DNA of 64,000 nucleotides from Acutalibacteraceae bacterium. GTDB taxonomy: Bacteria; Bacillota; Clostridia; Oscillospirales; Acutalibacteraceae. Both the position numbers and the translations under genes were made by a program. The notes beneath the pieces were generated by a model. That model was not told the DNA's origin and made no database searches. It was given only the letters and a program-made list of their open reading frames with translations. Numbering within the stretch: position 1 is the stretch's first letter; every line of letters begins with the position of its first letter. The DNA lies in contig JAZSPN010000133.1 of the NCBI GenBank assembly GCA_045537495.1, forward strand, positions 985 to 64,984. The letters run 5' to 3'. Shown here in pieces: positions 1 to 64,000 of this stretch.

Positions 1-2
1 CC

Positions 3-248
3 GCCTGTGTTTCGGCAAAGTTCGGACTTTCAATTCAGAAGTCGAGAAGTGTTGAGCTTACAAACGCCATCATTAACAATTCAAAAACAGTTTACGGTCT
101 ATATCCCGTTGAGAAAATCGGTTTCGATTCTGTAATCAGCATTTGTCCCGCAAACAAGCTCAATTATATCATAACCGACGGCGATTCTTCGGAGGATGAC
201 TTAATGCAGTTTGAAGAACTCGGAGTTAAAATTAAAATAGCTGAATAA
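3..248 (+). CDS. DeoR/GlpR-family regulator, C-terminal fragment (5' end outside window)
   Basis: Open frame runs from the window edge to TAA at 246-248. The translation ends ...VYGLYPVEKIGFDSVISICPANKLNYIITDGDSSEDDLMQFEELGVKIKIAE, which resembles the effector-binding C-terminus of DeoR repressors. It is absent from the ORF track because it is truncated. Confidence 0.45.
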   Translation, partial: ACVSAKFGLSIQKSRSVELTNAIINNSKTVYGLYPVEKIGFDSVISICPANKLNYIITDGDSSEDDLMQFEELGVKIKIAE

Positions 249-332
249 ACCCACGTACAAAAGCCATATAAGTTCCCCTTTGGGATTAATATGGAAGCAT
301 AATATATTTAAACTGTAATATCTTTATTTCGG

Positions 333-836
333 TTACCGTTCACTAAATTCTAATAATGCCTTTTTAAATGCACCGATTTTACGTGAAGATGTGTAAACCG
401 AATATTTTTTATCGCCGTACTTCACTCTTACCCACTCTTTTGTAACTTCATAAACATAATTGAGATTAACAATAAAACTGTGGTGCGGTTGTGCAAAAGT
501 TTTCAGGTCGAGAATTTCTTTCCAATGGTCAAGGCGGTAATTAGTTTCAACTTTTCTGTCGGTCAGATACAGAACGGATTTTCTGTCTTCAATTGCGATG
601 TAAAGAATTTCATGCGGATAGATTCTGCAAACATCCTTGTTACATTTTTGTACAACGATTCCCGAGTTGCAACAGTATCTTTTACACGCATTTTCATCAC
701 GATGTAAATCGATACAAAATCTGTCACGGTCGCAACACTCGAGCAGATTATATGAGATATCATTTTGCTCCATAAATTCAATCAGTCTGGTTTTGGTCGC
801 TTCCTTTTCTGCCGCGGTGCATACTAACGAATCCAT
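333..836 (-). CDS. LytTR-domain DNA-binding protein with Cys-rich N-terminal region (no receiver domain)
   Basis: The C-terminal ~95 aa (ILYIAIEDRKSVLYLTDRKVETNYRLDHWKEILDLKTFAQPHHSFIVNLNYVYEV...) is a typical LytTR fold sequence. I chose the ATG at 836 because GAGGAAGG lies 7 nt upstream. The 333-950 ORF begins at a TTG with no SD, and the ATG at 857 is an alternative start. Confidence 0.75.
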   Translation of the reverse strand: MDSLVCTAAEKEATKTRLIEFMEQNDISYNLLECCDRDRFCIDLHRDENACKRYCCNSGIVVQKCNKDVCRIYPHEILYIAIEDRKSVLYLTDRKVETNYRLDHWKEILDLKTFAQPHHSFIVNLNYVYEVTKEWVRVKYGDKKYSVYTSSRKIGAFKKALLEFSER

Positions 837-1101
837 AAAAATACCTTCCTCATTCATAATACAGAAATGAACTTCTATATATAAATGACGAAAATCGCAA
901 AATGTTACGCAAAAATTTTTGTTTTTACAAAACTTCTCTGTTTTCGACAAACAGGATCTTGTGTTATTGTGCAGATTTACAACGAAAAGGCAGGATTTTC
1001 GGCTAAGTCGGAGATCGTGCGTTTTATTTTCTGTTTTTAAAATACGCCTATTCCTTTGAAAAGAGTCTGCTAAGATTTAATGTCCCGCGGGCAAAGAGTT
1101 A

Positions 1102-1129
1102 TTGACAAAAAAAATACATCATTTATAAT
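1102..1129 (+). promoter_or_regulatory. sigma-A type promoter, TTGACA-16 nt-TATAAT
   Basis: Consensus -35 (1102-1107) and consensus -10 (1124-1129) lie ~60 nt upstream of the ATG at 1190. Confidence 0.55.
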
Positions 1130-1189
1130 AAAAAGCAGTGTTCTGTGGTTTGATATCGGTTGATGAATCATTTAACCGGGGGTAATAAT

Positions 1190-2551
1190 ATGGAATATAC
1201 TGAGGACTTTAATAAATCGGAGAAATACAAGCAGCTGTATGTTGACGGAATAGAACAGCTTATTGAAAAGAAGCAGCGCGAAGCTTTTTTAAAGCGCAAA
1301 GAATACGCCGAAGATATTCTGACCGATACAGAAAAGTACAGAGAAGATTTCATATCGCTGCTCGGATGGCCGCTGACCGAATACGATAATACGGACATTC
1401 CGAAGGTAAAAAGTGAAAAGCTTTCCGATGAGGACGGATACGGTATTTACAGAGTCAGTGCGGAAATTATGCCCGATGTTATAATAACGGGACTTCTTTT
1501 CAGACAGAATTGTGACGGAAAACGACCTCTCGTCATAGTTCAGCACGGAGGAGAGGGAACGCCTGAGCTTATCTCGGGATTTTACGGCGATACACATAAT
1601 TATCACGATATGCTCATGCGCACGCTGAAAGGAAATGTTCATGTTTTTGCACCGCAGTTGTTGCTTTGGAATGAGCAGTACGGAGCTTTTTACAACCGTG
1701 AAATTATTGATGCGAAATTAAAAATGATCGGCGGAAGCATAACGGCACTTGAGCTCTATTCGCTCAGAAAGGTACTGGATTATTTTGAAAAAGAGGAATA
1801 TGTTTCGTCTTTCGGAATGGCAGGACTTTCGTACGGCGGATTCTACACTCTTTTTGCGTCTGCAGTTGAAAAAAGAATAAGGTCTTCCGTTTCGTGTGCA
1901 TTTTTTAATTCGCGGGAGAATTATTTTTCAACGGACTGGACATGGTTTAAAATGTCGGAAAAATTCGATGATGCCGAGATAGCCTGTCTTTCGTATCCGA
2001 GAAATCTTTATATCGAGGTTGCCGACAGCGATGAGCTCTTCGATTACCGCCATGCGCTGAAATCCTTTAAGAGAGTCAAGGAAATCTGTAACGGAAACGA
2101 TGCGTGGATAGATTTTTCCGTTTACGAGGGTTACCATGAATTTGATAAAAACGAAATTTTTGTTGACAGAATGATACACGATCTTGAGGTGTTTGACGAA
2201 AGAAAAAAGACTGTCAGAGATTTTCTCGGAAAGACGGTTACCGTAAAGATTGACCGTCCTGTCGGATATGTACATAAAAAAGAAAAGTACAGCCTAACAT
2301 ATCCCATAAACTACGGATATATTCCCGAGGTTTTGGGCGGTGACGGAGAAGAGCTCGATGTTTATCTTCTCGGTGTCGATGAAGCCGTCAGTGAATACAC
2401 CGCAAAGGTTATCGGAATAATTCACCGACACAATGACTGTGAGGACAAGCTTGCGGCAGCGCCCGAAGGAATGTTTTTTTCAAAAGAAGAAATAGAAAAG
2501 GCAGTAGCTTTTCAGGAAAAATATTACGACAGCGAAGCAGAGGTTTTATGA
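1190..2551 (+). CDS. alpha/beta-hydrolase (dienelactone hydrolase/esterase-like) fused to a short inorganic pyrophosphatase-like domain
   Basis: Nucleophile elbow GLSYGG sits in the N-terminal ~340 aa. The C-terminal ~110 aa contains YGYIPEVLGGDGEELDVYLLG, which matches the family I PPase signature region (DGDPLDV). The ATG at 1190 is preceded by GGGGG 7 nt upstream; the track ORF starts earlier at the TTG at 1160. Confidence 0.7.
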   Translation: MEYTEDFNKSEKYKQLYVDGIEQLIEKKQREAFLKRKEYAEDILTDTEKYREDFISLLGWPLTEYDNTDIPKVKSEKLSDEDGYGIYRVSAEIMPDVIITGLLFRQNCDGKRPLVIVQHGGEGTPELISGFYGDTHNYHDMLMRTLKGNVHVFAPQLLLWNEQYGAFYNREIIDAKLKMIGGSITALELYSLRKVLDYFEKEEYVSSFGMAGLSYGGFYTLFASAVEKRIRSSVSCAFFNSRENYFSTDWTWFKMSEKFDDAEIACLSYPRNLYIEVADSDELFDYRHALKSFKRVKEICNGNDAWIDFSVYEGYHEFDKNEIFVDRMIHDLEVFDERKKTVRDFLGKTVTVKIDRPVGYVHKKEKYSLTYPINYGYIPEVLGGDGEELDVYLLGVDEAVSEYTAKVIGIIHRHNDCEDKLAAAPEGMFFSKEEIEKAVAFQEKYYDSEAEVL

Positions 2552-3036
2552 AAACAGAGGTTATAGTACAAAAGGGAAGAATTTTTTCCGATCCGCCGGA
2601 AAGGGAACGTGCGGCAGGCAGAGCGATTATAATTGAAAACGGTAAAATTCTGCTGACACATGAAAAAAACACGGGAGTTTACATGACTCCCGGAGGCGGA
2701 CTTGAAGGAAACGAAACGCTTGAGGAATGTTGCAGGAGAGAAGTCGGTGAAGAAGCGGGATATGAAATCGAAGTTACACAGCCGTTTATTACCGTTAAGG
2801 AATACAGCTTTGAAACGCTGTACATAAGCAACTACTTTTTGTGTCGGGTTACGGGTACCTGTCACAATTCGCTGACGGAAATCGAAAAAGAACACGGAGC
2901 GGTCCCCGAATGGATAAGCATTGAAAAAGCGTTTGAGCTTTTCGGTCAATACGATACAAAGAGAGAAGATATCAGAAGTTTGTATCTTCGTGAATTTACA
3001 GTGCTTAACAAATTGAAAAACAGAGGTATGTTATGA
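2548..3036 (+). CDS. NUDIX hydrolase
   Basis: Full Nudix box GGLEGNETLEECCRREVGEEAGY (Gx5Ex7REUxEExGU). The ATGA start/stop overlaps the upstream gene. Confidence 0.85.
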   Translation: MKTEVIVQKGRIFSDPPERERAAGRAIIIENGKILLTHEKNTGVYMTPGGGLEGNETLEECCRREVGEEAGYEIEVTQPFITVKEYSFETLYISNYFLCRVTGTCHNSLTEIEKEHGAVPEWISIEKAFELFGQYDTKREDIRSLYLREFTVLNKLKNRGML

Positions 3037-4181
3037 ACACGAAAAAATTATGTGAAGATTTCTTAACACATCCGTCGGTTTTTGCCGTCTGTGATGAATA
3101 TCAGATTCTGGTTCCGACAAAGTGCGAAACAACCATGTGGATTGATATCAAAGGAGAGTGCTTCTTTGATCATGCCAACGGAGTTTTACGTTCGGACACT
3201 CCCATACACAAAATCAGTGTGCCGATGAAGCTTCTCGACGAAGCAAAGGAATATACCGTCTGTTACCGTAAAATGATAAAAAGAAAATCGTACTTTTCCG
3301 AAACACAAGAGGTTTCACGAATTGTCTATCCCTTCTTTCCGCTCGAAAAAGGAAAAGAAGCGGTCAGGGTATATCATGTTTCGGATTCGCACAGCCGAGT
3401 CGGTGCCGCAATAGAATCGGCAATGCAAAACGGGAAAGAGATCGATCTTTTTGTTCTCGACGGTGATGTTGCCGAGGACAGCAACACAATTGAAAAAATC
3501 GTCGGAATTTTTGAGATTTCGGGCAGTATCACGAAGGGAATGATTCCGTGCATCTATGCAAGAGGAAATCACGATCTTCGCGGACTCTGTGCGGAAAAGC
3601 TTCCCCTTCTCACTCCGAACAAAAACGGAAAAACGTATTATACTTTCCGTCTCGGAGATGTGTGGGGAATGGTGCTTGACTGCGGTGAAGACAAGAATGA
3701 CGACAGCGAAGAGTACGGAAACACTGTCTGCTGTCACACTTTCAGAAAAGAAGTGACACGCTTTATCGAAGAAACGGTTGCAAAGGGTGAATATAAGGAC
3801 GACAGTATAAAGTACCGTCTTGTAATTTGTCATATTCCGTTTACGAGAATAAATTACAGGAATGACGGACTTTTCAATATAGAAAACGAGATTTATAACG
3901 AATGGTGCCGAGTAATGCGTGAGGACATAAAGCCCGATTTTATACTGTCGGGACACGTTCATGTGTGCGAGGTTGTAATGCCCGGAGATCCGATGGACAA
4001 CAGAGGTCAGACCTTCCCCGTAATTCTCGGCGGAAGACCTTGCGCCGTCGACGGAGAAGACGGATTCACCGGTGCATATCTGACACTGGAAAACGGCATT
4101 GTCGGGGTGAAATTTACGGATAATGTCGGAAATGAAGAAAAAAGCACAGAAATAAGGTTAGAAAGAAATGTCGAAATTTGA
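3033..4181 (+). CDS. calcineurin-like metallophosphoesterase
   Basis: Motifs HVSDSH, LDGDV, ARGNHD and SGHVH appear in the canonical order. The ATGA overlaps the Nudix stop. Confidence 0.75.
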   Translation: MNTKKLCEDFLTHPSVFAVCDEYQILVPTKCETTMWIDIKGECFFDHANGVLRSDTPIHKISVPMKLLDEAKEYTVCYRKMIKRKSYFSETQEVSRIVYPFFPLEKGKEAVRVYHVSDSHSRVGAAIESAMQNGKEIDLFVLDGDVAEDSNTIEKIVGIFEISGSITKGMIPCIYARGNHDLRGLCAEKLPLLTPNKNGKTYYTFRLGDVWGMVLDCGEDKNDDSEEYGNTVCCHTFRKEVTRFIEETVAKGEYKDDSIKYRLVICHIPFTRINYRNDGLFNIENEIYNEWCRVMREDIKPDFILSGHVHVCEVVMPGDPMDNRGQTFPVILGGRPCAVDGEDGFTGAYLTLENGIVGVKFTDNVGNEEKSTEIRLERNVEI

Positions 4182-4890
4182 ATCTGTATCGTTGCTGATA
4201 TGCACATCAAACGAAACAACCGCACTTGTCAACACCGTGGAAAAGGTTTTGTCGGTTTGTGACAATGCGGACATATGCGAAATAATGATAATTACGGGAG
4301 ATATTTCGACTCCCGAAAATCTTCGCACGGTTGACGAAATATGCAGCCGTGACTGGCCCGTAAAAATTCGGCACTACCGTCAGAAAAGACCGTTTATCGG
4401 CAGAGCTTTCCGTGAGGGCATTGACGAGGCGAAGGGAAGCCACTTCATAATGATGGTTTCCGATGAGGAAATGGAAATTCCCGCCGTGGCACGGATGATT
4501 TCCGAAGCAAAAAAGCATCCCGATGCGATAATCAAAACATCGAGATGGATGGAAGGCGGCGGTTTTGTCGGCTACAACAGAATAAAGCTTGTCTGCAATC
4601 GGATTTTTCAGAAAATAATGAGAATCGTGTTCGGATTAAAGCTTACCGACATAACGAACTGTTACCAGATAACACCGACCGAGCTTTTTCGGTCGTTGGA
4701 TTTCAAGGAGGAAAAGCATCCGTTCTTTCTGGAAGCAATATTGATTCCCGCCGGGGAAAATGTGGAGATAATCGAAATTCCCGCGAAATGGACACGAAGA
4801 TCCGACGGACTTGACAAAACGGCGTTGCTTCGTTGTTTTCCGTATTTCAAAACGGCCTTCAGAATCAGAAAAAATTTCAAAAAACACTGA
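4168..4890 (+). CDS. family 2 glycosyltransferase (DPM1-like, soluble)
   Basis: The N-terminal VSLLICTSNE..., the acidic MVSDEE motif and the ~240 aa length fit a GT2 catalytic domain. It overlaps the upstream gene by 14 nt. Confidence 0.6.
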   Translation: MSKFESVSLLICTSNETTALVNTVEKVLSVCDNADICEIMIITGDISTPENLRTVDEICSRDWPVKIRHYRQKRPFIGRAFREGIDEAKGSHFIMMVSDEEMEIPAVARMISEAKKHPDAIIKTSRWMEGGGFVGYNRIKLVCNRIFQKIMRIVFGLKLTDITNCYQITPTELFRSLDFKEEKHPFFLEAILIPAGENVEIIEIPAKWTRRSDGLDKTALLRCFPYFKTAFRIRKNFKKH

Positions 4891-4897
4891 CATAAAA

Positions 4898-4944
4898 ACG
4901 GCGATCTGCATCGGTTTTACCTTTGCAAATCGCCGTAATTTTTT
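4898..4944 (+). terminator. putative terminator between convergent genes
   Basis: ACGGCGAT...ATCGCCGT forms an 8-bp stem followed by AATTTTTT. The loop is long (23 nt), so the call is only moderate. Confidence 0.4.
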
Positions 4945-4956
4945 CACTAAAAGAGA

Positions 4957-5901
4957 TTAAAGGCTGTTGAGAATGTTGAGAACACAGCGAAGCTCTTCGG
5001 CTTTTACTTTTTCGACGGGCTTATTATTCTCGACACAGTCGGCAAAGTAGTGTATTTCGTTTGCGTATGCGTTGCTTTTGGGAAGATTGATGTTTCCCGT
5101 ATCGCCTTCCGCCTGTTCGGAAAGGTCGATTCTGACATCATCTCTGCAATAGATCATCATCTTTCCGTTTTCGTTGGCGACAACGGCGTTCTCAAACTGG
5201 AAGCGGAATTCTGCCGTGAACGGATAACAGGAAGAATACCACGAAGCTTCCGAATTTATGCAGAAGTCACCGAAATCATAGGTCACGGCGATGAAGTCCT
5301 GGTCGGGAAGCTTTGAGCGGTACTGATGTGAAACTTTTGGCTGACCGAAAGCGTAAACCATGAAGTCGAGATCGTGAATGTGAAGATCAAACGGAACAAG
5401 ACCGCTTCTCTTTTCGTCCATCATCCAACCGTCCCAGCTCCATCTCGGATAGCAGCCGAGTCTTGTCATGGTGCCCGAAAGAAGTTTACCGTACTTTTTT
5501 GTTTCGTAGATTTCTTTGAGAAGCTCATATTCGGGCCAGAAACGGAGTACCTGGGCAATCATAAATTTAACATTGTTCTTTTCGGCGGTCGAGTAAACTC
5601 TGTCGATGTCTTCCTCTTTGAGAGAAATGGGTTTTTCGCAGATGACGTTGATGCCGCGCTCCATCGCTTTTACCGCAAAGTCCGCATGAAGATATGTGGG
5701 AAGACAGATATCTATTATATCAAATTCCTCCGAATTCAGCATTTCGTCGAAGTCGGTGTACTTTCGTTTATTCTCGTATTTTTCCATGCGCTCGGGACGT
5801 ATATCACAAATAGCCGTAAGCTCTGCATTTTCCATAGCTTCCCATACGGGGATATGCGCACCGCTGATGCCGCCGACACCGACAACTCCTACTTTTAACA
5901 T
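4957..5901 (-). CDS. Gfo/Idh/MocA-family NAD(P)-dependent oxidoreductase
   Basis: MLKVGVVGVGGISGAHIP is a Rossmann N-terminus. AGGAGG lies 8 nt upstream of the ATG at 5901. The longer track ORF (to 6060) runs into the neighbouring gene. Confidence 0.85.
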   Translation of the reverse strand: MLKVGVVGVGGISGAHIPVWEAMENAELTAICDIRPERMEKYENKRKYTDFDEMLNSEEFDIIDICLPTYLHADFAVKAMERGINVICEKPISLKEEDIDRVYSTAEKNNVKFMIAQVLRFWPEYELLKEIYETKKYGKLLSGTMTRLGCYPRWSWDGWMMDEKRSGLVPFDLHIHDLDFMVYAFGQPKVSHQYRSKLPDQDFIAVTYDFGDFCINSEASWYSSCYPFTAEFRFQFENAVVANENGKMMIYCRDDVRIDLSEQAEGDTGNINLPKSNAYANEIHYFADCVENNKPVEKVKAEELRCVLNILNSL

Positions 5902-5933
5902 AATAAAACCTCCTGTATATATTAAAAAATAAT

Positions 5934-6554
5934 TTATCTGCCGAGATATTTTTTTGTGATGATTCTGTAAAGAAGATCGGGCGCCACACGGAATTCCCAC
6001 AGAAAGCCTTTGCCGTTGTCCGTCGGAGAACTGACTTTTCCGATAGACTTGAAGCCGCATTTTTTTGCGATAACCGAAGCTCTGTAAAGATGAAAATCGG
6101 ACGACAGAAATGCTGTTTTCAGGTTATCGGGGTTATCCCCTGCATGAGCTTTTACGATATCGTACGCAAAGACAAAGTTTTCAAATGTGGTTGTGGACTT
6201 ATCTTCGAGAAGAATTCTGTTTTTGTCGATGCCGTGTTCCGTGAGATAATCGGCAATTATCGCGGCTTCGGATTTTTTCTGACCGCTTCTGAAACAGCCT
6301 CCGCACGGAACGATGAAGCATTTTTCGTTTTCTTTGAGATAGCAAAGAGCGGTTTCCATGCGCCGTATGAGATTCGGACTCGGAGTATCCGCACCGATAA
6401 CGCCGCATCCGAGAATCATCAGATAATCGCAGTCGTCACGGTAATTTGTCTTTGCATCCTTATAAACTTTTGACATATGAATTCCCATGGCGGCAGCCGC
6501 ACTTAACGCTATGGCACCGACGGTTGCGGGAATGATTTTCAAAGCGGTTTTCAT
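5934..6554 (-). CDS. DUF218 (YdcF/ElyC/SanA-like) membrane-anchored protein
   Basis: N-terminal TM helix, then ILGCGV...PSPNLIRRMETA...VPCGG...SEAAIIADYL...ILLEDKSTTTFEN, the characteristic DUF218 pattern. The ATG at 6554 has a GGAGGT SD. Confidence 0.8.
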   Translation of the reverse strand: MKTALKIIPATVGAIALSAAAAMGIHMSKVYKDAKTNYRDDCDYLMILGCGVIGADTPSPNLIRRMETALCYLKENEKCFIVPCGGCFRSGQKKSEAAIIADYLTEHGIDKNRILLEDKSTTTFENFVFAYDIVKAHAGDNPDNLKTAFLSSDFHLYRASVIAKKCGFKSIGKVSSPTDNGKGFLWEFRVAPDLLYRIITKKYLGR

Positions 6555-6567
6555 AAGACCTCCGTAA

Positions 6568-8814
6568 TCAGTCAATGAAGCTTTCGGGAACATCTTTTCC
6601 GAAGTCGGGACACGGCTCTTGTGACAGAACAAACGACAGAACACCGCCCGAGGTTATCTCGGAAAAAGAAAGGTACGGTCTCGTCAGTTCTTTTCCGTTA
6701 AAGGAAACAGACTTTATGTACGGAAAAACGAGAGGATCCTTGTCACATTCTACGGAAAAAGTTTCCGACACGTTGCACGGGTGATATTCGGGATTAAGCT
6801 TTACTTTCGCTTTTTTGAAAAGAGGTGTGTTTATAAAGTAAGCGGGATATCCCGGACATACCTGAGCGAAGCCGAGTGCCGACAGAACATACCACGCGGA
6901 AAGCTGACCTACATCCTCATTACCGCAAAAGCCGAAAGCTCCGAGGCGGTAAGCTTCCTTCTGAACACGGCGTGTCCAGTACTGTGTTCTGTGGGGAAGT
7001 GAAAGAATGTCGAAGTAGTGCGTGATGTTGTGACACGGCTCGTTGGAGTGATTGTAATCGTCATTCCAAAGAGCGCCGAGTTCGGCTTTTTCGAAAAATC
7101 TTTCAAGAAGCGTAACCGTTCTTTCTTCGCCGAAAATTTTTGAAAGTCCTATAACATCGTAGGGAGCAAACCACGACTGCTGGAAAATGTTGCTTTCGAC
7201 ACAGCCGTCGTCGTCGTATTCGTTTTCCTCAAAAACAAACTGTCCGTTTTCATCTCGCGGAGCCAAAAATCCGAGTGCGGGATTATAGTTTTCGCCGTAG
7301 CGTTTTACACGGTTCATGAAAAATTCCGCATCGTCCTTGTGTCCGAGTGCATCCGCCATTTTCGCCGTTGTATAGTCGGCGAGGAGAAATTCGAGAGTGT
7401 CGCTGAGTTCATCGGGAACAAAGCCGTCCTCGAGATACTGTTTGCAGTCGGGGCGTACACTGCTGAACGGCTTTCCGAAAAGCTCTTTTTGCGACAGAGA
7501 GGAGGCTTTCGCGATTTCGTACGCTTTTTCTGCATCGAATCTGCAAAGTCCCTTCAAAAAAGCATCTGCAATCACAATGAGTCCGGGGTCGCCGACCATG
7601 CTGTGAGAATCAATTCCCATAAGCTCCCACTGAGGGAACGAAGTGTTTTTGATTTCTGCGATTTTCAAAAGGGAATTAGCGGTATCGTTTACGATGTCGG
7701 GACGGATAACCGACAGAAGCGGAAATTCACTTCGGTAAACATCCCACCCGCTGAACATCGTACGGTGACAGTATTCGTTTTCCGTAAAAATACGGTTATC
7801 AACGGTAAAACGTCCGTCGGCATCTGCGGCGGTACGGGGATCAAGCAACACGTGATAAAGACAGGTGTAGAAAAGGGTGAGATCGGTTTCGTCGGTACCG
7901 TCAACGCTTATGCAGGAGAAAACATCCTCCCATTTGCTGTCTGCATTTTTACATGTGACATCGAAATCAAATTCCCGACATTCCGATGAAAAGTTGTTTG
8001 AAGCACCGTTCATATCCGTGTAGGAAACGGCACATTTGATCGTTACGGGTTCCTTTAAATCTTTTCCGAAGCGGACAGACAAACCGACATCTTCGTGTTC
8101 AAAAGCTTTTACATCTTCGCCCACATATTTTTCGTTGGAAAAGAACTGCATTTTTTCGGCGGGAACTGAAAATTCACACACGAAATAAAGGTTATATGAA
8201 ATTCCTCCGCCTCCCCTGCCGAATCCTCCGCCCTTCGGCGTGCAGATTATTTTTCCTTCGATACGGCGGTCGCTCACGATTTCGATGTGTTCAAAATCGG
8301 CTTTTCCGCCTATTCTTCGTGAGAAGTTGAACAGTGCACGTGCATCGGAGTTTTCGGGATAAGTAATGCGAAGAAGACCGACGTGTTCGGAAACCGTTGC
8401 TTCCGCAAAAATGCCGTACCTTTGAAGCTTCACCGAGTAGTAGCCTGCCTTGGCACATTCTTCATCGTGGGAGAACGGAGATTTCCAGCCGACAGTGCCG
8501 TGTTCGAAGGGTACCTCTTCGTTGCTTCCGCTTCGAAGATCGGTTTCGCCGACAACGGGCATGATCTGAACATTTCCGAGATCACCGTACCAGCCTATTC
8601 CGCTCATGTGATTGAAGCTGAAGCCTTCAATGGTATTATGGCAGTAATTGTAACCCGTGCCGTTGTCGCCGCCCGTTACGGTATCGGGAGATAACTGTAC
8701 CATTCCGCCGGGAACACAGGCGCCGGGATGCGTTTTTCCTCCGCCGTGGGAAAAATCGGACTGTTCGTCACCGACAGTTCCTATTGTCGGATCAACATAC
8801 TTTGTTTTTTTCAT
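6568..8814 (-). CDS. GH92 alpha-mannosidase, no signal peptide
   Basis: N-terminus KYVDPTIGTVGD...HGGGKTHPGACVPGGMVQLSPDT and the 748 aa length are typical of GH92. Confidence 0.88.
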   Translation of the reverse strand: MKKTKYVDPTIGTVGDEQSDFSHGGGKTHPGACVPGGMVQLSPDTVTGGDNGTGYNYCHNTIEGFSFNHMSGIGWYGDLGNVQIMPVVGETDLRSGSNEEVPFEHGTVGWKSPFSHDEECAKAGYYSVKLQRYGIFAEATVSEHVGLLRITYPENSDARALFNFSRRIGGKADFEHIEIVSDRRIEGKIICTPKGGGFGRGGGGISYNLYFVCEFSVPAEKMQFFSNEKYVGEDVKAFEHEDVGLSVRFGKDLKEPVTIKCAVSYTDMNGASNNFSSECREFDFDVTCKNADSKWEDVFSCISVDGTDETDLTLFYTCLYHVLLDPRTAADADGRFTVDNRIFTENEYCHRTMFSGWDVYRSEFPLLSVIRPDIVNDTANSLLKIAEIKNTSFPQWELMGIDSHSMVGDPGLIVIADAFLKGLCRFDAEKAYEIAKASSLSQKELFGKPFSSVRPDCKQYLEDGFVPDELSDTLEFLLADYTTAKMADALGHKDDAEFFMNRVKRYGENYNPALGFLAPRDENGQFVFEENEYDDDGCVESNIFQQSWFAPYDVIGLSKIFGEERTVTLLERFFEKAELGALWNDDYNHSNEPCHNITHYFDILSLPHRTQYWTRRVQKEAYRLGAFGFCGNEDVGQLSAWYVLSALGFAQVCPGYPAYFINTPLFKKAKVKLNPEYHPCNVSETFSVECDKDPLVFPYIKSVSFNGKELTRPYLSFSEITSGGVLSFVLSQEPCPDFGKDVPESFID

Positions 8815-8832
8815 TGTCTACCACACCTTGTA

Positions 8833-11082
8833 TTATAATTCTTTAAGATACATTAATGCCATTCCGAAAAGTGTCTGTATTTTGTAAAAGGGCTGTAAAA
8901 TATAATATTTCTTTTCCGATTTGTTCAACCCGTTGAATGAAAAGCCTTCGAGAACGACGTGTTCTTTGTAGCTCATGTCAACTGCCTGACTTGCGAAAGA
9001 GCGAAACTTTGTGCCGTCGGAAACGGAGTAAAATTTATATCCGAGCTTGCCGTCGGAGGTGGAACGCATAGAGTTAACAAGCGTTATATTTCCTCCCGAC
9101 ATAATGTAGGAGTACTCGGTTTTGGAGGAGCCGTCAAGACCGACATTTATGAGGGTTACATCACTGTCGGTTGATTTCAGGAAGGATTTTCCGCCATAGA
9201 TGAATGAGCTCAGAACCGTGACATTCAGACAGTGGGAAAGCTCAATATAATTTGTGTGAATTCTTGTGATCGGAATAAAAACATAATCAAAAAGCTTGTC
9301 TTCCGTGATTCTCGGTATGCCGAAAGAGGCATATCCGTTTCTCGGCAGCGTATTTGCATTCTGCAAACAGCCTTCAATAAACGTGTCGTTGCAGCCACTC
9401 AGAGAAAACATTGATTCATAGCAGCAACCGACGATTTTTTTGAGGAAGGCATTGTCGGAGTTTTCAAGCCTTACACCGCACGAAGCGAGTGTGATAAAGC
9501 AGTTGTTGATGTAGACGTTATCGCCCTTTCCGTAGACGGCGGGAGATGTGGGAATATATTTTCCGCTGTCGTCGGTGGGGTTGTTGAGAGGATAGTCTAT
9601 TCTGATGCCGTTAAGTCCCGAACCGCTTCCGAGAGTTATCAAAGGTGCACTGTCCTTCGAATATCCGTAATATGAAAGAATAAGCGTTCCGCTGCTGTTA
9701 CCGCCTTGGCAGCGTGTCGCGACGGCGGAAGATCCGCGAAGCTCAACATTGTCGGGAACGGTTACGGGATTGTCGAAACGGTAAAGACCTCCGGGAAGAT
9801 ATACGACACCGCCCGAGTCCTTCGCATTGTTCAGTGTCTGCTGTACCAAGACGGAAGCATCTGTTTTACCTGTTTTGTCGGCAACGACGGTATACAGATT
9901 GAGTGACGGCTTTTCATAGGTTTTGTCATACGGGACAGACTTAACGGATCCGCCCGTTTCGTAAGAGCGGATATTGCGCCCCTTTATCTTTCCCGAAATC
10001 TCAACGTCGGTCAGAATCATTGCGTTGTTTCCGGGATCAAACACGGCGCATTCAAAGCCTTCGATAATGCCCTTGTAAATACCCGTTCCCCATGAATAAC
10101 CGCGGTCGACAACGACTCCCTTCGGGATATATATTCCGTAGTCGCAATTCGTTATATAAAGATCCGTAAAAACACCGCTGAAGGAGTAGCGGATACCTTC
10201 CTTCATAAGGATACCGTACTGCATTTCGGAAATTTTTACATCGGCAAACTGGGGCCATTCAAGGTCACCGATAATCAGTCCCTTGCTGTTTTTGCGGGTG
10301 TAAAGATTTATTTTTCCGATATCGGGTGAATTGAATTCCTCTCCTGCCTCTGCCCAGTATTTATTGAGAATATAAAGAGTCTTTACGGTATCGACATCAG
10401 CGGAATTGTGAGAGTTGAGTCCCTCATAAAGACACGTTCCCTTGACGTTTTCAATCGTTGTCATTTCATGACACTGATATACTCCGTTTTCACATTCGGA
10501 GCAGGCACCGATTCCGCGGTAGGAGTTAATAAGCGTACAATTCTTTATTGTATGGAGCATATAATCACCGTTACCCGTGACGTAGAAGGTGTAAGGGTAC
10601 GGCAGAACGTTATCGATACTCTGATTCGGATACCAGACGGCAAGACCGACGGCACCGGCACTTGCACCGACGGTAAACAGTCCCGGAGTCATGAGAGAGG
10701 TGCTTTCAACGTCGGCAATAATAAGAGTGCCGATATCCGATGAAATATCGGGATCATTCCAATCTCCGCGAAGAGTTACAAACTGGCGGATGTAGATGTT
10801 ACCGCTGATTTTGTATTTTCCGACGGGGAGAAAAACCGTTCCGCCGCCGTTTGCGGCACAGTCGTCAATTGCTTTTTGAATAATTGCGGTAACATCGCTC
10901 TTTCCGCTGCAATCGGCATTGTACGGAGGATCGGTAACGATGATATCTGCAATTACAACGTCTTCGGTGGGATAAACCGTTTCAACAATGACGGGACTTT
11001 GTGCTTCTTCCGCAGAAAACGCAGAAAAAGTAAGGCAGAACACCGATACAGTACAAAGGAAGAAACTTATCAGTCTTTTCAT
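8833..11082 (-). CDS. secreted tandem right-handed beta-helix protein (two Pectate_lyase_3/GH55-like modules)
   Basis: Signal peptide MKRLISFFLCTVSVFCLTFSAFSAEE. Two copies of the D(V/A)T/S..IQ....D....GGG(T/V)V(F/Y)LP.G.Y motif occur (residues ~60 and ~405), as in GH55 exo-beta-1,3-glucanases. Confidence 0.6.
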   Translation of the reverse strand: MKRLISFFLCTVSVFCLTFSAFSAEEAQSPVIVETVYPTEDVVIADIIVTDPPYNADCSGKSDVTAIIQKAIDDCAANGGGTVFLPVGKYKISGNIYIRQFVTLRGDWNDPDISSDIGTLIIADVESTSLMTPGLFTVGASAGAVGLAVWYPNQSIDNVLPYPYTFYVTGNGDYMLHTIKNCTLINSYRGIGACSECENGVYQCHEMTTIENVKGTCLYEGLNSHNSADVDTVKTLYILNKYWAEAGEEFNSPDIGKINLYTRKNSKGLIIGDLEWPQFADVKISEMQYGILMKEGIRYSFSGVFTDLYITNCDYGIYIPKGVVVDRGYSWGTGIYKGIIEGFECAVFDPGNNAMILTDVEISGKIKGRNIRSYETGGSVKSVPYDKTYEKPSLNLYTVVADKTGKTDASVLVQQTLNNAKDSGGVVYLPGGLYRFDNPVTVPDNVELRGSSAVATRCQGGNSSGTLILSYYGYSKDSAPLITLGSGSGLNGIRIDYPLNNPTDDSGKYIPTSPAVYGKGDNVYINNCFITLASCGVRLENSDNAFLKKIVGCCYESMFSLSGCNDTFIEGCLQNANTLPRNGYASFGIPRITEDKLFDYVFIPITRIHTNYIELSHCLNVTVLSSFIYGGKSFLKSTDSDVTLINVGLDGSSKTEYSYIMSGGNITLVNSMRSTSDGKLGYKFYSVSDGTKFRSFASQAVDMSYKEHVVLEGFSFNGLNKSEKKYYILQPFYKIQTLFGMALMYLKEL

Positions 11083-11123
11083 AATTACATCTCCTTGAAT
11101 TTTTCTGAAAATTTACGGATTTG

Positions 11124-12353
11124 TTATGTCCCGTTGAATTCAAACGTTACCTCTTCTTTCGGATAGAACGTAACGTATTTATCCTGATAGAAGTTCTGTA
11201 AAGAGAAGTCAACAGCTCCGTCTGAATCGATTTCGATAACCGTGCAGCCGCGCTGATCACCTTTTTTGTAAATTTCATCGTATGCAAGGTAGTCGATGAC
11301 ATAGGAATACGAAAGACGGATCCCTTTGTACCCGAGAGAAAAATTGTTTTTGTGGTCGTGACCGCAGAAAACACTGTCTGTACTGCCGAGTTCGAGCATT
11401 GTTTCAAAAAACTGATCTTCATAAACACCGCTGTAAACGGTGATACCGGTTTCCCCTGCCGTGCCGTAAAAATAGCTGACATCCTCGGTATCGGCGAAAC
11501 CGTTGTTTACATATTCAAACCATGCCGTGCGGTATTCCGACAGAGGAACATGTGTAAAAACGGTTGACGGAACGGAATCGGTATAATCACGGTTTTCTTC
11601 ATTTGTTTTCTTTACCGAATCGGAATACCACTTTATCTGGTTTTCGTGAATATTATCATATTTCCACATAAAGCCGAGAAAATCACCGTCAACGAAGGAG
11701 TGGGAATCAACGGTGTACAGCGACCGTATGACATTGCCGTCGGAATTGACTATATGAAAAACCTGATTTGCACTGCCGTCGGTATTTTTTGCACCGTCGC
11801 GGACAAGACAGTGAGGATACTGAGAGTAGAATTCGGATATTTTCTCACGGTTTAAATAGTTATAAGATTCTACATCGTGGTTTCCGTACGAAGCGGTCCA
11901 GTAAACACCGAGAGTTTCCATAAGCTCCGCAAAGATACGCGCACCCGACTTATTGTTAAGCGTTCCGGAATAAATGGGGATGGCATAGGCAATATCTCCC
12001 GTCACCACAACGAAATCGGGTTTTTCCGCAGAGATGACAGATGCGACGGCGTTCATTGCCATTGCATCCTTGCGGAAGGAAAGCCATCCGCCGCCGAGAT
12101 GAATGTCGGTGAGTTGCAGAACTTTCAGACCGTCATCGGAATATATATTCCATGTGCCGTCCGAAATGTTTTCGGCCGAAAGATCGGGACATCCCGAAGC
12201 GGGAAAGGACTTTGCTTTTTTTACATTGAAATTCAGACAAACCGCATTTGATATTGCGACAGTTACGATGATGATTCCGATAGTCAGAAGTATCGGAATA
12301 AAAATCTTTTTTGCTGACAGTTTTTTTGAATGTGACGGTGTCTTTTTCGGCAT
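11124..12353 (-). CDS. membrane-anchored metallophosphoesterase
   Basis: N-terminal TM anchor, then LTDIHLGG, VVTGDIAY, YGNHD and CGHDHKNNF motifs. Confidence 0.75.
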   Translation of the reverse strand: MPKKTPSHSKKLSAKKIFIPILLTIGIIIVTVAISNAVCLNFNVKKAKSFPASGCPDLSAENISDGTWNIYSDDGLKVLQLTDIHLGGGWLSFRKDAMAMNAVASVISAEKPDFVVVTGDIAYAIPIYSGTLNNKSGARIFAELMETLGVYWTASYGNHDVESYNYLNREKISEFYSQYPHCLVRDGAKNTDGSANQVFHIVNSDGNVIRSLYTVDSHSFVDGDFLGFMWKYDNIHENQIKWYSDSVKKTNEENRDYTDSVPSTVFTHVPLSEYRTAWFEYVNNGFADTEDVSYFYGTAGETGITVYSGVYEDQFFETMLELGSTDSVFCGHDHKNNFSLGYKGIRLSYSYVIDYLAYDEIYKKGDQRGCTVIEIDSDGAVDFSLQNFYQDKYVTFYPKEEVTFEFNGT

Positions 12354-12466
12354 AAAAACCTCCGAGTGTTGAATTCAGTAAAAGTATAGCACATATTGCA
12401 AATGAAATAAAGAAAAATTTAAGCGAATAAAGTTTCCTGAAAGGATAAAAGCGAAGTTGACTTCAT

Positions 12467-12498
12467 GAAAAAACTCCCGAGGCAGTGATGCTTCGGGA
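12467..12498 (-). terminator. rho-independent terminator after the aldo/keto reductase
   Basis: The minus strand reads CTCCCGAAG-loop-CCTCGGGAG followed by TTTTTT. Confidence 0.6.
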
Positions 12499-12524
12499 GA
12501 AAAACTTTCGTCCTATGCTTTTGT

Positions 12525-13445
12525 TTACGGCAGGATGTTTCCTGCCGATTTATAAATTTCGTACCATTCCTCACGGGTAAGGGTGATTTCCGTTGCCTTG
12601 ATGCAGTCTTTGAGCCTTGTGAGGTTAGTGGTGCCCGTAACGGGTTGCATCTTGGCGGGATGACGGAGAATCCAGGAGAAAGCTATTGTAGTTTTGGAAA
12701 CACCGTACTTTTCGGCGATTGAAGCGAGAGTTTTGTTGAGAGCGGGGAATTCCTCGTTATCGATGAAGCATCCCTTGAAGAAGCCGTACTGCATGGGGGA
12801 CCACGGCTGAACGGTGATTTTATTAAGACGGCAGAAATCGAGAACACCGCCGTCACGGTTTATTGCGGAATCGTTATACATATTGACATTGATACCCGAC
12901 TGAATCATCGGAGCGTGCATTATCGAGAACTGAAGCTGATTTGCGCAAAGAGGCATATCGAGGCTGTTCGCAAGAAGCTGAATCTGTGAAGGATTCTGGT
13001 TGGAAACTCCGAAATGACGTACTTTTCCCGAAGCTTTCAGCTCATCGAAAGCTTTTGCAACCTCGTCGGGCTCCATGAGTGCATCAGGTCTGTGAAGAAG
13101 AAGTACATCGATGTAATCGGTGCCGAGTCTTTTAAGACTTCCTTCAACGGAACGAGTTATATGCTCATACGAAAAATCGAACATCTTTCCCGACACGATA
13201 CCGCATTTTGTCTGGATGAAAATCTTTTCACGCACGGAAGAAGTTACGGCTTTTCCGAAAACCTCTTCGCTCTTGCCTCCCCCGTATATGTCGGCATGGT
13301 CAAAAAAGTTTGCTCCGTTTTCGATCGCCGTATTTACGAAGGCGGAGGCTTCTTTTTCGCTCATGTTGCCGATACGCATACAGCCCACGGCAACCGTCGG
13401 TACGGACAGTCCGCTTTTTCCGAATTCAATACTGTACATTGTCAT
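12525..13445 (-). CDS. aldo/keto reductase
   Basis: The GCMRIG...FFDHADIYGGGKSEE...LLHRPD...GVSN pattern is typical of the AKR superfamily. Confidence 0.9.
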   Translation of the reverse strand: MTMYSIEFGKSGLSVPTVAVGCMRIGNMSEKEASAFVNTAIENGANFFDHADIYGGGKSEEVFGKAVTSSVREKIFIQTKCGIVSGKMFDFSYEHITRSVEGSLKRLGTDYIDVLLLHRPDALMEPDEVAKAFDELKASGKVRHFGVSNQNPSQIQLLANSLDMPLCANQLQFSIMHAPMIQSGINVNMYNDSAINRDGGVLDFCRLNKITVQPWSPMQYGFFKGCFIDNEEFPALNKTLASIAEKYGVSKTTIAFSWILRHPAKMQPVTGTTNLTRLKDCIKATEITLTREEWYEIYKSAGNILP

Positions 13446-13821
13446 TATCCTTTCGTTTTCTGATTTTAAGTGAAGTCATGTCGAAGCTCAAAGAGAGAAG
13501 CCACCTGACCGTTTCATCCTCGACACTGCCGTCGAGAGAAACGGAAATCCAGTGCGACTTATTCATGTGATATGCGGGGAAAATGCCTTTTTCGATTCTG
13601 ACGGAGCCTGTAAGTATCGGATCACATTTTAAGTTTACGATGTCGATGATATCGTCGGAGCAAAGTCCCAGCTTTGATTTCGGAATATCCATTATGACGG
13701 CGAACCATTTTCGGTTATTTGCATGACGGAATACGGCATATTGCGGAGCACTTGCCCAGGGATACTCTGCCTCGGTGCCGTAAATTTCCGAAATATGTTT
13801 TATGAGTTCCTGTCTGTTCAT
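13426..13821 (-). CDS. MmcQ/YjbR-family protein
   Basis: MNRQELIKHISEIYGTEAEYPWASAPQYAVFRHANNRKWFAVIMDIP... matches the YjbR family pattern. I chose the ATG at 13821 rather than the longer hydrophobic N-extension of the track ORF. Confidence 0.8.
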   Translation of the reverse strand: MNRQELIKHISEIYGTEAEYPWASAPQYAVFRHANNRKWFAVIMDIPKSKLGLCSDDIIDIVNLKCDPILTGSVRIEKGIFPAYHMNKSHWISVSLDGSVEDETVRWLLSLSFDMTSLKIRKRKDNDNVQY

Positions 13822-13888
13822 TTCTTTTCCTCTTGAAACGTTTTTTACAGTGTAGCACATTAAAAAATAAAAGACAACAAGATTCGTT

Positions 13889-14344
13889 TTATACAAATTG
13901 ATAAATAATCGGCAATAAAATGCTGATTATCACCTCTACGGCATAGACAATTAAAAATACCTTGAGTAATTTTTTTGAAAAGGATGCTTCATCGAACGGC
14001 ATTACTTCTTTACCGCATTCCCCGCAGAAAGTGCTGTTTTTTTCTGTGAGAGAGGAACAGTCGGGACACTTGTTTTTTGAAATTCTGATTCTTGCGTATA
14101 TGTAAAACGGAAGACACGGCCAGTCAATTATAAGTGCCGAAACAACCCAGCGGAAAGAGCTCATTTTCTTGCGGTGTGAATCGATGAAAATTATTGAAAG
14201 GAGTATGGTTTTCCATATGAACAAGATAACTAAGGCGAAAAATCCCGTTGCCATTCCGATAAGCATTGCACCCATAAACAGCATCACCCCGAAAACCGTG
14301 AAATTTCTTTGTTTCAGTCTATCATATTGCACGGATATAATCAA
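13889..14344 (-). CDS. membrane protein with internal zinc-ribbon (CPDC...CGEC)
   Basis: Three or four hydrophobic helices plus CPDCSSLTEKNSTFCGECG. No family recognised. Confidence 0.5.
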   Translation of the reverse strand: MIISVQYDRLKQRNFTVFGVMLFMGAMLIGMATGFFALVILFIWKTILLSIIFIDSHRKKMSSFRWVVSALIIDWPCLPFYIYARIRISKNKCPDCSSLTEKNSTFCGECGKEVMPFDEASFSKKLLKVFLIVYAVEVIISILLPIIYQFV

Positions 14345-14442
14345 CTTAATGTTGACGGGCGGTAAAAAATATTGATATAATTCAATTAATACGATGTTTT
14401 CCTGAATTTATCGGAATCACTTTACGGCAAAAGGAGTTTACA

Positions 14443-14931
14443 ATGATTTCTCATCCGTTTCCTCCCTTGTACGATGAAAATTCAAAGATACTTATTCTCG
14501 GAAGCTTTCCGTCGGTAAAGTCACGTGAGCAGATGTTTTTCTACGGTCATCCGCAGAACAGATTCTGGAAAGTTATATCGTGCATCACGGGTGCGCCGTT
14601 ACCGGTAACGACGGACGAAAAGAAAAAGCTTTTGCTGTCAAACAGAATTGCACTGTGGGACGTGCTGGCTTCGTGCGAGATTGAAGGAAGCTCCGACAGC
14701 TCGATAAAAAATGCCGTGCCGAACGACATTACGGAGATTCTTGATCATGCCGAAATAGTGAAGATTTTTGTCAACGGAAAGACGGCGGAAAAGTATTATA
14801 AAAAATATGTAACGGATACCGTAAAACGTGAGGCCGTCTGTCTGCCGTCAACTTCACCTGCAAATGCTGCATGGAGTCTTGAAAAACTGACAGACGAATG
14901 GAAACGGAATATTTCGGAATATTTGTATTGA
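14443..14931 (+). CDS. DNA-deoxyinosine (hypoxanthine) glycosylase, UDG superfamily
   Basis: ILILGSFPSVKSREQMFFYGHPQNRFW is the hallmark N-terminal motif of this UDG family. Confidence 0.8.
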   Translation: MISHPFPPLYDENSKILILGSFPSVKSREQMFFYGHPQNRFWKVISCITGAPLPVTTDEKKKLLLSNRIALWDVLASCEIEGSSDSSIKNAVPNDITEILDHAEIVKIFVNGKTAEKYYKKYVTDTVKREAVCLPSTSPANAAWSLEKLTDEWKRNISEYLY

Positions 14932-14962
14932 TAAAAAGACAAAGAATTTGCGGAGATGTATT

Positions 14963-15805
14963 ATGATCGGAATTATGGATATCGGCGGAGGGCTGAGAGG
15001 AAATTATGTAAGCGGTATCGTAGATTATCTGCTTGATAATTCTATCGATATTGAATACTGTCTGGGAGTTTCCGCGGGAAGTGCCAATCTTATTACGTAT
15101 ATAGCCCGGCAGCGAGGCAGATTAAAAAAGTTTTATGAGGAATATTCGTTTGAAAAGCAATATATGAGCATGGGTAACTATTTCAGAAAAGGTATGTATA
15201 TTAACCTTGACTACATATATTCCGATATAACGAACAGCTACGGTAAAAACCCGTTGGATTTTGATACCGTAACAAAATCGCAAAAGAAGCTTGTTGTTGC
15301 GGTAACGGATGCAAAGACCTCGGAACAAAAGTATTTCTGTAAAAGCGATTTGGAGCGTGACGATTTCACTCTCTTGAAGGCAAGCTGTGCAATACCCGTA
15401 GCAACCCGTCGCCCCGTTTCGTTTAAGGGCGGAAAATATTTTGACGGCGGTGTATCCGATCCGATTCCGTATAAAAAAGCATTCGAAGACGGTTGCGATA
15501 AGCTGATTATTTGTCTGACACTCCCCATCGATTATAAAAAATCAGCCTTTCCGCGACATCTTGCCGATTTGCTTCTTTCGGGATATCCGCAAATCGCAAA
15601 GGCTGTCGCTTCGTCGCATTTAATTTATGACAGGAGAATACGGGAAATCAGGAAGCTCGAAGAACAGGGCAAGGTGCTGATACTTTATCCGAAAGAGTGC
15701 TTCGGGATTAAAACGGCAACAAGAAACAGAGTCGGTTTGGAAAAGCTCTATCGGCTCGGATACAATGATGCAAAAAAGACAGAAAAATTTTTGAGCACGG
15801 AGTAA
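14963..15805 (+). CDS. patatin-like phospholipase
   Basis: Oxyanion GGGLRG, nucleophile GVSAGS and catalytic DGG. The ATG at 14963 has GCGGAG upstream; the track ORF begins at the TTG at 14948. Confidence 0.85.
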   Translation: MIGIMDIGGGLRGNYVSGIVDYLLDNSIDIEYCLGVSAGSANLITYIARQRGRLKKFYEEYSFEKQYMSMGNYFRKGMYINLDYIYSDITNSYGKNPLDFDTVTKSQKKLVVAVTDAKTSEQKYFCKSDLERDDFTLLKASCAIPVATRRPVSFKGGKYFDGGVSDPIPYKKAFEDGCDKLIICLTLPIDYKKSAFPRHLADLLLSGYPQIAKAVASSHLIYDRRIREIRKLEEQGKVLILYPKECFGIKTATRNRVGLEKLYRLGYNDAKKTEKFLSTE

Positions 15806-15809
15806 CAAA

Positions 15810-16514
15810 ATGAACAGACCTTATATTATTTGCCATATGACGGTGTCGATTGACGGCAAGGTAACGGGAGATTTTCTTTCGAAAGATGAGAGTGCGGCGG
15901 CTTGCGAAATTTACTATGAAATCAACAGAAAAATCAAATCGAACGGATTTATATGCGGACGTGTTACCATGGAAGGCAGCTTTACCGACGGATATTATCC
16001 CGACTTGTCGGAATATGAGCCGAAACGAAAAGATACGGATTTTATACCTGACTCGGAAAGCATGTCGGGCTTTTACGCAGTTGCATTTGATCCGAAGGGC
16101 AGACTCGGCTGGAAGTCGAACAGAATCATCGACGTTGACGGCGATCCCGGGTATGACGGAGCACGGATCATCGAGGTGCTGACACGGCGGGCAGACAGCC
16201 GTTATCTCGGCTATCTTGAAAGCATGAAAATTCCGTACATATTCGCAGGTGAAGCCGAAATCGACGTTGAAACGGCGCTTTTTAAGCTGAAAAACAACTT
16301 TGGCTGTGAAACTCTTTTGCTCGAGGGCGGAAGTATCATAAACGGTTTTTTCCAAAGAGCGGATGCAATAGATGAGCTGAGCCTTGTCGTTGCACCCGTC
16401 GTCGCCGATAAGGATGATAAACCGTTGTTTGACGACGGTAAAACCTCGGATTTTGAGCTTGTTAAAGCGGAATTTGTAAACGGAAATGCAGTTTTGAATT
16501 ACAAAAGAAAATAA
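15810..16514 (+). CDS. RibD C-terminal domain / dihydrofolate-reductase-like family protein
   Basis: SIDGKVTG...LLLEGGSIINGFF...DELSLVVAPVV is the typical pattern. The longer antisense ORF 15708-16556 is rejected. Confidence 0.8.
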   Translation: MNRPYIICHMTVSIDGKVTGDFLSKDESAAACEIYYEINRKIKSNGFICGRVTMEGSFTDGYYPDLSEYEPKRKDTDFIPDSESMSGFYAVAFDPKGRLGWKSNRIIDVDGDPGYDGARIIEVLTRRADSRYLGYLESMKIPYIFAGEAEIDVETALFKLKNNFGCETLLLEGGSIINGFFQRADAIDELSLVVAPVVADKDDKPLFDDGKTSDFELVKAEFVNGNAVLNYKRK

Positions 16515-16534
16515 TTTTAACAAGGGGAATCGAT

Positions 16535-17500
16535 ATGTACAAAACAAACGAAGCAATTAAAAAACTTGACAGACCTGTACTTACACGACTGGATGTACCG
16601 TATAATGCGGGACTCATATTCAACGCGGCTGTTGAAAAGTATAACGGAAAATATGTCATGCTTTTCAGAAATGATTACGGTGATTTCGAAAATCATAAAC
16701 TTACGGGAACAAACATCGGTTTTGCCGTAAGTGATGACGGAATTACCTGGACGGTTTCCGATAAACCTTGTTTTCAGATATCCGACGGTGAAATCGACAG
16801 AGTATACGATCCTCGACTGACGGTAATTGACGGTGTTTGCTACGTCTGCTTTGCCGTCGATACGAAACACGGACTTCGCGGAGGAATTGCAAAAACAGAA
16901 GATTTTGAAAAATTCGACATTATTTCGCTTTCGCTGCCCGACAACAGAAACATGGTGCTTTTCCCCGAGAAAATCAACGGAAATTTTATCCGTCTTGAAC
17001 GACCTATGCCCGTTTATTCACGATGGGGAAAAGACAGATTCGACATCTGGCTTTCGGAGTCCCCCGACCTTGTCTACTGGGGTAAATCAAGACTTGTTAT
17101 GGGTGTCGAAGATGTTCCGTTTGCAAACGATAAAATCGGTCCTGCCGCGCCTCCCATAAAAACAAAAAAAGGCTGGCTCACCACATTCCATGCCGTCGAG
17201 CTTGATCCCGAAAGAGGTAAAAACGGCTGGGAAGGTAAATGGCAAAAGCAGTATCATGCGGGCATCATGCTTCTTGATCTGAATGATCCGTCAAAGATTA
17301 TCGGTAAGTACGATAAACCGCTCATTGTTTGCGACAGAGATTATGAAATAAAAGACGGATTCAGAAAAGACGTTATATTTCCTTGCGGCAACGTTCTCGA
17401 GGATAACGGCGAGGTTAAGATTTATTACGGTGCATCCGATACGGTTGAGTGTATGGCGACGGCAGATGTAAACGATTTAATAAAGCTTTGTTTTGAATAA
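16535..17500 (+). CDS. GH130 beta-mannoside phosphorylase/hydrolase
   Basis: FNAAV...MLFRND, DPRLT, DNRNMVLFPEKING and the ~320 aa length are typical of GH130. Confidence 0.85.
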   Translation: MYKTNEAIKKLDRPVLTRLDVPYNAGLIFNAAVEKYNGKYVMLFRNDYGDFENHKLTGTNIGFAVSDDGITWTVSDKPCFQISDGEIDRVYDPRLTVIDGVCYVCFAVDTKHGLRGGIAKTEDFEKFDIISLSLPDNRNMVLFPEKINGNFIRLERPMPVYSRWGKDRFDIWLSESPDLVYWGKSRLVMGVEDVPFANDKIGPAAPPIKTKKGWLTTFHAVELDPERGKNGWEGKWQKQYHAGIMLLDLNDPSKIIGKYDKPLIVCDRDYEIKDGFRKDVIFPCGNVLEDNGEVKIYYGASDTVECMATADVNDLIKLCFE

Positions 17501-17519
17501 ACGGGAAGGAGCGTTCAAA

Positions 17520-19427
17520 ATGAAGAAATTACTCTCGGGTTTGTTTTGTTTGGCAATAATGTTCTCTTTGACGATTACCTCTTTTGCGGAAAAGAGCGAA
17601 AACGTGTTTTGTGTTGCGGATTCGGTTATTTGCGTTAGTCCGAATGCGACGGAAAACGAACGCTATGCCGCAGAAAAGCTTGAGTATTATCTTGAAAAAA
17701 TTCTCGGCAGTGATGTCATGACCGTTGCCTCGGCAGACGGTACGAAAAACAGAATAATCGTCGGAAATTCTGCCGCAGACATTGATTTTGATACCGACAA
17801 AAACGGCAGTTATATAATCAGGTCCGATGAAAGCACCCTTACGATTTCGGGTGTCGGAAGCAGGGGCACGCTTTACGGCGTTTATGCTTTTCTCGAAGAT
17901 TATTGCGGTTGCAGATGGTACGAAAAGGATGTTATAAAAATTCCCGAGAATCCGGATTTGACCGTTCCCGCGGATATTGATACGGAATATACTCCGTATT
18001 TTGAATATACCGAAACCGATACGGCATCTTCGAGAGATCCCGAATTTTCAATGGCAAACGCTCAGTGCGGAGGCGCTTACAGAAACCTCACAAACAGACA
18101 AGGCGGAGTCGTTGATTATCTTGGGCCGTTTGCACATACTTTTTCCGCCTATTATTGCAGGCCCGAGAAATATTTTGAGGAGCACCCCGAATATTTCGCG
18201 CTCAACGACGGCGAAAGAAACCCGCGCCAGCTCTGCCTTACAAACCCCGATGTGCTGGAAATAGTAACAGAGGAAGTTGTTGCACTTCTTGAAAGAGATC
18301 ATGATCCGAATCAGAGTATGCAGATTGTTTCGCTGACACAACACGATTACGATACGGGATGTGAATGTGAAAACTGTGCAAAAATTGATTCGGAAAACGG
18401 CTCAAAGGCAGGTACAAACATCACTTTTGTAAATGCGGTTGCCGAAAAGGTAAAGGCGACCGGCAAATATGACAACATCGTATTTGATACATTTGCTTAT
18501 CACTACACAAGAAAAACTCCGACAAAGGTTGTGCCGAGAGAGGATGTAATTGTCCGTCTTTGCTCAATCGAGTGTTGTTTCGGACACACGCTTGACGATC
18601 CCGACTGCAAAGAAAACGTATCGTTTATGAAGGACCTTACCGACTGGGGAAAAATCTGCGACAGGGTTTACGTCTGGGACTATGTGACTAATTTTTCTGA
18701 AACCTGCTGTATTTTTCCGAATTTTCATGTATTGCAGAGAAATATGCAGATTTTTGCGGAAAACAGTGTAAAAGGTGTTTACGCAGAAGGTGTTTACTAC
18801 ATTGATAATTGCAATACGGAATTTGCGGAAATGAGGACATACCTTCTGTCACAGCTCATGAAGGATCCGTACATGGATTATTACGCCGAGATGAACGGAT
18901 ATCTTAAAGAGGTCTACGGCGACGGCTGGAATAACATCAGAAAATTCATCGATATCATTTCCGAAAAAGCCGCAACGAAAATCAGACCGCTGTCTATTTA
19001 TGTCAGAGCGAACAATACACTTTCTACCCTGACACCGAAGGAAATTGATTATTGCGATGAGCTTTGGGAAAATGCTCTGAACGAGGTCGTTAATGAGGAG
19101 CAGAAAGCACGTGTAATCCGCTCTCAGCTTTCGTGGAGATATTGGAAATGCTCAAACCGTAAGCAGGAGTTTTCGCTTTTGCGGTTTCCGTATGTCCGGA
19201 TGACGGAGCAGGATAAGCTTTACAACGATTTACTTGACCACGGCACCACGCTCATCGGTGAAGGATTACGCAAAAGAGATTTGTCAAAATGTGAGATGCT
19301 GCATTACGTGGGAATTCCGTTCAAATGGACAACGCTCTACGAAGAAGAAATATGGTTTAAGCTTTCGCCGTATTTCATGAAGTTTTATAATTTCCTCGGC
19401 GAAGTGTACAGCTTTTTTACACGGTAA
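17520..19427 (+). CDS. secreted DUF4838-family protein (GH20-like N-terminal module)
   Basis: Signal peptide MKKLLSGLFCLAIMFSLTITSFA, GTLYGVYAFLEDYCGCRWY motif and ~630 aa. The ATG at 17520 has a GGAAGGAG SD. Confidence 0.7.
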   Translation: MKKLLSGLFCLAIMFSLTITSFAEKSENVFCVADSVICVSPNATENERYAAEKLEYYLEKILGSDVMTVASADGTKNRIIVGNSAADIDFDTDKNGSYIIRSDESTLTISGVGSRGTLYGVYAFLEDYCGCRWYEKDVIKIPENPDLTVPADIDTEYTPYFEYTETDTASSRDPEFSMANAQCGGAYRNLTNRQGGVVDYLGPFAHTFSAYYCRPEKYFEEHPEYFALNDGERNPRQLCLTNPDVLEIVTEEVVALLERDHDPNQSMQIVSLTQHDYDTGCECENCAKIDSENGSKAGTNITFVNAVAEKVKATGKYDNIVFDTFAYHYTRKTPTKVVPREDVIVRLCSIECCFGHTLDDPDCKENVSFMKDLTDWGKICDRVYVWDYVTNFSETCCIFPNFHVLQRNMQIFAENSVKGVYAEGVYYIDNCNTEFAEMRTYLLSQLMKDPYMDYYAEMNGYLKEVYGDGWNNIRKFIDIISEKAATKIRPLSIYVRANNTLSTLTPKEIDYCDELWENALNEVVNEEQKARVIRSQLSWRYWKCSNRKQEFSLLRFPYVRMTEQDKLYNDLLDHGTTLIGEGLRKRDLSKCEMLHYVGIPFKWTTLYEEEIWFKLSPYFMKFYNFLGEVYSFFTR

Positions 19428-19455
19428 CGCAAGATTTTAATGTTCATATTAACTC

Positions 19456-19492
19456 TACCGACGGTTGATCTCTCCCCGGTCAACTGTCGGTA
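19456..19492 (+). terminator. putative terminator after the DUF4838 gene
   Basis: TACCGACGGTTGA...TCAACTGTCGGTA forms a 13-bp stem with one G-U pair. The T tail is weak. Confidence 0.45.
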
Positions 19493-19544
19493 TGTGTATT
19501 GTTTATGAATTTGCATTTATACTTAAAGTGAAAGGGGGACGCTC

Positions 19545-20156
19545 ATGGATCTTGTGAGAATAGGAAAATTTATCGCCGAATGCAGAAAAAAAGAAAACCT
19601 GACTCAGATGCAGTTGGCGGAAAAGCTGAACATCACCGACAGAGCAGTTTCAAAATGGGAAACGGGTAAATCCTTGCCCGACTCTTCAATAATGCTCGAG
19701 TTGTGCAGTGTTCTTAAAATTACGGTAAACGATTTATTAAGCGGGGAGGCAGTTTCTATGGATAATTACAAAAGTGAAATGGAAAGCAAGCTTATAGAAA
19801 TGATAAAACGAAAAGAAGAGAGCGACAAAATGTTGCTTGTTTTTGAGTGGGTTATAGGCATTCTCTCCTGTATTATTCTTTTTGTGCCGATTACTCTGGG
19901 AGCGTTGCTTCCCATGGAAGAGTGGCAAAGACTGCCCGTTGTGTTTTCAGGCTTTATTCCGGGATTTATCGGTTTCTTTTTTGCCATGAAAATTGAGCAG
20001 ACAGCGGGATATTATGAGTGCAAAAAGTGTAAGCACAGATATGTGCCGACGTACAAGGCAGTCAGCCTTGCGCCTCACATCGGCAGAACAAGATATATGC
20101 GCTGTCCGAAATGCAACGTGAAATCGTGGCAGAAGAAAGTGTTGAGCAGGAAATAA
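19545..20156 (+). CDS. XRE-family HTH regulator with two TM helices and a C-terminal zinc ribbon
   Basis: The HTH_3-like N-terminus is IGKFIAECRKKENLTQMQLAEKLNITDRAVSKWETGKSLP. It is followed by two hydrophobic helices, then CKKCKH...CPKC. Confidence 0.8.
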   Translation: MDLVRIGKFIAECRKKENLTQMQLAEKLNITDRAVSKWETGKSLPDSSIMLELCSVLKITVNDLLSGEAVSMDNYKSEMESKLIEMIKRKEESDKMLLVFEWVIGILSCIILFVPITLGALLPMEEWQRLPVVFSGFIPGFIGFFFAMKIEQTAGYYECKKCKHRYVPTYKAVSLAPHIGRTRYMRCPKCNVKSWQKKVLSRK

Positions 20157-20163
20157 ATAACTC

Positions 20164-20204
20164 GGGGAACAAACCGTGCTTTTCAGTCGGATTGTTCCCC
20201 TTTT
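20164..20204. terminator. bidirectional rho-independent terminator
   Basis: GGGGAACAA-19 nt loop-TTGTTCCCC followed by TTTT, with an A-rich tract on the other side. It sits between the convergent stops at 20156 and 20206. Confidence 0.7.
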
Positions 20205-20205
20205 G

Positions 20206-22116
20206 TTATACAGTTTTTTGTTTGCGTATTGTTCTGTCGTCGCGTTTTCCGTACCAGACAATTTCACGGGCATATTCTTCCCAGGACTGTAAATTGTTAC
20301 CGCTCAGCGTTAATTCGCACTTGCCCGACTTCGGACAAACGGATGAGCTGTCAAATACCCTGCCGAAAAATTCATGCCAGTCATAAGAGAACGTTACGGT
20401 CTTTTCACTCTGCATCGGTAAGGTTATGACGGATTTCTGATAATTGAACAAGTCTTTGATTATTTCTTCTTCCGTGTTGACAAGAGTAGACAAGAACACA
20501 TTTATTTCGTTGTAAAACTCTTCCGCTTCGACGGCAAGACACAGAAAAAAGGCTTCTTCAAACGACCAGTAGATATCGCCGAACAGCTTATCGGTGAAGG
20601 ACAGATTTCCTTTTTCCGAGAGAAAACTGTCGATGCTTTTGCACACGTAATCTAATTTTGATTTTATGAATCTGCTTTTATTTTCTATCCGCTCGAATAA
20701 GCTCAAATAAAAATCCTTGTACGAAATTCCTTCCGCTTTTCGAAGGTATATCGCAATAAACCGAAGAAGACCGAAACAGTGAAAGCTTTGTACGCAGACC
20801 GACATTCTGAGAGCACGTCGCCAGTCCTCCCTGCTCATCGTGTCGGTTTCCACGACAAGCTCGGATCTTGAGCTGAAACACAGATCCTCGTCGGCCTTGC
20901 TGTGATTCTGACACAGATGAGAGCGTACCGTTTTAATTCCGTGCATCGCTTTAAACTCTTCCGAATACATCAGTGTGTTCGGAAGAAATTCCAGTCGGTT
21001 AATATTAATCGAGTTGTGCTGACCTGCTTCGATAACCTCAAACAGTCCCGAGGAAAAACTGTCAAAAGTTTCACCGGGAAGCCCCAAAATGATATCGGTA
21101 TAGGTGTACATACCGGCATTTCTGTAAAGTGCCAGCTGCTTTGAAAGATTGCCGATGCTCATGTTTTTTCTGCCGACATTTTCCAGAACCTTTTGCGACA
21201 TACTTTGCACGGCGACGGATATTCCTCTGTTCAGGTTTACCGAATCAAGCTTTTGGTTGATTCTGAAGGTCAGACTGTCCTTATTTTTTGCGGCGGTCGT
21301 TTCAAACTTTTGCGGATAACCGAAATCTTTTTTCAGTTCAACCAGATAATCGACGATGCTTTCGTCGCGATCGAGAATTCCGAAGTTGGAGTCGGCACAG
21401 ATGCAATAGGATATTTTGTTTTGCGCCATCCAGAGAAGATCTTTTCTGACACGCTCAAGCGGAAATTCCCGGAACGTGTTTCTGCCTCCCGCCCAGCAGC
21501 AATATGCACATCTATACGGGCATCCACGGTTGGTTTCGATAATGGCATCGAACTGTATTCCGTCGTATTCCTTTGAGTTTATTATGGAATCAAAAAAACC
21601 TTCCGAATACGGAGAAGGAAGCTCACAAAGATCACATATCTGACGGTGAGGAGTTTTAATGTATTCCCCGTTTTCTCTGAAAGAAATGTTGAAAATCTCT
21701 TCGAAATTTCCGTTGTTCTTCAATGCTTTTAAGATTTCGTAAAACGCGATTTCACCTTCACCGTGAATCAGAATGTCGATATACCCGTATTCCTTTAAAA
21801 AGCTGACATCGTCGGGAACATGAGGTCCGCCGAAAACGATGACGGTATCGGGATATTTCTTTTTTATTTCTTCGGCGAGAACGAGGTTGTATTCCACATT
21901 CCACATGTAGCACGAGAAACCGACAAGGAACGGTGACTCGGTTTTGCAAAGAGCCTCTTCAATCGGCATTTTGGTGAAAATAAACTCTCCCAGCCTGTAA
22001 TGGCTTTTGATGTCTTCGTCTTTAAACGAATATGCGGCAAGACAGCCGATGGAATAAGGCAGAAAGAGAGAACGCGAAAGTGAATTGTTCGGTCCGACCA
22101 GATATACATTTTTCAT
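20206..22116 (-). CDS. B12-binding-domain radical SAM protein, paralogue 4 of 4
   Basis: N-terminal Rossmann-like region with VFGGPHVP; ETNRGCPYRCAYCCW (CxxxCxxC); GLPGET; shared C-terminal region ending EEYAREIVWYGKR. Confidence 0.85.
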   Translation of the reverse strand: MKNVYLVGPNNSLSRSLFLPYSIGCLAAYSFKDEDIKSHYRLGEFIFTKMPIEEALCKTESPFLVGFSCYMWNVEYNLVLAEEIKKKYPDTVIVFGGPHVPDDVSFLKEYGYIDILIHGEGEIAFYEILKALKNNGNFEEIFNISFRENGEYIKTPHRQICDLCELPSPYSEGFFDSIINSKEYDGIQFDAIIETNRGCPYRCAYCCWAGGRNTFREFPLERVRKDLLWMAQNKISYCICADSNFGILDRDESIVDYLVELKKDFGYPQKFETTAAKNKDSLTFRINQKLDSVNLNRGISVAVQSMSQKVLENVGRKNMSIGNLSKQLALYRNAGMYTYTDIILGLPGETFDSFSSGLFEVIEAGQHNSININRLEFLPNTLMYSEEFKAMHGIKTVRSHLCQNHSKADEDLCFSSRSELVVETDTMSREDWRRALRMSVCVQSFHCFGLLRFIAIYLRKAEGISYKDFYLSLFERIENKSRFIKSKLDYVCKSIDSFLSEKGNLSFTDKLFGDIYWSFEEAFFLCLAVEAEEFYNEINVFLSTLVNTEEEIIKDLFNYQKSVITLPMQSEKTVTFSYDWHEFFGRVFDSSSVCPKSGKCELTLSGNNLQSWEEYAREIVWYGKRDDRTIRKQKTV

Positions 22117-22137
22117 TTCGGCGTCCTCCTTTGTGAA

Positions 22138-24054
22138 TTATATTTTTTTGGTTTCACGTATTGTTTTTTTGTTTCTTCTGCCGTACCAGATGATTTTTCT
22201 GGCGTAGTCTTCCCACTCGGTCGGGGCATCGTCGGCGGAGAAGCTGATAACGGACGGCTCACGGACAATGTCGGCTTTTTTATTTGCAAGCACATTTTTA
22301 AAATAAGAATCCCAGTCGTATCGGAATGAGTGGCGGATGCTGTTTTTGCCCGGAACAACAATCAGGCTCTTCTGATATGTCATCAACTCGTTGAAAATAT
22401 CGCTGTCAATATTGAATGACATCAAAAATTCCGATGCTTCGTTGTAGAAATCGTCAAGCTTGTAAATGTAATCTAAAAGCATGGCTTCGTCGTAGGGCCA
22501 GGTGATGTCGCCGAAAATGGGATTGATGTATGACATGTCGACAAGGCCTTCGTCGGTGTTTTTGATACAATTGCTTATCCTTCTCAGCGTGTCACCGATG
22601 ACACCGTCTTTTTCCGAGAAGAAGTCGGTGAAGGATTTATAAAAATTGTAGTAGGAAACACCGAGAGCGTGGTGGACATAAATTGCGAAGCACTGCAACA
22701 GTCCGTGACAGTGAACACTCTGTATGCAGGCGGAAAAGACGGTTGCACGTATAAGGTCGGCGGCACTCATTGTCGAGGTTTCGACGATGTATTCAAGACC
22801 GCCGGCAAAAACGGAATTTGAAATTTTGCAATGGTTGATGTTGAGCTTGTTGACGGCGGTTTTGATACCGAATTTTTCCATGTAATCTTTGTCTGCAAGA
22901 GTAGAATTCGGATAAACCTCACAGCGGAAAACATTGATCGAGTCATGCTGACCGCGTTCGAGAAGCTCACATATACCCTCCGAAAAACTGTCAAGAGTTT
23001 CGCCGGGAAGTCCCAGAATCAATTCGGTATAGGTGGGAATGCCCGCCTTATGATACAGTTCGAGCTGGTCGGACAGCTTATCTTTGTTCATGTTTTTTCT
23101 TGAGATATTTTTCAACACTTCTTCGGACATACTCTGGAAAGCCAGAGAAACGCCTTTGCTCATTCCGACGTCGTTGAGCATCTTGTTGATTGTAAAAATA
23201 CGTTCGGTTTTATCCTTGGCGAAGCAGGCGCCGAATTTGTCGGGGTATCCCGTCTTCTTTTTTTGCTCTACGGCGAAGCGTGCGATTTCTTCGTCACGCT
23301 CAAAGAGTCCGAAATTTGAATCGACGCACATGCAGTATGAGATGTTGTGCTCAGATATCCAGAGGAGATCTTTTTTTACACGCTCAATGGGGAATTGTCT
23401 CATGGGGATGTCGTAGTCGCACCAGTCGCAAAATGAACAGTGATACGGACAGCCCCTGTTTGTTTCAAGCTGGGCATTGAATTCCATGTTTTCGGGAACG
23501 TTGCAAAGCTTGTCGAAGATTCCGCTCAGATACGGGGACGGATAATTTTCTACGCCCTTGTAGCTGTCGGCGGTTTTTATTATGTTGTCATTCTCGTCGC
23601 GGTAAGCGATATTGTCAACGTCGGACAGATCTCCCGACGAATTAAAAGCACGAAGTATCTCGGTGAAGGGAATTTCGCCTTCTCCGAATATCAGTATATC
23701 GATAAATGAATACTCGGAAAGCCATTCGGTGTTTCGCGGTATCTGATGACCGCCGAAAATTATTTTGCAGTCGGGGTAGCGTTCTTTGATTTTCTGTGCA
23801 GTTTCGAGATTATACTTGTAATTCCAGAAGTAATTCGAAAATCCGACTATAAAAGGATCCGAAATGCAATTGAAAACATCCTCTGCCGGGTCCTCTTTAA
23901 AAAATATTCCGTCGAGTTCGTAGCTTTTCCTGATGTCTTCAAACTGCAACGCATAGGAAGACAGAACACCGACGGCGTAGGGGAAATAAACGGAGTTGCC
24001 AAGCAGTGTGTTCGGTTGTACAAAATAGAATTTTTTCTTGCTCAAATGACTCAC
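22138..24054 (-). CDS. B12-binding-domain radical SAM protein, paralogue 3 of 4
   Basis: IFGGHQIP; ETNRGCPYHCSFCDW; GLPGET; C-terminal WEDYARKIIWYGRR. Confidence 0.85.
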   Translation of the reverse strand: MSHLSKKKFYFVQPNTLLGNSVYFPYAVGVLSSYALQFEDIRKSYELDGIFFKEDPAEDVFNCISDPFIVGFSNYFWNYKYNLETAQKIKERYPDCKIIFGGHQIPRNTEWLSEYSFIDILIFGEGEIPFTEILRAFNSSGDLSDVDNIAYRDENDNIIKTADSYKGVENYPSPYLSGIFDKLCNVPENMEFNAQLETNRGCPYHCSFCDWCDYDIPMRQFPIERVKKDLLWISEHNISYCMCVDSNFGLFERDEEIARFAVEQKKKTGYPDKFGACFAKDKTERIFTINKMLNDVGMSKGVSLAFQSMSEEVLKNISRKNMNKDKLSDQLELYHKAGIPTYTELILGLPGETLDSFSEGICELLERGQHDSINVFRCEVYPNSTLADKDYMEKFGIKTAVNKLNINHCKISNSVFAGGLEYIVETSTMSAADLIRATVFSACIQSVHCHGLLQCFAIYVHHALGVSYYNFYKSFTDFFSEKDGVIGDTLRRISNCIKNTDEGLVDMSYINPIFGDITWPYDEAMLLDYIYKLDDFYNEASEFLMSFNIDSDIFNELMTYQKSLIVVPGKNSIRHSFRYDWDSYFKNVLANKKADIVREPSVISFSADDAPTEWEDYARKIIWYGRRNKKTIRETKKI

Positions 24055-24059
24055 CCAAT

Positions 24060-25964
24060 CTACTGTATATACTTAATGTCTGTTATGATGTTCTGACCGC
24101 CTTTTCTGCCGAACCAGATGATCTTTTTCGCATACTCTTCCGGGGAGGAGGGAATGTCGGAAGCGTTTATGAGGACGGTGTTTTTTCTTTCCGCCAAAGG
24201 CAGGCGGGCGTTGGAATAAACCGACTTGAAAAAACCGTACCAATCGAAGGACAGATTCAGTGTTTTCTGACGGGCGTACGGTGATTTTATGACGGAAACC
24301 TGATATTCCGTAAGCTCATCGAGAATTGATTCTGTATCGAAGTAGGGCGTGATGAATTCCTTTATCTCGGAAAAGAACAGATCGAAATCTTTGATTATTT
24401 TAAGAAAGGCACACTCGTCAAGCGGCCAGGTGATTTTTCCGAAGCCGTCTTCAACGCAGGTCAGAGAGCCCTTGTTCTGCAAGACTTCGTTGTATTTGTG
24501 AAGAAGCCAGTAATAGATTTTACCGCAGACCGTTGACGGATTTTCCTTTGCCCATTCGATGACGGCACAATAGAAATCCGTATATTTAACCTGCTTTTCG
24601 TAAAACAGGTAGATGGCAAAACACTGCAATGCGCCGAGATTATGCATGGCTCTTATGAACACCGAGAGAATGTTACAGTCTACCCACATATCTTCCGACA
24701 TATCCGCCGTTGCCACAACGATCCTCGATTTTTCGGGAACGGTATCGTCGTCGGGTACGATGTGATATTGATGCAATTCCGTGGAAGCATATCTGATTGA
24801 ATTCTCTTCAATGTATTCGGGATCATTCATGATCGAATTGACAAGCAACTCGCAGTTGAAAAAATTTATTGACATATGCTGTCCCGCTTCGAGGAGTTGT
24901 TCTATTCCGTCCTTGAAGCTTTCGTACGTTTCGCCGGGCAAGCCGATTATTATTTCGGAATAAGCGGAAATGCCGTTTCCGTTGTAAAGCGCCATGAGCT
25001 TTTTGAAATACTCCAACGGCATATTCTTTCGATAGATTTTATCGAGAACATTCTGATTCATCGACTGGAACGAAAGTGTTGCACCCTTGCTCATTCCCGA
25101 CTGATTGAGCTTTTTGGTGATTTCAAAAACGGTTTCGGGATTATTCTTTGAATAGGTTGCCTGAAATTTTTTCGGGTAACCGGTTTCGTTATGCTTTTCT
25201 ATCAGATAATCGACAATCGCTAAATCACGGGCAAACATACCGAAGTTTGAGTCGGCACAATAACAGTACTCTATCTTGTTTTCCGACATCCAGTCTATTT
25301 CTTTTTTTATCATCTCGATGTCGTACAGCTTTATTTTTGATTTGACATTTCCCCAGTCACAAAAAGCACATCTGTTGGGACAGCCCCTGTTGGTTTCAAG
25401 AATGGCGGAAAAATAAAGCTCCTCACTTTTTACAATATCATCGAAATATCCTTCGGTGTAAGCGGAAACACGCTCGGGAATATCGGGGTGAGAGGCGGTG
25501 TCGGTATGTCTGACGACTCCGTCATCGTTATAGATCAGATTATGAATATTTTCCGCTTTTTCCCGGTTTACAAGATGCAAAAGAAGCTTTCGGAAATTTT
25601 CTTCGCCTTCGCCCTGCAAGAGATAGTCAACATAGGTTTCGAGAACGGATTCGCTGTCCTTTGAAATCTGATGTCCGCCAAAAACAATTTTACATTCGGG
25701 GAAAGCTTCTTTTATCGCTTTTGCAAGTCTTTTGTTAAATTCGTAATTCCATATGTAGCAGGAGAAACCGACAACAAACGGTGTATCGAGTTTTGACACA
25801 ATGTCCTTTATGTTTTCCTTCTTGTATATGAAGCCTTTGAATTCATATTCTTTGCTTACGGTTTCATCCTTAAAAGAATATGCAACCAACGATCCTGCCG
25901 CATAGGGAAAATAAATCGAGTTGCCGTATTTTGAATTAGGCTGAACCATATACAGATTTTTCAA
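24060..25964 (-). CDS. B12-binding-domain radical SAM protein, paralogue 2 of 4 (probable TTG start)
   Basis: VFGGHQIS; ETNRGCPNRCAFCDW; GLPGET; C-terminal EEYAKKIIWFGRK. The TTG at 25964 gives MKNLYMVQPNS, aligning with paralogue 4 (MKNVYLVGPNN), and AAAGGCGG lies 8 nt upstream. The track ORF extends to 26069 and overlaps paralogue 1. Alternative starts are the GTG at 25973 and the ATG at 25940. Confidence 0.8.
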   Translation of the reverse strand: MKNLYMVQPNSKYGNSIYFPYAAGSLVAYSFKDETVSKEYEFKGFIYKKENIKDIVSKLDTPFVVGFSCYIWNYEFNKRLAKAIKEAFPECKIVFGGHQISKDSESVLETYVDYLLQGEGEENFRKLLLHLVNREKAENIHNLIYNDDGVVRHTDTASHPDIPERVSAYTEGYFDDIVKSEELYFSAILETNRGCPNRCAFCDWGNVKSKIKLYDIEMIKKEIDWMSENKIEYCYCADSNFGMFARDLAIVDYLIEKHNETGYPKKFQATYSKNNPETVFEITKKLNQSGMSKGATLSFQSMNQNVLDKIYRKNMPLEYFKKLMALYNGNGISAYSEIIIGLPGETYESFKDGIEQLLEAGQHMSINFFNCELLVNSIMNDPEYIEENSIRYASTELHQYHIVPDDDTVPEKSRIVVATADMSEDMWVDCNILSVFIRAMHNLGALQCFAIYLFYEKQVKYTDFYCAVIEWAKENPSTVCGKIYYWLLHKYNEVLQNKGSLTCVEDGFGKITWPLDECAFLKIIKDFDLFFSEIKEFITPYFDTESILDELTEYQVSVIKSPYARQKTLNLSFDWYGFFKSVYSNARLPLAERKNTVLINASDIPSSPEEYAKKIIWFGRKGGQNIITDIKYIQ

Positions 25965-25983
25965 AACCCGCACCGCCTTTCTC

Positions 25984-27921
25984 TTAATCTGTTTTTTCAA
26001 CCCGGTTAGGAGCTGCCGAATACAGCATCCTTCCGTTACGCCGACCGTACCAGACAATTTCACGTGCATAGTGGGTCCAATCTTCGGTGCGGAACGGTGT
26101 TGAAAATTTATACAAGGTGTTTTCTTTTTTCAGTGGCTCATATTCGTTGCGAAGTATCGCGCCGAAATATTTTTCAAAATCATATTCGAATTCATTTTTG
26201 AATTCATCGACCGTCGGTCTGAGCACCACCGACTTCTGATAACGAAGAAGCTGATTTAAGAAATCTTCGTCTTTGATATAACGTCTGACAAAAACAGATA
26301 TTTCATCAAGGAATAAATCAAAATCATAAAGACACAGCAAAAATACGGCTTCCTCGAGAGGATATGTAATCTTGCCGAATGGCTCTGCCTGATAGGTTAA
26401 TCCGCCTTGTCCGCTTACGAATTTATTCAGAACATCGGATACCATTTCAAAAATGTTTTTCAAAAATACGCTTTCGTTTAAAATAAAGCTGTATAATTCG
26501 GTGTAAAAATCATAATAGCTTACGTCGTATTCATGGCGGATATACATGGCAACACATTGCAGAATTCCGAAGTGGTGCATACTCTGGACACACGTTGAAA
26601 ACTCGTTTGCACGTATCCAGTCACGAACGCTCATTGTTGCCGTTTCAACTATTATGGAAGAAAATCCGGAAAGCATATTATCCATGTTTTCGCAATGATA
26701 TTGATTCAGAGAAGTTGAAACCGTTTTGATTTTAAACTTATCGATATATTCTTTCGTGCTGAGCAATGAGTTGGGCAGCAGCTCACAGTAATACGCACTT
26801 ACCGAGCTGTGCTGACCAAGCTCCAGAATCTCACACAATCCGCGTGTAAAGCTTTCGTATGTTTCTCCGGGCAACCCGAGAATGAGTTCGGTATATGTCG
26901 AAATTCCCGCATCACGGTATCTCGCGATCTGCGAAGCGTATTCTTCCCTGCTGATGTTTGTTCTGCCGATATTATCGAGAACATCGGGCGAAAGGCTCTG
27001 AAGTGCAAGCGTGGCACCCTTGCCGATACCGTGATCCGCAAGAAGCTTGTTTATGCGGAACACTCTGTCGTGGTTGCTTTTTGAATAGGAAACCTGCAAG
27101 CGGTTTGGATATCCGTTTTCGGTTTTCAGCTGTGCTAATTTTCGGGCGATTATTTCATCTCGGGGGAACATTCCGAAATTTGCATCTACGCAATATACAA
27201 ATTCCATTTTGTTTTCCGACATCCATTCGAGCTCCGCCAAAACTTTTTCCAGAGGGAACAGTCTTACCTTTGAGTTCAGCTCTCCCCAATCGCAATAACA
27301 GCAGTTATAAGGACAGCCTCTGTTTGTTTCGAGAACACAGGAGAAGCGATAGTTCTTATTTTTGATTATGTCGTCGAAAACACCGTTTAAATAGGGTGAC
27401 GGATAATCCGAAATCGTAATCTGTTTTTCGGGCGTCTGAGTCGCAATTCCCCGAGATGTTCTGAATGAGATGTTTGGTATTGCGGAAAAATCGGGATCGT
27501 TTTTCGTGAGCTCCTCCAACACACCTTTGAAAGCTTCCTCACCTTTTCGGTGGATAAGAATATCAATAAAGCTGTATTTGTCGAGATATTCGGTTGAGGG
27601 AGGTATATGGTGTCCGCCGAATTCAATTATACACTCGGGGTACCTGGATTTTAATCTTTCGGCATATTCGAGGTTGTACTGATAATTCCATATCGAGTTG
27701 GAAAATCCGACGAAAAAGGGATTATCCAGCCCTTCAATGCTCTCGTCGATATCCTCGAGGCTGTAAATTATTCTTTTGAGCTCATATTCTTCCGCTATGT
27801 GTTCATCGTTAAACGCATAGGCGGCGAGCATACCGACGGCGTACGGAAGATAGTAGGTATCTCCGTATAAGCAGCCTGCCTGTACAAGATAAATGTTTTT
27901 CTTATTGCTCATTTTTGTCAC
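25984..27921 (-). CDS. B12-binding-domain radical SAM protein, paralogue 1 of 4
   Basis: EFGGHHIP; ETNRGCPYNCCYCDW; GLPGET; C-terminal WTHYAREIVWYGRR. Confidence 0.85.
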   Translation of the reverse strand: MTKMSNKKNIYLVQAGCLYGDTYYLPYAVGMLAAYAFNDEHIAEEYELKRIIYSLEDIDESIEGLDNPFFVGFSNSIWNYQYNLEYAERLKSRYPECIIEFGGHHIPPSTEYLDKYSFIDILIHRKGEEAFKGVLEELTKNDPDFSAIPNISFRTSRGIATQTPEKQITISDYPSPYLNGVFDDIIKNKNYRFSCVLETNRGCPYNCCYCDWGELNSKVRLFPLEKVLAELEWMSENKMEFVYCVDANFGMFPRDEIIARKLAQLKTENGYPNRLQVSYSKSNHDRVFRINKLLADHGIGKGATLALQSLSPDVLDNIGRTNISREEYASQIARYRDAGISTYTELILGLPGETYESFTRGLCEILELGQHSSVSAYYCELLPNSLLSTKEYIDKFKIKTVSTSLNQYHCENMDNMLSGFSSIIVETATMSVRDWIRANEFSTCVQSMHHFGILQCVAMYIRHEYDVSYYDFYTELYSFILNESVFLKNIFEMVSDVLNKFVSGQGGLTYQAEPFGKITYPLEEAVFLLCLYDFDLFLDEISVFVRRYIKDEDFLNQLLRYQKSVVLRPTVDEFKNEFEYDFEKYFGAILRNEYEPLKKENTLYKFSTPFRTEDWTHYAREIVWYGRRNGRMLYSAAPNRVEKTD

Positions 27922-27974
27922 CTTGATAAAAAATCTGTTTCAGAAGATTCAGTTTCGTTTTGTTAAGCGATGCT

Positions 27975-29072
27975 TTATAATCTGTTTCCGGCAACGGTAA
28001 GTATGCTGTCCAGAATGGTGATTTGTATATTTTTAAAGATGTATTGCGTCAGGAAGAAGTAAGCGAGAAAAGAAACGCATACGGATATTTTGTGCTTGTT
28101 ATAAAACGTTGAAAAATCGTGGGCAATTTCGGACGTTGTTTCGGGATCGTACAGAGAAATGAAAATTATTGTAATCGTGCACATAAGAGAGCAGACGCTG
28201 ATGCTCTGGGGGTATCTCCATATTCCTGCAAAAATCATGGCGAAAGCCGGTAAAACGAACCACAGGAAGCTTGCGTTGTCAAAAGCGAAACGCAGGTTTT
28301 TTCTTTCCCCGTTGGATTTTTTCAGGAGATATTTCGTTATAAATACCGCGAGCAGGAAAAAATACGGAACGGAAACGAAGACAAGACGTCTGTCGGTAAA
28401 ATAGCTGAAAATCTGCACGGGGATAAAATCGTTTTTGATGTTGTTCAGCAAATCCGCCAAAGGTGTTGTTTTGATAAACACGGAAAGAAGAATCAGTGCT
28501 GCGAATGCCGCGGTAAGGGTGACTCTTTTTTTGGCAACGAGCCTCTTGTTGGCGGATATTTGTTTTTTCTTGATTTTGCCGACGGGGTTTAAAAGCTTTT
28601 CTTCTGTCGGTAACAGGCTGAAGCCGTAGACCAGTGCCGCAACGGGAATATGACAGAAAATTGCAGTTGAATCGATTAATATTGAAAAGATAACGAAGAC
28701 GGCCATGAGAATTGATTTAAGCCTGAAGGATTTACCTTCGGCAAAACAGAGGCACAGCAATAAAGTGACAAGCAACAAAAAATTGTATTCAAAAGTCAGG
28801 ATGGAATATCTGAAAAACGGATCGACAATCAACAGAACGGCACAAAAACCGAACACGATGTTTTGAAGCTTTAACAGCTTATGTAAAATTACGGCGTAGA
28901 CCGCACTGAGAAGAAACGAGGTGACTATCGCATAAACGGACAGCGTAAGCTGAGTGGTGTTAAGGAGGAAAGAATCAAAATTAAAAAGAGAGAGATCTGC
29001 CGGCAGATAGAAAATCTTCAACGCGAAAGCGGCGACAAAGCAATAAAAAAGGTGCGTTTTCTTTGTATTCAT
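27975..29072 (-). CDS. polytopic integral membrane protein, family not recognised
   Basis: 365 aa and almost entirely hydrophobic helices (about 9-10), with one basic loop KIKKKQISANKRLVAKKR. It lies 22 nt after the upstream membrane gene and 53 nt before radical SAM paralogue 1. Confidence 0.7.
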   Translation of the reverse strand: MNTKKTHLFYCFVAAFALKIFYLPADLSLFNFDSFLLNTTQLTLSVYAIVTSFLLSAVYAVILHKLLKLQNIVFGFCAVLLIVDPFFRYSILTFEYNFLLLVTLLLCLCFAEGKSFRLKSILMAVFVIFSILIDSTAIFCHIPVAALVYGFSLLPTEEKLLNPVGKIKKKQISANKRLVAKKRVTLTAAFAALILLSVFIKTTPLADLLNNIKNDFIPVQIFSYFTDRRLVFVSVPYFFLLAVFITKYLLKKSNGERKNLRFAFDNASFLWFVLPAFAMIFAGIWRYPQSISVCSLMCTITIIFISLYDPETTSEIAHDFSTFYNKHKISVCVSFLAYFFLTQYIFKNIQITILDSILTVAGNRL

Positions 29073-29094
29073 AAGAAATAACTCCCAACGAACA

Positions 29095-30309
29095 TCAGGC
29101 TAAAATTAATGAAGTGAAATATGCCGTCATACATACAGATAAAAGCGTATTTGCTTTAATCCAATCCGTGGCTTTTCTGACAGATTTTAATACACAGATA
29201 TTGCCTCTTGCGATGTAGTAAATTATCAACGAAAGCTGAACCAGTAAATTGTTATAAAAATATTTGCTGGATTCCCAGGAAAAAACTATGGGGAGAATAA
29301 TTACGACGGGAGAAATCAGACACAGGAAGAAAATGAATTTCTGAAATTTGTTTTCACATTCCGACATACAGTTTTTCCAGAACAGCGTGAGGATGCCGAA
29401 TACCGGGATCATGAGGAAAATAAGATCCATTAAACAAACCTTCCAGTTTTCCCATTCGATAAAGTATATCTGAAAAGCTTTTTTGATAATTACATCCATT
29501 TCGTCGAAATAGTCGAAAAGCCATTCCGTTTCAAATTTTGCATAATTCAAATCGCTGAGGACTCCGGAGTATCTCGAGAAATAATAGTCCATCATCTCGT
29601 CGGGAGTATTGAAGCCGAGATGCTTTTCCGAGAGAAGAGCATATATCCCGACCGCTATCATGGAAATGTAGCAAATCGCACATATCGCACCGTGTTTTTT
29701 GGAGAATCCGCTTGAAAAGAACTCCTGCAACAGAATTATTGCTATTAAAATCATACTGCAAAACAGAAAAATCGGATTAACAAGCGTTGCGGCTATACAC
29801 AAAAAAGGAACGCCCCATATTGCGTACTTTTTATCGACGAGAAGAACGGAAAAAAGTGTCAGTGCCCAGAGCAATTTATCCAGCTTGACATCGGGATAGT
29901 AATTGCGGAATGAGCCGGGCAAAACACAGATTACGATGCTGATTATTGCTACAAGAAAAAGGTGACGCGGATTATTTTTGACTTTTGACAGAGCCTTTCC
30001 TATGCAGAGAGCTGCCGAGATCATGAGCAGAAAAGAAAAGAGAATAACAACCTTTTGCGTAAGATCATCGGAAACGACGGGATAAAACCAGCTTATTACC
30101 TCGCCGACCAGACCTCGTGCGACAAAACCGTGATCGTATGTATACAGATAATGAATCAGATAATATCCCGGCACACTTTGTATATCGTTGTTTAATGTCA
30201 ACGTCAGCAGGTATCCGCCGAGAGCTGTAAAAGGAACGAGATAACAGACGAAAGACGTTGCCCTGTCGTTCCGGGTAAAACGGTAAAAAGATGATTTTAT
30301 TCTCTGCAT
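29095..30309 (-). CDS. polytopic integral membrane protein, family not recognised
   Basis: 404 aa with about 10-12 hydrophobic helices, one soluble loop (~residues 230-285) and an early YDHGFVARGLVGE motif. It is the first gene of the operon. Confidence 0.7.
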   Translation of the reverse strand: MQRIKSSFYRFTRNDRATSFVCYLVPFTALGGYLLTLTLNNDIQSVPGYYLIHYLYTYDHGFVARGLVGEVISWFYPVVSDDLTQKVVILFSFLLMISAALCIGKALSKVKNNPRHLFLVAIISIVICVLPGSFRNYYPDVKLDKLLWALTLFSVLLVDKKYAIWGVPFLCIAATLVNPIFLFCSMILIAIILLQEFFSSGFSKKHGAICAICYISMIAVGIYALLSEKHLGFNTPDEMMDYYFSRYSGVLSDLNYAKFETEWLFDYFDEMDVIIKKAFQIYFIEWENWKVCLMDLIFLMIPVFGILTLFWKNCMSECENKFQKFIFFLCLISPVVIILPIVFSWESSKYFYNNLLVQLSLIIYYIARGNICVLKSVRKATDWIKANTLLSVCMTAYFTSLILA

Positions 30310-30389
30310 AATAAATATCTCACCTGCTCAACTTTATCGAAAACCGAATAAAACTGTTCATAATACTCCGATTATAATTATACTTTTTA

Positions 30390-30418
30390 AGTATATCACA
30401 TTTATTTGCAAAAGTCTA
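30390..30418 (-). promoter_or_regulatory. candidate promoter of the membrane/radical SAM operon (TAGACT-17 nt-TATACT with TG extension)
   Basis: The minus strand reads TAGACT (30418-30413), a 17-nt spacer ending TGA, then TATACT (30395-30390). This is the best -35/-10 pair I found in the AT-rich 30310-30470 gap. Confidence 0.35.
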
Positions 30419-30478
30419 CATTTTATATTAACGGTTTACAGACTTAAAGCTAAAACAAGAAGCAGAACTTTGAAGCCG

Positions 30479-30522
30479 AAAAAGCCCTCCCCGTATACGG
30501 CAATGCCGATTTACAAGGAGGG
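30479..30522 (-). terminator. putative terminator after the acidic lipoprotein gene
   Basis: On the minus strand CCCTCC...GGAGGG encloses an inner CGGC-AUU-GCCG hairpin and is followed by CTTTTT. Confidence 0.45.
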
Positions 30523-30534
30523 GTGGTTTTGCAA

Positions 30535-30831
30535 TTATTCCATTGCTTCCTGAGTGTCCGAAACGATTCCGTTCTGCGGATCGAGGAAGCTGCTGTCGCT
30601 CATACCTTCGGAGATAACCTCGGAAAGAGATTCCATAAAGGTGCCGCTTTCTTCCGTTGTGTCAAAGATATCATCACGAGTTTCACCGTTATCGTAAGTT
30701 TCGGAAGGCAAGCCGTTCAGGTCGGTTGTCGGAACGGTGGTACCGCGTCCGTCATCGGTTGTGCCGCACGAAGCAAGAACAAAACACAATAAAACTGCGG
30801 TGATCATCATAAATACAAAACTTTTCTTCAT
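30535..30831 (-). CDS. small acidic lipoprotein, Thr/Asp/Glu/Ser-rich
   Basis: MKKSFVFMMITAVLLCFVLASC has a lipobox (LASC). The mature ~76 aa are low-complexity and very acidic. AAGGAGTG SD lies 5 nt upstream of the ATG at 30831. Confidence 0.6.
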   Translation of the reverse strand: MKKSFVFMMITAVLLCFVLASCGTTDDGRGTTVPTTDLNGLPSETYDNGETRDDIFDTTEESGTFMESLSEVISEGMSDSSFLDPQNGIVSDTQEAME

Positions 30832-30977
30832 TTTATCACTCCTTACAATCATTACGATTTCTGCAATAGTATTTACGGGATTAAAGCTTGTTATTCAAAA
30901 AATTTTTTAAATTTTTATTGATGTGTCGGGATTTTTGTGATAACATAAAACTATCTACACGGAAAGGATTTGATGTT

Positions 30978-31808
30978 ATGAATTTCCCGATCGCATTACA
31001 GCTTTATTCCGTCAGAGATGACATGGCGGCCGACTTTGAGGGTACTCTTCGCAAGGTCAAAGAGCTTGGCTATGACGGCGTAGAGTTTGCAGGTCTTTTT
31101 GACAAGGACGTTTCCTTTGTCAAAGAGCTTCTTGAGGAGCTTTCGCTTGTTGCGATTTCGGCACACGTTCCGTATTACGATGCGGTTGACGATCCCGAAA
31201 CGGCATTCCTTCCCTACAAGGAACTCGGATGCAAATTTGTTGTTGTCCCCTATCTTACTCCCGAGCGCCGTCCCGGCACAGAGGGTTATGACGAAACGGT
31301 TGCCGGTATCCGCAAGATGGGCGAAGCGGCAAATAAACTCGGCATGCAGCTTCTTTATCACAACCACGATTTTGAGTTTATCAAAGTTGACGGAAAATAT
31401 GCGCTTGATATTCTTTACGATACAATTCCGGCGGAATATCTTCAGACCGAAATCGATACCTGCTGGGTAAATGTCGGCGGCGAAGATCCCGCAGATTACA
31501 TCGTAAAGTATACGGGAAAAGCTCCCGTAGTTCATCTCAAGGACTTCTGGAAGAGCGGTTCGGGTACGGGCAAGCTTTACAAGCTTATCGGTATCGACGA
31601 CGAGGAAGAAGAGTCCGAAGAAAAAACATTTGAATTCCGTCCCGTCGGTTACGGTGTACAGGATTTCAAAAAGATTCTTGCCGCTTGCGAAAAGGCGGGT
31701 GCTTCATGGGTTGTCGTAGAGCAGGATGAGCCGAGCATGGATAAATTCCCGCTTGAATGTGCACAGATGAGCATCGAATATGTTAAAACCTTGGTATCTG
31801 CCGACTGA
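30978..31808 (+). CDS. sugar phosphate isomerase/epimerase (xylose-isomerase-like TIM barrel)
   Basis: MNFPIALQLYSVRD...GYDGVEFAG...YHNHDFEF...DTCW is the typical family pattern. The ATG at 30978 has GGAAAGGA upstream. Confidence 0.85.
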   Translation: MNFPIALQLYSVRDDMAADFEGTLRKVKELGYDGVEFAGLFDKDVSFVKELLEELSLVAISAHVPYYDAVDDPETAFLPYKELGCKFVVVPYLTPERRPGTEGYDETVAGIRKMGEAANKLGMQLLYHNHDFEFIKVDGKYALDILYDTIPAEYLQTEIDTCWVNVGGEDPADYIVKYTGKAPVVHLKDFWKSGSGTGKLYKLIGIDDEEEESEEKTFEFRPVGYGVQDFKKILAACEKAGASWVVVEQDEPSMDKFPLECAQMSIEYVKTLVSAD

Positions 31809-31849
31809 CAGAGCCTTGACAAATAAAGCACGAAAGGATATTTATTACT

Positions 31850-32989
31850 ATGAGTGACGCAGTATTAAACCAATTCACACAGGCTGTTGAAGAGGAAAAG
31901 AAGGTTTCCGAAAAGAAGCTGAAGGTTGCAATTATCGGTACGGGCTGGATTGCAGAGTCCCACATCGAGAGCTATCTTGACATGGACGATGTAGAGATCG
32001 TTGCTTTTGCAGATCTTATCCCCGGCAAGGCGGAGAAGTTCGCAGCACGTTACGGTGTTGAGGGTGCACGTTTCTACCCCAGCCACAAGGAGCTTCTTGA
32101 CAGCGAAGAGCTTGATGCAGTCAGTGTCTGTACATACAATGCAACTCATGCAGAGTGTACGATCTATGCACTTGAAAAGGGTGTAAACGTTCTCCTTGAA
32201 AAACCCATGTGCGTTACAACGGAAGAAGCCGTTGAAATCATGCGTGCAGAGAAGAAGAGCGGAAAGATTCTCTCCATCGGATTCCAGCCCCGACTTGATG
32301 AAAACATGAAGATGGTAAAGCAGATTGTTCAGTCGGGCGTACTCGGTGAAATTTACTACATCCAGACGGGCGGCGGACGCAGACGCGGTATTCCCAACAG
32401 CACATTCATCGAAAAGAAAACGGCGGGTATCGGCGCCATGGGCGATATCGGATGCTATTCTCTCGACATGGTACTCAATGCTATCGGTTATCCGAAGCCC
32501 CTTACGGTAACGGGTTATACATCCAACTTCTTCGGAACAAATCCCGAATACAACAACCCGACGGATGCGGCACGTTTTGACGTTGAGGATTTCGCGGCGG
32601 CATTTGTACGTCTTGAAGGCGGAATTATCCTCGATTTCCGTATTGCATGGGCAATGCACATCGACTCTCCCGGTGATACGATCATCCTCGGCAAGAAGGG
32701 CGCTCTCCGTATTCCCGCAACAGATTGCTGGAACGGCAGTATCGGCGGCCCGATGACCATTTACTCCGACATGGCGGGCAACAGAGTCGAAACAAAGATT
32801 CCCGTTTGCCAGAACAAGGGCAAGGGACTCTTCTATAAGAAGGTCCGTTCCTTCCTCGATGCTATCCTCGAGGGCGGCAATGCTCCCGTCCCGTCAGAGC
32901 AGATTATCTACAACCAGGCAATTATCGACCACATCGTAAAGTCTGCCGAACTCGGCAAGGAAATCGAAGTAGTTATTCCCGAAATCTGA
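31850..32989 (+). CDS. Gfo/Idh/MocA-family oxidoreductase
   Basis: KVAIIGTGWIAESH Rossmann motif and EKPM motif, 379 aa. Confidence 0.85.
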   Translation: MSDAVLNQFTQAVEEEKKVSEKKLKVAIIGTGWIAESHIESYLDMDDVEIVAFADLIPGKAEKFAARYGVEGARFYPSHKELLDSEELDAVSVCTYNATHAECTIYALEKGVNVLLEKPMCVTTEEAVEIMRAEKKSGKILSIGFQPRLDENMKMVKQIVQSGVLGEIYYIQTGGGRRRGIPNSTFIEKKTAGIGAMGDIGCYSLDMVLNAIGYPKPLTVTGYTSNFFGTNPEYNNPTDAARFDVEDFAAAFVRLEGGIILDFRIAWAMHIDSPGDTIILGKKGALRIPATDCWNGSIGGPMTIYSDMAGNRVETKIPVCQNKGKGLFYKKVRSFLDAILEGGNAPVPSEQIIYNQAIIDHIVKSAELGKEIEVVIPEI

Positions 32990-33007
32990 GCTTAAAACAA
33001 AATACGA

Positions 33008-33042
33008 ATGCCCTGCAAGTCGTCCTTGCAGGGCATATTTTT
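33008..33042. terminator. rho-independent terminator between convergent genes
   Basis: ATGCCCTGCAAG-tcgtc-CTTGCAGGGCAT forms a 12-bp stem followed by ATTTTT, with an A-rich upstream flank. Confidence 0.75.
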
Positions 33043-33052
33043 GTGCTATATG

Positions 33053-33700
33053 TTAACGGCTTTCTTTGAGTATGTTTTTTGCAAGAGGCTTTACCGACAG
33101 GAGAACGGTGCAGGCTATAACGGAAAGAGCCGTTTCGGGAATCATATAGGAAGCGTTATATATCAACGAATAGATTGCGCTGAGGGCGATTCCCGAGTAT
33201 TTTGTGATTACGGCTTCACCCCACGAGTAAAAGCCTTCCTGAGTGAAAAACTGCTCGGCATAGCTTCCGTAAAGAACGATTCCCGATATTGTATGAGTGA
33301 TAAATCTCAAAAAACATGAAAAAACCGCTCCGACGGACAGTGCGACAGTCGGCTTTTTGAAAAAGTTTCTGAAAACACCCGCCGTACCGATAACCGAAAA
33401 GCCGATAAAATAGTCAAGCAGTATCATCAAAACGGCGGATACGAGATTGAGTCCCGCAAGAGCGCCCGAAGAGGATATTCCGAGTATACACTGAAATATT
33501 CCGTCAACGAATCCGCATAAGAGTCCGTATTTTGTTCCGTACAGAAAAGATGCGACCATTATCGGGACCATGCCGAAAAGAGTGACTTCGCCTCCGAAGG
33601 GGAGTGCAAAAATTTTTATTACCGACAGTAAAACGGAAAGCGCAACAAGTATACTGCATACCGCAAGACGTTGAGTTTTAAAATTTGATTTTTCAGACAC
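33053..33700 (-). CDS. thiT: ECF-transporter S component for thiamine (ThiT/YuaJ-like)
   Basis: Six-helix protein whose blocks align with ThiT (LLDYFIGFSVIGTAGVFR; FLRFITHTISGIVLYGSYA). It sits directly behind a TPP riboswitch. The GTG at 33700 has a GAGGAG SD; the ATG of the track ORF lies inside the riboswitch terminator. Confidence 0.75.
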   Translation of the reverse strand: MSEKSNFKTQRLAVCSILVALSVLLSVIKIFALPFGGEVTLFGMVPIMVASFLYGTKYGLLCGFVDGIFQCILGISSSGALAGLNLVSAVLMILLDYFIGFSVIGTAGVFRNFFKKPTVALSVGAVFSCFLRFITHTISGIVLYGSYAEQFFTQEGFYSWGEAVITKYSGIALSAIYSLIYNASYMIPETALSVIACTVLLSVKPLAKNILKESR

Positions 33701-33713
33701 AAGAAACACTCCT

Positions 33714-33747
33714 CGAAAATTAAAAGGACGTTGGAAATCCAACGTCC
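33714..33747 (-). terminator. riboswitch expression-platform terminator
   Basis: The minus strand reads GGACGTTGGA-tt-TCCAACGTCC followed by TTTTAATTTT, between the TPP aptamer and the thiT SD. Confidence 0.65.
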
Positions 33748-33761
33748 TGAGTTTTTCAATA

Positions 33762-33832
33762 ACTTCCTACGTCGGCATTACCCGAATCAGGTTAAAGGGT
33801 ATGATCTCAGCCTTGCGGCACCCCTGTACTGT
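33762..33832 (-). promoter_or_regulatory. TPP (THI-box) riboswitch aptamer
   Basis: The minus strand reads ACAGGGGTGCCGCAAGGCTGAGATCATACCCTTTAACCTGATTCGGGTAATGCCGACGTAGGAAG. It contains the conserved GGGGUGC, CUGAGA, ACCC, ACCUGAU, UAAUGCC and CGUAGG elements in order. Confidence 0.88.
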
Positions 33833-33836
33833 TATT

Positions 33837-35261
33837 TTATTTTTGCTGAGCTTTTCCCTCGGGAGTATCACGGTAGTAATACGTTTTCGTCTTGGGATGC
33901 TCTTTGGAATTCCAGAGTTTTTCCGCTTCGGGAGCCCACTGTGCGGCGAATTTATCGCATCGCGAACAAAGTGTTTCGACACTCTCGGGTGCGAGGAAAT
34001 CCGTTGACTTTGCATTTGTTTCGCCGATGATTTTTCTCAGACAGTCGGGATTTTCAAGCATGGGACACGGACGGAGATGGTTGTCGTTAAACGGCTGTCC
34101 GTGGAAAAATGCCTGAAACAGCGGTCTTTGAAGCGCCTCGAAAAGCGTATGAGTGCGGATATTCGAATCGGAATAATGAATGAATACGCACGGCTCAATG
34201 TCGCCCGCCGAATTGATGTGGAAATAGTTTCTGCCTGCGGCAATGCATCCGCCGACGTACTCTCCGTCATTCTGGAAGTCCATGACAAACATGGGTTTTC
34301 CCGTTTTCTGATCACGTATACGGCGAAGCCACGAATACATATGCTTTCTTTGGTCGGGAGTGGGAATGAGCTCGGGAAGAGCATCTTTTCCTATCGGCAT
34401 ATAGTTGAAGTAAAGTCCGAATTTTGAGCCCTTTTCAATCATCAGATCAATGAAAGCGTCGTCGGTTACCTGGTCTATATTTGCAGAAGTATAGCAGACG
34501 GAAATGCCGAAAAGGCATCTGTTCTTTTTGAGAAGATCCATGGCGGCAAGCGTCGTTGCGTAGCTTCCCTCTCCTCTGCGGAAATCGTTGCTTTCGGCAG
34601 AGCCTTCAATGCTCAGAGCAACGGTGAGATTTCCGAGTTCGTTCATCTTTTTGCAGAAGGCATCGTCGATCAGAGTCGCATTCGTATAGCAAAGGAACAT
34701 ACAGTCGGGATGCTCACGGCAAACTTCATAAATATCGTTTTTGCGGATGAGGGGCTCACCGCCCGTAAGCATATAGAGATGAGAGCCGAGTTCCGTGCCC
34801 TGGTTTACGATGTCCTTCATCTCGTCGAGGGTGAGAGAATATTTGCTTCCGTATTCGGCAGACCAGCAGCCCTTGCAGTTTCTGTTGCAGGCACTCGTCG
34901 GATCGAAAAGAATGATGTACGGGAAGTTGCATTTGTATTTCTCACGGTTTTCACGAACGGTTTTTGTGCCGATGTAATTTCCGTAACCCATCGCCATGAA
35001 GCCTTTTTTTACGGTATCGCGGTCAATATCGTTGAGAATAGAAAGAGCATATCCCGTCCAGATATTTTCGGGATCACCTATGGCATTACGGAACTTATCA
35101 AAGTTCTTCTGAGGGAAAATGCCTTTGGTAAGAGCTTCCGCCTTGTCGATAAGCTTCAAAAGGTTTTCCTGGGGATTTTTGTCGATATATTTCAATATGC
35201 CGTCAAGAGCGGCACTTGTGGCAGAAAACTTGATTTTGTCAAGAGCCTTCATCGAAGACAC
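33837..35261 (-). CDS. radical SAM protein with C-terminal SPASM/twitch-like Cys region, function unknown
   Basis: CNRNCKGC (CxxxCxxC) at ~residue 125; C-terminal GGCIAAGRNYFHINSAGDIEPCVF...RPCP...; an N-terminal ~110-aa helical extension precedes them. Confidence 0.8.
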   Translation of the reverse strand: MSSMKALDKIKFSATSAALDGILKYIDKNPQENLLKLIDKAEALTKGIFPQKNFDKFRNAIGDPENIWTGYALSILNDIDRDTVKKGFMAMGYGNYIGTKTVRENREKYKCNFPYIILFDPTSACNRNCKGCWSAEYGSKYSLTLDEMKDIVNQGTELGSHLYMLTGGEPLIRKNDIYEVCREHPDCMFLCYTNATLIDDAFCKKMNELGNLTVALSIEGSAESNDFRRGEGSYATTLAAMDLLKKNRCLFGISVCYTSANIDQVTDDAFIDLMIEKGSKFGLYFNYMPIGKDALPELIPTPDQRKHMYSWLRRIRDQKTGKPMFVMDFQNDGEYVGGCIAAGRNYFHINSAGDIEPCVFIHYSDSNIRTHTLFEALQRPLFQAFFHGQPFNDNHLRPCPMLENPDCLRKIIGETNAKSTDFLAPESVETLCSRCDKFAAQWAPEAEKLWNSKEHPKTKTYYYRDTPEGKAQQK

Positions 35262-35409
35262 ATCCTTTCTTACAGGTTAATAATTATATCATGCACGGAA
35301 AATAAAGTCAATAAAATTCACCCTTTAAGTGTTATTGTTTTAAATAAGAAAAAAGAAATGACGGTTTTTGTGTATACTCTTAGAAGAACAACAGAAAACG
35401 GTGGAAAAA

Positions 35410-36072
35410 ATGGAAAATAAGAAAATTAAAAATATACTTTTAAACCTTCTGAAAATAGGTATAGCGGTGTCGCTGTTTGCGGTAATTATATTTAATTACG
35501 AAAAGCTGTCAAATCTCGATGTGCGTACACTCATAAGCGGTGCATCGTCGCTTACGGCGGCGGCACTTACGGTTATCGGCGTATATGCCGTAAAGTCTGC
35601 TGTTTTCGTGATACCCGCCTCTCTTATCTATCTTTCGGTCGGAATGGCTTTTGATACTCCCCTTGCATTACTCATAAACACCATCGGTATTGCCGTTGAG
35701 GTTACGCTGTCTTATTTTCTCGGCAGATTCCTCGGCGGTGAAAAGGTCGATGCGATGCTTCGGGGCAAAAAAGGATATGATCTGCTTAATAAGCTGAAGG
35801 AAAAAGGCAGGTTCGCTTTTGTATTTCTGCTCAGATTCCTGTCATTCCCGATAGATTTCGGAAGCCTCTTTTTCGGCGCCTCGGGATTTTCGTTTCCGTC
35901 ATACTTTTTTATGTCGCTTCTCGGAATATTGCCGAGAGTGCTTCTCATGACTGTTCTCGGCTACGGGATTTATGAGCTGATTCCCATGAAATATGTGGTA
36001 ATTGCGGTGCTTATTATAATTCCGGCGACAGTAATGGGAGTTATTATCACAAAGTGTGTAAAAAGAAAATAA
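35410..36072 (+). CDS. TVP38/TMEM64 (SNARE-associated, DedA-related) membrane protein
   Basis: Five or six TM helices with the GRFLGG...FVFLLRFLSFPIDFGSLFFGASG pattern. Confidence 0.7.
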   Translation: MENKKIKNILLNLLKIGIAVSLFAVIIFNYEKLSNLDVRTLISGASSLTAAALTVIGVYAVKSAVFVIPASLIYLSVGMAFDTPLALLINTIGIAVEVTLSYFLGRFLGGEKVDAMLRGKKGYDLLNKLKEKGRFAFVFLLRFLSFPIDFGSLFFGASGFSFPSYFFMSLLGILPRVLLMTVLGYGIYELIPMKYVVIAVLIIIPATVMGVIITKCVKRK

Positions 36073-36200
36073 ACAACAAAAAGATTGTCTGTTAAGGGCA
36101 GTCTTTTTGTTTATTTACAGTAATATTTTTCCACAGTAACCAAAAAAATATGCAAACATTATAATATTTGAAAAAATATTGTTAAATTTTTATTTTTCTC

Positions 36201-36229
36201 TTGATACTGAGGTGTTTTTCTGTCATAAT
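36201..36229 (+). promoter_or_regulatory. candidate promoter TTGATA-17 nt-CATAAT upstream of gltX
   Basis: -35 at 36201-36206 and -10 at 36224-36229. Confidence 0.45.
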
Positions 36230-36279
36230 AAAATATAGTATCCTGATAATAGGATTAGTATCTTTAAACATACGGAGTT

Positions 36280-37947
36280 GTGAAAAAAGTGGATAATAAT
36301 CAGAAACTTGCAGAGCTTTTATTTCCGAATGTCGGTACCGTGGCAGAGCTTGAGGAAAAATTTCCGCAAAGAAATCTTCCCGAGGGTGCAAAGGTAACAC
36401 GATTTGCACCGAGTCCGACGGGATTTTTGCATATCGGCGGACTTTTTACCGCGTTTGTAAGCGTCCTTGCCGCAAAGGAGTCAAAGGGCATAAGCTTTTT
36501 GAGAATTGAGGACACCGACAAAAAACGTGAGGTCGAGGACGGTGTTTCGGGAATCATCGAGGGATTCAGATCGTTCGGAATCGAATTCGGTGAGGGCGTT
36601 ACGGGCTTTAATGCCGAAAAAGGTGAATACGGACCTTACGTACAGAGTCACAGAGCGGAGATTTATCATACGGTGGCAAAACAGCTTGTACAGCAGGGGC
36701 TTGCATACCCGTGCTTCTGCACGGAGGACGAGCTTTCGGCACTTCGCGAAAAGCAGGAGGAAGAGGGTGCCGTCATAAAGGGCTATTTCGGCAAGTGGGC
36801 AAAATGCCGTGACCTTACGTTCGAGGAGCAGGAAAGACGTATCAAGGCGGGAGAGCCTTATGTACTGCGTCTGAGATCACAGGGAAGCGAAGAGAAGAGA
36901 TTCAGCTTCGACGATCTTGTCCGAGGCAAAATCGAGATGCCCGAAAACTTTTCCGATGCCGTTCTTCTCAAAACGGACTCTATTCCCACGTATCATTTCG
37001 CACACGCTTGCGACGATCATTTCATGAGAGTAACCCACGTCGTTCGAGGCGATGAATGGATAGCTTCCGTTCCGCTTCACATCGCACTGTTCAAGAGCTG
37101 CGGATTCAAGCCCGTCAAATATGCGCACGTTGCGCCCGTTATGAAAGAGGACAACGGCGGAAAGAGAAAGCTTTCCAAACGTAAGGATCCCGAGGCGGCG
37201 GTCAGCTATTTTGTTCAGGAGGGCTGTCCGAAGGAAGCGGTTCTCGAATATCTTCTGACGCTGATCAATTCAAACTTCGAGGACTGGAGAAGAGCAAACC
37301 CCGATGCTTCGCTGTTTGATTTCTCGTTCAGCTTCAAAAAGATGAGCCAGAGCGGAGCCTTGTTCGATCTTGTAAAGCTTCAGGACGTGAGCAAAAACGT
37401 TATTTCCAAAATGGATGCGGAAACGGTATGCGAGAGAACGCTTGAATGGGCAAAGGTATACGATCCTGAGTTTTATGACATAATTTCAAAAGATACGGAC
37501 TATCTTCGTGCCGTACTTTCGATAGACAGAGGAACGGCGAAGCCGAGAAAGGATATTGCGAAGTGGTCCGAGGTCAAGGACAGCGTGGCGTATCTTTACG
37601 AAGAGCTTTATTCGAAGGACTTCACTCTTCCCGAAAACATAACGCCCGACGAAGCTGCTGAGATTCTCCGTAAGTATCTTACGGTTTACGGTGCGGAGGA
37701 TGACAAGGACACATGGTTCTCGAAGATCAAGGATATGTGTGAGCCCTTGGGATATACTCCGAATGTCAAGGAATACAAAAAGAATCCCGAAGCATTCAAG
37801 GGACACGTCGGAGATATTTCTTCCGTCATCAGAATAGCGGTTACTTCGAGAAGGAATACTCCCGATCTTCATGCGATTATGGCGATTCTCGGAGAAGAAA
37901 AGGTAACGGAACGTATAAAGACGGCAATTGAAACTTATACAAAATAA
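36280..37947 (+). CDS. gltX: glutamate--tRNA ligase
   Basis: RFAPSPTGFLHIGG (HIGH) and KLSKRK (KMSKS), class Ic catalytic core. GTG start at 36280. Confidence 0.9.
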   Translation: MKKVDNNQKLAELLFPNVGTVAELEEKFPQRNLPEGAKVTRFAPSPTGFLHIGGLFTAFVSVLAAKESKGISFLRIEDTDKKREVEDGVSGIIEGFRSFGIEFGEGVTGFNAEKGEYGPYVQSHRAEIYHTVAKQLVQQGLAYPCFCTEDELSALREKQEEEGAVIKGYFGKWAKCRDLTFEEQERRIKAGEPYVLRLRSQGSEEKRFSFDDLVRGKIEMPENFSDAVLLKTDSIPTYHFAHACDDHFMRVTHVVRGDEWIASVPLHIALFKSCGFKPVKYAHVAPVMKEDNGGKRKLSKRKDPEAAVSYFVQEGCPKEAVLEYLLTLINSNFEDWRRANPDASLFDFSFSFKKMSQSGALFDLVKLQDVSKNVISKMDAETVCERTLEWAKVYDPEFYDIISKDTDYLRAVLSIDRGTAKPRKDIAKWSEVKDSVAYLYEELYSKDFTLPENITPDEAAEILRKYLTVYGAEDDKDTWFSKIKDMCEPLGYTPNVKEYKKNPEAFKGHVGDISSVIRIAVTSRRNTPDLHAIMAILGEEKVTERIKTAIETYTK

Positions 37948-37962
37948 GAGAGGACGATAACA

Positions 37963-39609
37963 ATGGAAGAAGTCGTAACAAAAGCTTCAAATTTCATATA
38001 CGATTTTATTGACGAAGATCTTGAAAACGGTGTCAACACGAGAGTGCAGACTCGTTTCCCTCCGGAGCCGAACGGATATCTTCACATCGGCCACGCAAAG
38101 GCTATCTGTATAGATTTCCTTACGGCGCAGAAGTACGGCGGAATCTGTAATCTCCGTCTTGACGACACAAATCCTTCGAAAGAGGATGTCGAGTACGTCG
38201 ATGCGATAAAAGAGGACATCGAATGGCTTGGCTTTAAGTGGGAGAAGTGTCTTTATGCTTCAAGCTACTTTGACTTTATTTATGAATGTGCAATAAAGCT
38301 TATCAAAAAGGGTAAGGCGTATGTCTGTGATCTTTCGGTTGACGAGATCAGAGAGTACAGGGGAACTCTTACGGAGCCCGGCAAAAACAGTCCTTACAGA
38401 GATCGTTCAATCGAAGAGAATCTTGATCTTTTCGAGAGAATGACGAACGGCGAGTTTCCCGACGGATCAAAGGTACTCCGTGCAAAGATTGATATGGCAT
38501 CTCCCAACATCAACATGAGAGATCCCGTAATTTACCGTATTGCCCACGTTACACATCATCAGACGGGTGACAAGTGGTGCGTATATCCGATGTATGACTT
38601 TGCACATCCTCTGTCGGATGCAAAGGAGAACGTAACATATTCACTCTGTTCGCTTGAATTTGAAAATCACCGTCCTCTTTACAACTGGTTCATCAACGAA
38701 ATCGGATTTGAAGAGCCTCCGAGACAGATCGAATTTGCAAGACTTAATCTCAACTATTGCGTAACCAGCAAGAGAAAGTGTCTTGAAATGGTTGAAAAGG
38801 GTATTGTCAGCGGCTGGGACGATCCGAGAATGGTAACGCTCAGCGGCATCCGCAGAAGAGGCTATCCCGCAGCGGCAGTACGTGATTTTATAGAAAGAGT
38901 CGGTGTTGCAAAGGCAAACAGCGTTGTTGATTACGGCCTTCTGGAAGCTTGTGCACGAGATGCACTCGGCGATACTGCCCCGAGAGCTATGGCGGTACTT
39001 CGTCCCCTCAAGGTTATCATTGACAACTATCCCGAGGGACAGACCGAAGAGCTTGAGGTTGAGGTGCATCCCGACCATCCCGAAATGGGAACGAGAAAGG
39101 TTACCTTCTCACGTGAAATTTATGTTGAACGTGACGACTTTATGGCGGAGCCCGTAAAGAAGTATTTCCGTCTGTACCCCGGTAACGAGGTTAGACTCAA
39201 GAGCGCATATTTCGTTCGTTGCGAAAGCTTCGAAACAGACGAAAACGGCGAGGTTACCTGCCTTCACTGTTCATACGACCCCGAGAGCAAGGGAGGAAAC
39301 TCCCCCGACGGAAGAAAAGTCAAGGGCACTCTTCACTGGGTAAGTGCCGCTGACTGTGTAAAGGCGGAAGTCAGACTTTACGACAGACTCTTCAACGTCG
39401 AGGATCCGGGTGACGATTACGAGAAGCATTTCAATCCCGAATCTCTTGTAATTCTCAAAGACTGTCTGCTTGAAGGCGGTTTACGCGATGTAAAGAGCGG
39501 TGACGTGTTCCAGTTCATGCGTCAGGGATATTTCTGTGCAGATAAGGACAGCACGGCAGACAATATCATTATCAACAGAACGGTCGCACTCAATTCCTCC
39601 TGGAAATAA
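37963..39609 (+). CDS. glnS: glutamine--tRNA ligase
   Basis: [31 protein letters not shown] and the C-terminal beta-barrel anticodon-binding region, 548 aa. Confidence 0.92.
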
Positions 39610-39625
39610 GAAAGGAATACGGGAT

Positions 39626-40240
39626 ATGTTATACAGAATAGTTTATAAATCCGTTGCGGCGCTTCTGTCGCTTGCGGTAATTCCGATAGCTGTTTTCAGT
39701 CCTATGATCCGTATAGTCGGAGATATGTCGTTCCTTGATTCATATGTGGGAGAAGCACTCAGTCTTTACGATATCTACACTCTTTTCTTCGGAAAGAATT
39801 CAACGTTTGAGGGCTTCGGAGATCTTTCGCTGACACAGCCGATCAAGGATATTTTACCTGCACTTATTACGTCGGGCGTGTTCCTTGTTCTTGCGGTTTT
39901 ACTTGCCGTAATAACAGCGGCAGTTGCAATTTTCGGAAGAAAAAGAAGAAGCATTATCATAATGTCATCGACAATAATTCTCAGCGTTATCGGAATGTTT
40001 ATATCGTTCAATGCGTTTGCACAGCCGTTTGTTGACGGCAGTGTGGGTATTTCGGACCTCGGACTTATCGGATCGGGAATACTTAACTGGCTTGTCGGTG
40101 CAGTTGTAAATATTAAGGTATTACAGATATCTTCGGCAGGATTTCTGATGATAGGATGTGCGTGTGCGGTGCTTTTGTGGACACTTGCATTTGTTCTTGT
40201 CGAAGTCGGTGAAGAAAAACCTAAGAAAAAGGTTGAATAA
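39626..40240 (+). CDS. integral membrane protein, unknown function
   Basis: Five hydrophobic helices. The ATG at 39626 lies just after the glnS stop; the track ORF extension overlaps glnS. Confidence 0.55.
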   Translation: MLYRIVYKSVAALLSLAVIPIAVFSPMIRIVGDMSFLDSYVGEALSLYDIYTLFFGKNSTFEGFGDLSLTQPIKDILPALITSGVFLVLAVLLAVITAAVAIFGRKRRSIIIMSSTIILSVIGMFISFNAFAQPFVDGSVGISDLGLIGSGILNWLVGAVVNIKVLQISSAGFLMIGCACAVLLWTLAFVLVEVGEEKPKKKVE

Positions 40241-40282
40241 TCCGAATCTGTCGATTTGTACGGAAAGGAATGGGTATAATAA

Positions 40283-40993
40283 ATGAATAAAAGGTTCTTT
40301 TGTATTTTTCTTGTTTTCATCATGGCATTGTGCGCATTTACGGCGTGTCAGAAACAGAGCAAATACGGAATTCTGATAGTTGATGAACAGGGTATGGAGC
40401 ACGTTCTGGCAACGGATGAAAACGGAGTTACAATACAGGATAAACGCGGAAATCTTGTTGAAGTCATGACTGACAGCAAAAGTAAAAAACCTGTTCCGGC
40501 ACCTACACAGACAGTTACGGACGAAAGCGGTGAAGTGGTTTCTGTAGCTCATGAAGATGAATACGCTACAAATTCCATCACCTTCCCGGATATTATTCAG
40601 AACGAGGAAAAAGCAGAAACCAGATATTACACGGTGGCGATTCCCGAAGGCTGGGTGCAGGAAGGTTCAAGCCGTATAATTCTCCGTCATACTCAGACGA
40701 ACGCGATGATATCCTTCTATGACGATATGAGCGGTGATGTCGAAAGCATACTTGAGAAAATGGAGAAGTCGAGAGCAAAGCTCGGTGATGCGGACTATGA
40801 ATTCAGCAGCACGGAAACGAAGATCGGCGAAGTAAATGCAACCTGTGCAAGCTACAGGTTCGGAAACGTAGTCAGAAATACGTATGTGTTTGCGGTAAAG
40901 GGAACGGTTTTCCAGATAACCTGCACTGTTGATACGGCAATGGAACAGCAGGTTGATTTCAACAGCGTTTTCAATTCAATTGTATTCAAATAA
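40283..40993 (+). CDS. lipoprotein, unknown function
   Basis: Signal peptide with lipobox FTAC (MNKRFFCIFLVFIMALCAFTAC). Confidence 0.6.
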   Translation: MNKRFFCIFLVFIMALCAFTACQKQSKYGILIVDEQGMEHVLATDENGVTIQDKRGNLVEVMTDSKSKKPVPAPTQTVTDESGEVVSVAHEDEYATNSITFPDIIQNEEKAETRYYTVAIPEGWVQEGSSRIILRHTQTNAMISFYDDMSGDVESILEKMEKSRAKLGDADYEFSSTETKIGEVNATCASYRFGNVVRNTYVFAVKGTVFQITCTVDTAMEQQVDFNSVFNSIVFK

Positions 40994-41005
40994 GGAGGAA
41001 GCCTG

Positions 41006-42022
41006 ATGTTACTGTTTTCACAGGATATAGGTATCGATCTCGGTACTGCAAATACATTGGTTTTTGTCAAGGGAAAGGGCATTGTTATCCGTGAGCCGTC
41101 GGTTGTTGCGGTGGATCAGAGAAGCAATCCCCCGAGAGTTGTTGCTGTCGGTGCCGAAGCGAAGGAAATGATCGGACGAACACCCGGCTCAATAACCGCT
41201 GTCCGTCCTTTGAAAGACGGTGTTATTGCCGACTTTGAAATTACCGCCGAAATGCTGAAAGCATTTATTCGCCGTGCGGTCAGCAGCTCACCGTTCAGCA
41301 GAGCGAGAGTTATGATATGTATTCCCTCGGGAGTTACCGAGGTTGAGCGCCGTGCCGTTTACGATGCGGCAAAGAGTGCCGGAGCGAAGTTCGTAAGCCT
41401 TATTGAAGAGCCCATGGCGGCGGCTATCGGTGCAGGACTTCCTGTAGGTGAAGCGACGGGAAGCATGGTAGTTGATATCGGCGGTGGCACGGCGGAGGTT
41501 GCTGTTATTTCACTCGGAGATATCGTAACTTCACGTTCCGCAAGAGTTGCAGGCAACACGTTTGACGAAGCGATAATTGCTTATATCAAAAAGAAATATA
41601 ATCTTCTCATCGGTGACAGAACTGCCGAAGAGATCAAAATAAAAATAGGCTCTGCATATCCGTATGACGGTGAGGGTGCCATGCACATAAAGGGCAGAAA
41701 CCTCATGGACGGTCTGCCGAAGCACGTGGAAATCACATCGGAGGAAGTCCGTGAAGCCCTGGAGGATCCGGTAAACGCAATTCTCGATGCAGTAAAGCTT
41801 ACTCTCGAAAAGACTCCGCCCGAGCTTGCCTCCGACATTATCGATCACGGAATTATGCTGACAGGCGGCGGTGCTCTTCTTCGCGGTCTTGACCGACTTA
41901 TTGCAGAAGAAACGAGAATCCCCGTCCTGGTCGCGGAAAAACCGCTTGACTGCGTTGTAGACGGAACGGGAATCTGCCTTGAAAGCAGTGCACTGGCGAA
42001 ATTCACAAGCGGCAGAAAATGA
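41006..42022 (+). CDS. mreB: rod-shape determining actin homologue MreB
   Basis: [30 protein letters not shown] and [14 protein letters not shown]. Confidence 0.95.
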
Positions 42023-42039
42023 TTGGGTGATTTTACGGA

Positions 42040-42873
42040 ATGAAACGGTTTTTTAAAAGCTACACATTCAAGGCGTTTGCCGCGATTATAGCGGTACTTT
42101 TATGCGGATCGGCACTTTCCGCACTGACATATGAAAAAGAATCTCCGTTTTCGATGGCGGTAAGCTTCGTATTCGGACCGGTGGAACGTCTTTCCGCAAA
42201 AGCGGCATCAGGTCTTGACAAATTGAAAATAAGTTTCCGTTCGTCTTCGTACTACGAAGAAAGATTCAAGGAGCTTCAGAAGGAATTGGCAGAAAGCAGA
42301 GCGCTTGTCGCCGACTACGAAGAGCTCAGACAGAAGCTCACACTTTACGAAAAGTTTCTTGAAATCAAAGAGGATAATCCGGATTACCGTTTTGTTCCGG
42401 CATCAAACATTTCTTCCGATCCTTCCGGAGCCTACGGAACGATGACTCTCAACAAGGGATCACTGCACGATGTCGAGGTGGACGATCCCGTAATTTACGA
42501 GAGCTATCTCGTCGGAGTGGTTACGTCGGTAAGTCCTACTCAGTGTACGGTAAGTACGCTTCTGAATCCCGGAGTATTCGTAAGTTCCTACGAGATAAGA
42601 ACGCGTGAAGCGGGTTATATCGAAACAACCGCTTCGCTTGCCGATAACGGACTTATACGCTTGGCGGGTGCAACGAGAACAACTGCCATGTCTACGGGAG
42701 GTATTGTCTGTACCTCCGGTACGGGCGGAATTTATCCGAAGGATCTGCTCATCGGAGAAATAACGGAAATTACCGATGCTACCGAAAACATTTCGGCTTA
42801 TGCGATTATAAAGCCGTATGTCGATTTTGACAGTCTTATCGATGTTTTCATAATTACTGATTTCAGCAAATAA
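42040..42873 (+). CDS. mreC: rod-shape determining protein MreC
   Basis: N-terminal TM, coiled-coil region and C-terminal beta domains (GGIYPKDLLIGEI), positioned after mreB. Confidence 0.85.
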   Translation: MKRFFKSYTFKAFAAIIAVLLCGSALSALTYEKESPFSMAVSFVFGPVERLSAKAASGLDKLKISFRSSSYYEERFKELQKELAESRALVADYEELRQKLTLYEKFLEIKEDNPDYRFVPASNISSDPSGAYGTMTLNKGSLHDVEVDDPVIYESYLVGVVTSVSPTQCTVSTLLNPGVFVSSYEIRTREAGYIETTASLADNGLIRLAGATRTTAMSTGGIVCTSGTGGIYPKDLLIGEITEITDATENISAYAIIKPYVDFDSLIDVFIITDFSK

Positions 42874-42890
42874 TTCTTGGGAGAGAGAAC

Positions 42891-43409
42891 GTGACGGGGA
42901 GCGAGTTTGACAACAGAAAGGTATACATACGAAGAGCCTGCTATACGGCGGGCATCCTTGCTGTCGCCATGCTGCAGAATACGGCGGGACTGCTTCCGTC
43001 ATTTTTAGGATTCCGAGCTTTTATCGTTATACCGGCGGTCGTCTGTATCGCAATGTATGAGCGTGAAACGGCGGGAATGTTTTTCGGACTTTTTGCAGGA
43101 CTCCTGTGGGACATGGCGTCACCGTCGGGAGGTCATTTTCAGGCAATAATGATGACGATAATAGGCTTCGTTTGCGGAAGCCTTATCACCTACCTGATGA
43201 GAAACAACCTCATCACGGGAATATTGCTTTCTTTCGGTGCACTTTTGTGTTATACGCTTTTGTGCTGGATGAAGGACTACATATTCAGCGGAAACTTTGA
43301 CGGCGCGTATAAGCTTATTACGTTTTATATACCGTCGTGTATCTATACAATGCTGTTTTTACCGATATTTTATTTTGCCGTAAGATATGCGCATAAAAAA
43401 TTGAGTTAA
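42891..43409 (+). CDS. mreD: rod-shape determining protein MreD
   Basis: 172-aa protein with 5 TM helices following mreC. GTG start. Confidence 0.7.
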   Translation: MTGSEFDNRKVYIRRACYTAGILAVAMLQNTAGLLPSFLGFRAFIVIPAVVCIAMYERETAGMFFGLFAGLLWDMASPSGGHFQAIMMTIIGFVCGSLITYLMRNNLITGILLSFGALLCYTLLCWMKDYIFSGNFDGAYKLITFYIPSCIYTMLFLPIFYFAVRYAHKKLS

Positions 43410-43448
43410 TTACCGATTTTAACAAACGTCAAGGGAGGTTGGATACGG

Positions 43449-45479
43449 TTGAATAATTTTTTGTCAAAGAGCAGAGTTACCGCAAGTATTTGCATGATAC
43501 TGGCAGTTTTTGTGATTTTTGCAATTACACTCATAAAAATTCAGGTTATCGATGCCGATAAGTACGCTTCGGCGCGGTCGGTATCGAAAAGGTCGACGGT
43601 ATCCGCCGCAAGAGGCGAGCTTCTCGACAGAAACGGCACCCCCCTTGTTTCAAACAGACAGGGAAATTCGATTATTTTTGAAAAAGCGGATTTTCCGACC
43701 GATAACAAGGAGATGAACGAGCTCATTCTCAGTCTTATCAGACTTTTCGAGGTGAACGGTGAGGAATGGATCGACAATCTGCCGATTCTCTATCTTCCGA
43801 CGGGATCACTTATGTTTGACGCGGACAGAGAATATGATATCGGCGTCATGAAAAGCAGAGATTACCTTAATCTCAATGACTATGCGACAGCTCAGAACTG
43901 TATGGACGAGCTTGTGAGAATGTTTAAGCTTGAGGGGTACAAAACGGAGGATGCAAGAAAAATCGCTTCGGTCCGTTACGAGATGAAAAGGCTTGCGTTC
44001 AGCGAAAACTATCCGTATACCTTTGCGCAGGACGTATCGACTCAGCTTGTTTCACGAATCAAGGAAAACAGCAATTATTACAGAGGTGTCAACGTCGAAA
44101 TCGAATCGTACAGAGAGTATACCGACGGAGAAATTGCGCCGCATGTACTCGGTCTTGTAGGTCCCATCAGTGCAGAAGAATATGCACGGCTCAAGGAAGA
44201 GGGCTACGGACTTAACGATGTTATAGGAAAAAGCGGACTTGAGGGTGCGTTTGAAAGTTACTTGAAAGGAATAACGGGAGAAAAAACCGTTTACACGGAG
44301 GCTGACGGCACCAAGAGGGCAGAGATAACGAAGACGCCCGTTCAGGGGAATACCATTATAACGACGCTTGACATGAATCTGCAAAAAGTGGTTCAGGATT
44401 CTCTGGCAAACGTACTGAACTCTATTTCGAAGCCCATCCCGTCAGCGGGTGCGGCCGTTGTCATAAAGGTAAACACGGGCGAGGTTCTTGCCTCTGCAAC
44501 ATATCCTACTTATAACAATGCAACATACAGCGAGGATTACGAAAAGCTTATTGCCGACAAGGATTCGAATCCGCTCTACAACCGTGCACTTCTCAGCACG
44601 TATGTTCCGGGATCGACCATCAAGATGTCGGTTGCAATAGCGGCGCTTGAAGAAGGAATAATTGATTCCGAAACTCAGGTTTTCTGTGACGGATCGTACA
44701 AGTATCTCGATCAGAATTTCAAGTGCGAACAGAAACATACAACTTCGTTCCAGGGCGTTGTGACTGCACTTTGTGAATCGTGCAACTCATTTTTTTACGA
44801 TTGCGGAGCGAAACTCGGATATGCAAAGATGAACGAATACCGTACGATGTTCGGACTCGGACAGAAGACGGGAATTGAGATCAGCGAATCCGTCGGCGTT
44901 ATGGACAGTCCCGAGTACAGAGCATCGCTTAATCAGAACTGGTACGAGGGTTATAACGTACAGACGGCGATCGGTCAGGGTAACCTTTTTACTCCGATAC
45001 AGCTTGCAAATTACTGTGCCATAATTGCAAACGGCGGTGTAAGATATAATCTGCATTTTATCAAGTCGATAAAAAGCTATGATTATTCCGAAACAATTCT
45101 TGAAAAAACACCCGAAATTCTCGGCAAGGTAGGCTTCCGTGAAGAGAATGTTGAACTGGTAAAGAAGGGAATGTACAACTTCTGCAAAATAGGACACGGT
45201 GCAAAGTATTTCAGTGAGCTTCCCGTTGACGTAGCGGGAAAGACGGGTACGTCGCAGGCAATATGGACAGGCTCAGACGGAAAATCAATCAAAATCAACA
45301 ACGCATTTTTCGTTTCGTTTGCCCCGTACGACGATCCCGAAATTGCACTTTGCATCGTCGGTGAAGGTGTGTCCGCATCGACAAGTATTCTTCCGATAGC
45401 GGCGGATATCTATAATTATTATTTCTCCCAGGGCGGATCGGTTGACGCGGCTCCGTCGGAAGACCGGCTGATCGGATAA
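43449..45479 (+). CDS. mrdA: penicillin-binding protein 2 (class B transpeptidase)
   Basis: N-terminal anchor and PBP dimerisation domain. Motifs are STIK (SxxK), the catalytic serine being that of PGSTIK; SCN (SxN), within CESCNSFF; and KTGT. TTG start. Confidence 0.85.
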   Translation: MNNFLSKSRVTASICMILAVFVIFAITLIKIQVIDADKYASARSVSKRSTVSAARGELLDRNGTPLVSNRQGNSIIFEKADFPTDNKEMNELILSLIRLFEVNGEEWIDNLPILYLPTGSLMFDADREYDIGVMKSRDYLNLNDYATAQNCMDELVRMFKLEGYKTEDARKIASVRYEMKRLAFSENYPYTFAQDVSTQLVSRIKENSNYYRGVNVEIESYREYTDGEIAPHVLGLVGPISAEEYARLKEEGYGLNDVIGKSGLEGAFESYLKGITGEKTVYTEADGTKRAEITKTPVQGNTIITTLDMNLQKVVQDSLANVLNSISKPIPSAGAAVVIKVNTGEVLASATYPTYNNATYSEDYEKLIADKDSNPLYNRALLSTYVPGSTIKMSVAIAALEEGIIDSETQVFCDGSYKYLDQNFKCEQKHTTSFQGVVTALCESCNSFFYDCGAKLGYAKMNEYRTMFGLGQKTGIEISESVGVMDSPEYRASLNQNWYEGYNVQTAIGQGNLFTPIQLANYCAIIANGGVRYNLHFIKSIKSYDYSETILEKTPEILGKVGFREENVELVKKGMYNFCKIGHGAKYFSELPVDVAGKTGTSQAIWTGSDGKSIKINNAFFVSFAPYDDPEIALCIVGEGVSASTSILPIAADIYNYYFSQGGSVDAAPSEDRLIG

Positions 45480-45500
45480 TTCGGTGAAAGGAAACGTGTT

Positions 45501-46235
45501 ATGGCTCGGAATATAGTTATTGCTTCGGGAAAAGGCGGAGTCGGAAAGTCATCTATGACAAAAGGGATCTGTCTTTCTCTCTCACAGCTCGGATACCGTG
45601 TTCTTGCGATTGACTGTGACATAGGACTTCGCTGTCTTGATATTCTTTTCGACTCCGGATCACAGTGCGTTTTTGACTGGGGCGATATTGTGTGCGGGGT
45701 GTGCGGTCCGTTCAAGGCGATTACAAGTGCGCACGGAGTCGACATTCTGGCGGCACCTGCATCTGTTTTGCCCGAGTTTACGCCTCTTGCGGTACGCAAC
45801 ATGGTAAAAAAGTTTGACTGTGATTACGATTACATAATTGTCGATGCCCCCGCAGGTATCGGAACGGCATTTATGCTGGCATCCTCCATGGCGGATGAAG
45901 GTATAATTGTATCAACCCCCGATCCCGTCTGTGTCCGTGCCGCCGAAAAAGCGGGTGAAGAGCTGAAAAAATACGGAGTCGGCGAAGTACGTCTTATCAT
46001 AAATAAATTTAACAAAGGTGCGGTTGAAAACAGATTTCTTCTTAACATTGATGACACCGTTGATTCAACGGGAGTCAGACTTCTCGGAATTGTTCCCGAG
46101 GATATGGAAATTCCGTTTAACTACACAAGCGGAAGAAATCTTTCGAAGAAAAGCGGTGCTTCAAAAGCGTTTCTCCGTATTGCAAAGAGAATAAGCGGTG
46201 AAAATTTACCGCTTAATTTAAAGCTGTTAAAATAA
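45501..46235 (+). CDS. minD: MinD/ParA-type ATPase
   Basis: Deviant Walker A SGKGGVGKS and DCDIGLRCLD (the MinD-type D.D.GLRNLD). No minC or minE is adjacent. Confidence 0.7.
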   Translation: MARNIVIASGKGGVGKSSMTKGICLSLSQLGYRVLAIDCDIGLRCLDILFDSGSQCVFDWGDIVCGVCGPFKAITSAHGVDILAAPASVLPEFTPLAVRNMVKKFDCDYDYIIVDAPAGIGTAFMLASSMADEGIIVSTPDPVCVRAAEKAGEELKKYGVGEVRLIINKFNKGAVENRFLLNIDDTVDSTGVRLLGIVPEDMEIPFNYTSGRNLSKKSGASKAFLRIAKRISGENLPLNLKLLK

Positions 46236-46261
46236 TTGATATATTGAAAGGAAGTATTATC

Positions 46262-46834
46262 ATGAAACCTGTATTAATCGAAACGTCGGCAAGACATTTG
46301 CACGTAACAAAGGAAGTCCTCGAAACTCTCTTCGGCGAAGGCTACGAGCTTACTCCCAAAAAGGACCTTTCTCAGCCCGGACAGTTTGCTTGTGAAGAAA
46401 GAGTAGAGGTTATCGGTCCCAAGAAGAGCTTCCCGGCAGTTTCCATTCTCGGTCCCGTAAGACCTGAAACACAGATTGAGCTTTCCGCTTCCGATGCACG
46501 TACGATCGGTGTTGCCGCGTTCGTCAGAGAGAGCGGAGATATCGCGGGCACGGCGCCTTGCAAGCTTGTCGGTCCCAAGGGTGAAGTTGAGCTTGACTGT
46601 GGTGTTATCGTTGCAAAGCGTCATATCCACATGACGCCCGAGGATGCCGCGGAATACGGTGTCAGCGACAAGCAGATCGTTTCCGTAAAAATTGACAACG
46701 ATGACCGTTCACTTATTTTCGGTGATGTTGTTGTCAGAGTAAGCCCCAAGTATGCTCTTGCAATGCACATTGATACGGATGAGGCGAATGCAGCACTTGC
46801 ATCGGGCAACACATACGGCGAAATCATTAAATAA
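46262..46834 (+). CDS. pduL: phosphate acyltransferase PduL
   Basis: IETSARHLHV... and AKRHIHMTPEDA... are the two PduL repeat signatures. Confidence 0.85.
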   Translation: MKPVLIETSARHLHVTKEVLETLFGEGYELTPKKDLSQPGQFACEERVEVIGPKKSFPAVSILGPVRPETQIELSASDARTIGVAAFVRESGDIAGTAPCKLVGPKGEVELDCGVIVAKRHIHMTPEDAAEYGVSDKQIVSVKIDNDDRSLIFGDVVVRVSPKYALAMHIDTDEANAALASGNTYGEIIK

Positions 46835-46847
46835 GTTATAAAAATTA

Positions 46848-46885
46848 CCGTTTCACGAAGAGGAATCTTTGTGAAACGGCTTTTT
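46848..46885 (+). terminator. rho-independent terminator
   Basis: CCGTTTCAC-14 nt-GTGAAACGG followed by CTTTTT. Confidence 0.6.
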
Positions 46886-48756
46886 CATTTTTTCGTATAG
46901 TACTGTGCCTGAGCGTGCCAGAGAGTATGATATTTTCCGTCGGTATCGGAAAGAAGAGCTTCGTGGGAGCCCTCCTGGATTATTGTGCCTTTGTCAAAAA
47001 CGATGATGCGGCTGCAGAAACGGCAGGAAGAAAGTCGGTGCGAAATATAGACGGCGGTTTTGTTTTTCGCAATATCGTTGAAGCGTGAGTAAATTTCGCT
47101 TTCTGCAAGGGGATCGAGTGCCGCTGTCGGCTCATCGAGGATGATAAACGGAGAATCTTTGTACAGAGCTCTTGCTATTGCAAGCTTTTGCTCTTCACCG
47201 CCCGAAAGATCAATTCCGTCTTTCTCGTAAAGCTTATACACCGATTGAGAGAGTTTTTTCGGCATTTTTTCGACACGTTTTCCGATACCTGCAAGCTCAA
47301 GGCATTTCCATACCTTTTCTTCGTCGTAGTTTTCGCAGCAGGCGACATTTTCTCCAATGGGAAAAGCGAGGAGCTTGAAATCCTGAAAAACTATTGCGAA
47401 AAGCTTCATATATTCGGAGAGGTCAAATTCTTTGATATCCGTTCCGTTTACGGTGATAAATCCGTCACTCGGATCATAAAGACGGCAAAGAAGCTTTATC
47501 ATGGTCGATTTTCCGCTTCCGTTCATACCTACAACGGCAAGCCGTTCACCTGAATGGATTTTCATTGAAAGATTTCTGAGAACATAGGTTTCTGTTTCGG
47601 GATAACGAAAGCTGACATCATGAAACTCGAATTCAATATTTTTTGTGTTGATGTCGTTTATCGTTTTTGTTCCGTTTTTCATATCGGAAACGAGATTCAG
47701 GTATTCTATTTCTTGCTTGAGCTGAGGGCTGTTTGCGCGGAGATATCCGAAGTTTCCGGCGAAATCGGAGCAGGCATTTATAAGCTTGGTAACGGCTCCG
47801 TAATACTCTACAATTTTTCCCGGACCGAAGGCGCCGGACAAAGCTTTAAGCCCGACGAAGACGTAGACGGCGCCGCCGAGAACGTTGGCGGAAACGTTCG
47901 ATACCGAACCGAGAGTTGAAAAAACTCTGAAAGCGTCGTTCCGCATTTTTCTGTGAGGGGTATAGATTTTTTCTTCGAGCTCTTCGTTGATGAGAGGCTT
48001 TTCGTTGAAAATTCTTACATCCTTACCGCTTTCATTTTCATTAAGATATTTTTTGTTATAGTATTCTGCTATGGTATTGAATGAAAAAGCATCGTTGAAA
48101 ATTCTGAACAGCTTCTTTTCGCTCAGACTGTGACATTTTACCGAAAAGACGATGGCAACGGCGGTGAGGATAATAAGGCATGCGGCAACGGCGGGAGAGT
48201 TGACGGCTTTCAGTATTCCCGTGAGAGAAGCCGATGTTTTTCTGACAGCCATATCCGAGATCATCACGGCGGAGATTATTACGGAAAATATACAGGCAAG
48301 CATTTCCGAAAGGCAAGAGGCTAACCAGGTAAGTCCGTTTCCGTTGTTTGCACATTCTTCGATTTTTCCGCGCAGCGTCTGCACGGAGGCACTTTCCGCT
48401 TTTGCGTAGTCGAGGGACAGTGCCTTTTTTGAAAGCAGGGCACTGTGCGTATACCATGAGTTGTTCATCATGATAAGGCAGCTTCTGTTGGCTGTTCTGA
48501 TGATAATGTCTGTCAGGAAGGTTGACACGGTTGCAAAAACAATATATTTGACTATCTCTTTAAACGGTTCTTTTTCTGACAGTGCCGTAATGATAAGCCC
48601 TGTACAGTAAATTGTTATGAACGGGCTTACGTATCGCAGAATACAAACGAGAGAATTGAGAAACAGATACCATTTTCCGAGAAACAGCTTTACAAGCTTG
48701 GCACCGTGATAGAGTACAGATAAATCTTCAAAAAGAGCAGATAAACGTTTTTTCAT
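46885..48756 (-). CDS. ABC exporter, fused permease/ATPase subunit
   Basis: Six-TM N-terminal half, Walker A GMNGSGKST, signature LSGGEEQK and Walker B ILDEPT. Confidence 0.9.
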   Translation of the reverse strand: MKKRLSALFEDLSVLYHGAKLVKLFLGKWYLFLNSLVCILRYVSPFITIYCTGLIITALSEKEPFKEIVKYIVFATVSTFLTDIIIRTANRSCLIMMNNSWYTHSALLSKKALSLDYAKAESASVQTLRGKIEECANNGNGLTWLASCLSEMLACIFSVIISAVMISDMAVRKTSASLTGILKAVNSPAVAACLIILTAVAIVFSVKCHSLSEKKLFRIFNDAFSFNTIAEYYNKKYLNENESGKDVRIFNEKPLINEELEEKIYTPHRKMRNDAFRVFSTLGSVSNVSANVLGGAVYVFVGLKALSGAFGPGKIVEYYGAVTKLINACSDFAGNFGYLRANSPQLKQEIEYLNLVSDMKNGTKTINDINTKNIEFEFHDVSFRYPETETYVLRNLSMKIHSGERLAVVGMNGSGKSTMIKLLCRLYDPSDGFITVNGTDIKEFDLSEYMKLFAIVFQDFKLLAFPIGENVACCENYDEEKVWKCLELAGIGKRVEKMPKKLSQSVYKLYEKDGIDLSGGEEQKLAIARALYKDSPFIILDEPTAALDPLAESEIYSRFNDIAKNKTAVYISHRLSSCRFCSRIIVFDKGTIIQEGSHEALLSDTDGKYHTLWHAQAQYYTKK

Positions 48757-50570
48757 ACGCCCTCCTCCTTTCTGTAATACTTACTCTGTGTTTCGAACAT
48801 TTCGGCATACTTTCCGCCAAGACGGAGAAGCTCTTCATGCGTTCCGAATTCAATGATTTTTCCGTTGTCGAGAAGAACTGTTTTGTCGCAGAATCTTGTG
48901 GAGGACAGACGGTGTGAAATATAAATCGAGGTTTTTCCGTCGGTCAGTTCACTGTATTTCATGTACATTTCACTTTCCGCGATGGGATCAAGTGCCGCCG
49001 TGGGCTCATCGAGAATGACGATCGGGGAATCCTTGTATAATGCGCGGGCAAGCAGAAGACGCTGAAGCTCTCCGCCTGACAGAGCGGTGGCTCCTTCGTG
49101 AACTTCACGGACAAGAAGAGAGTTCTCTTTTTCCGGAAGGCTGTCGATTTTTTCCCTGATACCTGCAAGCTCCATGCACGTGTAAAGACGGTTGCGATCG
49201 ATCCTTTCTTCTTCACAAAGGCAGATATTTTTTGCAACCGTTGCGGGAAGGAGTGCACAGTCCTGAAAAAGAGTAGAGAAAAGAGTATAATATTCGTCGC
49301 GGTTAAAAAGAGTGCTGTCCTTGCCGTTTATCAGAATTTGACCGCCTGACGGAAGAAAAAGTCCGCAGATAAGCTTTACCAGCGTGGATTTTCCCGCACC
49401 GTTTACTCCGACAACGGCAAGACGTTCTCCCGAGTTTATTTTAAGCGATATATTATCAACAGACGGGCTGTCTGCACCGTCGTAAGAAAAAGAAAGATTT
49501 TTTAACTCAACGGAGGGAGGGGCGTCAACATCCGAGGGTAACGGAATACCGTCACCGTTGTTCATGGTGTCGGGAATATTTAAAAAGTTTCTCAGGTCAT
49601 TGACGTTGTGATCACTTTCGATAATTTCCGAAACGGAGTCAACGAGTTTTGAGAGCCATGTGCCGAATCCTGTTATTGCACCGAAATAAAGAGAAAAGTC
49701 GCCAAGAGTCATTGATGAGTTGATTTTAAGATGAACAAGATAAATGTACGCGCCGAAGCTTACGGCAAATTTGAAAAAGTCTTCAAGCAGTACATTTATA
49801 TAGTGTCCGTTGTTTTTGCTGACGTAAAATGTACGCATTTCGCGAAGGTGTTTTTCGATTTTTCTCATGAGAAAGTCGGTCATACCGTAAACTCTTATAT
49901 CCTTTGCGGTCGCAAAGTCTTTTGAGCGGAAGGTAACGTATCCTAGTTTTAAGCTGACAGCGGAGAATTTATCCTTAATTGAATCCTTGTATTTTTGCAG
50001 AAGCAACCATCCGACGGCGCTGAGTCCGTAACAAACGATGAGAATGGGTATAAACAGCACATTGCATCGGACGATAATTACCGTAAAGGCGGAAAAACCG
50101 AACACGGAAGAAATGAGGGTGAAGCTCAGCTCAATAAAGCGTGATGCAGAGCCTTCCCACGAGTTGACGGCATTCCATGCTTTTTCCCTCAAAACACGGG
50201 TTTCGTTGTATATGTAATTATTGAAGTCCATGCCCATTACTTTTTCACAAATAAGATGATGAAAAATGATGCACCGTGCATTGTTTCTTTCGTGGTGGCT
50301 TCTTATTGAAAGAAGGTTTTTTGAATATTCAAGAAGGCAAAGAAGTGCCGCTATAGATAAAACTCTTAAAAGAAGCACTGACGGAGCGACGGAATTTTCA
50401 ACGCAGTCGAGAACACGTTTCGGAAGAAAAGCGGCAATAACTGACGTTAGGGCGCTGAGCGGTGCAAGGGCAAGCTGGATGAAAAGGTAGCTTTTGTGTC
50501 CGTGCCAATGGTGTGACAGCATGAAGCGAAGATTGCTGAAATATCCGTATTTTTTATTTGTATCAGTCAA
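48753..50570 (-). CDS. ABC exporter, fused permease/ATPase subunit (heterodimer partner)
   Basis: Walker A GVNGAGKST, signature LSGGELQR and Walker B ILDEPT. A 4-nt overlap links it to the downstream subunit. Confidence 0.9.
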   Translation of the reverse strand: MTDTNKKYGYFSNLRFMLSHHWHGHKSYLFIQLALAPLSALTSVIAAFLPKRVLDCVENSVAPSVLLLRVLSIAALLCLLEYSKNLLSIRSHHERNNARCIIFHHLICEKVMGMDFNNYIYNETRVLREKAWNAVNSWEGSASRFIELSFTLISSVFGFSAFTVIIVRCNVLFIPILIVCYGLSAVGWLLLQKYKDSIKDKFSAVSLKLGYVTFRSKDFATAKDIRVYGMTDFLMRKIEKHLREMRTFYVSKNNGHYINVLLEDFFKFAVSFGAYIYLVHLKINSSMTLGDFSLYFGAITGFGTWLSKLVDSVSEIIESDHNVNDLRNFLNIPDTMNNGDGIPLPSDVDAPPSVELKNLSFSYDGADSPSVDNISLKINSGERLAVVGVNGAGKSTLVKLICGLFLPSGGQILINGKDSTLFNRDEYYTLFSTLFQDCALLPATVAKNICLCEEERIDRNRLYTCMELAGIREKIDSLPEKENSLLVREVHEGATALSGGELQRLLLARALYKDSPIVILDEPTAALDPIAESEMYMKYSELTDGKTSIYISHRLSSTRFCDKTVLLDNGKIIEFGTHEELLRLGGKYAEMFETQSKYYRKEEGV

Positions 50571-50835
50571 TGTTCTCCCTCCTCAGTAAAGTGAAAATTG
50601 AGCGGATGACGAAGGAGCCCGAAACGAGCAGAAACAGTGTACCTTTGACGCGGAAGAGAATAATAAGTCCGAGATCAAGGAGCAGTACGCTGACCAGCAG
50701 AAAGCCCTTGCCGACAGATTTTTTGCTGATGCCGGATTCAAATTTCAGTCGTTTCAACTTACCGCGGCACAGAAAAATTCCGAGCACGGAAAGAAGAGCT
50801 GCGACAGAAAATAAAAGTGTAATGTAGATCTTCAT
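50563..50835 (-). CDS. small three-helix membrane protein
   Basis: 90 aa with three hydrophobic segments. An 8-nt overlap with the ABC gene start suggests translational coupling. Confidence 0.5.
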   Translation of the reverse strand: MKIYITLLFSVAALLSVLGIFLCRGKLKRLKFESGISKKSVGKGFLLVSVLLLDLGLIILFRVKGTLFLLVSGSFVIRSIFTLLRRENID

Positions 50836-50921
50836 TTTTGTTCCTCCTTTTTGTATTTGTTGTTTTGGTCTGACGGATTTTCATGTCCACCTCTCCTTTC
50901 AAAAAATTTACAGATTATTTC

Positions 50922-51629
50922 TTATCTCCTTTTTTGGAGAAAAGTGTCGTAGATTTTGAGAGCTTCCTGGCGTTTCCGAACACTTAACATGACCTTACTG
51001 CCGTCGGTAAGCTCAATGTCGCGGCAACCGAAATTTTTTATGTAACGCATATTTACTATGAAGCCCTGATGACTTCGTACAAAGCCGTGGTGACAGAGAG
51101 TTTCAAAAACTTCGGACAGCTTTCCGACGGCTTCATAAGTCCTGCTTGCCGTATGAACGGTAAGATGACGTTGATAGCCTTCGATAAAGCTGATTTCATC
51201 GACGGGAATGCAATATCTTTCGCTCTGCCATTTCAGTATGAGCGTTGAGCTGACGGCAATAAATTTTTTTATGGCACGGTCAAAGACTTCGTTGAATTCG
51301 TGTTCTCTTATCGGCTTTACGATAAAATGAAGCGCCTCTATCCTGAAGGCTTCAAAGATAAAATCCGTATATCCCGAAACGAAAATGATAATTGATTTCG
51401 GAGAGATTTCTTTGATTCTTTCTGCAACTTCGATTCCGTTCAGGTCTGTCATTTCTATTTCAAGAAAAACTATGTCGTAAATCTTTCCGTTTTCGTAGCT
51501 TCCCAGAATTTCTTTTCCGTTTGAAAAATCGGTTATTTCAAAGCTGTTTTCCTTCGTCCGAAATGAAAGTATTAACTTTTTAATTTCCTCGTGGACGGAC
51601 TTTTTGCCGTCGCAAATACATATTTTCAT
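50922..51629 (-). CDS. LytTR-family response regulator with atypical receiver (Glu at phospho-acceptor position)
   Basis: Receiver-like N-terminus and LytTR C-terminus (ISFIEGYQRHLTVHT...RSHQGFIVNMRYI). The usual FLDIxM reads FLEIEM. Confidence 0.85.
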   Translation of the reverse strand: MKICICDGKKSVHEEIKKLILSFRTKENSFEITDFSNGKEILGSYENGKIYDIVFLEIEMTDLNGIEVAERIKEISPKSIIIFVSGYTDFIFEAFRIEALHFIVKPIREHEFNEVFDRAIKKFIAVSSTLILKWQSERYCIPVDEISFIEGYQRHLTVHTASRTYEAVGKLSEVFETLCHHGFVRSHQGFIVNMRYIKNFGCRDIELTDGSKVMLSVRKRQEALKIYDTFLQKRR

Positions 51630-51689
51630 AGCTTACCTCTGGAGTTTGAGTGGATTATATAATATTTTTCTTTGTATGTCGGCACAAAG

Positions 51690-51721
51690 TGCGAAAGTGT
51701 CGTTTTTAAATGCGAAAGTGT
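51690..51721. repeat. two 11-nt direct repeats TGCGAAAGTGT spaced 21 nt start-to-start
   Basis: Exact copies at 51690-51700 and 51711-51721, about 30 nt upstream (minus-strand sense) of a TATAAT at 51660-51655 in front of the LytTR regulator gene. Confidence 0.5.
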
Positions 51722-51728
51722 TTGCGAT

Positions 51729-51764
51729 AAAATAAAAAAGACACCTTCGCAAAACGAAGATGTC
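51729..51764 (-). terminator. rho-independent terminator downstream of pdxK
   Basis: The minus strand reads GACATCTTCG-TTTTG-CGAAGGTGTC followed by TTTTTTATTTT. Confidence 0.6.
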
Positions 51765-51895
51765 TTGATGATAAAAGGATATAGCTTCGTCAGCTTATAT
51801 CGGCAGACAAAAAGACACTTCGTTTTAAATTTGTATCGACCGTATAATGTCGCATGGTTGTCATTTTGTCCACCTGCCTTTCGGAAAATTTTGTT

Positions 51896-52735
51896 TTATT
51901 GAAGAGCGCTGATGAGTTTCGGTAAAGCGGGCTCAAATGCGGCGCCGTACCAATGATTATCGAGCTTCGCGGTTTCTTTGATACATTCGACGGTGTAGTC
52001 GGCGGCGATTTTTGCGGCTTCAAAGGCACTCTTTCCGCGTACGAATGCACCGGTAAAGGAGGAAGCGTAAATATCTCCCGTGCCGTGACAGCTGTTTTTG
52101 AGAAAATCGTGTTCATAGTACGAATAGTTTCCGTTTTCGAAAACGACGACGCCGGTTTTGTTTTCGGCGTATGAAACACCCGTAAGAATTATGTTGGAGC
52201 ATCCGAGAGATGAGAGCTTCGAGATAAGTGAGTCGATATACGCTCTGTCGTACTGTGTCCTGAATTCGGAATCGGTGAGGAAAGCGGCTTCCGTAATGTT
52301 GGGGACAACATAGTCTGCCTTGGCGCAAAGACCTTTCATTGCCTCGACGAATTCGGAATCGAAGCCGGGATAAAGCTTGCCGTTGTCAGCCATGGCGGGA
52401 TCGACGATTTTTGTGCTGTTTTCGGTTGCACATTCATCGAAAATATCACTGACGTATGCAATCTGACGGGTGCTTCCGAGATAACCCGTATAAACGGCAT
52501 CGAAAGAGATGTTTTCTTTTTTCCAGTGATTCTTGATATCGGGCATATCGTCGGTAAGATCACGGAAGGTGTAACCGGTGAAGCCTGCTGTATGGGTTGA
52601 AAGAACAGCGGAGGGAAGAACGCAGGTTTCGATACCGCAGGCGGAAATGATGGGGAGAGCTACGGTAAGAGAACACTGACCGACACACGAAATGTCCTGA
52701 ATGGTGAGAATTTTTTTGTAAGACAAAACAATCAC
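51896..52735 (-). CDS. pdxK: pyridoxal/pyridoxine/pyridoxamine kinase
   Basis: ILTIQDISCVGQCSLTVALPIISACG N-terminus and GTGDIYASSF near the C-terminus, typical of the ribokinase-like PdxK family. Confidence 0.85.
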   Translation of the reverse strand: MIVLSYKKILTIQDISCVGQCSLTVALPIISACGIETCVLPSAVLSTHTAGFTGYTFRDLTDDMPDIKNHWKKENISFDAVYTGYLGSTRQIAYVSDIFDECATENSTKIVDPAMADNGKLYPGFDSEFVEAMKGLCAKADYVVPNITEAAFLTDSEFRTQYDRAYIDSLISKLSSLGCSNIILTGVSYAENKTGVVVFENGNYSYYEHDFLKNSCHGTGDIYASSFTGAFVRGKSAFEAAKIAADYTVECIKETAKLDNHWYGAAFEPALPKLISALQ

Positions 52736-52764
52736 TCCTTAAAACCGTTTAAAAATTTAAGAAC

Positions 52765-52793
52765 ATGATACTCCTTTAAATGAGCACTGTCAA
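52765..52793 (-). promoter_or_regulatory. promoter TTGACA-17 nt-TATCAT for pdxK
   Basis: Minus-strand -35 at 52793-52788 and -10 at 52770-52765, about 30 nt upstream of the pdxK ATG. Confidence 0.55.
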
Positions 52794-52892
52794 GAAATTC
52801 CTAAAAATAAAATAAAATCGTTCATATTATCGGTGAAGTAAGTTTATTCTTTGTTCATTCTTTTTTAATAATCATGCTTTAAAATAACAATT

Positions 52893-53011
52893 GTTCCGAA
52901 TGAGAAAGGAGCCGCACCGAGTATCATACGGAACTCCTCGAAAGAGGTTACCCCTCCTCAAAGCAACCCTCATAAAGGAAGGACCGTTCTCGCGAACGGT
53001 TCTTTTCTTTT
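52893..53011 (+). ncRNA. candidate orphan structured RNA / attenuator ending in an intrinsic terminator
   Basis: GTTCCG...CGGAAC helix, CCTC-GAAA-GAGG hairpin, then a terminator (52981-53011: GGACCGTTC-tcgc-GAACGGTTC + TTTTCTTTT). It lies between the divergent pdxK and transporter promoters. Class not recognised. Confidence 0.3.
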
Positions 53012-53049
53012 ATGTGGGATGATTTTGTTTAAAATTACTAAAATAATCC

Positions 53050-53078
53050 TTGAAATCACCGTGTTGTTATGATATAAT
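53050..53078 (+). promoter_or_regulatory. promoter TTGAAA-17 nt-(TGa)TATAAT for the GPH transporter
   Basis: -35 at 53050-53055 and an extended -10 TGATATAAT at 53070-53078, 40 nt upstream of the GTG at 53118. Confidence 0.65.
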
Positions 53079-53117
53079 CGGTTTACTATGGAATAGATTT
53101 ATATCGGAGGTGGATTC

Positions 53118-54689
53118 GTGGCGGATCAGAAGAAAAGCAACGCACCTGCCGTGACAGGCAATGAAGGCCTTCAGGAGGGGTACGTTCATCAGAACCGTCG
53201 TTATGTCGGAACGAAGGAGACCGTGGCATATGTTGTCTACGACATGTCCCAGAGTTTCAACATCGGCAAGTTCGACGAAAGATTTATCACGAGTATTTTG
53301 CAGATCAGCTTTAATCTGCAGACATTGACAAAGACAATCAACGGTGTCTGGGATATCGTAAACGATATCTTTACGGGCGCTGTCGTTGATAAGACGCGTA
53401 CACGTTGGGGTAAGTTCAAGCCGTATCTCATGGTCTTGGCAATTCCCGGTACGATTCTTTCGCTTATTTATTGGATTCTTCCCCTGATTTTCCAGGGAAA
53501 GGGACCCGATCACATGGGTAAATTTGCAGCTTATCTGTTACTTGCGCTTATCCGTGAGGGTGTAGGTACTTTCCAGGGTATCGCGCAGCTTGGTATTCAG
53601 GCGACGATAACGCCGCACCCCGTTGACCGAACGCGACTGATTACCGTGGCGAACTTCGTTTCGGGATTCGTCGGCGAAAAGCTTCCCGAGCAGATTATGA
53701 CGATTCTTCTCGACCTTATCGGCAACGGTGTTCTGAAAATTGACTATACCGGACTTTTCGTCAGTATGGGTGCAGTAACGGTGTGTATCGCCGGTATCGG
53801 TGCATTCTGGTTCTTCTCCATCTGCAAGGAACGTGTCATGCAGTCGATTGAAGAGCCGAGTATCATTCAGGGTATCAAGTCCATTGTCAACAACAAACCG
53901 CTTCTGCTTATCACGCTTTCGGAAATGCTCAACGGCTTCTCCATCGGCGGCAGCAAGACGGACTACCTCATCGACGTTCTCAATTTCGGTTCACTTGCAT
54001 TTATTACGGGTATCCCCGGCTCCATCGTTCATCCGTTCAGCTATGCCATGGTTCCGTGGTTCCGCAGACATTTCTCGAGCCGAGTCCTTTATATCATTGC
54101 AACATACATAGGAAACCTTCTGAATATCCCCGTATTCTTCTTCGGTTCTATCGGAGGAAAGAAGAACGGTATGTACAAACGTGTCGTTCCGATGGGAATT
54201 GCACTTACACTTTGGGAAACCGTATTTATGGTGTTCTACGGAGTACGTACTGTTATTCCTTCGGAAATGTTCAACGAATGTATGGACTACTGCGAATGGA
54301 AGAACGGTTACCGTTCGGAAGCTATGACTTCTGTTGCAAAAGGTCTTGCAAAGAAGCTTACGTCAATTGTAAGTGGTGTTATCTCCACTCAGCTTAAAAA
54401 GCTTATCGGTTACGATCTTACCGCATACACAAGAGGTACTGCTCAGTCCGATAACACAAAGTTCGGCTTGTTCGCAATGTTTACGATCATTCCGTTTGTA
54501 ACGTCTTCTCTCGGTATTATTCCGATTCTCTTCTATGATCTCAACGGTAAAAAACGTGACAAGATGTATGAAGAGCTTCTTGCAAGACGTGCTGCCGTTA
54601 CAAATGCTGTTGCATCGGGTGATGCAGACGCAATGGAACTTGCTACGAAGGCACAGAAGGTTACGGGAAGCGAAGACAATCTTAAGTAA
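53118..54689 (+). CDS. GPH/MFS_2-family (glycoside-pentoside-hexuronide type) transporter
   Basis: 523 aa with about 12 TM helices. The N-terminal GTKETVAYVVYDMSQSFNIG and D..T.TRWGKFKPY motifs are typical of MelB/GPH proteins. GTG start with a GGAGGTGG SD. Confidence 0.75.
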   Translation: MADQKKSNAPAVTGNEGLQEGYVHQNRRYVGTKETVAYVVYDMSQSFNIGKFDERFITSILQISFNLQTLTKTINGVWDIVNDIFTGAVVDKTRTRWGKFKPYLMVLAIPGTILSLIYWILPLIFQGKGPDHMGKFAAYLLLALIREGVGTFQGIAQLGIQATITPHPVDRTRLITVANFVSGFVGEKLPEQIMTILLDLIGNGVLKIDYTGLFVSMGAVTVCIAGIGAFWFFSICKERVMQSIEEPSIIQGIKSIVNNKPLLLITLSEMLNGFSIGGSKTDYLIDVLNFGSLAFITGIPGSIVHPFSYAMVPWFRRHFSSRVLYIIATYIGNLLNIPVFFFGSIGGKKNGMYKRVVPMGIALTLWETVFMVFYGVRTVIPSEMFNECMDYCEWKNGYRSEAMTSVAKGLAKKLTSIVSGVISTQLKKLIGYDLTAYTRGTAQSDNTKFGLFAMFTIIPFVTSSLGIIPILFYDLNGKKRDKMYEELLARRAAVTNAVASGDADAMELATKAQKVTGSEDNLK

Positions 54690-54698
54690 TTTGTTTTT

Positions 54699-54735
54699 AT
54701 CGGGGCTGTTTCTTGGTACAGCCCCGATTTTTTTT
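54699..54735 (+). terminator. strong rho-independent terminator
   Basis: ATCGGGGCTGT-8 nt-ACAGCCCCGAT forms an 11-bp perfect stem followed by T8. It ends 15 nt before the MBOAT start. Confidence 0.85.
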
Positions 54736-54749
54736 AGAGGGATAAAGTA

Positions 54750-56177
54750 ATGCTTTTTTCAGGAAATATTTTTCTTATAGTTTTTTTGCCGATCGTATTA
54801 TTCTGCTACTTCGTTTTATTCAGAAAATCGAGAAAACTGCAGAATGTCTTTCTTCTCATTGCATCACTGGTTTTTTATGCGTGGGGAGAGCCTAAATTTG
54901 TCTTTATCATGATGAGCTCCATTGTTGTCAACTGGTTGATGGGCTATCTTGTGGACAAATACCGTGACAAAAAAAGTGCCGTCAGGGCGATAATGACAAC
55001 CGATGTTATTTTTAACCTCGGGCTTTTATTTGTTTTCAAGTACCTGATGTTCACGGTGGAAAATATCAATTCCGTTTTCGGAACGGAGCTTCGTATTCCG
55101 GAAATAGCACTGCCTATCGGAATTTCATTCTTTACCTTCCAGGCGATGTCGTACGTTATCGACGTTTACCGCAAGGACGGCGAGGTGCAGAAGAATCTTC
55201 TCAATGTCGGACTGTATATTTCGCTCTTTCCTCAGCTTATTGCAGGCCCCATTGTACGCTATCAGACGGTTGCAGACGAAATAATGAATCGCCGTGAAAC
55301 TCTCGAAGATTTTACCGAAGGTGTAAGAAGATTTATTATCGGTTTTCTGAAAAAAGTTTTACTTGCCAACACAATGGCGATAATTGCCGACGGTATTTTT
55401 GACAGTACAGAGCCCGTCAGTACCGCTTCGGCATGGCTTGGTCTGATTGCTTACACATTCCAGATATATTACGATTTTTCGGGATATTCCGATATGGGAA
55501 TCGGACTCGGCAGAATGTTCGGTTTCCACTTCCTCGAAAACTTCAATTATCCCTACATATCTCTTTCCGTTTCGGATTTCTGGAGAAGATGGCACATTTC
55601 TCTCGGAACATGGTTCCGGGATTACGTCTATTTCCCGCTCGGCGGAAGCAGAGTTTCGAAAAAGAGCAGACTTATATTCAATCTGTTTGCAGTCTGGTTT
55701 CTTACGGGCGTATGGCACGGTGCCAACTGGACTTTTATTATCTGGGGACTCATGTATTTTGTTCTGCTTGTTACAGAAAAGCTTTCGGGTATGGAAAAGA
55801 AGCTTTCATCGAAGAAGTTTATTCCGATAAGATACATCTACACGATGTTCTTTGTCTGCATCGGCTGGATGATTTTCAGAGCCTCCGACATCACGGCGGC
55901 AGGTGAATATTTTAAAGCACTTTTCGGCATCGGTGTAACGGCGCTTGACGATACCTTCCGTTATTATATCGGAAACTACGCCGTTCTGATTTTTGCATCG
56001 GCACTGTTCTCCGTACCGACGGCACCGTATCTTCGAAAGAAGGTTTCGGCACTTTCAAGGGTGCCGAGGACTGTTTGCGGTGTACTCTACGTTGTTGCGG
56101 TGGCCGTAATGTTTGTTTCGGCATTTTCATTCATTGTAAAAGGCTCATACAATCCGTTCATTTACTTCAATTTCTGA
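54750..56177 (+). CDS. MBOAT-family membrane O-acyltransferase (AlgI/DltB/PatA-like)
   Basis: 475 aa and polytopic, with FWRRWHISLGTWFRDYVYFPLGG containing the conserved MBOAT His. Confidence 0.9.
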   Translation: MLFSGNIFLIVFLPIVLFCYFVLFRKSRKLQNVFLLIASLVFYAWGEPKFVFIMMSSIVVNWLMGYLVDKYRDKKSAVRAIMTTDVIFNLGLLFVFKYLMFTVENINSVFGTELRIPEIALPIGISFFTFQAMSYVIDVYRKDGEVQKNLLNVGLYISLFPQLIAGPIVRYQTVADEIMNRRETLEDFTEGVRRFIIGFLKKVLLANTMAIIADGIFDSTEPVSTASAWLGLIAYTFQIYYDFSGYSDMGIGLGRMFGFHFLENFNYPYISLSVSDFWRRWHISLGTWFRDYVYFPLGGSRVSKKSRLIFNLFAVWFLTGVWHGANWTFIIWGLMYFVLLVTEKLSGMEKKLSSKKFIPIRYIYTMFFVCIGWMIFRASDITAAGEYFKALFGIGVTALDDTFRYYIGNYAVLIFASALFSVPTAPYLRKKVSALSRVPRTVCGVLYVVAVAVMFVSAFSFIVKGSYNPFIYFNF

Positions 56178-56189
56178 GAGGTGGTCGGA

Positions 56190-57365
56190 ATGAAAAAGGC
56201 TGTTACTGCATTTTTTCTCATTTTTATTTCAGCACTTTTTATAGGCACGTCATTGACACTTGCACGTCAGTTCGCCTTCTATGTCAGAGAAGAGGGCTTC
56301 GAAAGAGGTTTGCGTCATTTAGAGGAAACCTTCAAGGATGTTGAGGAGAGTTACCTCGAAAATCTTACGGGACGAAAAATTTTTATCGGCATTAACGGTT
56401 TGTTTAATAAAGCAACCGATTCCGAGGCGGTTCCGTCGATTGAAAAAGAAAATTCCGTTTACCTTCTTGAAAACGGTTATGCGGCATTTATCGTAAACGA
56501 TTTTGAGGAGTTTAATGCCGACCAGAAAAACAGTATCGAAATGACCGTGAAGGCATCACAAGAAACAGATGCCGACCTTTTGTTCCTCGTGATTCCGCCG
56601 AAGGTCTGTAAGCCCGAGGATTTTGAGCTTGAAGGAGTCAGAAATCACGAATACGATATCATTGATTATCGCAAGGATTATTTTGAAAGCCGCGGATTCG
56701 ATGTTCTCGATCTCCACGAAGAGCTTCACACTCAGGGACTCGATCATTACAGCCTGTTTTTCAGAACAGACCACCACTGGAACGCTGATGCAGGTCTTTG
56801 GGCAGGCAAAGAAATCACGGGTTGGCTGAGCGAAAAAGGCTTCGGCGTTGACAGCTCAACTTTTTCAAAAGACAATTATGACGAGATAATGATTGAGGAT
56901 CTGTTTCTCGGCAGTCAGGGGAAGCAGGTCGGACCGTACTATGCGGGTACGGATGATTTCAAATATTTTGTACCGAAGTTCAAGACGGACTATCTTGTAA
57001 CCGTTCCCGGAGAAGAGAACGAGATACGCAAGGGCGGATTTATCGGCACGCTGTTTTATGAAAAAAGACTTGTAAAAAATTATTTTGACGGTTTTACTTA
57101 TTCTTCATTCTTGGACGGAGATTTTGCTCTGACAAAAATCGAAAACAGCCTGAACGAAAACGGTCCGAAAATCCTCATGATAAAAGATTCTTTTACCAAT
57201 GTGCTGTCGGTATATTTTGCCGGGGAATGTTCCGAGCTTCACCTTATTGATCCGAGGCATTACGGAGAATCGATATCGGAATATATACGAGAAAACGATT
57301 TCGATGCCGTCATTGTTTCTCTGTCGGCAAGAATGCAGAATGAAATTTTTGAATGGGAGAATTGA
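56190..57365 (+). CDS. DHHW-motif protein (AlgX/AlgJ-like extracytoplasmic acyl-transfer partner)
   Basis: N-terminal anchor and FFRTDHHWNADAG motif. The ATG at 56190 has a GAGAGGTGG SD. Confidence 0.8.
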   Translation: MKKAVTAFFLIFISALFIGTSLTLARQFAFYVREEGFERGLRHLEETFKDVEESYLENLTGRKIFIGINGLFNKATDSEAVPSIEKENSVYLLENGYAAFIVNDFEEFNADQKNSIEMTVKASQETDADLLFLVIPPKVCKPEDFELEGVRNHEYDIIDYRKDYFESRGFDVLDLHEELHTQGLDHYSLFFRTDHHWNADAGLWAGKEITGWLSEKGFGVDSSTFSKDNYDEIMIEDLFLGSQGKQVGPYYAGTDDFKYFVPKFKTDYLVTVPGEENEIRKGGFIGTLFYEKRLVKNYFDGFTYSSFLDGDFALTKIENSLNENGPKILMIKDSFTNVLSVYFAGECSELHLIDPRHYGESISEYIRENDFDAVIVSLSARMQNEIFEWEN

Positions 57366-57375
57366 GGAGTTAACG

Positions 57376-57957
57376 ATGTACACGAGTTGGGAAGAATTGA
57401 AAAAAGAGTGTTCCTTGTGCGATAAATGTCCGTTGGCTGAAACGAGAACAAATCTTGTTTTCGGAGTGGGAGTTTCCGATGCGGAAATTCTGTTTGTCGG
57501 TGAAGGTCCCGGTGAGCAGGAGGACCTGAGAGGAGAGCCGTTTGTCGGCAGAGCGGGACAGCTTCTTGATAAATATCTTGAGGCAATAGGTCTTTCGAGG
57601 GAGAAAAATATTTACATTGCAAACATGGTGAAATGCCGTCCGCCTCAGAACCGTGATCCGAAGCCCGAAGAGCAGGATGTCTGCATAAACTGGCTTCGTG
57701 AACAGGTGAGGCTTCTCAGACCGAAAATCATCGTTTGTCTCGGAAGAATATCGGCGCAGCGACTCATTTCACAAAGCTACAAGGTGACGCAGGAGCACGG
57801 ACAGTTTTTTGAGAAAAACGGAGTTCTTATGATGGGAACATTCCATCCGGCAGCACTTTTACGCGATCCGAGAAGAAAGCCCGATGCGCTGGAGGATTTC
57901 CTGAAGCTTCGTGACAAGATCAACGAGGTTTGCGAGCATACAAAACTTCCGCTGTAA
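57376..57957 (+). CDS. uracil-DNA glycosylase, family 4
   Basis: CSLCDKCPLAETRTNLVFGVG, GEGPGEQED, GRAG and HPAALLR motifs. The ATG at 57376 has a GAGGAG SD. Confidence 0.85.
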   Translation: MYTSWEELKKECSLCDKCPLAETRTNLVFGVGVSDAEILFVGEGPGEQEDLRGEPFVGRAGQLLDKYLEAIGLSREKNIYIANMVKCRPPQNRDPKPEEQDVCINWLREQVRLLRPKIIVCLGRISAQRLISQSYKVTQEHGQFFEKNGVLMMGTFHPAALLRDPRRKPDALEDFLKLRDKINEVCEHTKLPL

Positions 57958-58093
57958 ATTTATCGTTTATTCTCTTTTTGTAAACAAGAAGTTAACATTT
58001 TGATTTTATAATCAAAAAGGGTATTTCTGATAATTGAAAAGATACTCTTTATATGCTACAATAAATCCGAGTTAATTTGAAAAGGAGATAACC

Positions 58094-60253
58094 ATGAAAA
58101 TCAAGATTCAAAAAGCAGTATGTCTTGTTTTGACGCTGTCGTTGCTGGCGGTGTTTGCATCGTGCGGAAAAAACGGTGCGGAGCCGGCAGACAGCCTTAC
58201 CGTAAACGAGTCTTACACTCAGGCGACAGAGCCGAGAATGGAGGACGGAGAAATTGATACGATAATTCAGAAGGTACTCGGTGATACAAAGTGGGAGGGC
58301 GACTATTCCGTACTGACCGAGGAACAGAGAATTATCATTCAGACGGAGTTGAGAAGGAAGGGCTATGAAGCCATCGTTACGGAAAACGGCATTACCTTCT
58401 TTGAATATACGCCGACGGCAGACGAGGAAGAGATTTCCGAGGTTGTCGAAAAGGTACTCGGCGAAAAGGAATGGGACGGCGATTACGACAGTCTGAGCGA
58501 TACGGAAAAAGAGGCGGTCAAGGATGTTCTCGTTGACAGAGGATATGACGTTGAAGTCGGACAGGATGATTTTGTATTCAAAAACGAAGCCGACAGAAAA
58601 GAAGAAACGACTTCACCTTATTACAATAAGCTTCCGACAAAGGAGCAGATATATGCGGCCGTTTACGATGTGATCGGACAGGATGCGTGGAGAAACTGGG
58701 ACGAGGACGTAATGAGTCTTTCGAAGGCGAACCGTGATGCGGTGGTTAACGCACTTAACGATTACGGCTTCCACATAGCGATAAACGAAAAAGGCGAATT
58801 TTACATTGTTCACGATCCGTCGAGAAAGACGACGGTTGCAAAAGCGGATACAAGCGTAACTGCAAATTCGACGACTGAAACTACAACTGCAACGACAACG
58901 CAGAGCGGAAATTCGAAGGAAACCACGACAAAGAATAATACGGGAACAACGGCAACAAGAGAGCTGAATGCACCCGAAGTCGCAAGAAGAAATCTTTCCA
59001 CCTTTGGCGGAACATCGGGAGATTTGTTCGTTGACGTCGCGCCGGCAAAAGACGGCGGTTTCGTGGCGGCGGCACGTTATCAGTCGCTGACGGGAGATTT
59101 CTCGGATACGGATCCGTCGTGGCGACAGATAAAATCGGCCGTCGTAAAATATGATAAAAACGGCGATGTCGAATGGAAATCGCTTATCGGCGGTAACGGT
59201 ACGGCAATCGGCGTATGGTTTGATGCCGTAACAGTTCTCAAGGACGGAAGCGTTGTTGCTGTAGGACAGACGGATGCAAAGAATCTCGGCGAGAAGTTTT
59301 CGGGAGTCATTGACGGAGTTGTCGTAAAATATTCGAAAAACGGAACACGCGAATGGGTAAAGCTTTGCGGCGGCTCAAAGGGCGAAATGTTCTATTCGGT
59401 AGCACCCACACCCGACGGAGGATTCGTTGTCGGAGGTAAATCCGAATCATCGGATAATTATTTCGGTGAGCTTCGCGAAGGTACAATTTCAGCAGTACTT
59501 ATCAAGATGAATGCCGACGGCGAAAAAGAGTGGATGAAGAGCGTTGACGGAAGCAAGCACAGCTCTTTCGATGAAATCGCGGTAACCGACGAAGGCTACA
59601 TTTACGCGGTATGTAATACGAGAGCTTCCGACCTCGACTATGCGGAGTATGCAGGTTACGGCAAGGGCGATGCAATAGTTTTCAAATATTCTCCCGAAGG
59701 CGGAACGGTAACTCACAAAACGATTTACGGATCGGGACTTGATGAAATCGGAGCAATTACTCTCGGCAAGGACGGCGGTGTTGTTGTGACGGGCTATTTT
59801 GGCGCAAATACACACACGGGAACTGTTTTTGACGGTAAACACAATTTCGGCGAATCGGATGTATTCGTTATAAAGCTTGATGCAAGACTTCAGGTTGAAT
59901 GGGTTAATACATTCGGCGGACTCGGAATTGAGCAGACAAACGGAATCGTCAGCATCGACGGCGGTTATGCGATATCGGGATTTTCGACCTCGACGAACAA
60001 CGACTTCTCTTTCCTCGGCGGCGGAAGCAGTGACGTTTTCGTAATCACGTTGAGCGAAAACGGAACAAGCTGTGAAAAGTACTCCGTAAAGGGACCGAAT
60101 TCCGAGCAGTGCTTCGGTATGGCGACGACGAACGGCAAAAAGTTTGCAGTAGTCGGATCAACCCAGTCACCGACGGGCTCTTTTGCCGGACTTACTCCGA
60201 CGCCCGCGAAGGATAAGTATCTTGCATTTTTTGCATTGTATGAAGTAAACTAA
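58094..60253 (+). CDS. large lipoprotein: three N-terminal tandem repeats, Thr-rich linker, C-terminal repeated beta-strand (propeller-like) region
   Basis: Lipobox FASC. Repeats are of the form VLG(D/E).(K/E)W(E/D)GDY..L...(E/Q)...(I/V)...L...GY. The linker is TANSTTETTTATTTQSGNSKETTTKNNTGTTAT. There are at least six DGG(F/Y/V)V..G units. Confidence 0.7.
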   Translation: MKIKIQKAVCLVLTLSLLAVFASCGKNGAEPADSLTVNESYTQATEPRMEDGEIDTIIQKVLGDTKWEGDYSVLTEEQRIIIQTELRRKGYEAIVTENGITFFEYTPTADEEEISEVVEKVLGEKEWDGDYDSLSDTEKEAVKDVLVDRGYDVEVGQDDFVFKNEADRKEETTSPYYNKLPTKEQIYAAVYDVIGQDAWRNWDEDVMSLSKANRDAVVNALNDYGFHIAINEKGEFYIVHDPSRKTTVAKADTSVTANSTTETTTATTTQSGNSKETTTKNNTGTTATRELNAPEVARRNLSTFGGTSGDLFVDVAPAKDGGFVAAARYQSLTGDFSDTDPSWRQIKSAVVKYDKNGDVEWKSLIGGNGTAIGVWFDAVTVLKDGSVVAVGQTDAKNLGEKFSGVIDGVVVKYSKNGTREWVKLCGGSKGEMFYSVAPTPDGGFVVGGKSESSDNYFGELREGTISAVLIKMNADGEKEWMKSVDGSKHSSFDEIAVTDEGYIYAVCNTRASDLDYAEYAGYGKGDAIVFKYSPEGGTVTHKTIYGSGLDEIGAITLGKDGGVVVTGYFGANTHTGTVFDGKHNFGESDVFVIKLDARLQVEWVNTFGGLGIEQTNGIVSIDGGYAISGFSTSTNNDFSFLGGGSSDVFVITLSENGTSCEKYSVKGPNSEQCFGMATTNGKKFAVVGSTQSPTGSFAGLTPTPAKDKYLAFFALYEVN
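58250..58813 (+). repeat. three protein-level tandem repeats (~50-58 aa each) inside the lipoprotein gene
   Basis: Residues ~53-105, 113-164 and 183-240 share the pattern VLGxxxWxGDY / GY(E/D)(A/V) / F(F/V)(F/Y). The copies are diverged at the DNA level. Confidence 0.6.
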
Positions 60254-60262
60254 TAAAGGAAT

Positions 60263-60298
60263 GCCTCGGACGGCTTATCCGTCCGAGGCAGTTTTTTT
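60263..60298 (+). terminator. rho-independent terminator
   Basis: GCCTCGGACGG-cttat-CCGTCCGAGGC forms an 11-bp perfect stem followed by T7. Confidence 0.9.
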
Positions 60299-60363
60299 GA
60301 AAAAATATCAAAAATGTATTGACTTTATCCGGCAAATAATATATAATACCTTAGCACGTAAGC

Positions 60364-60439
60364 GATCCATTAGCTCAGTTGGCAGAGCACTTGACTTTTA
60401 ATCAAGGTGTCCGGAGTTCGAATCTCCGATGGATCACCA
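60364..60439 (+). tRNA. tRNA-Lys (anticodon UUU), CCA encoded
   Basis: Cloverleaf read by hand: acceptor GATCCAT/ATGGATC, D-arm GCTC-AGTTGGC-AGAGC, anticodon arm CTTGA-CTTTTAA-TCAAG, T-arm CGGAG-TTCGAAT-CTCCG, discriminator A, CCA. Length 76 nt. Confidence 0.95.
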
Positions 60440-60442
60440 GAC

Positions 60443-60471
60443 AGACCGCAGTTTTGCGGTCTTTCTTTTTT
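60443..60471 (+). terminator. rho-independent terminator after tRNA-Lys
   Basis: AGACCGCA-gttt-TGCGGTCT followed by TTCTTTTTT. Confidence 0.7.
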
Positions 60472-60493
60472 AAAAAGAAAGGAAGTCGGATTT

Positions 60494-61252
60494 ATGAAAA
60501 TTATGTCTTTTAATGTTCTTTGCTGGGGAAGAGATGAAAACTCACTCGAAAACAGAGTTTCCCTTGTTGTAAAGAAGATCCGTGAGCAAATGCCCGATAT
60601 TCTCGGCACACAGGAATCGCACAAGATCTGGATGGACAGCATCTGTGCAGGAGCTCCCGAATACGCATACGTAGGTGTCGGCAGAGATGACGGTAAGGAC
60701 GAGGGAGAGTTTTCACCCGTTTTTTACCGCAAGGATAAGTTTGAGCTGATTGACAGCGGAACATTCTGGCTTTCGGAAACGCCCTCGGTTCCGTCGAGAA
60801 GCTGGAACACTGCTTGTATCCGCATCTGCACATGGGCAGTTCTTTGCGAAAAGGAAACGGGTAAACGTTTCGCGGCAGTCAACACTCATCTTGACCACAG
60901 AAGCGAAGAGGCAAGAGTAAACGGAATAAAGCTCGTTGTTGATAAGCTTAAATCCTTCGGTGACATGCCTGTTTTCTGTACCGGCGATTTTAATACTTTT
61001 GAAGATTCCGAGGCATACAGAATAATCACTTCCGAAATTATGGCGGATTCGAAATACCTGGCTGTCGATTCGGACAACGGAAACACATATACGGGATTTG
61101 ATCCCGAAGCTACAAAAAATGACAGCCCCATTGACTTTATATTTGTCAAAAAGGACTGTGTAAAGGTAAAGAGCTATAAGATTCTCAGAGATCCTGTTGA
61201 CGGACGCTTGCCGTCGGATCATTATCCCGTTGTCAGCGAGATTGAATTCTGA
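60494..61252 (+). CDS. endonuclease/exonuclease/phosphatase (EEP) family protein
   Basis: MKIMSFNVLCWG...GTQES...NTHLDH...GDFN...PSDHYPV are the canonical EEP motifs. The track ORF N-extension overlaps the tRNA and is rejected. Confidence 0.8.
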   Translation: MKIMSFNVLCWGRDENSLENRVSLVVKKIREQMPDILGTQESHKIWMDSICAGAPEYAYVGVGRDDGKDEGEFSPVFYRKDKFELIDSGTFWLSETPSVPSRSWNTACIRICTWAVLCEKETGKRFAAVNTHLDHRSEEARVNGIKLVVDKLKSFGDMPVFCTGDFNTFEDSEAYRIITSEIMADSKYLAVDSDNGNTYTGFDPEATKNDSPIDFIFVKKDCVKVKSYKILRDPVDGRLPSDHYPVVSEIEF

Positions 61253-61254
61253 GA

Positions 61255-62067
61255 TCAGAGATTTCTTCTCCAGTGAAAGAGATATTGCTGTGCGATTCCT
61301 TCGCTGTCTTTGATGCAGTCGGGCAATCCGTCTGAGTAAAGCTCATCGAGAATACGGCGTACCCACACATCGACGGGAAACGCCTGCATACGGCCTGCAC
61401 CGTAGAGAAGCGTACATTCTGCTACTTTCGGGCCTACACCTTTGATTTTCATTAACTCGGCACGTGCTTCTTCCAAAGGGGCGGTGCCGAGTTTTTTCAG
61501 GTTAACCGTGCCGTCGGTGCATTTTACGGCGGCGTCGATGATGTATTTTGCCCGAAATCCCGAACGAAGCGGCGCGAGGTCCTCGACGGACAGAGAAGCG
61601 AGTCTTTCGGCGGACGGGAAGGAGAAATCGCCGTTTCCGAGGTCGTCGCCGAAAAGCGAGCAGAGTCGGTCGATAATACCGCTTATTCGGGGGATGTTGT
61701 TGTTCTGGGATATAATGAAAGAGCACAGAGCCTCCCACGTGTCCTGACGGAGGATGTGGATTCCGGGATACTGAGTTACGGCTTCTTTGAGGTGGGGATC
61801 TTTTGAGAAATCCGCACAGAGCTTTCCGTAATCGGTGGAAAGATCGAAGTATTTTTCCCATATCAGCGAAAAATCTTCGTCCGTGCACAAAAACAGCAAT
61901 CCGTCGTCGGTTTTTCGGACGGTGAGCGGTTTTGAGAAGGCGACACCGTGCCATTCACCGTCTGTTTCCTTCCAGCGGAATGCCTGTCCGCAAAAGAGGG
62001 TGAGTGAAATATCAAAGTTTTTGTCAAAGGGTATGAGAATGCCGTTGAGGTCTTGCATTTTGCACAT
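61255..62067 (-). CDS. HhH-GPD DNA glycosylase (8-oxoguanine glycosylase/AlkA-like)
   Basis: Helix-hairpin-helix LMKIKGVGPKVAECTLLYG followed by FPVDVWVRR (catalytic Asp region). Confidence 0.8.
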   Translation of the reverse strand: MCKMQDLNGILIPFDKNFDISLTLFCGQAFRWKETDGEWHGVAFSKPLTVRKTDDGLLFLCTDEDFSLIWEKYFDLSTDYGKLCADFSKDPHLKEAVTQYPGIHILRQDTWEALCSFIISQNNNIPRISGIIDRLCSLFGDDLGNGDFSFPSAERLASLSVEDLAPLRSGFRAKYIIDAAVKCTDGTVNLKKLGTAPLEEARAELMKIKGVGPKVAECTLLYGAGRMQAFPVDVWVRRILDELYSDGLPDCIKDSEGIAQQYLFHWRRNL

Positions 62068-62217
62068 AAAATCTGCCAGCTTTCCTGAAAAAAACGTTAA
62101 AACAACGATTAAAAATTGTAATAAAATTGTAATATTTTAAGGTGATTTAATAAAAATAATTAAAAGTTTTAAAATGGTGTAATAATTGAAATTGTTTAAA
62201 TTTTCGGTCGAAAAAAC

Positions 62218-62306
62218 TTATCAACAGGGCTAAAATACGTTCAAATAAGGCTTTATTTCAGATGTTATTCACATTTTCCACCGAGTTTTCCACACATAGT
62301 GAATAA
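62218..62306. promoter_or_regulatory. cluster of DnaA-box-like 9-mers in an AT-rich intergenic region
   Basis: TTATCAACA (62218), TTATTCACA (62265), TTTTCCACC (62274), TTTTCCACA (62286) and reverse AGTGAATAA (62298), compared with the consensus TTATCCACA. Confidence 0.3.
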
Positions 62307-62420
62307 GTGAATTTATACTCAGAGTAATATTTATTGTAACTATTTTTTATTTTTTTGTAGTATAAAAAGTTTCATGACAGGTCACAATATCGTTGTAGTA
62401 AAAACGAAAGGTGAAAGAGT

Positions 62421-62684
62421 ATGATAAAGGGTGTCAACCGTCAGGTGGTGGAAATAACACAGACCGATTGCGAATACTTTGAGAGGATTTTGTTTTTTGT
62501 AAAGCCCGAATTTGCATCGGTAAGCGAAGGTAAGCTTCGCGAAAGGGCGGGAATGATGAGCACGACGGCGGATAAGCCTCCCGTAACCAAAATCAGGAGA
62601 AACCGTATTTTTCGCATAGCCTGCCTTGCGGGATCGGCAATTGCCGGAGCGGGAGTTTATGCGTTGGCGGTATTTCTGATATAA
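62421..62684 (+). CDS. small C-terminally membrane-anchored protein, unknown function
   Basis: 87 aa with a soluble N-terminus (MIKGVNRQVVEITQTDCEYFERILFFVKPE), a basic linker and one C-terminal TM helix. AAAGGTGAAAG SD. The 3' end overlaps the nth 3' end by 28 nt. Confidence 0.5.
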   Translation: MIKGVNRQVVEITQTDCEYFERILFFVKPEFASVSEGKLRERAGMMSTTADKPPVTKIRRNRIFRIACLAGSAIAGAGVYALAVFLI

Positions 62685-63301
62685 CTGTCGCAAAAAGCCT
62701 TCATGCAGCAGCTTTCGCACACAGGTCTTCGGGCGATGCACACGGCTCTGCCGTGCAAAACGCATCGGTGGCAGAAGTCGTTGCTTTCCTCGGGCGGTAA
62801 AAGCTCACGAAGAGCGAGTTCAACCTTGTACGGATCCTTCGACGATACAAGACCGAGCAGATTTGTAATTCTTATGAGGTGTGTATCGGCGACGACGGCG
62901 GGTTTTTTATAGACATCACCGCAGATGAGGTTGGCGGTTTTTCTGCCGACACCGGGAAGAGATGTCAGGTCATCGATGTTGTCGGGAACGGTGCCGTCGA
63001 AATCCGAAAGAATCATCTTCGCCATGCCGATGATGTCGGATGCCTTCGTGCGGTAAAAACCGCATGAATGAATAAGCTGTTCAACCTCGGAAACATCGGC
63101 ATTTGCATAATCCACCAAAGTTTTGTAGCGTGCAAAAAGAGCGGGCGTTACGAGGTTTACACGCGCATCGGTACACTGAGCGGAAAGCCGTGTGGCAACG
63201 AGGAGCTCAAAGGGGTTACTTGCATTGAGGGAACAGATTGAATCGGGATATTCATTTTTGAGAGCGTTGACACAGTTCAGCGCTTTTTGTTTTTTATCCA
63301 T
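62657..63301 (-). CDS. nth: endonuclease III
   Basis: HhH LTSLPGVGRKTANL, catalytic D in the VDTH region (VADTHLIR), and a C-terminal Fe-S loop CIARRPVCESCCMKAFC. The ATG at 63301 was chosen. Confidence 0.9.
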   Translation of the reverse strand: MDKKQKALNCVNALKNEYPDSICSLNASNPFELLVATRLSAQCTDARVNLVTPALFARYKTLVDYANADVSEVEQLIHSCGFYRTKASDIIGMAKMILSDFDGTVPDNIDDLTSLPGVGRKTANLICGDVYKKPAVVADTHLIRITNLLGLVSSKDPYKVELALRELLPPEESNDFCHRCVLHGRAVCIARRPVCESCCMKAFCDSYIRNTANA

Positions 63302-63424
63302 ATAATCACCGACAGTATTATACAATATTTTTAACTGATGAGCAACAGAAAAAGTTTCCTTTTCTATTGACCGATACCAAAAAGAAAGTTATACTGATTA
63401 TAACAAAACTTGGGAGGTTTTCTT

Positions 63425-64000
63425 ATGAAGCTCAGAGCGCCGTCGGTACCGCTCATCACCGTGGATCCGTATTTTTCGGTATGGTCGGCGGCAGACCGAC
63501 TTTACGATGCCGATACAGTCCACTGGACAGGAAAAGAAAACGTTATATCGGGAACGGTTACCGTTGACGGAGAAACGTTTTCCTTTATGGGAAAGAACGA
63601 TGCAGATGTAATCAGGCAGACATCTCTCGATATTTCGGCAATGTTTACCGAATATAAATTTTCAACCGAAAAAATCACACTCAGCATAAGCTTTTTCTCA
63701 ACACTTTTTACAGACGATCTTTATCTTTTGTCGCGTCCCGCATCTTATATGGCGGTGAAGTATTCATCAAATGACGGCAAGGAGCACAAGGTAAGCGTTA
63801 AAATAACGGCGGACGAAACTCTTTGCACGGACAAAAGAGGAGATCTTCCGATAGATTTTACCGAGGGAAAAATCGGAGAAATCAGCATCGGCAGAATGGG
63901 AACAAAGGATCAGAAAGTTCTTAACCGCTCGGGAGATGATCTTCGTATTGACTGGGGATATTTTTATCTTTGTACCAACGGCGGAACGGTTAACGCTTGC
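63425..64000 (+). CDS. glutaminase-A-like glycoside hydrolase family protein (DUF4964/DUF5127 N-terminus), 3' end outside window
   Basis: My own translation of the open frame from the ATG at 63425 (GGGAGG SD) gives MKLRAPSVPLITVDPYFSVWSAADRLYDADTVHWTGKENV...RIDWGYFYL, the characteristic N-terminal pattern. It is not in the ORF track because no stop lies in the window. Confidence 0.75.
   Translation, partial: MKLRAPSVPLITVDPYFSVWSAADRLYDADTVHWTGKENVISGTVTVDGETFSFMGKNDADVIRQTSLDISAMFTEYKFSTEKITLSISFFSTLFTDDLYLLSRPASYMAVKYSSNDGKEHKVSVKITADETLCTDKRGDLPIDFTEGKIGEISIGRMGTKDQKVLNRSGDDLRIDWGYFYLCTNGGTVNAC

Follow-up and report, generated by a model that had tools for sequence, protein, structure and literature searches.

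A tandem set of TokK-like B12-binding radical SAM paralogues in Acutalibacteraceae and its possible place in lipid-carrier glycosylation

An operon that joins two genes for integral membrane proteins with four tandem genes for B12-binding radical SAM (rSAM) enzymes raises the question of which substrate the enzymes modify and what the membrane proteins do with it. Class-B rSAM enzymes are known from rather different pathways: TokK/ThnK are sequential methylases of carbapenem C6, CysS and KedN5 turn a methoxy group into branched alkoxy groups by iterative methylation, and GenK/GenD1 and Fom3 methylate carbons of sugars, of aminoglycosides or of a cytidylylated phosphonate. The explanation we propose, to which we give an even chance of being right, is a lipid-carrier ('three-component') module for extracytoplasmic glycosylation, in which TokK-like methylases would modify a GDP- or polyprenyl-phosphate-linked sugar.

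The window analysed here is a stretch of 64,000 nucleotides from an Acutalibacteraceae bacterium. As the first-pass annotation of this DNA had claimed, the ORF listing contains six minus-strand genes (20206-30309) forming a tight operon, with intergenic gaps of about 5-60 nt. The operon and its boundaries comprise the following features:

30371-30399, minus strand: candidate sigma-70-type promoter GTGATA-17-TATAAT (consensus scan, 10/12 match) in the AT-rich leader upstream of M1
29095-30309, minus strand: M1, ORF, 404 aa, polytopic membrane protein, PF27463 'Rv1490', candidate GT-C-like glycosyltransferase
27975-29072, minus strand: M2, ORF, 365 aa, polytopic membrane protein, fast-evolving
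25984-27921, minus strand: R1, ORF, 645 aa, TokK-like B12-binding rSAM enzyme, orthogroup D
24060-~25973, minus strand: R2, ORF, about 637 aa, TokK-like B12-binding rSAM enzyme, orthogroup E
22138-24054, minus strand: R3, ORF, 638 aa, TokK-like B12-binding rSAM enzyme, orthogroup K
20206-22116, minus strand: R4, ORF, 636 aa, TokK-like B12-binding rSAM enzyme, orthogroup B
20160-20204, no strand assigned: hairpin with GGGGAACAA...TTGTTCCCC stem, RNAfold dG -22.3 kcal/mol, T-rich tails on both strands

The longest ORF of R2 reaches 26069 and overlaps R1; the starts that fit the paralogue alignment are GTG 25973 or TTG 25964, and AGAAAGG lies upstream of both. The hairpin stands between the convergent genes for R4 and an XRE regulator and is likely the bidirectional terminator that had been suggested; a simple terminator scan missed it, probably because of its long loop. 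The promoter proposed at the other end is only plausible, since promoter-like sites in the region (27) are in no excess over shuffles (22 +/- 4.3).

R1-R4 are 39-43 % identical in pairs, with a mean column identity of 61 %, and the motifs FGG.H, ETNRGCP..C..C.W, GLPGET and YA..I.W.G are invariant in their alignment. The Pfam Radical_SAM model is above threshold in each; for the B12-binding model, R2 and R4 exceed the gathering score, which R1 and R3 narrowly miss, and the same search gives no SPASM match. For all four the top NCBIfam model is KedN5 (NF033712), whose 231-262 bits, about one third of the 700-bit cut-off, cover roughly the N-terminal 370-460 residues, and they lie under the cut-off of every curated NCBIfam subfamily. 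In phmmer searches of the PDB, R4 matches TokK 7kdx (E 3.4e-91, residues 4-585) and CysS 9n1b (E 1.6e-49). Judged by homology, R1-R4 are full-length three-domain relatives of TokK and of CysS/KedN5, having a B12 Rossmann domain, a radical SAM core and a common C-terminal region which corresponds to the TokK C-terminal substrate-binding domain. The first reading of these proteins, namely quoted motifs, lack of a SPASM-type cluster, and old, specialised class-B paralogues outside the characterised subfamilies, thus agrees with the alignment and HMM searches.

The active site also resembles that of TokK/ThnK, with a base-off cobalamin site, and CysS/KedN5 have the same Trp context under the cobalamin. 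CxxxCxxC is present in 256/256 members of the family; TokK Trp76, the residue beneath the corrin, is kept in R1-R4 and in 228/256 members. Its loss in the other 28/256, together with weak NCBIfam matches to OxsB/BchE/ThnL/AprD4-type enzymes, which are non-methylase members of the B12-rSAM class, would suit another reading, namely that the paralogues, in part or as a whole, catalyse some B12-rSAM reaction other than methylation of their common substrate: epimerisation, dehydration, formation of C-C or C-S bonds, or contraction or closure of a ring, for example. We consider this unlikely, because R1-R4 all retain equivalents of the TokK/CysS-specific Trp76 and active-site Trp215 along with the entire TokK architecture, and because every one of their closest characterised relatives methylates sequentially.

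With TokK, CysS and KedN5 as closest characterised homologues, one may also think of a secondary-metabolite pathway modelled on carbapenems, cystobactamids and kedarcidin, in which alkyl or alkoxy groups are built on a diffusible antibiotic-like scaffold and the membrane proteins export the product. The genomic context makes this highly improbable. While TokK/ThnK occurs singly within the antibiotic cluster of an actinomycete, the family of R1-R4 occurs in gut Clostridia as 1-9 diverged paralogues per locus by glycosylation genes, amounting to 283 paralogues in 82 rSAM-anchored loci, nearly all of them from Acutalibacteraceae/Oscillospirales MAGs. Neither the window nor the related loci hold a carbapenam synthetase, other carbapenem genes, NRPS, PKS or a carrier protein, there is no aromatic-acid or enediyne context around R1-R4, and the scores are far under the KedN5 cut-off. 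Moreover, Arg280, the carboxylate anchor for the TokK substrate, is replaced in R1/R2/R3/R4 by Q/Q/G/E. The replacement is fixed by orthogroup, being Gln in 22/22 members of D (R1), Gln in 22/22 of E (R2), Gly in 13/13 of K (R3) and Glu in 26/27 of B (R4), and 7/10 group-specific positions fall in the RS domain. Such a pattern, constant within orthogroups and differing between some of them, is expected of regiospecific paralogues on one scaffold.

A third reading takes the substrate to be a ribosomal peptide or lipoprotein, which would be C-methylated in the RiPP manner known from PoyC or the bottromycin methylases, with M1/M2 as exporter or immunity proteins. With TIGR03975, a model for RiPP C-methyltransferases, R4 gives a weak match (93.6 bits), all four weakly match ApyD, and directly upstream of the operon stands a gene for a 105-aa lipoprotein. 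However, the TIGR03975 scores are far under the cut-off of 282, the intergenic gaps are too small for a precursor ORF, and neither a protease nor an ABC exporter nor a RiPP recognition element is present, the six-gene operon being free of peptidase, ABC, PKS/NRPS and sugar-nucleotide genes. A separate hairpin terminator (dG -25) serves the lipoprotein gene, which has 0 homologues in 93 related loci, and the recurring neighbours of the rSAM genes are sugar and glycosyltransferase genes. We therefore regard a peptide substrate as very unlikely.

These neighbours support the glycosylation reading. The rSAM paralogues fall into conserved orthogroups, and more than 10 genomes repeat the gene order of the window. 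Within 10 kb of the rSAM genes, 63/82 loci have one or more of F1 (a DPMS/ArnC-type GT2), F3 (an Fkp-like sugar kinase/pyrophosphorylase) and M1, F1 being found in 47/82, F3 in 31/82, M1 in 29/82 and M2 in 20/82; no such partner is seen within this distance in 19/82, for example beside the three tandem copies in L002-L004. The F1 profile matches DPMS, the Dol-P-Man synthase (5mlz, E 5.9e-21), ArnC (E 2.7e-11) and GtrB (E 2e-5) in the PDB, and F3 has Pfam fucose pyrophosphorylase and GHMP kinase domains. GDP-heptose genes also recur, among them the family F6 with HddC and GmhB matches. In most loci sharing the rSAM orthogroups of the window an Fkp-like gene lies between M2 and R1, often together with the DPMS-type GT2. 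The window operon is a trimmed version, without the Fkp and GT2 genes, of a cluster family widespread in Acutalibacteraceae and other Oscillospirales, and the earlier statement that a sugar-nucleotide gene is missing holds for the trimmed operon but not for most of its relatives. Which rSAM orthogroups a locus has varies together with its kind of sugar-activation gene: of 25 loci with D/E/K/B sets, 16 have the long Fkp-like gene and none has heptose genes, and other sets have an HddA-like kinase and HddC-GmhB in 11/45, a relationship confounded by phylogeny.

The membrane proteins had been considered unclassifiable, and M1 and M2 indeed have no match in the local Pfam or NCBIfam. Among 172 homologues of M1, however, the identical protein P0121 carries PF27463 'Rv1490', an uncharacterised Pfam family. 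The AF2 model of M1, a confident one (pLDDT 91.7), has PglB 6gxc as best Foldseek match (prob 0.95, E 0.086, TMq 0.37) and ALG3 9s6r as a further top match (TM 0.38/0.40), the family profile matches no PDB sequence, and the first external loop is acidic and contains the invariant motif YYLIHYLYTYDHGFxRGLVGE. The fold comparison weakly suggests that M1 is a GT-C-like glycosyltransferase. M2 (pLDDT 74.7) gave no informative match, chain I (685 residues) of the OST-A translocon 8b6l (E 0.35) being not significant, and has 12 representatives among 1.8 billion proteins; it belongs to one family with the 'F7' proteins behind M1 in other loci (hhalign prob 99.7 %), and may be a flippase, an anchor or a second transferase. 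M2 comes after M1 in 15/16 intact rSAM-anchored loci, and in a search anchored on M1 all homologues on long contigs (4/4) have M2 next in line and these rSAM genes on their flanks. The first-pass annotation had named membership of a characterised subfamily, and homologues unlinked to the membrane genes, as sequence findings that would speak against it; the searches gave the opposite in both respects.

Glycosylation systems of three or more components acting across the membrane include GtrA/B/C, ArnC/ArnT, CsbB/GtcA/YfhO and DPMS with PMT/ALG (reviewed in PMC8035078), and the pentofuranose PPPRS/MATE/GT136 systems (Kelly et al. 2024, PMC11127046). Like them, the related loci place a DPMS/ArnC/GtrB-type GT2 beside polytopic membrane proteins for which GT-C enzymes are the top fold matches, so that the arrangement, thought at first to map onto no described pathway, fits this known skeleton. 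It differs in that neither M1 nor M2 falls into a characterised GT-C family, F1 is without TM helices, and no GtrA- or MATE-type flippase is recognisable. Our literature search found no paper describing an rSAM battery in such a module. To our knowledge no described system of this kind has radical SAM enzymes, still less arrays of them, and the battery appears to be an undescribed addition to the skeleton; the clusters in these related gut bacteria suggest that cell-surface sugars are decorated in a way not described so far.

The operon itself has neither a GT2 nor a sugar-activation gene, which counts against the glycosylation model. Elsewhere in the window, 15 kb off and outside the operon, lies one candidate:

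4168-4890, plus strand: F1-family GT2, DPMS/ArnC/GtrB-type polyprenyl-phosphate glycosyltransferase catalytic domain, without TM segment

Its product matches Pfam Glycos_transf_2 above the cut-off (48.7 bits), is 49 % identical to the rSAM-adjacent F1 gene product of L025 and matches the F1 genes of 50 loci (tblastn). That it serves the operon in trans is possible, as a guess.

In the proposed pathway, a sugar would first be activated to a GDP-sugar, by Fkp-like or GDP-heptose gene products in the relatives and from a source outside the operon in the genome of the window. The F1-type GT2 (4168-4890 in the window) would then move the sugar onto polyprenyl phosphate. The soluble R1-R4 would use a 5'-deoxyadenosyl radical derived from [4Fe-4S]/SAM, and methylcobalamin, each methylating its own unactivated carbon in the sugar while this is linked to the nucleotide or the lipid, or else acting at successive stages of alkyl build-up, like TokK and CysS. 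Finally, the GT-C-like M1 together with M2 would flip the sugar, once modified, to the outer face of the membrane and attach it there to a polymer of the cell envelope. Class-B enzymes offer precedent for this chemistry, in that sugar carbons are C-methylated and nucleotide-tagged substrates accepted; GenK/GenD1 and Fom3, however, serve antibiotic pathways rather than envelope glycan precursors, and R1-R4 are closer to TokK and CysS.

The battery could instead methylate a lipid, either the polyprenyl-phosphate carrier or another isoprenoid or long-chain membrane lipid, yielding multiply methyl-branched lipid (glyco)phosphates to be handled or exported by M1 and M2, by analogy with HpnP/HpnR, the GDGT methylases and the methyl-branched mannosyl phosphomycoketides. 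Several class-B enzymes do methylate membrane lipids, and HpnP/HpnR, GrsA/GrsB and BchQ/BchR are likewise sets of regiospecific paralogues on one membrane-associated scaffold; F1, the commonest partner, works on polyprenyl phosphate, and the only partners inside the window operon are membrane proteins. CrtI-family FAD oxidoreductases with 2Fe-2S partners stand within the rSAM arrays of 8 loci, and a separate FAD_binding_3 enzyme adjoins lone rSAM genes in some; these enzymes would suit an isoprenoid moiety better than a sugar. On the other hand, no lipid- or isoprenoid-synthesis gene recurs across the related loci, whose neighbourhood is one of sugar activation and glycosyl transfer, not of hopanoid, GDGT or chlorophyll synthesis, and the HpnR, HpnJ and BchE models give R1-R4 28-62 bits against cut-offs of 480-650. 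Covariation with sugar-activation genes is not predicted for a carrier-lipid substrate, TokK, CysS and KedN5 act on small polar scaffolds with a handle and not on hydrocarbon chains, and R1-R4 have no membrane segment. A lipid substrate hence seems rather unlikely. The membrane-resident substrate favoured by the first-pass annotation is still the best reading, although the lipid, lipoprotein and peptide options listed there are less supported than a polyprenyl-phosphate-linked sugar.

For the polyprenyl-phosphate-linked sugar a second route is indicated by one locus (L093), where an rSAM-M1-M2-rSAM-rSAM block adjoins a decaprenyl-phosphate phosphoribosyltransferase (228 bits, cut-off 207), a HAD phosphatase and an F1-like gene with a weak AglJ match; the first two fit the published pentofuranose three-component systems (PMC11127046).

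Six open reading frames lie on the minus strand exactly where the first-pass annotation had placed a six-gene operon, and they encode two polytopic membrane proteins (M1 and M2) followed by four TokK-like, cobalamin-binding radical SAM (rSAM) paralogues (R1-R4):

29095-30309, minus strand: M1, ORF of 404 aa
27975-29072, minus strand: M2, ORF of 365 aa
25984-27921, minus strand: R1, ORF
24060 to about 25973, minus strand: R2, ORF with its start at GTG 25973 or TTG 25964
22138-24054, minus strand: R3, ORF
20206-22116, minus strand: R4, ORF

The intergenic gaps are about 5-60 nt. A hairpin (dG -22.3 kcal/mol) with T-rich tails on both strands lies between R4 and a convergent XRE-family gene, and the 105-aa gene upstream of the operon has a terminal hairpin of its own (dG -25); this geometry of tight spacing and flanking hairpins makes co-transcription of the six genes likely. 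A promoter-like site at 30399-30371 agrees at 10/12 positions, such sites being not above the shuffled-sequence frequency in the region. The longest ORF of R2 (24060-26069, minus strand) starts 86 nt inside R1, so automatic annotation may extend the product to 669 aa; both the alignment with its paralogues and the ribosome binding site point to 25973 or 25964 as the start, and AGAAAGG precedes both candidates. Neither the region before the operon nor six related loci gave a match to a cobalamin or other riboswitch. The only RNA elements found in the window are a tRNA and a TPP riboswitch (33747-33835, minus strand; 64.3 bits, above the gathering score), which is unrelated to the operon and stands directly upstream of a gene for a YuaJ/ThiT-type thiamine ECF S-component (33053-33742, minus strand). 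The lipoprotein encoded by the 105-aa upstream gene was considered as a substrate and rejected, as its homologue is absent from related loci.

The four rSAM proteins are 39-43 % identical to each other in pairs. All of them match the Radical_SAM model PF04055 with 39-58 bits (cut-off 29.5), the motifs quoted in the first-pass annotation are invariant across R1-R4 and a SPASM domain is absent, as had been noted there. The cysteines C203, C207 and C210 are invariant in R1-R4, and the CxxxCxxC pattern occurs in 256/256 family members. For the B12-binding model PF02310, R2 (45.0 bits) and R4 (39.5 bits) score above the gathering score and R1 (27.2 bits) and R3 (27.9 bits) just under it; the cobalamin domain of TokK can be aligned with all four proteins, GGPHVP and Trp76 included. 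By phmmer, residues 4-585 of R4 align with residues 12-609 of TokK (7kdx) at E 3.4e-91, and R4 matches CysS (9n1b) at E 1.6e-49. Because R4 aligns over residues 4-585 with these proteins, the C-terminal region of about 220 aa shared by R1-R4 is assigned to the TokK-type C-terminal domain, and the paralogues are thus predicted to adopt the three-domain TokK-type fold with its specific C-terminal domain included. The best curated model for R1-R4 is the KedN5 family NF033712, to which they align at profile positions of about 1-470/624 with 231-262 bits, missing the family cut-off of 700; all other rSAM subfamily models score them far lower. With no curated subfamily cut-off reached by any of the four among the models tested, the earlier view that they do not belong to a characterised subfamily holds.

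TokK, ThnK, CysS and KedN5 methylate in successive rounds and so assemble ethyl, isopropyl or tert-butyl substituents at sp3 carbons, and in class B rSAM methylation the methyl group comes from methylcobalamin, with SAH and 5'-deoxyadenosine produced. From homology to these enzymes, sequential C-methylation is most likely the chemistry of R1-R4, although some paralogues may perform a non-methylase B12-rSAM reaction on the same substrate, an alternative that overlaps with the main model. As to what is methylated, a RiPP substrate has little support: the model of RiPP maturation rSAM C-methyltransferases (TIGR03975) gives 39-94 bits for R1-R4 at a cut-off of 281.85, and the gaps of the operon leave no room for a precursor ORF. 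A diffusible metabolite as substrate likewise has little support, and carbapenem biosynthetic genes were found neither in the window nor in related loci. In TokK, all three domains, the C-terminal one included, contribute to the substrate channel, Trp76 sits under the corrin in surroundings shared with CysS, Trp215 is in the active site, Arg280 anchors the carbapenam C3 carboxylate, and a long pantetheine handle is held in a preformed channel (10.1101/2021.07.10.451909). The equivalents of Trp76 and Trp215 are present in R1-R4 and in 228/256 family members, including all members of the four orthogroups D, E, K and B to which R1-R4 respectively belong. The Arg280 position, in contrast, is occupied by Gln in R1 and R2, by Gly in R3 and by Glu in R4. 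Hence R1-R4 resemble TokK and ThnK in the three-domain fold and both tryptophans, whereas the arginine and the carbapenem gene context are absent from them.

To describe how far this family extends, the four-paralogue alignment was scanned against one genome per GTDB species, which gave at least 600 matching stretches; of the 600 matches listed, 584 were confirmed as relatives. A protein search returned 4,636 homologues at E <= 1e-10. Almost all come from human and ruminant gut MAGs assigned to Acutalibacteraceae, Oscillospiraceae or unclassified Clostridia. ORFs were then called and clustered in 81 loci fetched from among the matches listed plus the window, and these 82 loci hold 283 family members, with 1-9 per 22-kb locus. 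In some MAGs one contig holds 10-15 copies, and the largest array among the matches listed is formed by two adjacent loci (L023 and L030) at about 121-160 kb of contig CAZTCR010000001.1, with about 15 TokK-like rSAM genes and copies of M1 and of a GT2 family (F1). Average-linkage clustering at 45 % identity places R1, R2, R3 and R4 in separate orthogroups, and the order D-E-K-B is repeated in L001, L006, L008, L010-L013, L021, L024 and L034. In L082, M2, an F1-like gene and an Fkp-like sugar kinase/pyrophosphorylase gene (F3) precede the same four-gene layout; L090 and L091 have it after M1, M2 and F3, and L090 includes an F1-like gene too. Further orthogroups (A, C, F-J, L and more) are found in other genomes. 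At the Arg280-equivalent position the residue is Gln in 22/22 members of D and 22/22 of E, Gly in 13/13 of K and Glu in 26/27 of B. Such fixation within orthogroups, with different residues between some of them, supports the proposal of the first-pass annotation that the copies have specialised. The group-specific positions are only 10, of which 7 lie in the RS domain, and the comparison places part of the paralogue divergence at the predicted substrate site. As a separate observation, three tandem copies of orthogroup B (that of R4) with spacers of 220-250 nt occur at about 7870-14070 in L002-L004, where no GT2, Fkp or M1 gene was found within 10 kb of the copies and no Rfam family in the spacers between them.

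The genes accompanying the paralogues elsewhere give the main indication of the pathway. By HMM-based counts in the 82 loci, F1 is a neighbour in 47, F3 in 31, M1 in 29 and M2 in 20, and at least one of F1, F3 and M1 occurs in 63. Since a metagenome scan with the M1 profile yielded 5 short contigs only, look-ups anchored on M1 were used instead, and in 4/4 homologues on long contigs an M2-like gene comes next and rSAM genes flank the pair. The membrane genes are thus linked to rSAM genes in other genomes too, and the association first read from a single operon recurs. F1 is a DPMS/ArnC/GtrB-type glycosyltransferase of about 250 aa, whose family profile matches, along the full catalytic domain, the Pyrococcus Dol-P-Man synthase 5mlz (E 5.9e-21), ArnC (2.7e-11) and GtrB (2e-5), but it is without their C-terminal transmembrane helices. 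F3, of about 815 aa, combines a fucose-pyrophosphorylase domain with a GHMP kinase domain, and among NCBIfam models it scores best with the bifunctional fucokinase/fucose-1-phosphate guanylyltransferase and next best with HddA. Loci with other orthogroup sets add a stand-alone HddA-like kinase, an HddC-GmhB fusion, SDR epimerases/dehydratases and a cupin. In L093, genes for an Acyl_transf_3 protein, a 701-aa protein, a decaprenyl-phosphate phosphoribosyltransferase, a HAD-IB phosphatase and an F1-like protein (2263-8032) stand before a block of rSAM-M1-M2-rSAM-rSAM. The UbiA-family enzyme among them scores 228 bits against the curated decaprenyl-phosphate phosphoribosyltransferase cut-off of 207, and the gene content of the locus reads as the same module combined with a route of DPA or pentofuranose type.

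Compared with these relatives, the operon of the window is a trimmed version of the cluster, because only 53 nt separate M2 from R1, at the place where the closest loci examined (L005, L082, L090 and L091) carry the Fkp-like gene and two of them (L082 and L090) also an F1-like gene of 237-249 aa. L005 is 81 % identical to R1 and L082 75 % identical to R4. The statement of the first-pass annotation that the operon contains no sugar-nucleotide gene is true of this operon but unrepresentative of the system, since relatives carry the Fkp-like gene. No Fkp homologue was found in the 64-kb window, and the F1-type GT2, absent from the operon, has its sole window copy about 15 kb away in another, unrelated-looking operon:

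1160-4890, plus strand: overlapping four-gene operon with the F1-family GT2 as its last gene
4168-4890, plus strand: F1-family GT2, 49 % identical to the rSAM-adjacent F1 of L025 and above the Pfam GT2 threshold

The partners of this copy are a 463-aa alpha/beta-hydrolase/pyrophosphatase-like protein, whose C-terminus resembles inorganic pyrophosphatases, a NUDIX hydrolase and a metallophosphoesterase; the operon may serve in the turnover of nucleotide sugars or lipid phosphates. The three partners were rejected as parts of the system, as they do not recur near rSAM genes in other loci. Also rejected were F8, a D-2-hydroxyacid dehydrogenase which most likely belongs to a serA/serC housekeeping pair because a class-V aminotransferase adjoins it in L059, and a 647-aa GH-like gene after R4 in L001 and L034, which is unrelated to the DUF4838 protein of the window. 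In L092, a 342-aa non-B12 radical SAM protein with weak MoaA/NirJ-like matches (14799-15827, minus strand) lies together with an SDR epimerase between the Fkp-like gene and the TokK-like rSAM genes.

Regarding the membrane proteins, precomputed annotation assigns PF27463.1 to P0121, a protein with the same sequence as M1 (100 % identity), and to most homologues; this family is named 'Rv1490' and includes an M. tuberculosis protein, and 3/4 of its hits in the M1-anchored loci are marked weak. M1 had no match in the Pfam copy searched (which lacks PF27463) or NCBIfam, nor by family profile among PDB sequences; Pfam scans of M1 homologues annotated PF19830 gave no match, and the literature on DUF6311 and Rv1490 offered nothing on function. 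An AlphaFold2 model of M1 from 49 homologues has pLDDT 91.7 and pTM 0.89. With Foldseek it has no PDB match at E <= 0.001, the best non-GPCR ones being PglB (probability 0.95, E 0.086, TMq 0.37) and then yeast ALG3 (TM 0.38/0.40). M1 has a positively charged N-terminus and an acidic first external loop with two predicted short helices, in which lies the most conserved motif of the family with its invariant residues; these modelled loop features are compatible with a GT-C enzyme without proving it. M2 forms one family with the proteins that follow M1 elsewhere (F7; hhalign probability 99.7 %). Its homologues numbered 2 in a word-index search and 12 representatives in an exhaustive search among 1.8 billion proteins, and the protein is fast-evolving. 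The M2 model has pLDDT 74.7, and its best fold match, a chain of the human OST-A translocon, is not significant. M2 could be a flippase, an anchor for the TM-less F1 or a second transferase; no GtrA or MATE flippase domain was detected in the operon proteins with Pfam or NCBIfam. That M1 and M2 are mutual paralogues is not supported (hhalign probability 27 %).

Three- and multi-component extracytoplasmic glycosylation is known from Gtr, Arn, CsbB/YfhO and DPMS plus GT-C systems (review PMC8035078), and pentofuranose systems of this kind were described by Kelly et al. 2024 (PMC11127046). The related loci are like three-component systems in GDP-sugar activation, a DPMS/ArnC-type GT2 and polytopic, putatively GT-C-like proteins, and L093 adds a polyprenyl-phosphoribose synthase, which would give a second path to a polyprenyl-P-sugar. 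ArnD and DprE1/E2 are known examples of enzymes that act on a sugar already bound to its lipid. We therefore give about even chances to a lipid-carrier glycosylation module in which the rSAM enzymes modify a handle-bound sugar and M1 and M2 deliver it to the envelope. In such a module, a sugar would be activated to a GDP-sugar and loaded by the DPMS/ArnC-type GT2 onto polyprenyl phosphate; the soluble rSAM enzymes would modify it while GDP or polyprenyl phosphate serves as its handle, with a separate position or step for each enzyme; and M1 and M2 would transfer the modified sugar to an envelope polymer.

In the main rival the lipid moiety is methylated instead of the sugar. A CrtI-family FAD oxidoreductase lies between rSAM genes in eight of the loci with other orthogroup sets (L042, L048, L049, L058, L063, L070, L071 and L073), followed in most of them by a 2Fe-2S (Fer2) protein. 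This enzyme is the main hint that an isoprenoid moiety may be modified, and CrtI-like and other FAD enzymes inside some arrays favour the rival. However, lipid-synthesis genes are absent and the rSAM sets covary with sugar genes: in raw counts that ignore phylogeny, the long Fkp-like gene accompanies D/E/K/B sets in 16/25 loci and heptose genes accompany them in none, whereas the HddA-like kinase and HddC-GmhB accompany other orthogroup sets in 11/45. We consider methylation of the lipid unlikely.

Returning to the sugar as substrate, a bolder version, tentative and in our opinion rather doubtful, would see here a new class of glycan modification in gut Oscillospirales, with 3 to more than 9 regiospecific TokK-like methylases and transfer by the new GT-C-like Rv1490/M1 family and M2; as part of the same tentative version, several C-methyls or branched alkyls would be set on a sugar bound to GDP or polyprenyl phosphate, which might, for instance, be a 6-deoxyhexose of the fucose type or a heptose. 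If so, the surface would carry poly-C-alkylated, partly hydrophobic sugars, and different paralogue sets would write different 'methylation codes'. Class-B rSAM methylases and lipid-carrier glycosylation are known kinds, and their combination and the scale of the radiation are not described. Beyond the uncharacterised PF27463 for M1, no curated family was found to cover R1-R4, M1 or M2. Searches of the full-text literature found no link of cobalamin-dependent rSAM enzymes with lipid-carrier glycosylation, glycans or undecaprenyl, nor with fucokinase, GDP-heptose genes or Acutalibacteraceae. To our knowledge, cobalamin-dependent rSAM C-methylation has until now been associated with antibiotics, cofactors, RiPPs and a small number of lipids. 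The proposal, if true, would be the first link, as far as we found, of this chemistry to envelope glycan assembly on lipid carriers, and would give a function to a family of more than 4,600 homologues (E <= 1e-10) in abundant and poorly cultured gut Clostridia. It would also mean new C-branched or chain-extended sugars, possible antigens or phage receptors tied to the gut B12 supply, a first functional handle on the Rv1490 membrane-protein family, and, for biocatalysis, a naturally occurring set of TokK-like methylases that differ in regiospecificity.

Elsewhere in the window, a 474-aa radical SAM/SPASM-type protein is encoded 3.5 kb upstream of the operon (33837-35261, minus strand), with weak matches to AhbD and to mycofactocin and sactipeptide maturases, all far under the cut-offs. 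At 53118-57365 (plus strand), an MFS_2 glycoside transporter gene is followed by genes for an MBOAT and then a DHHW/AlgX-like SGNH protein, and the MBOAT and SGNH proteins resemble a polysaccharide O-acylation pair of the AlgI/AlgJ type.
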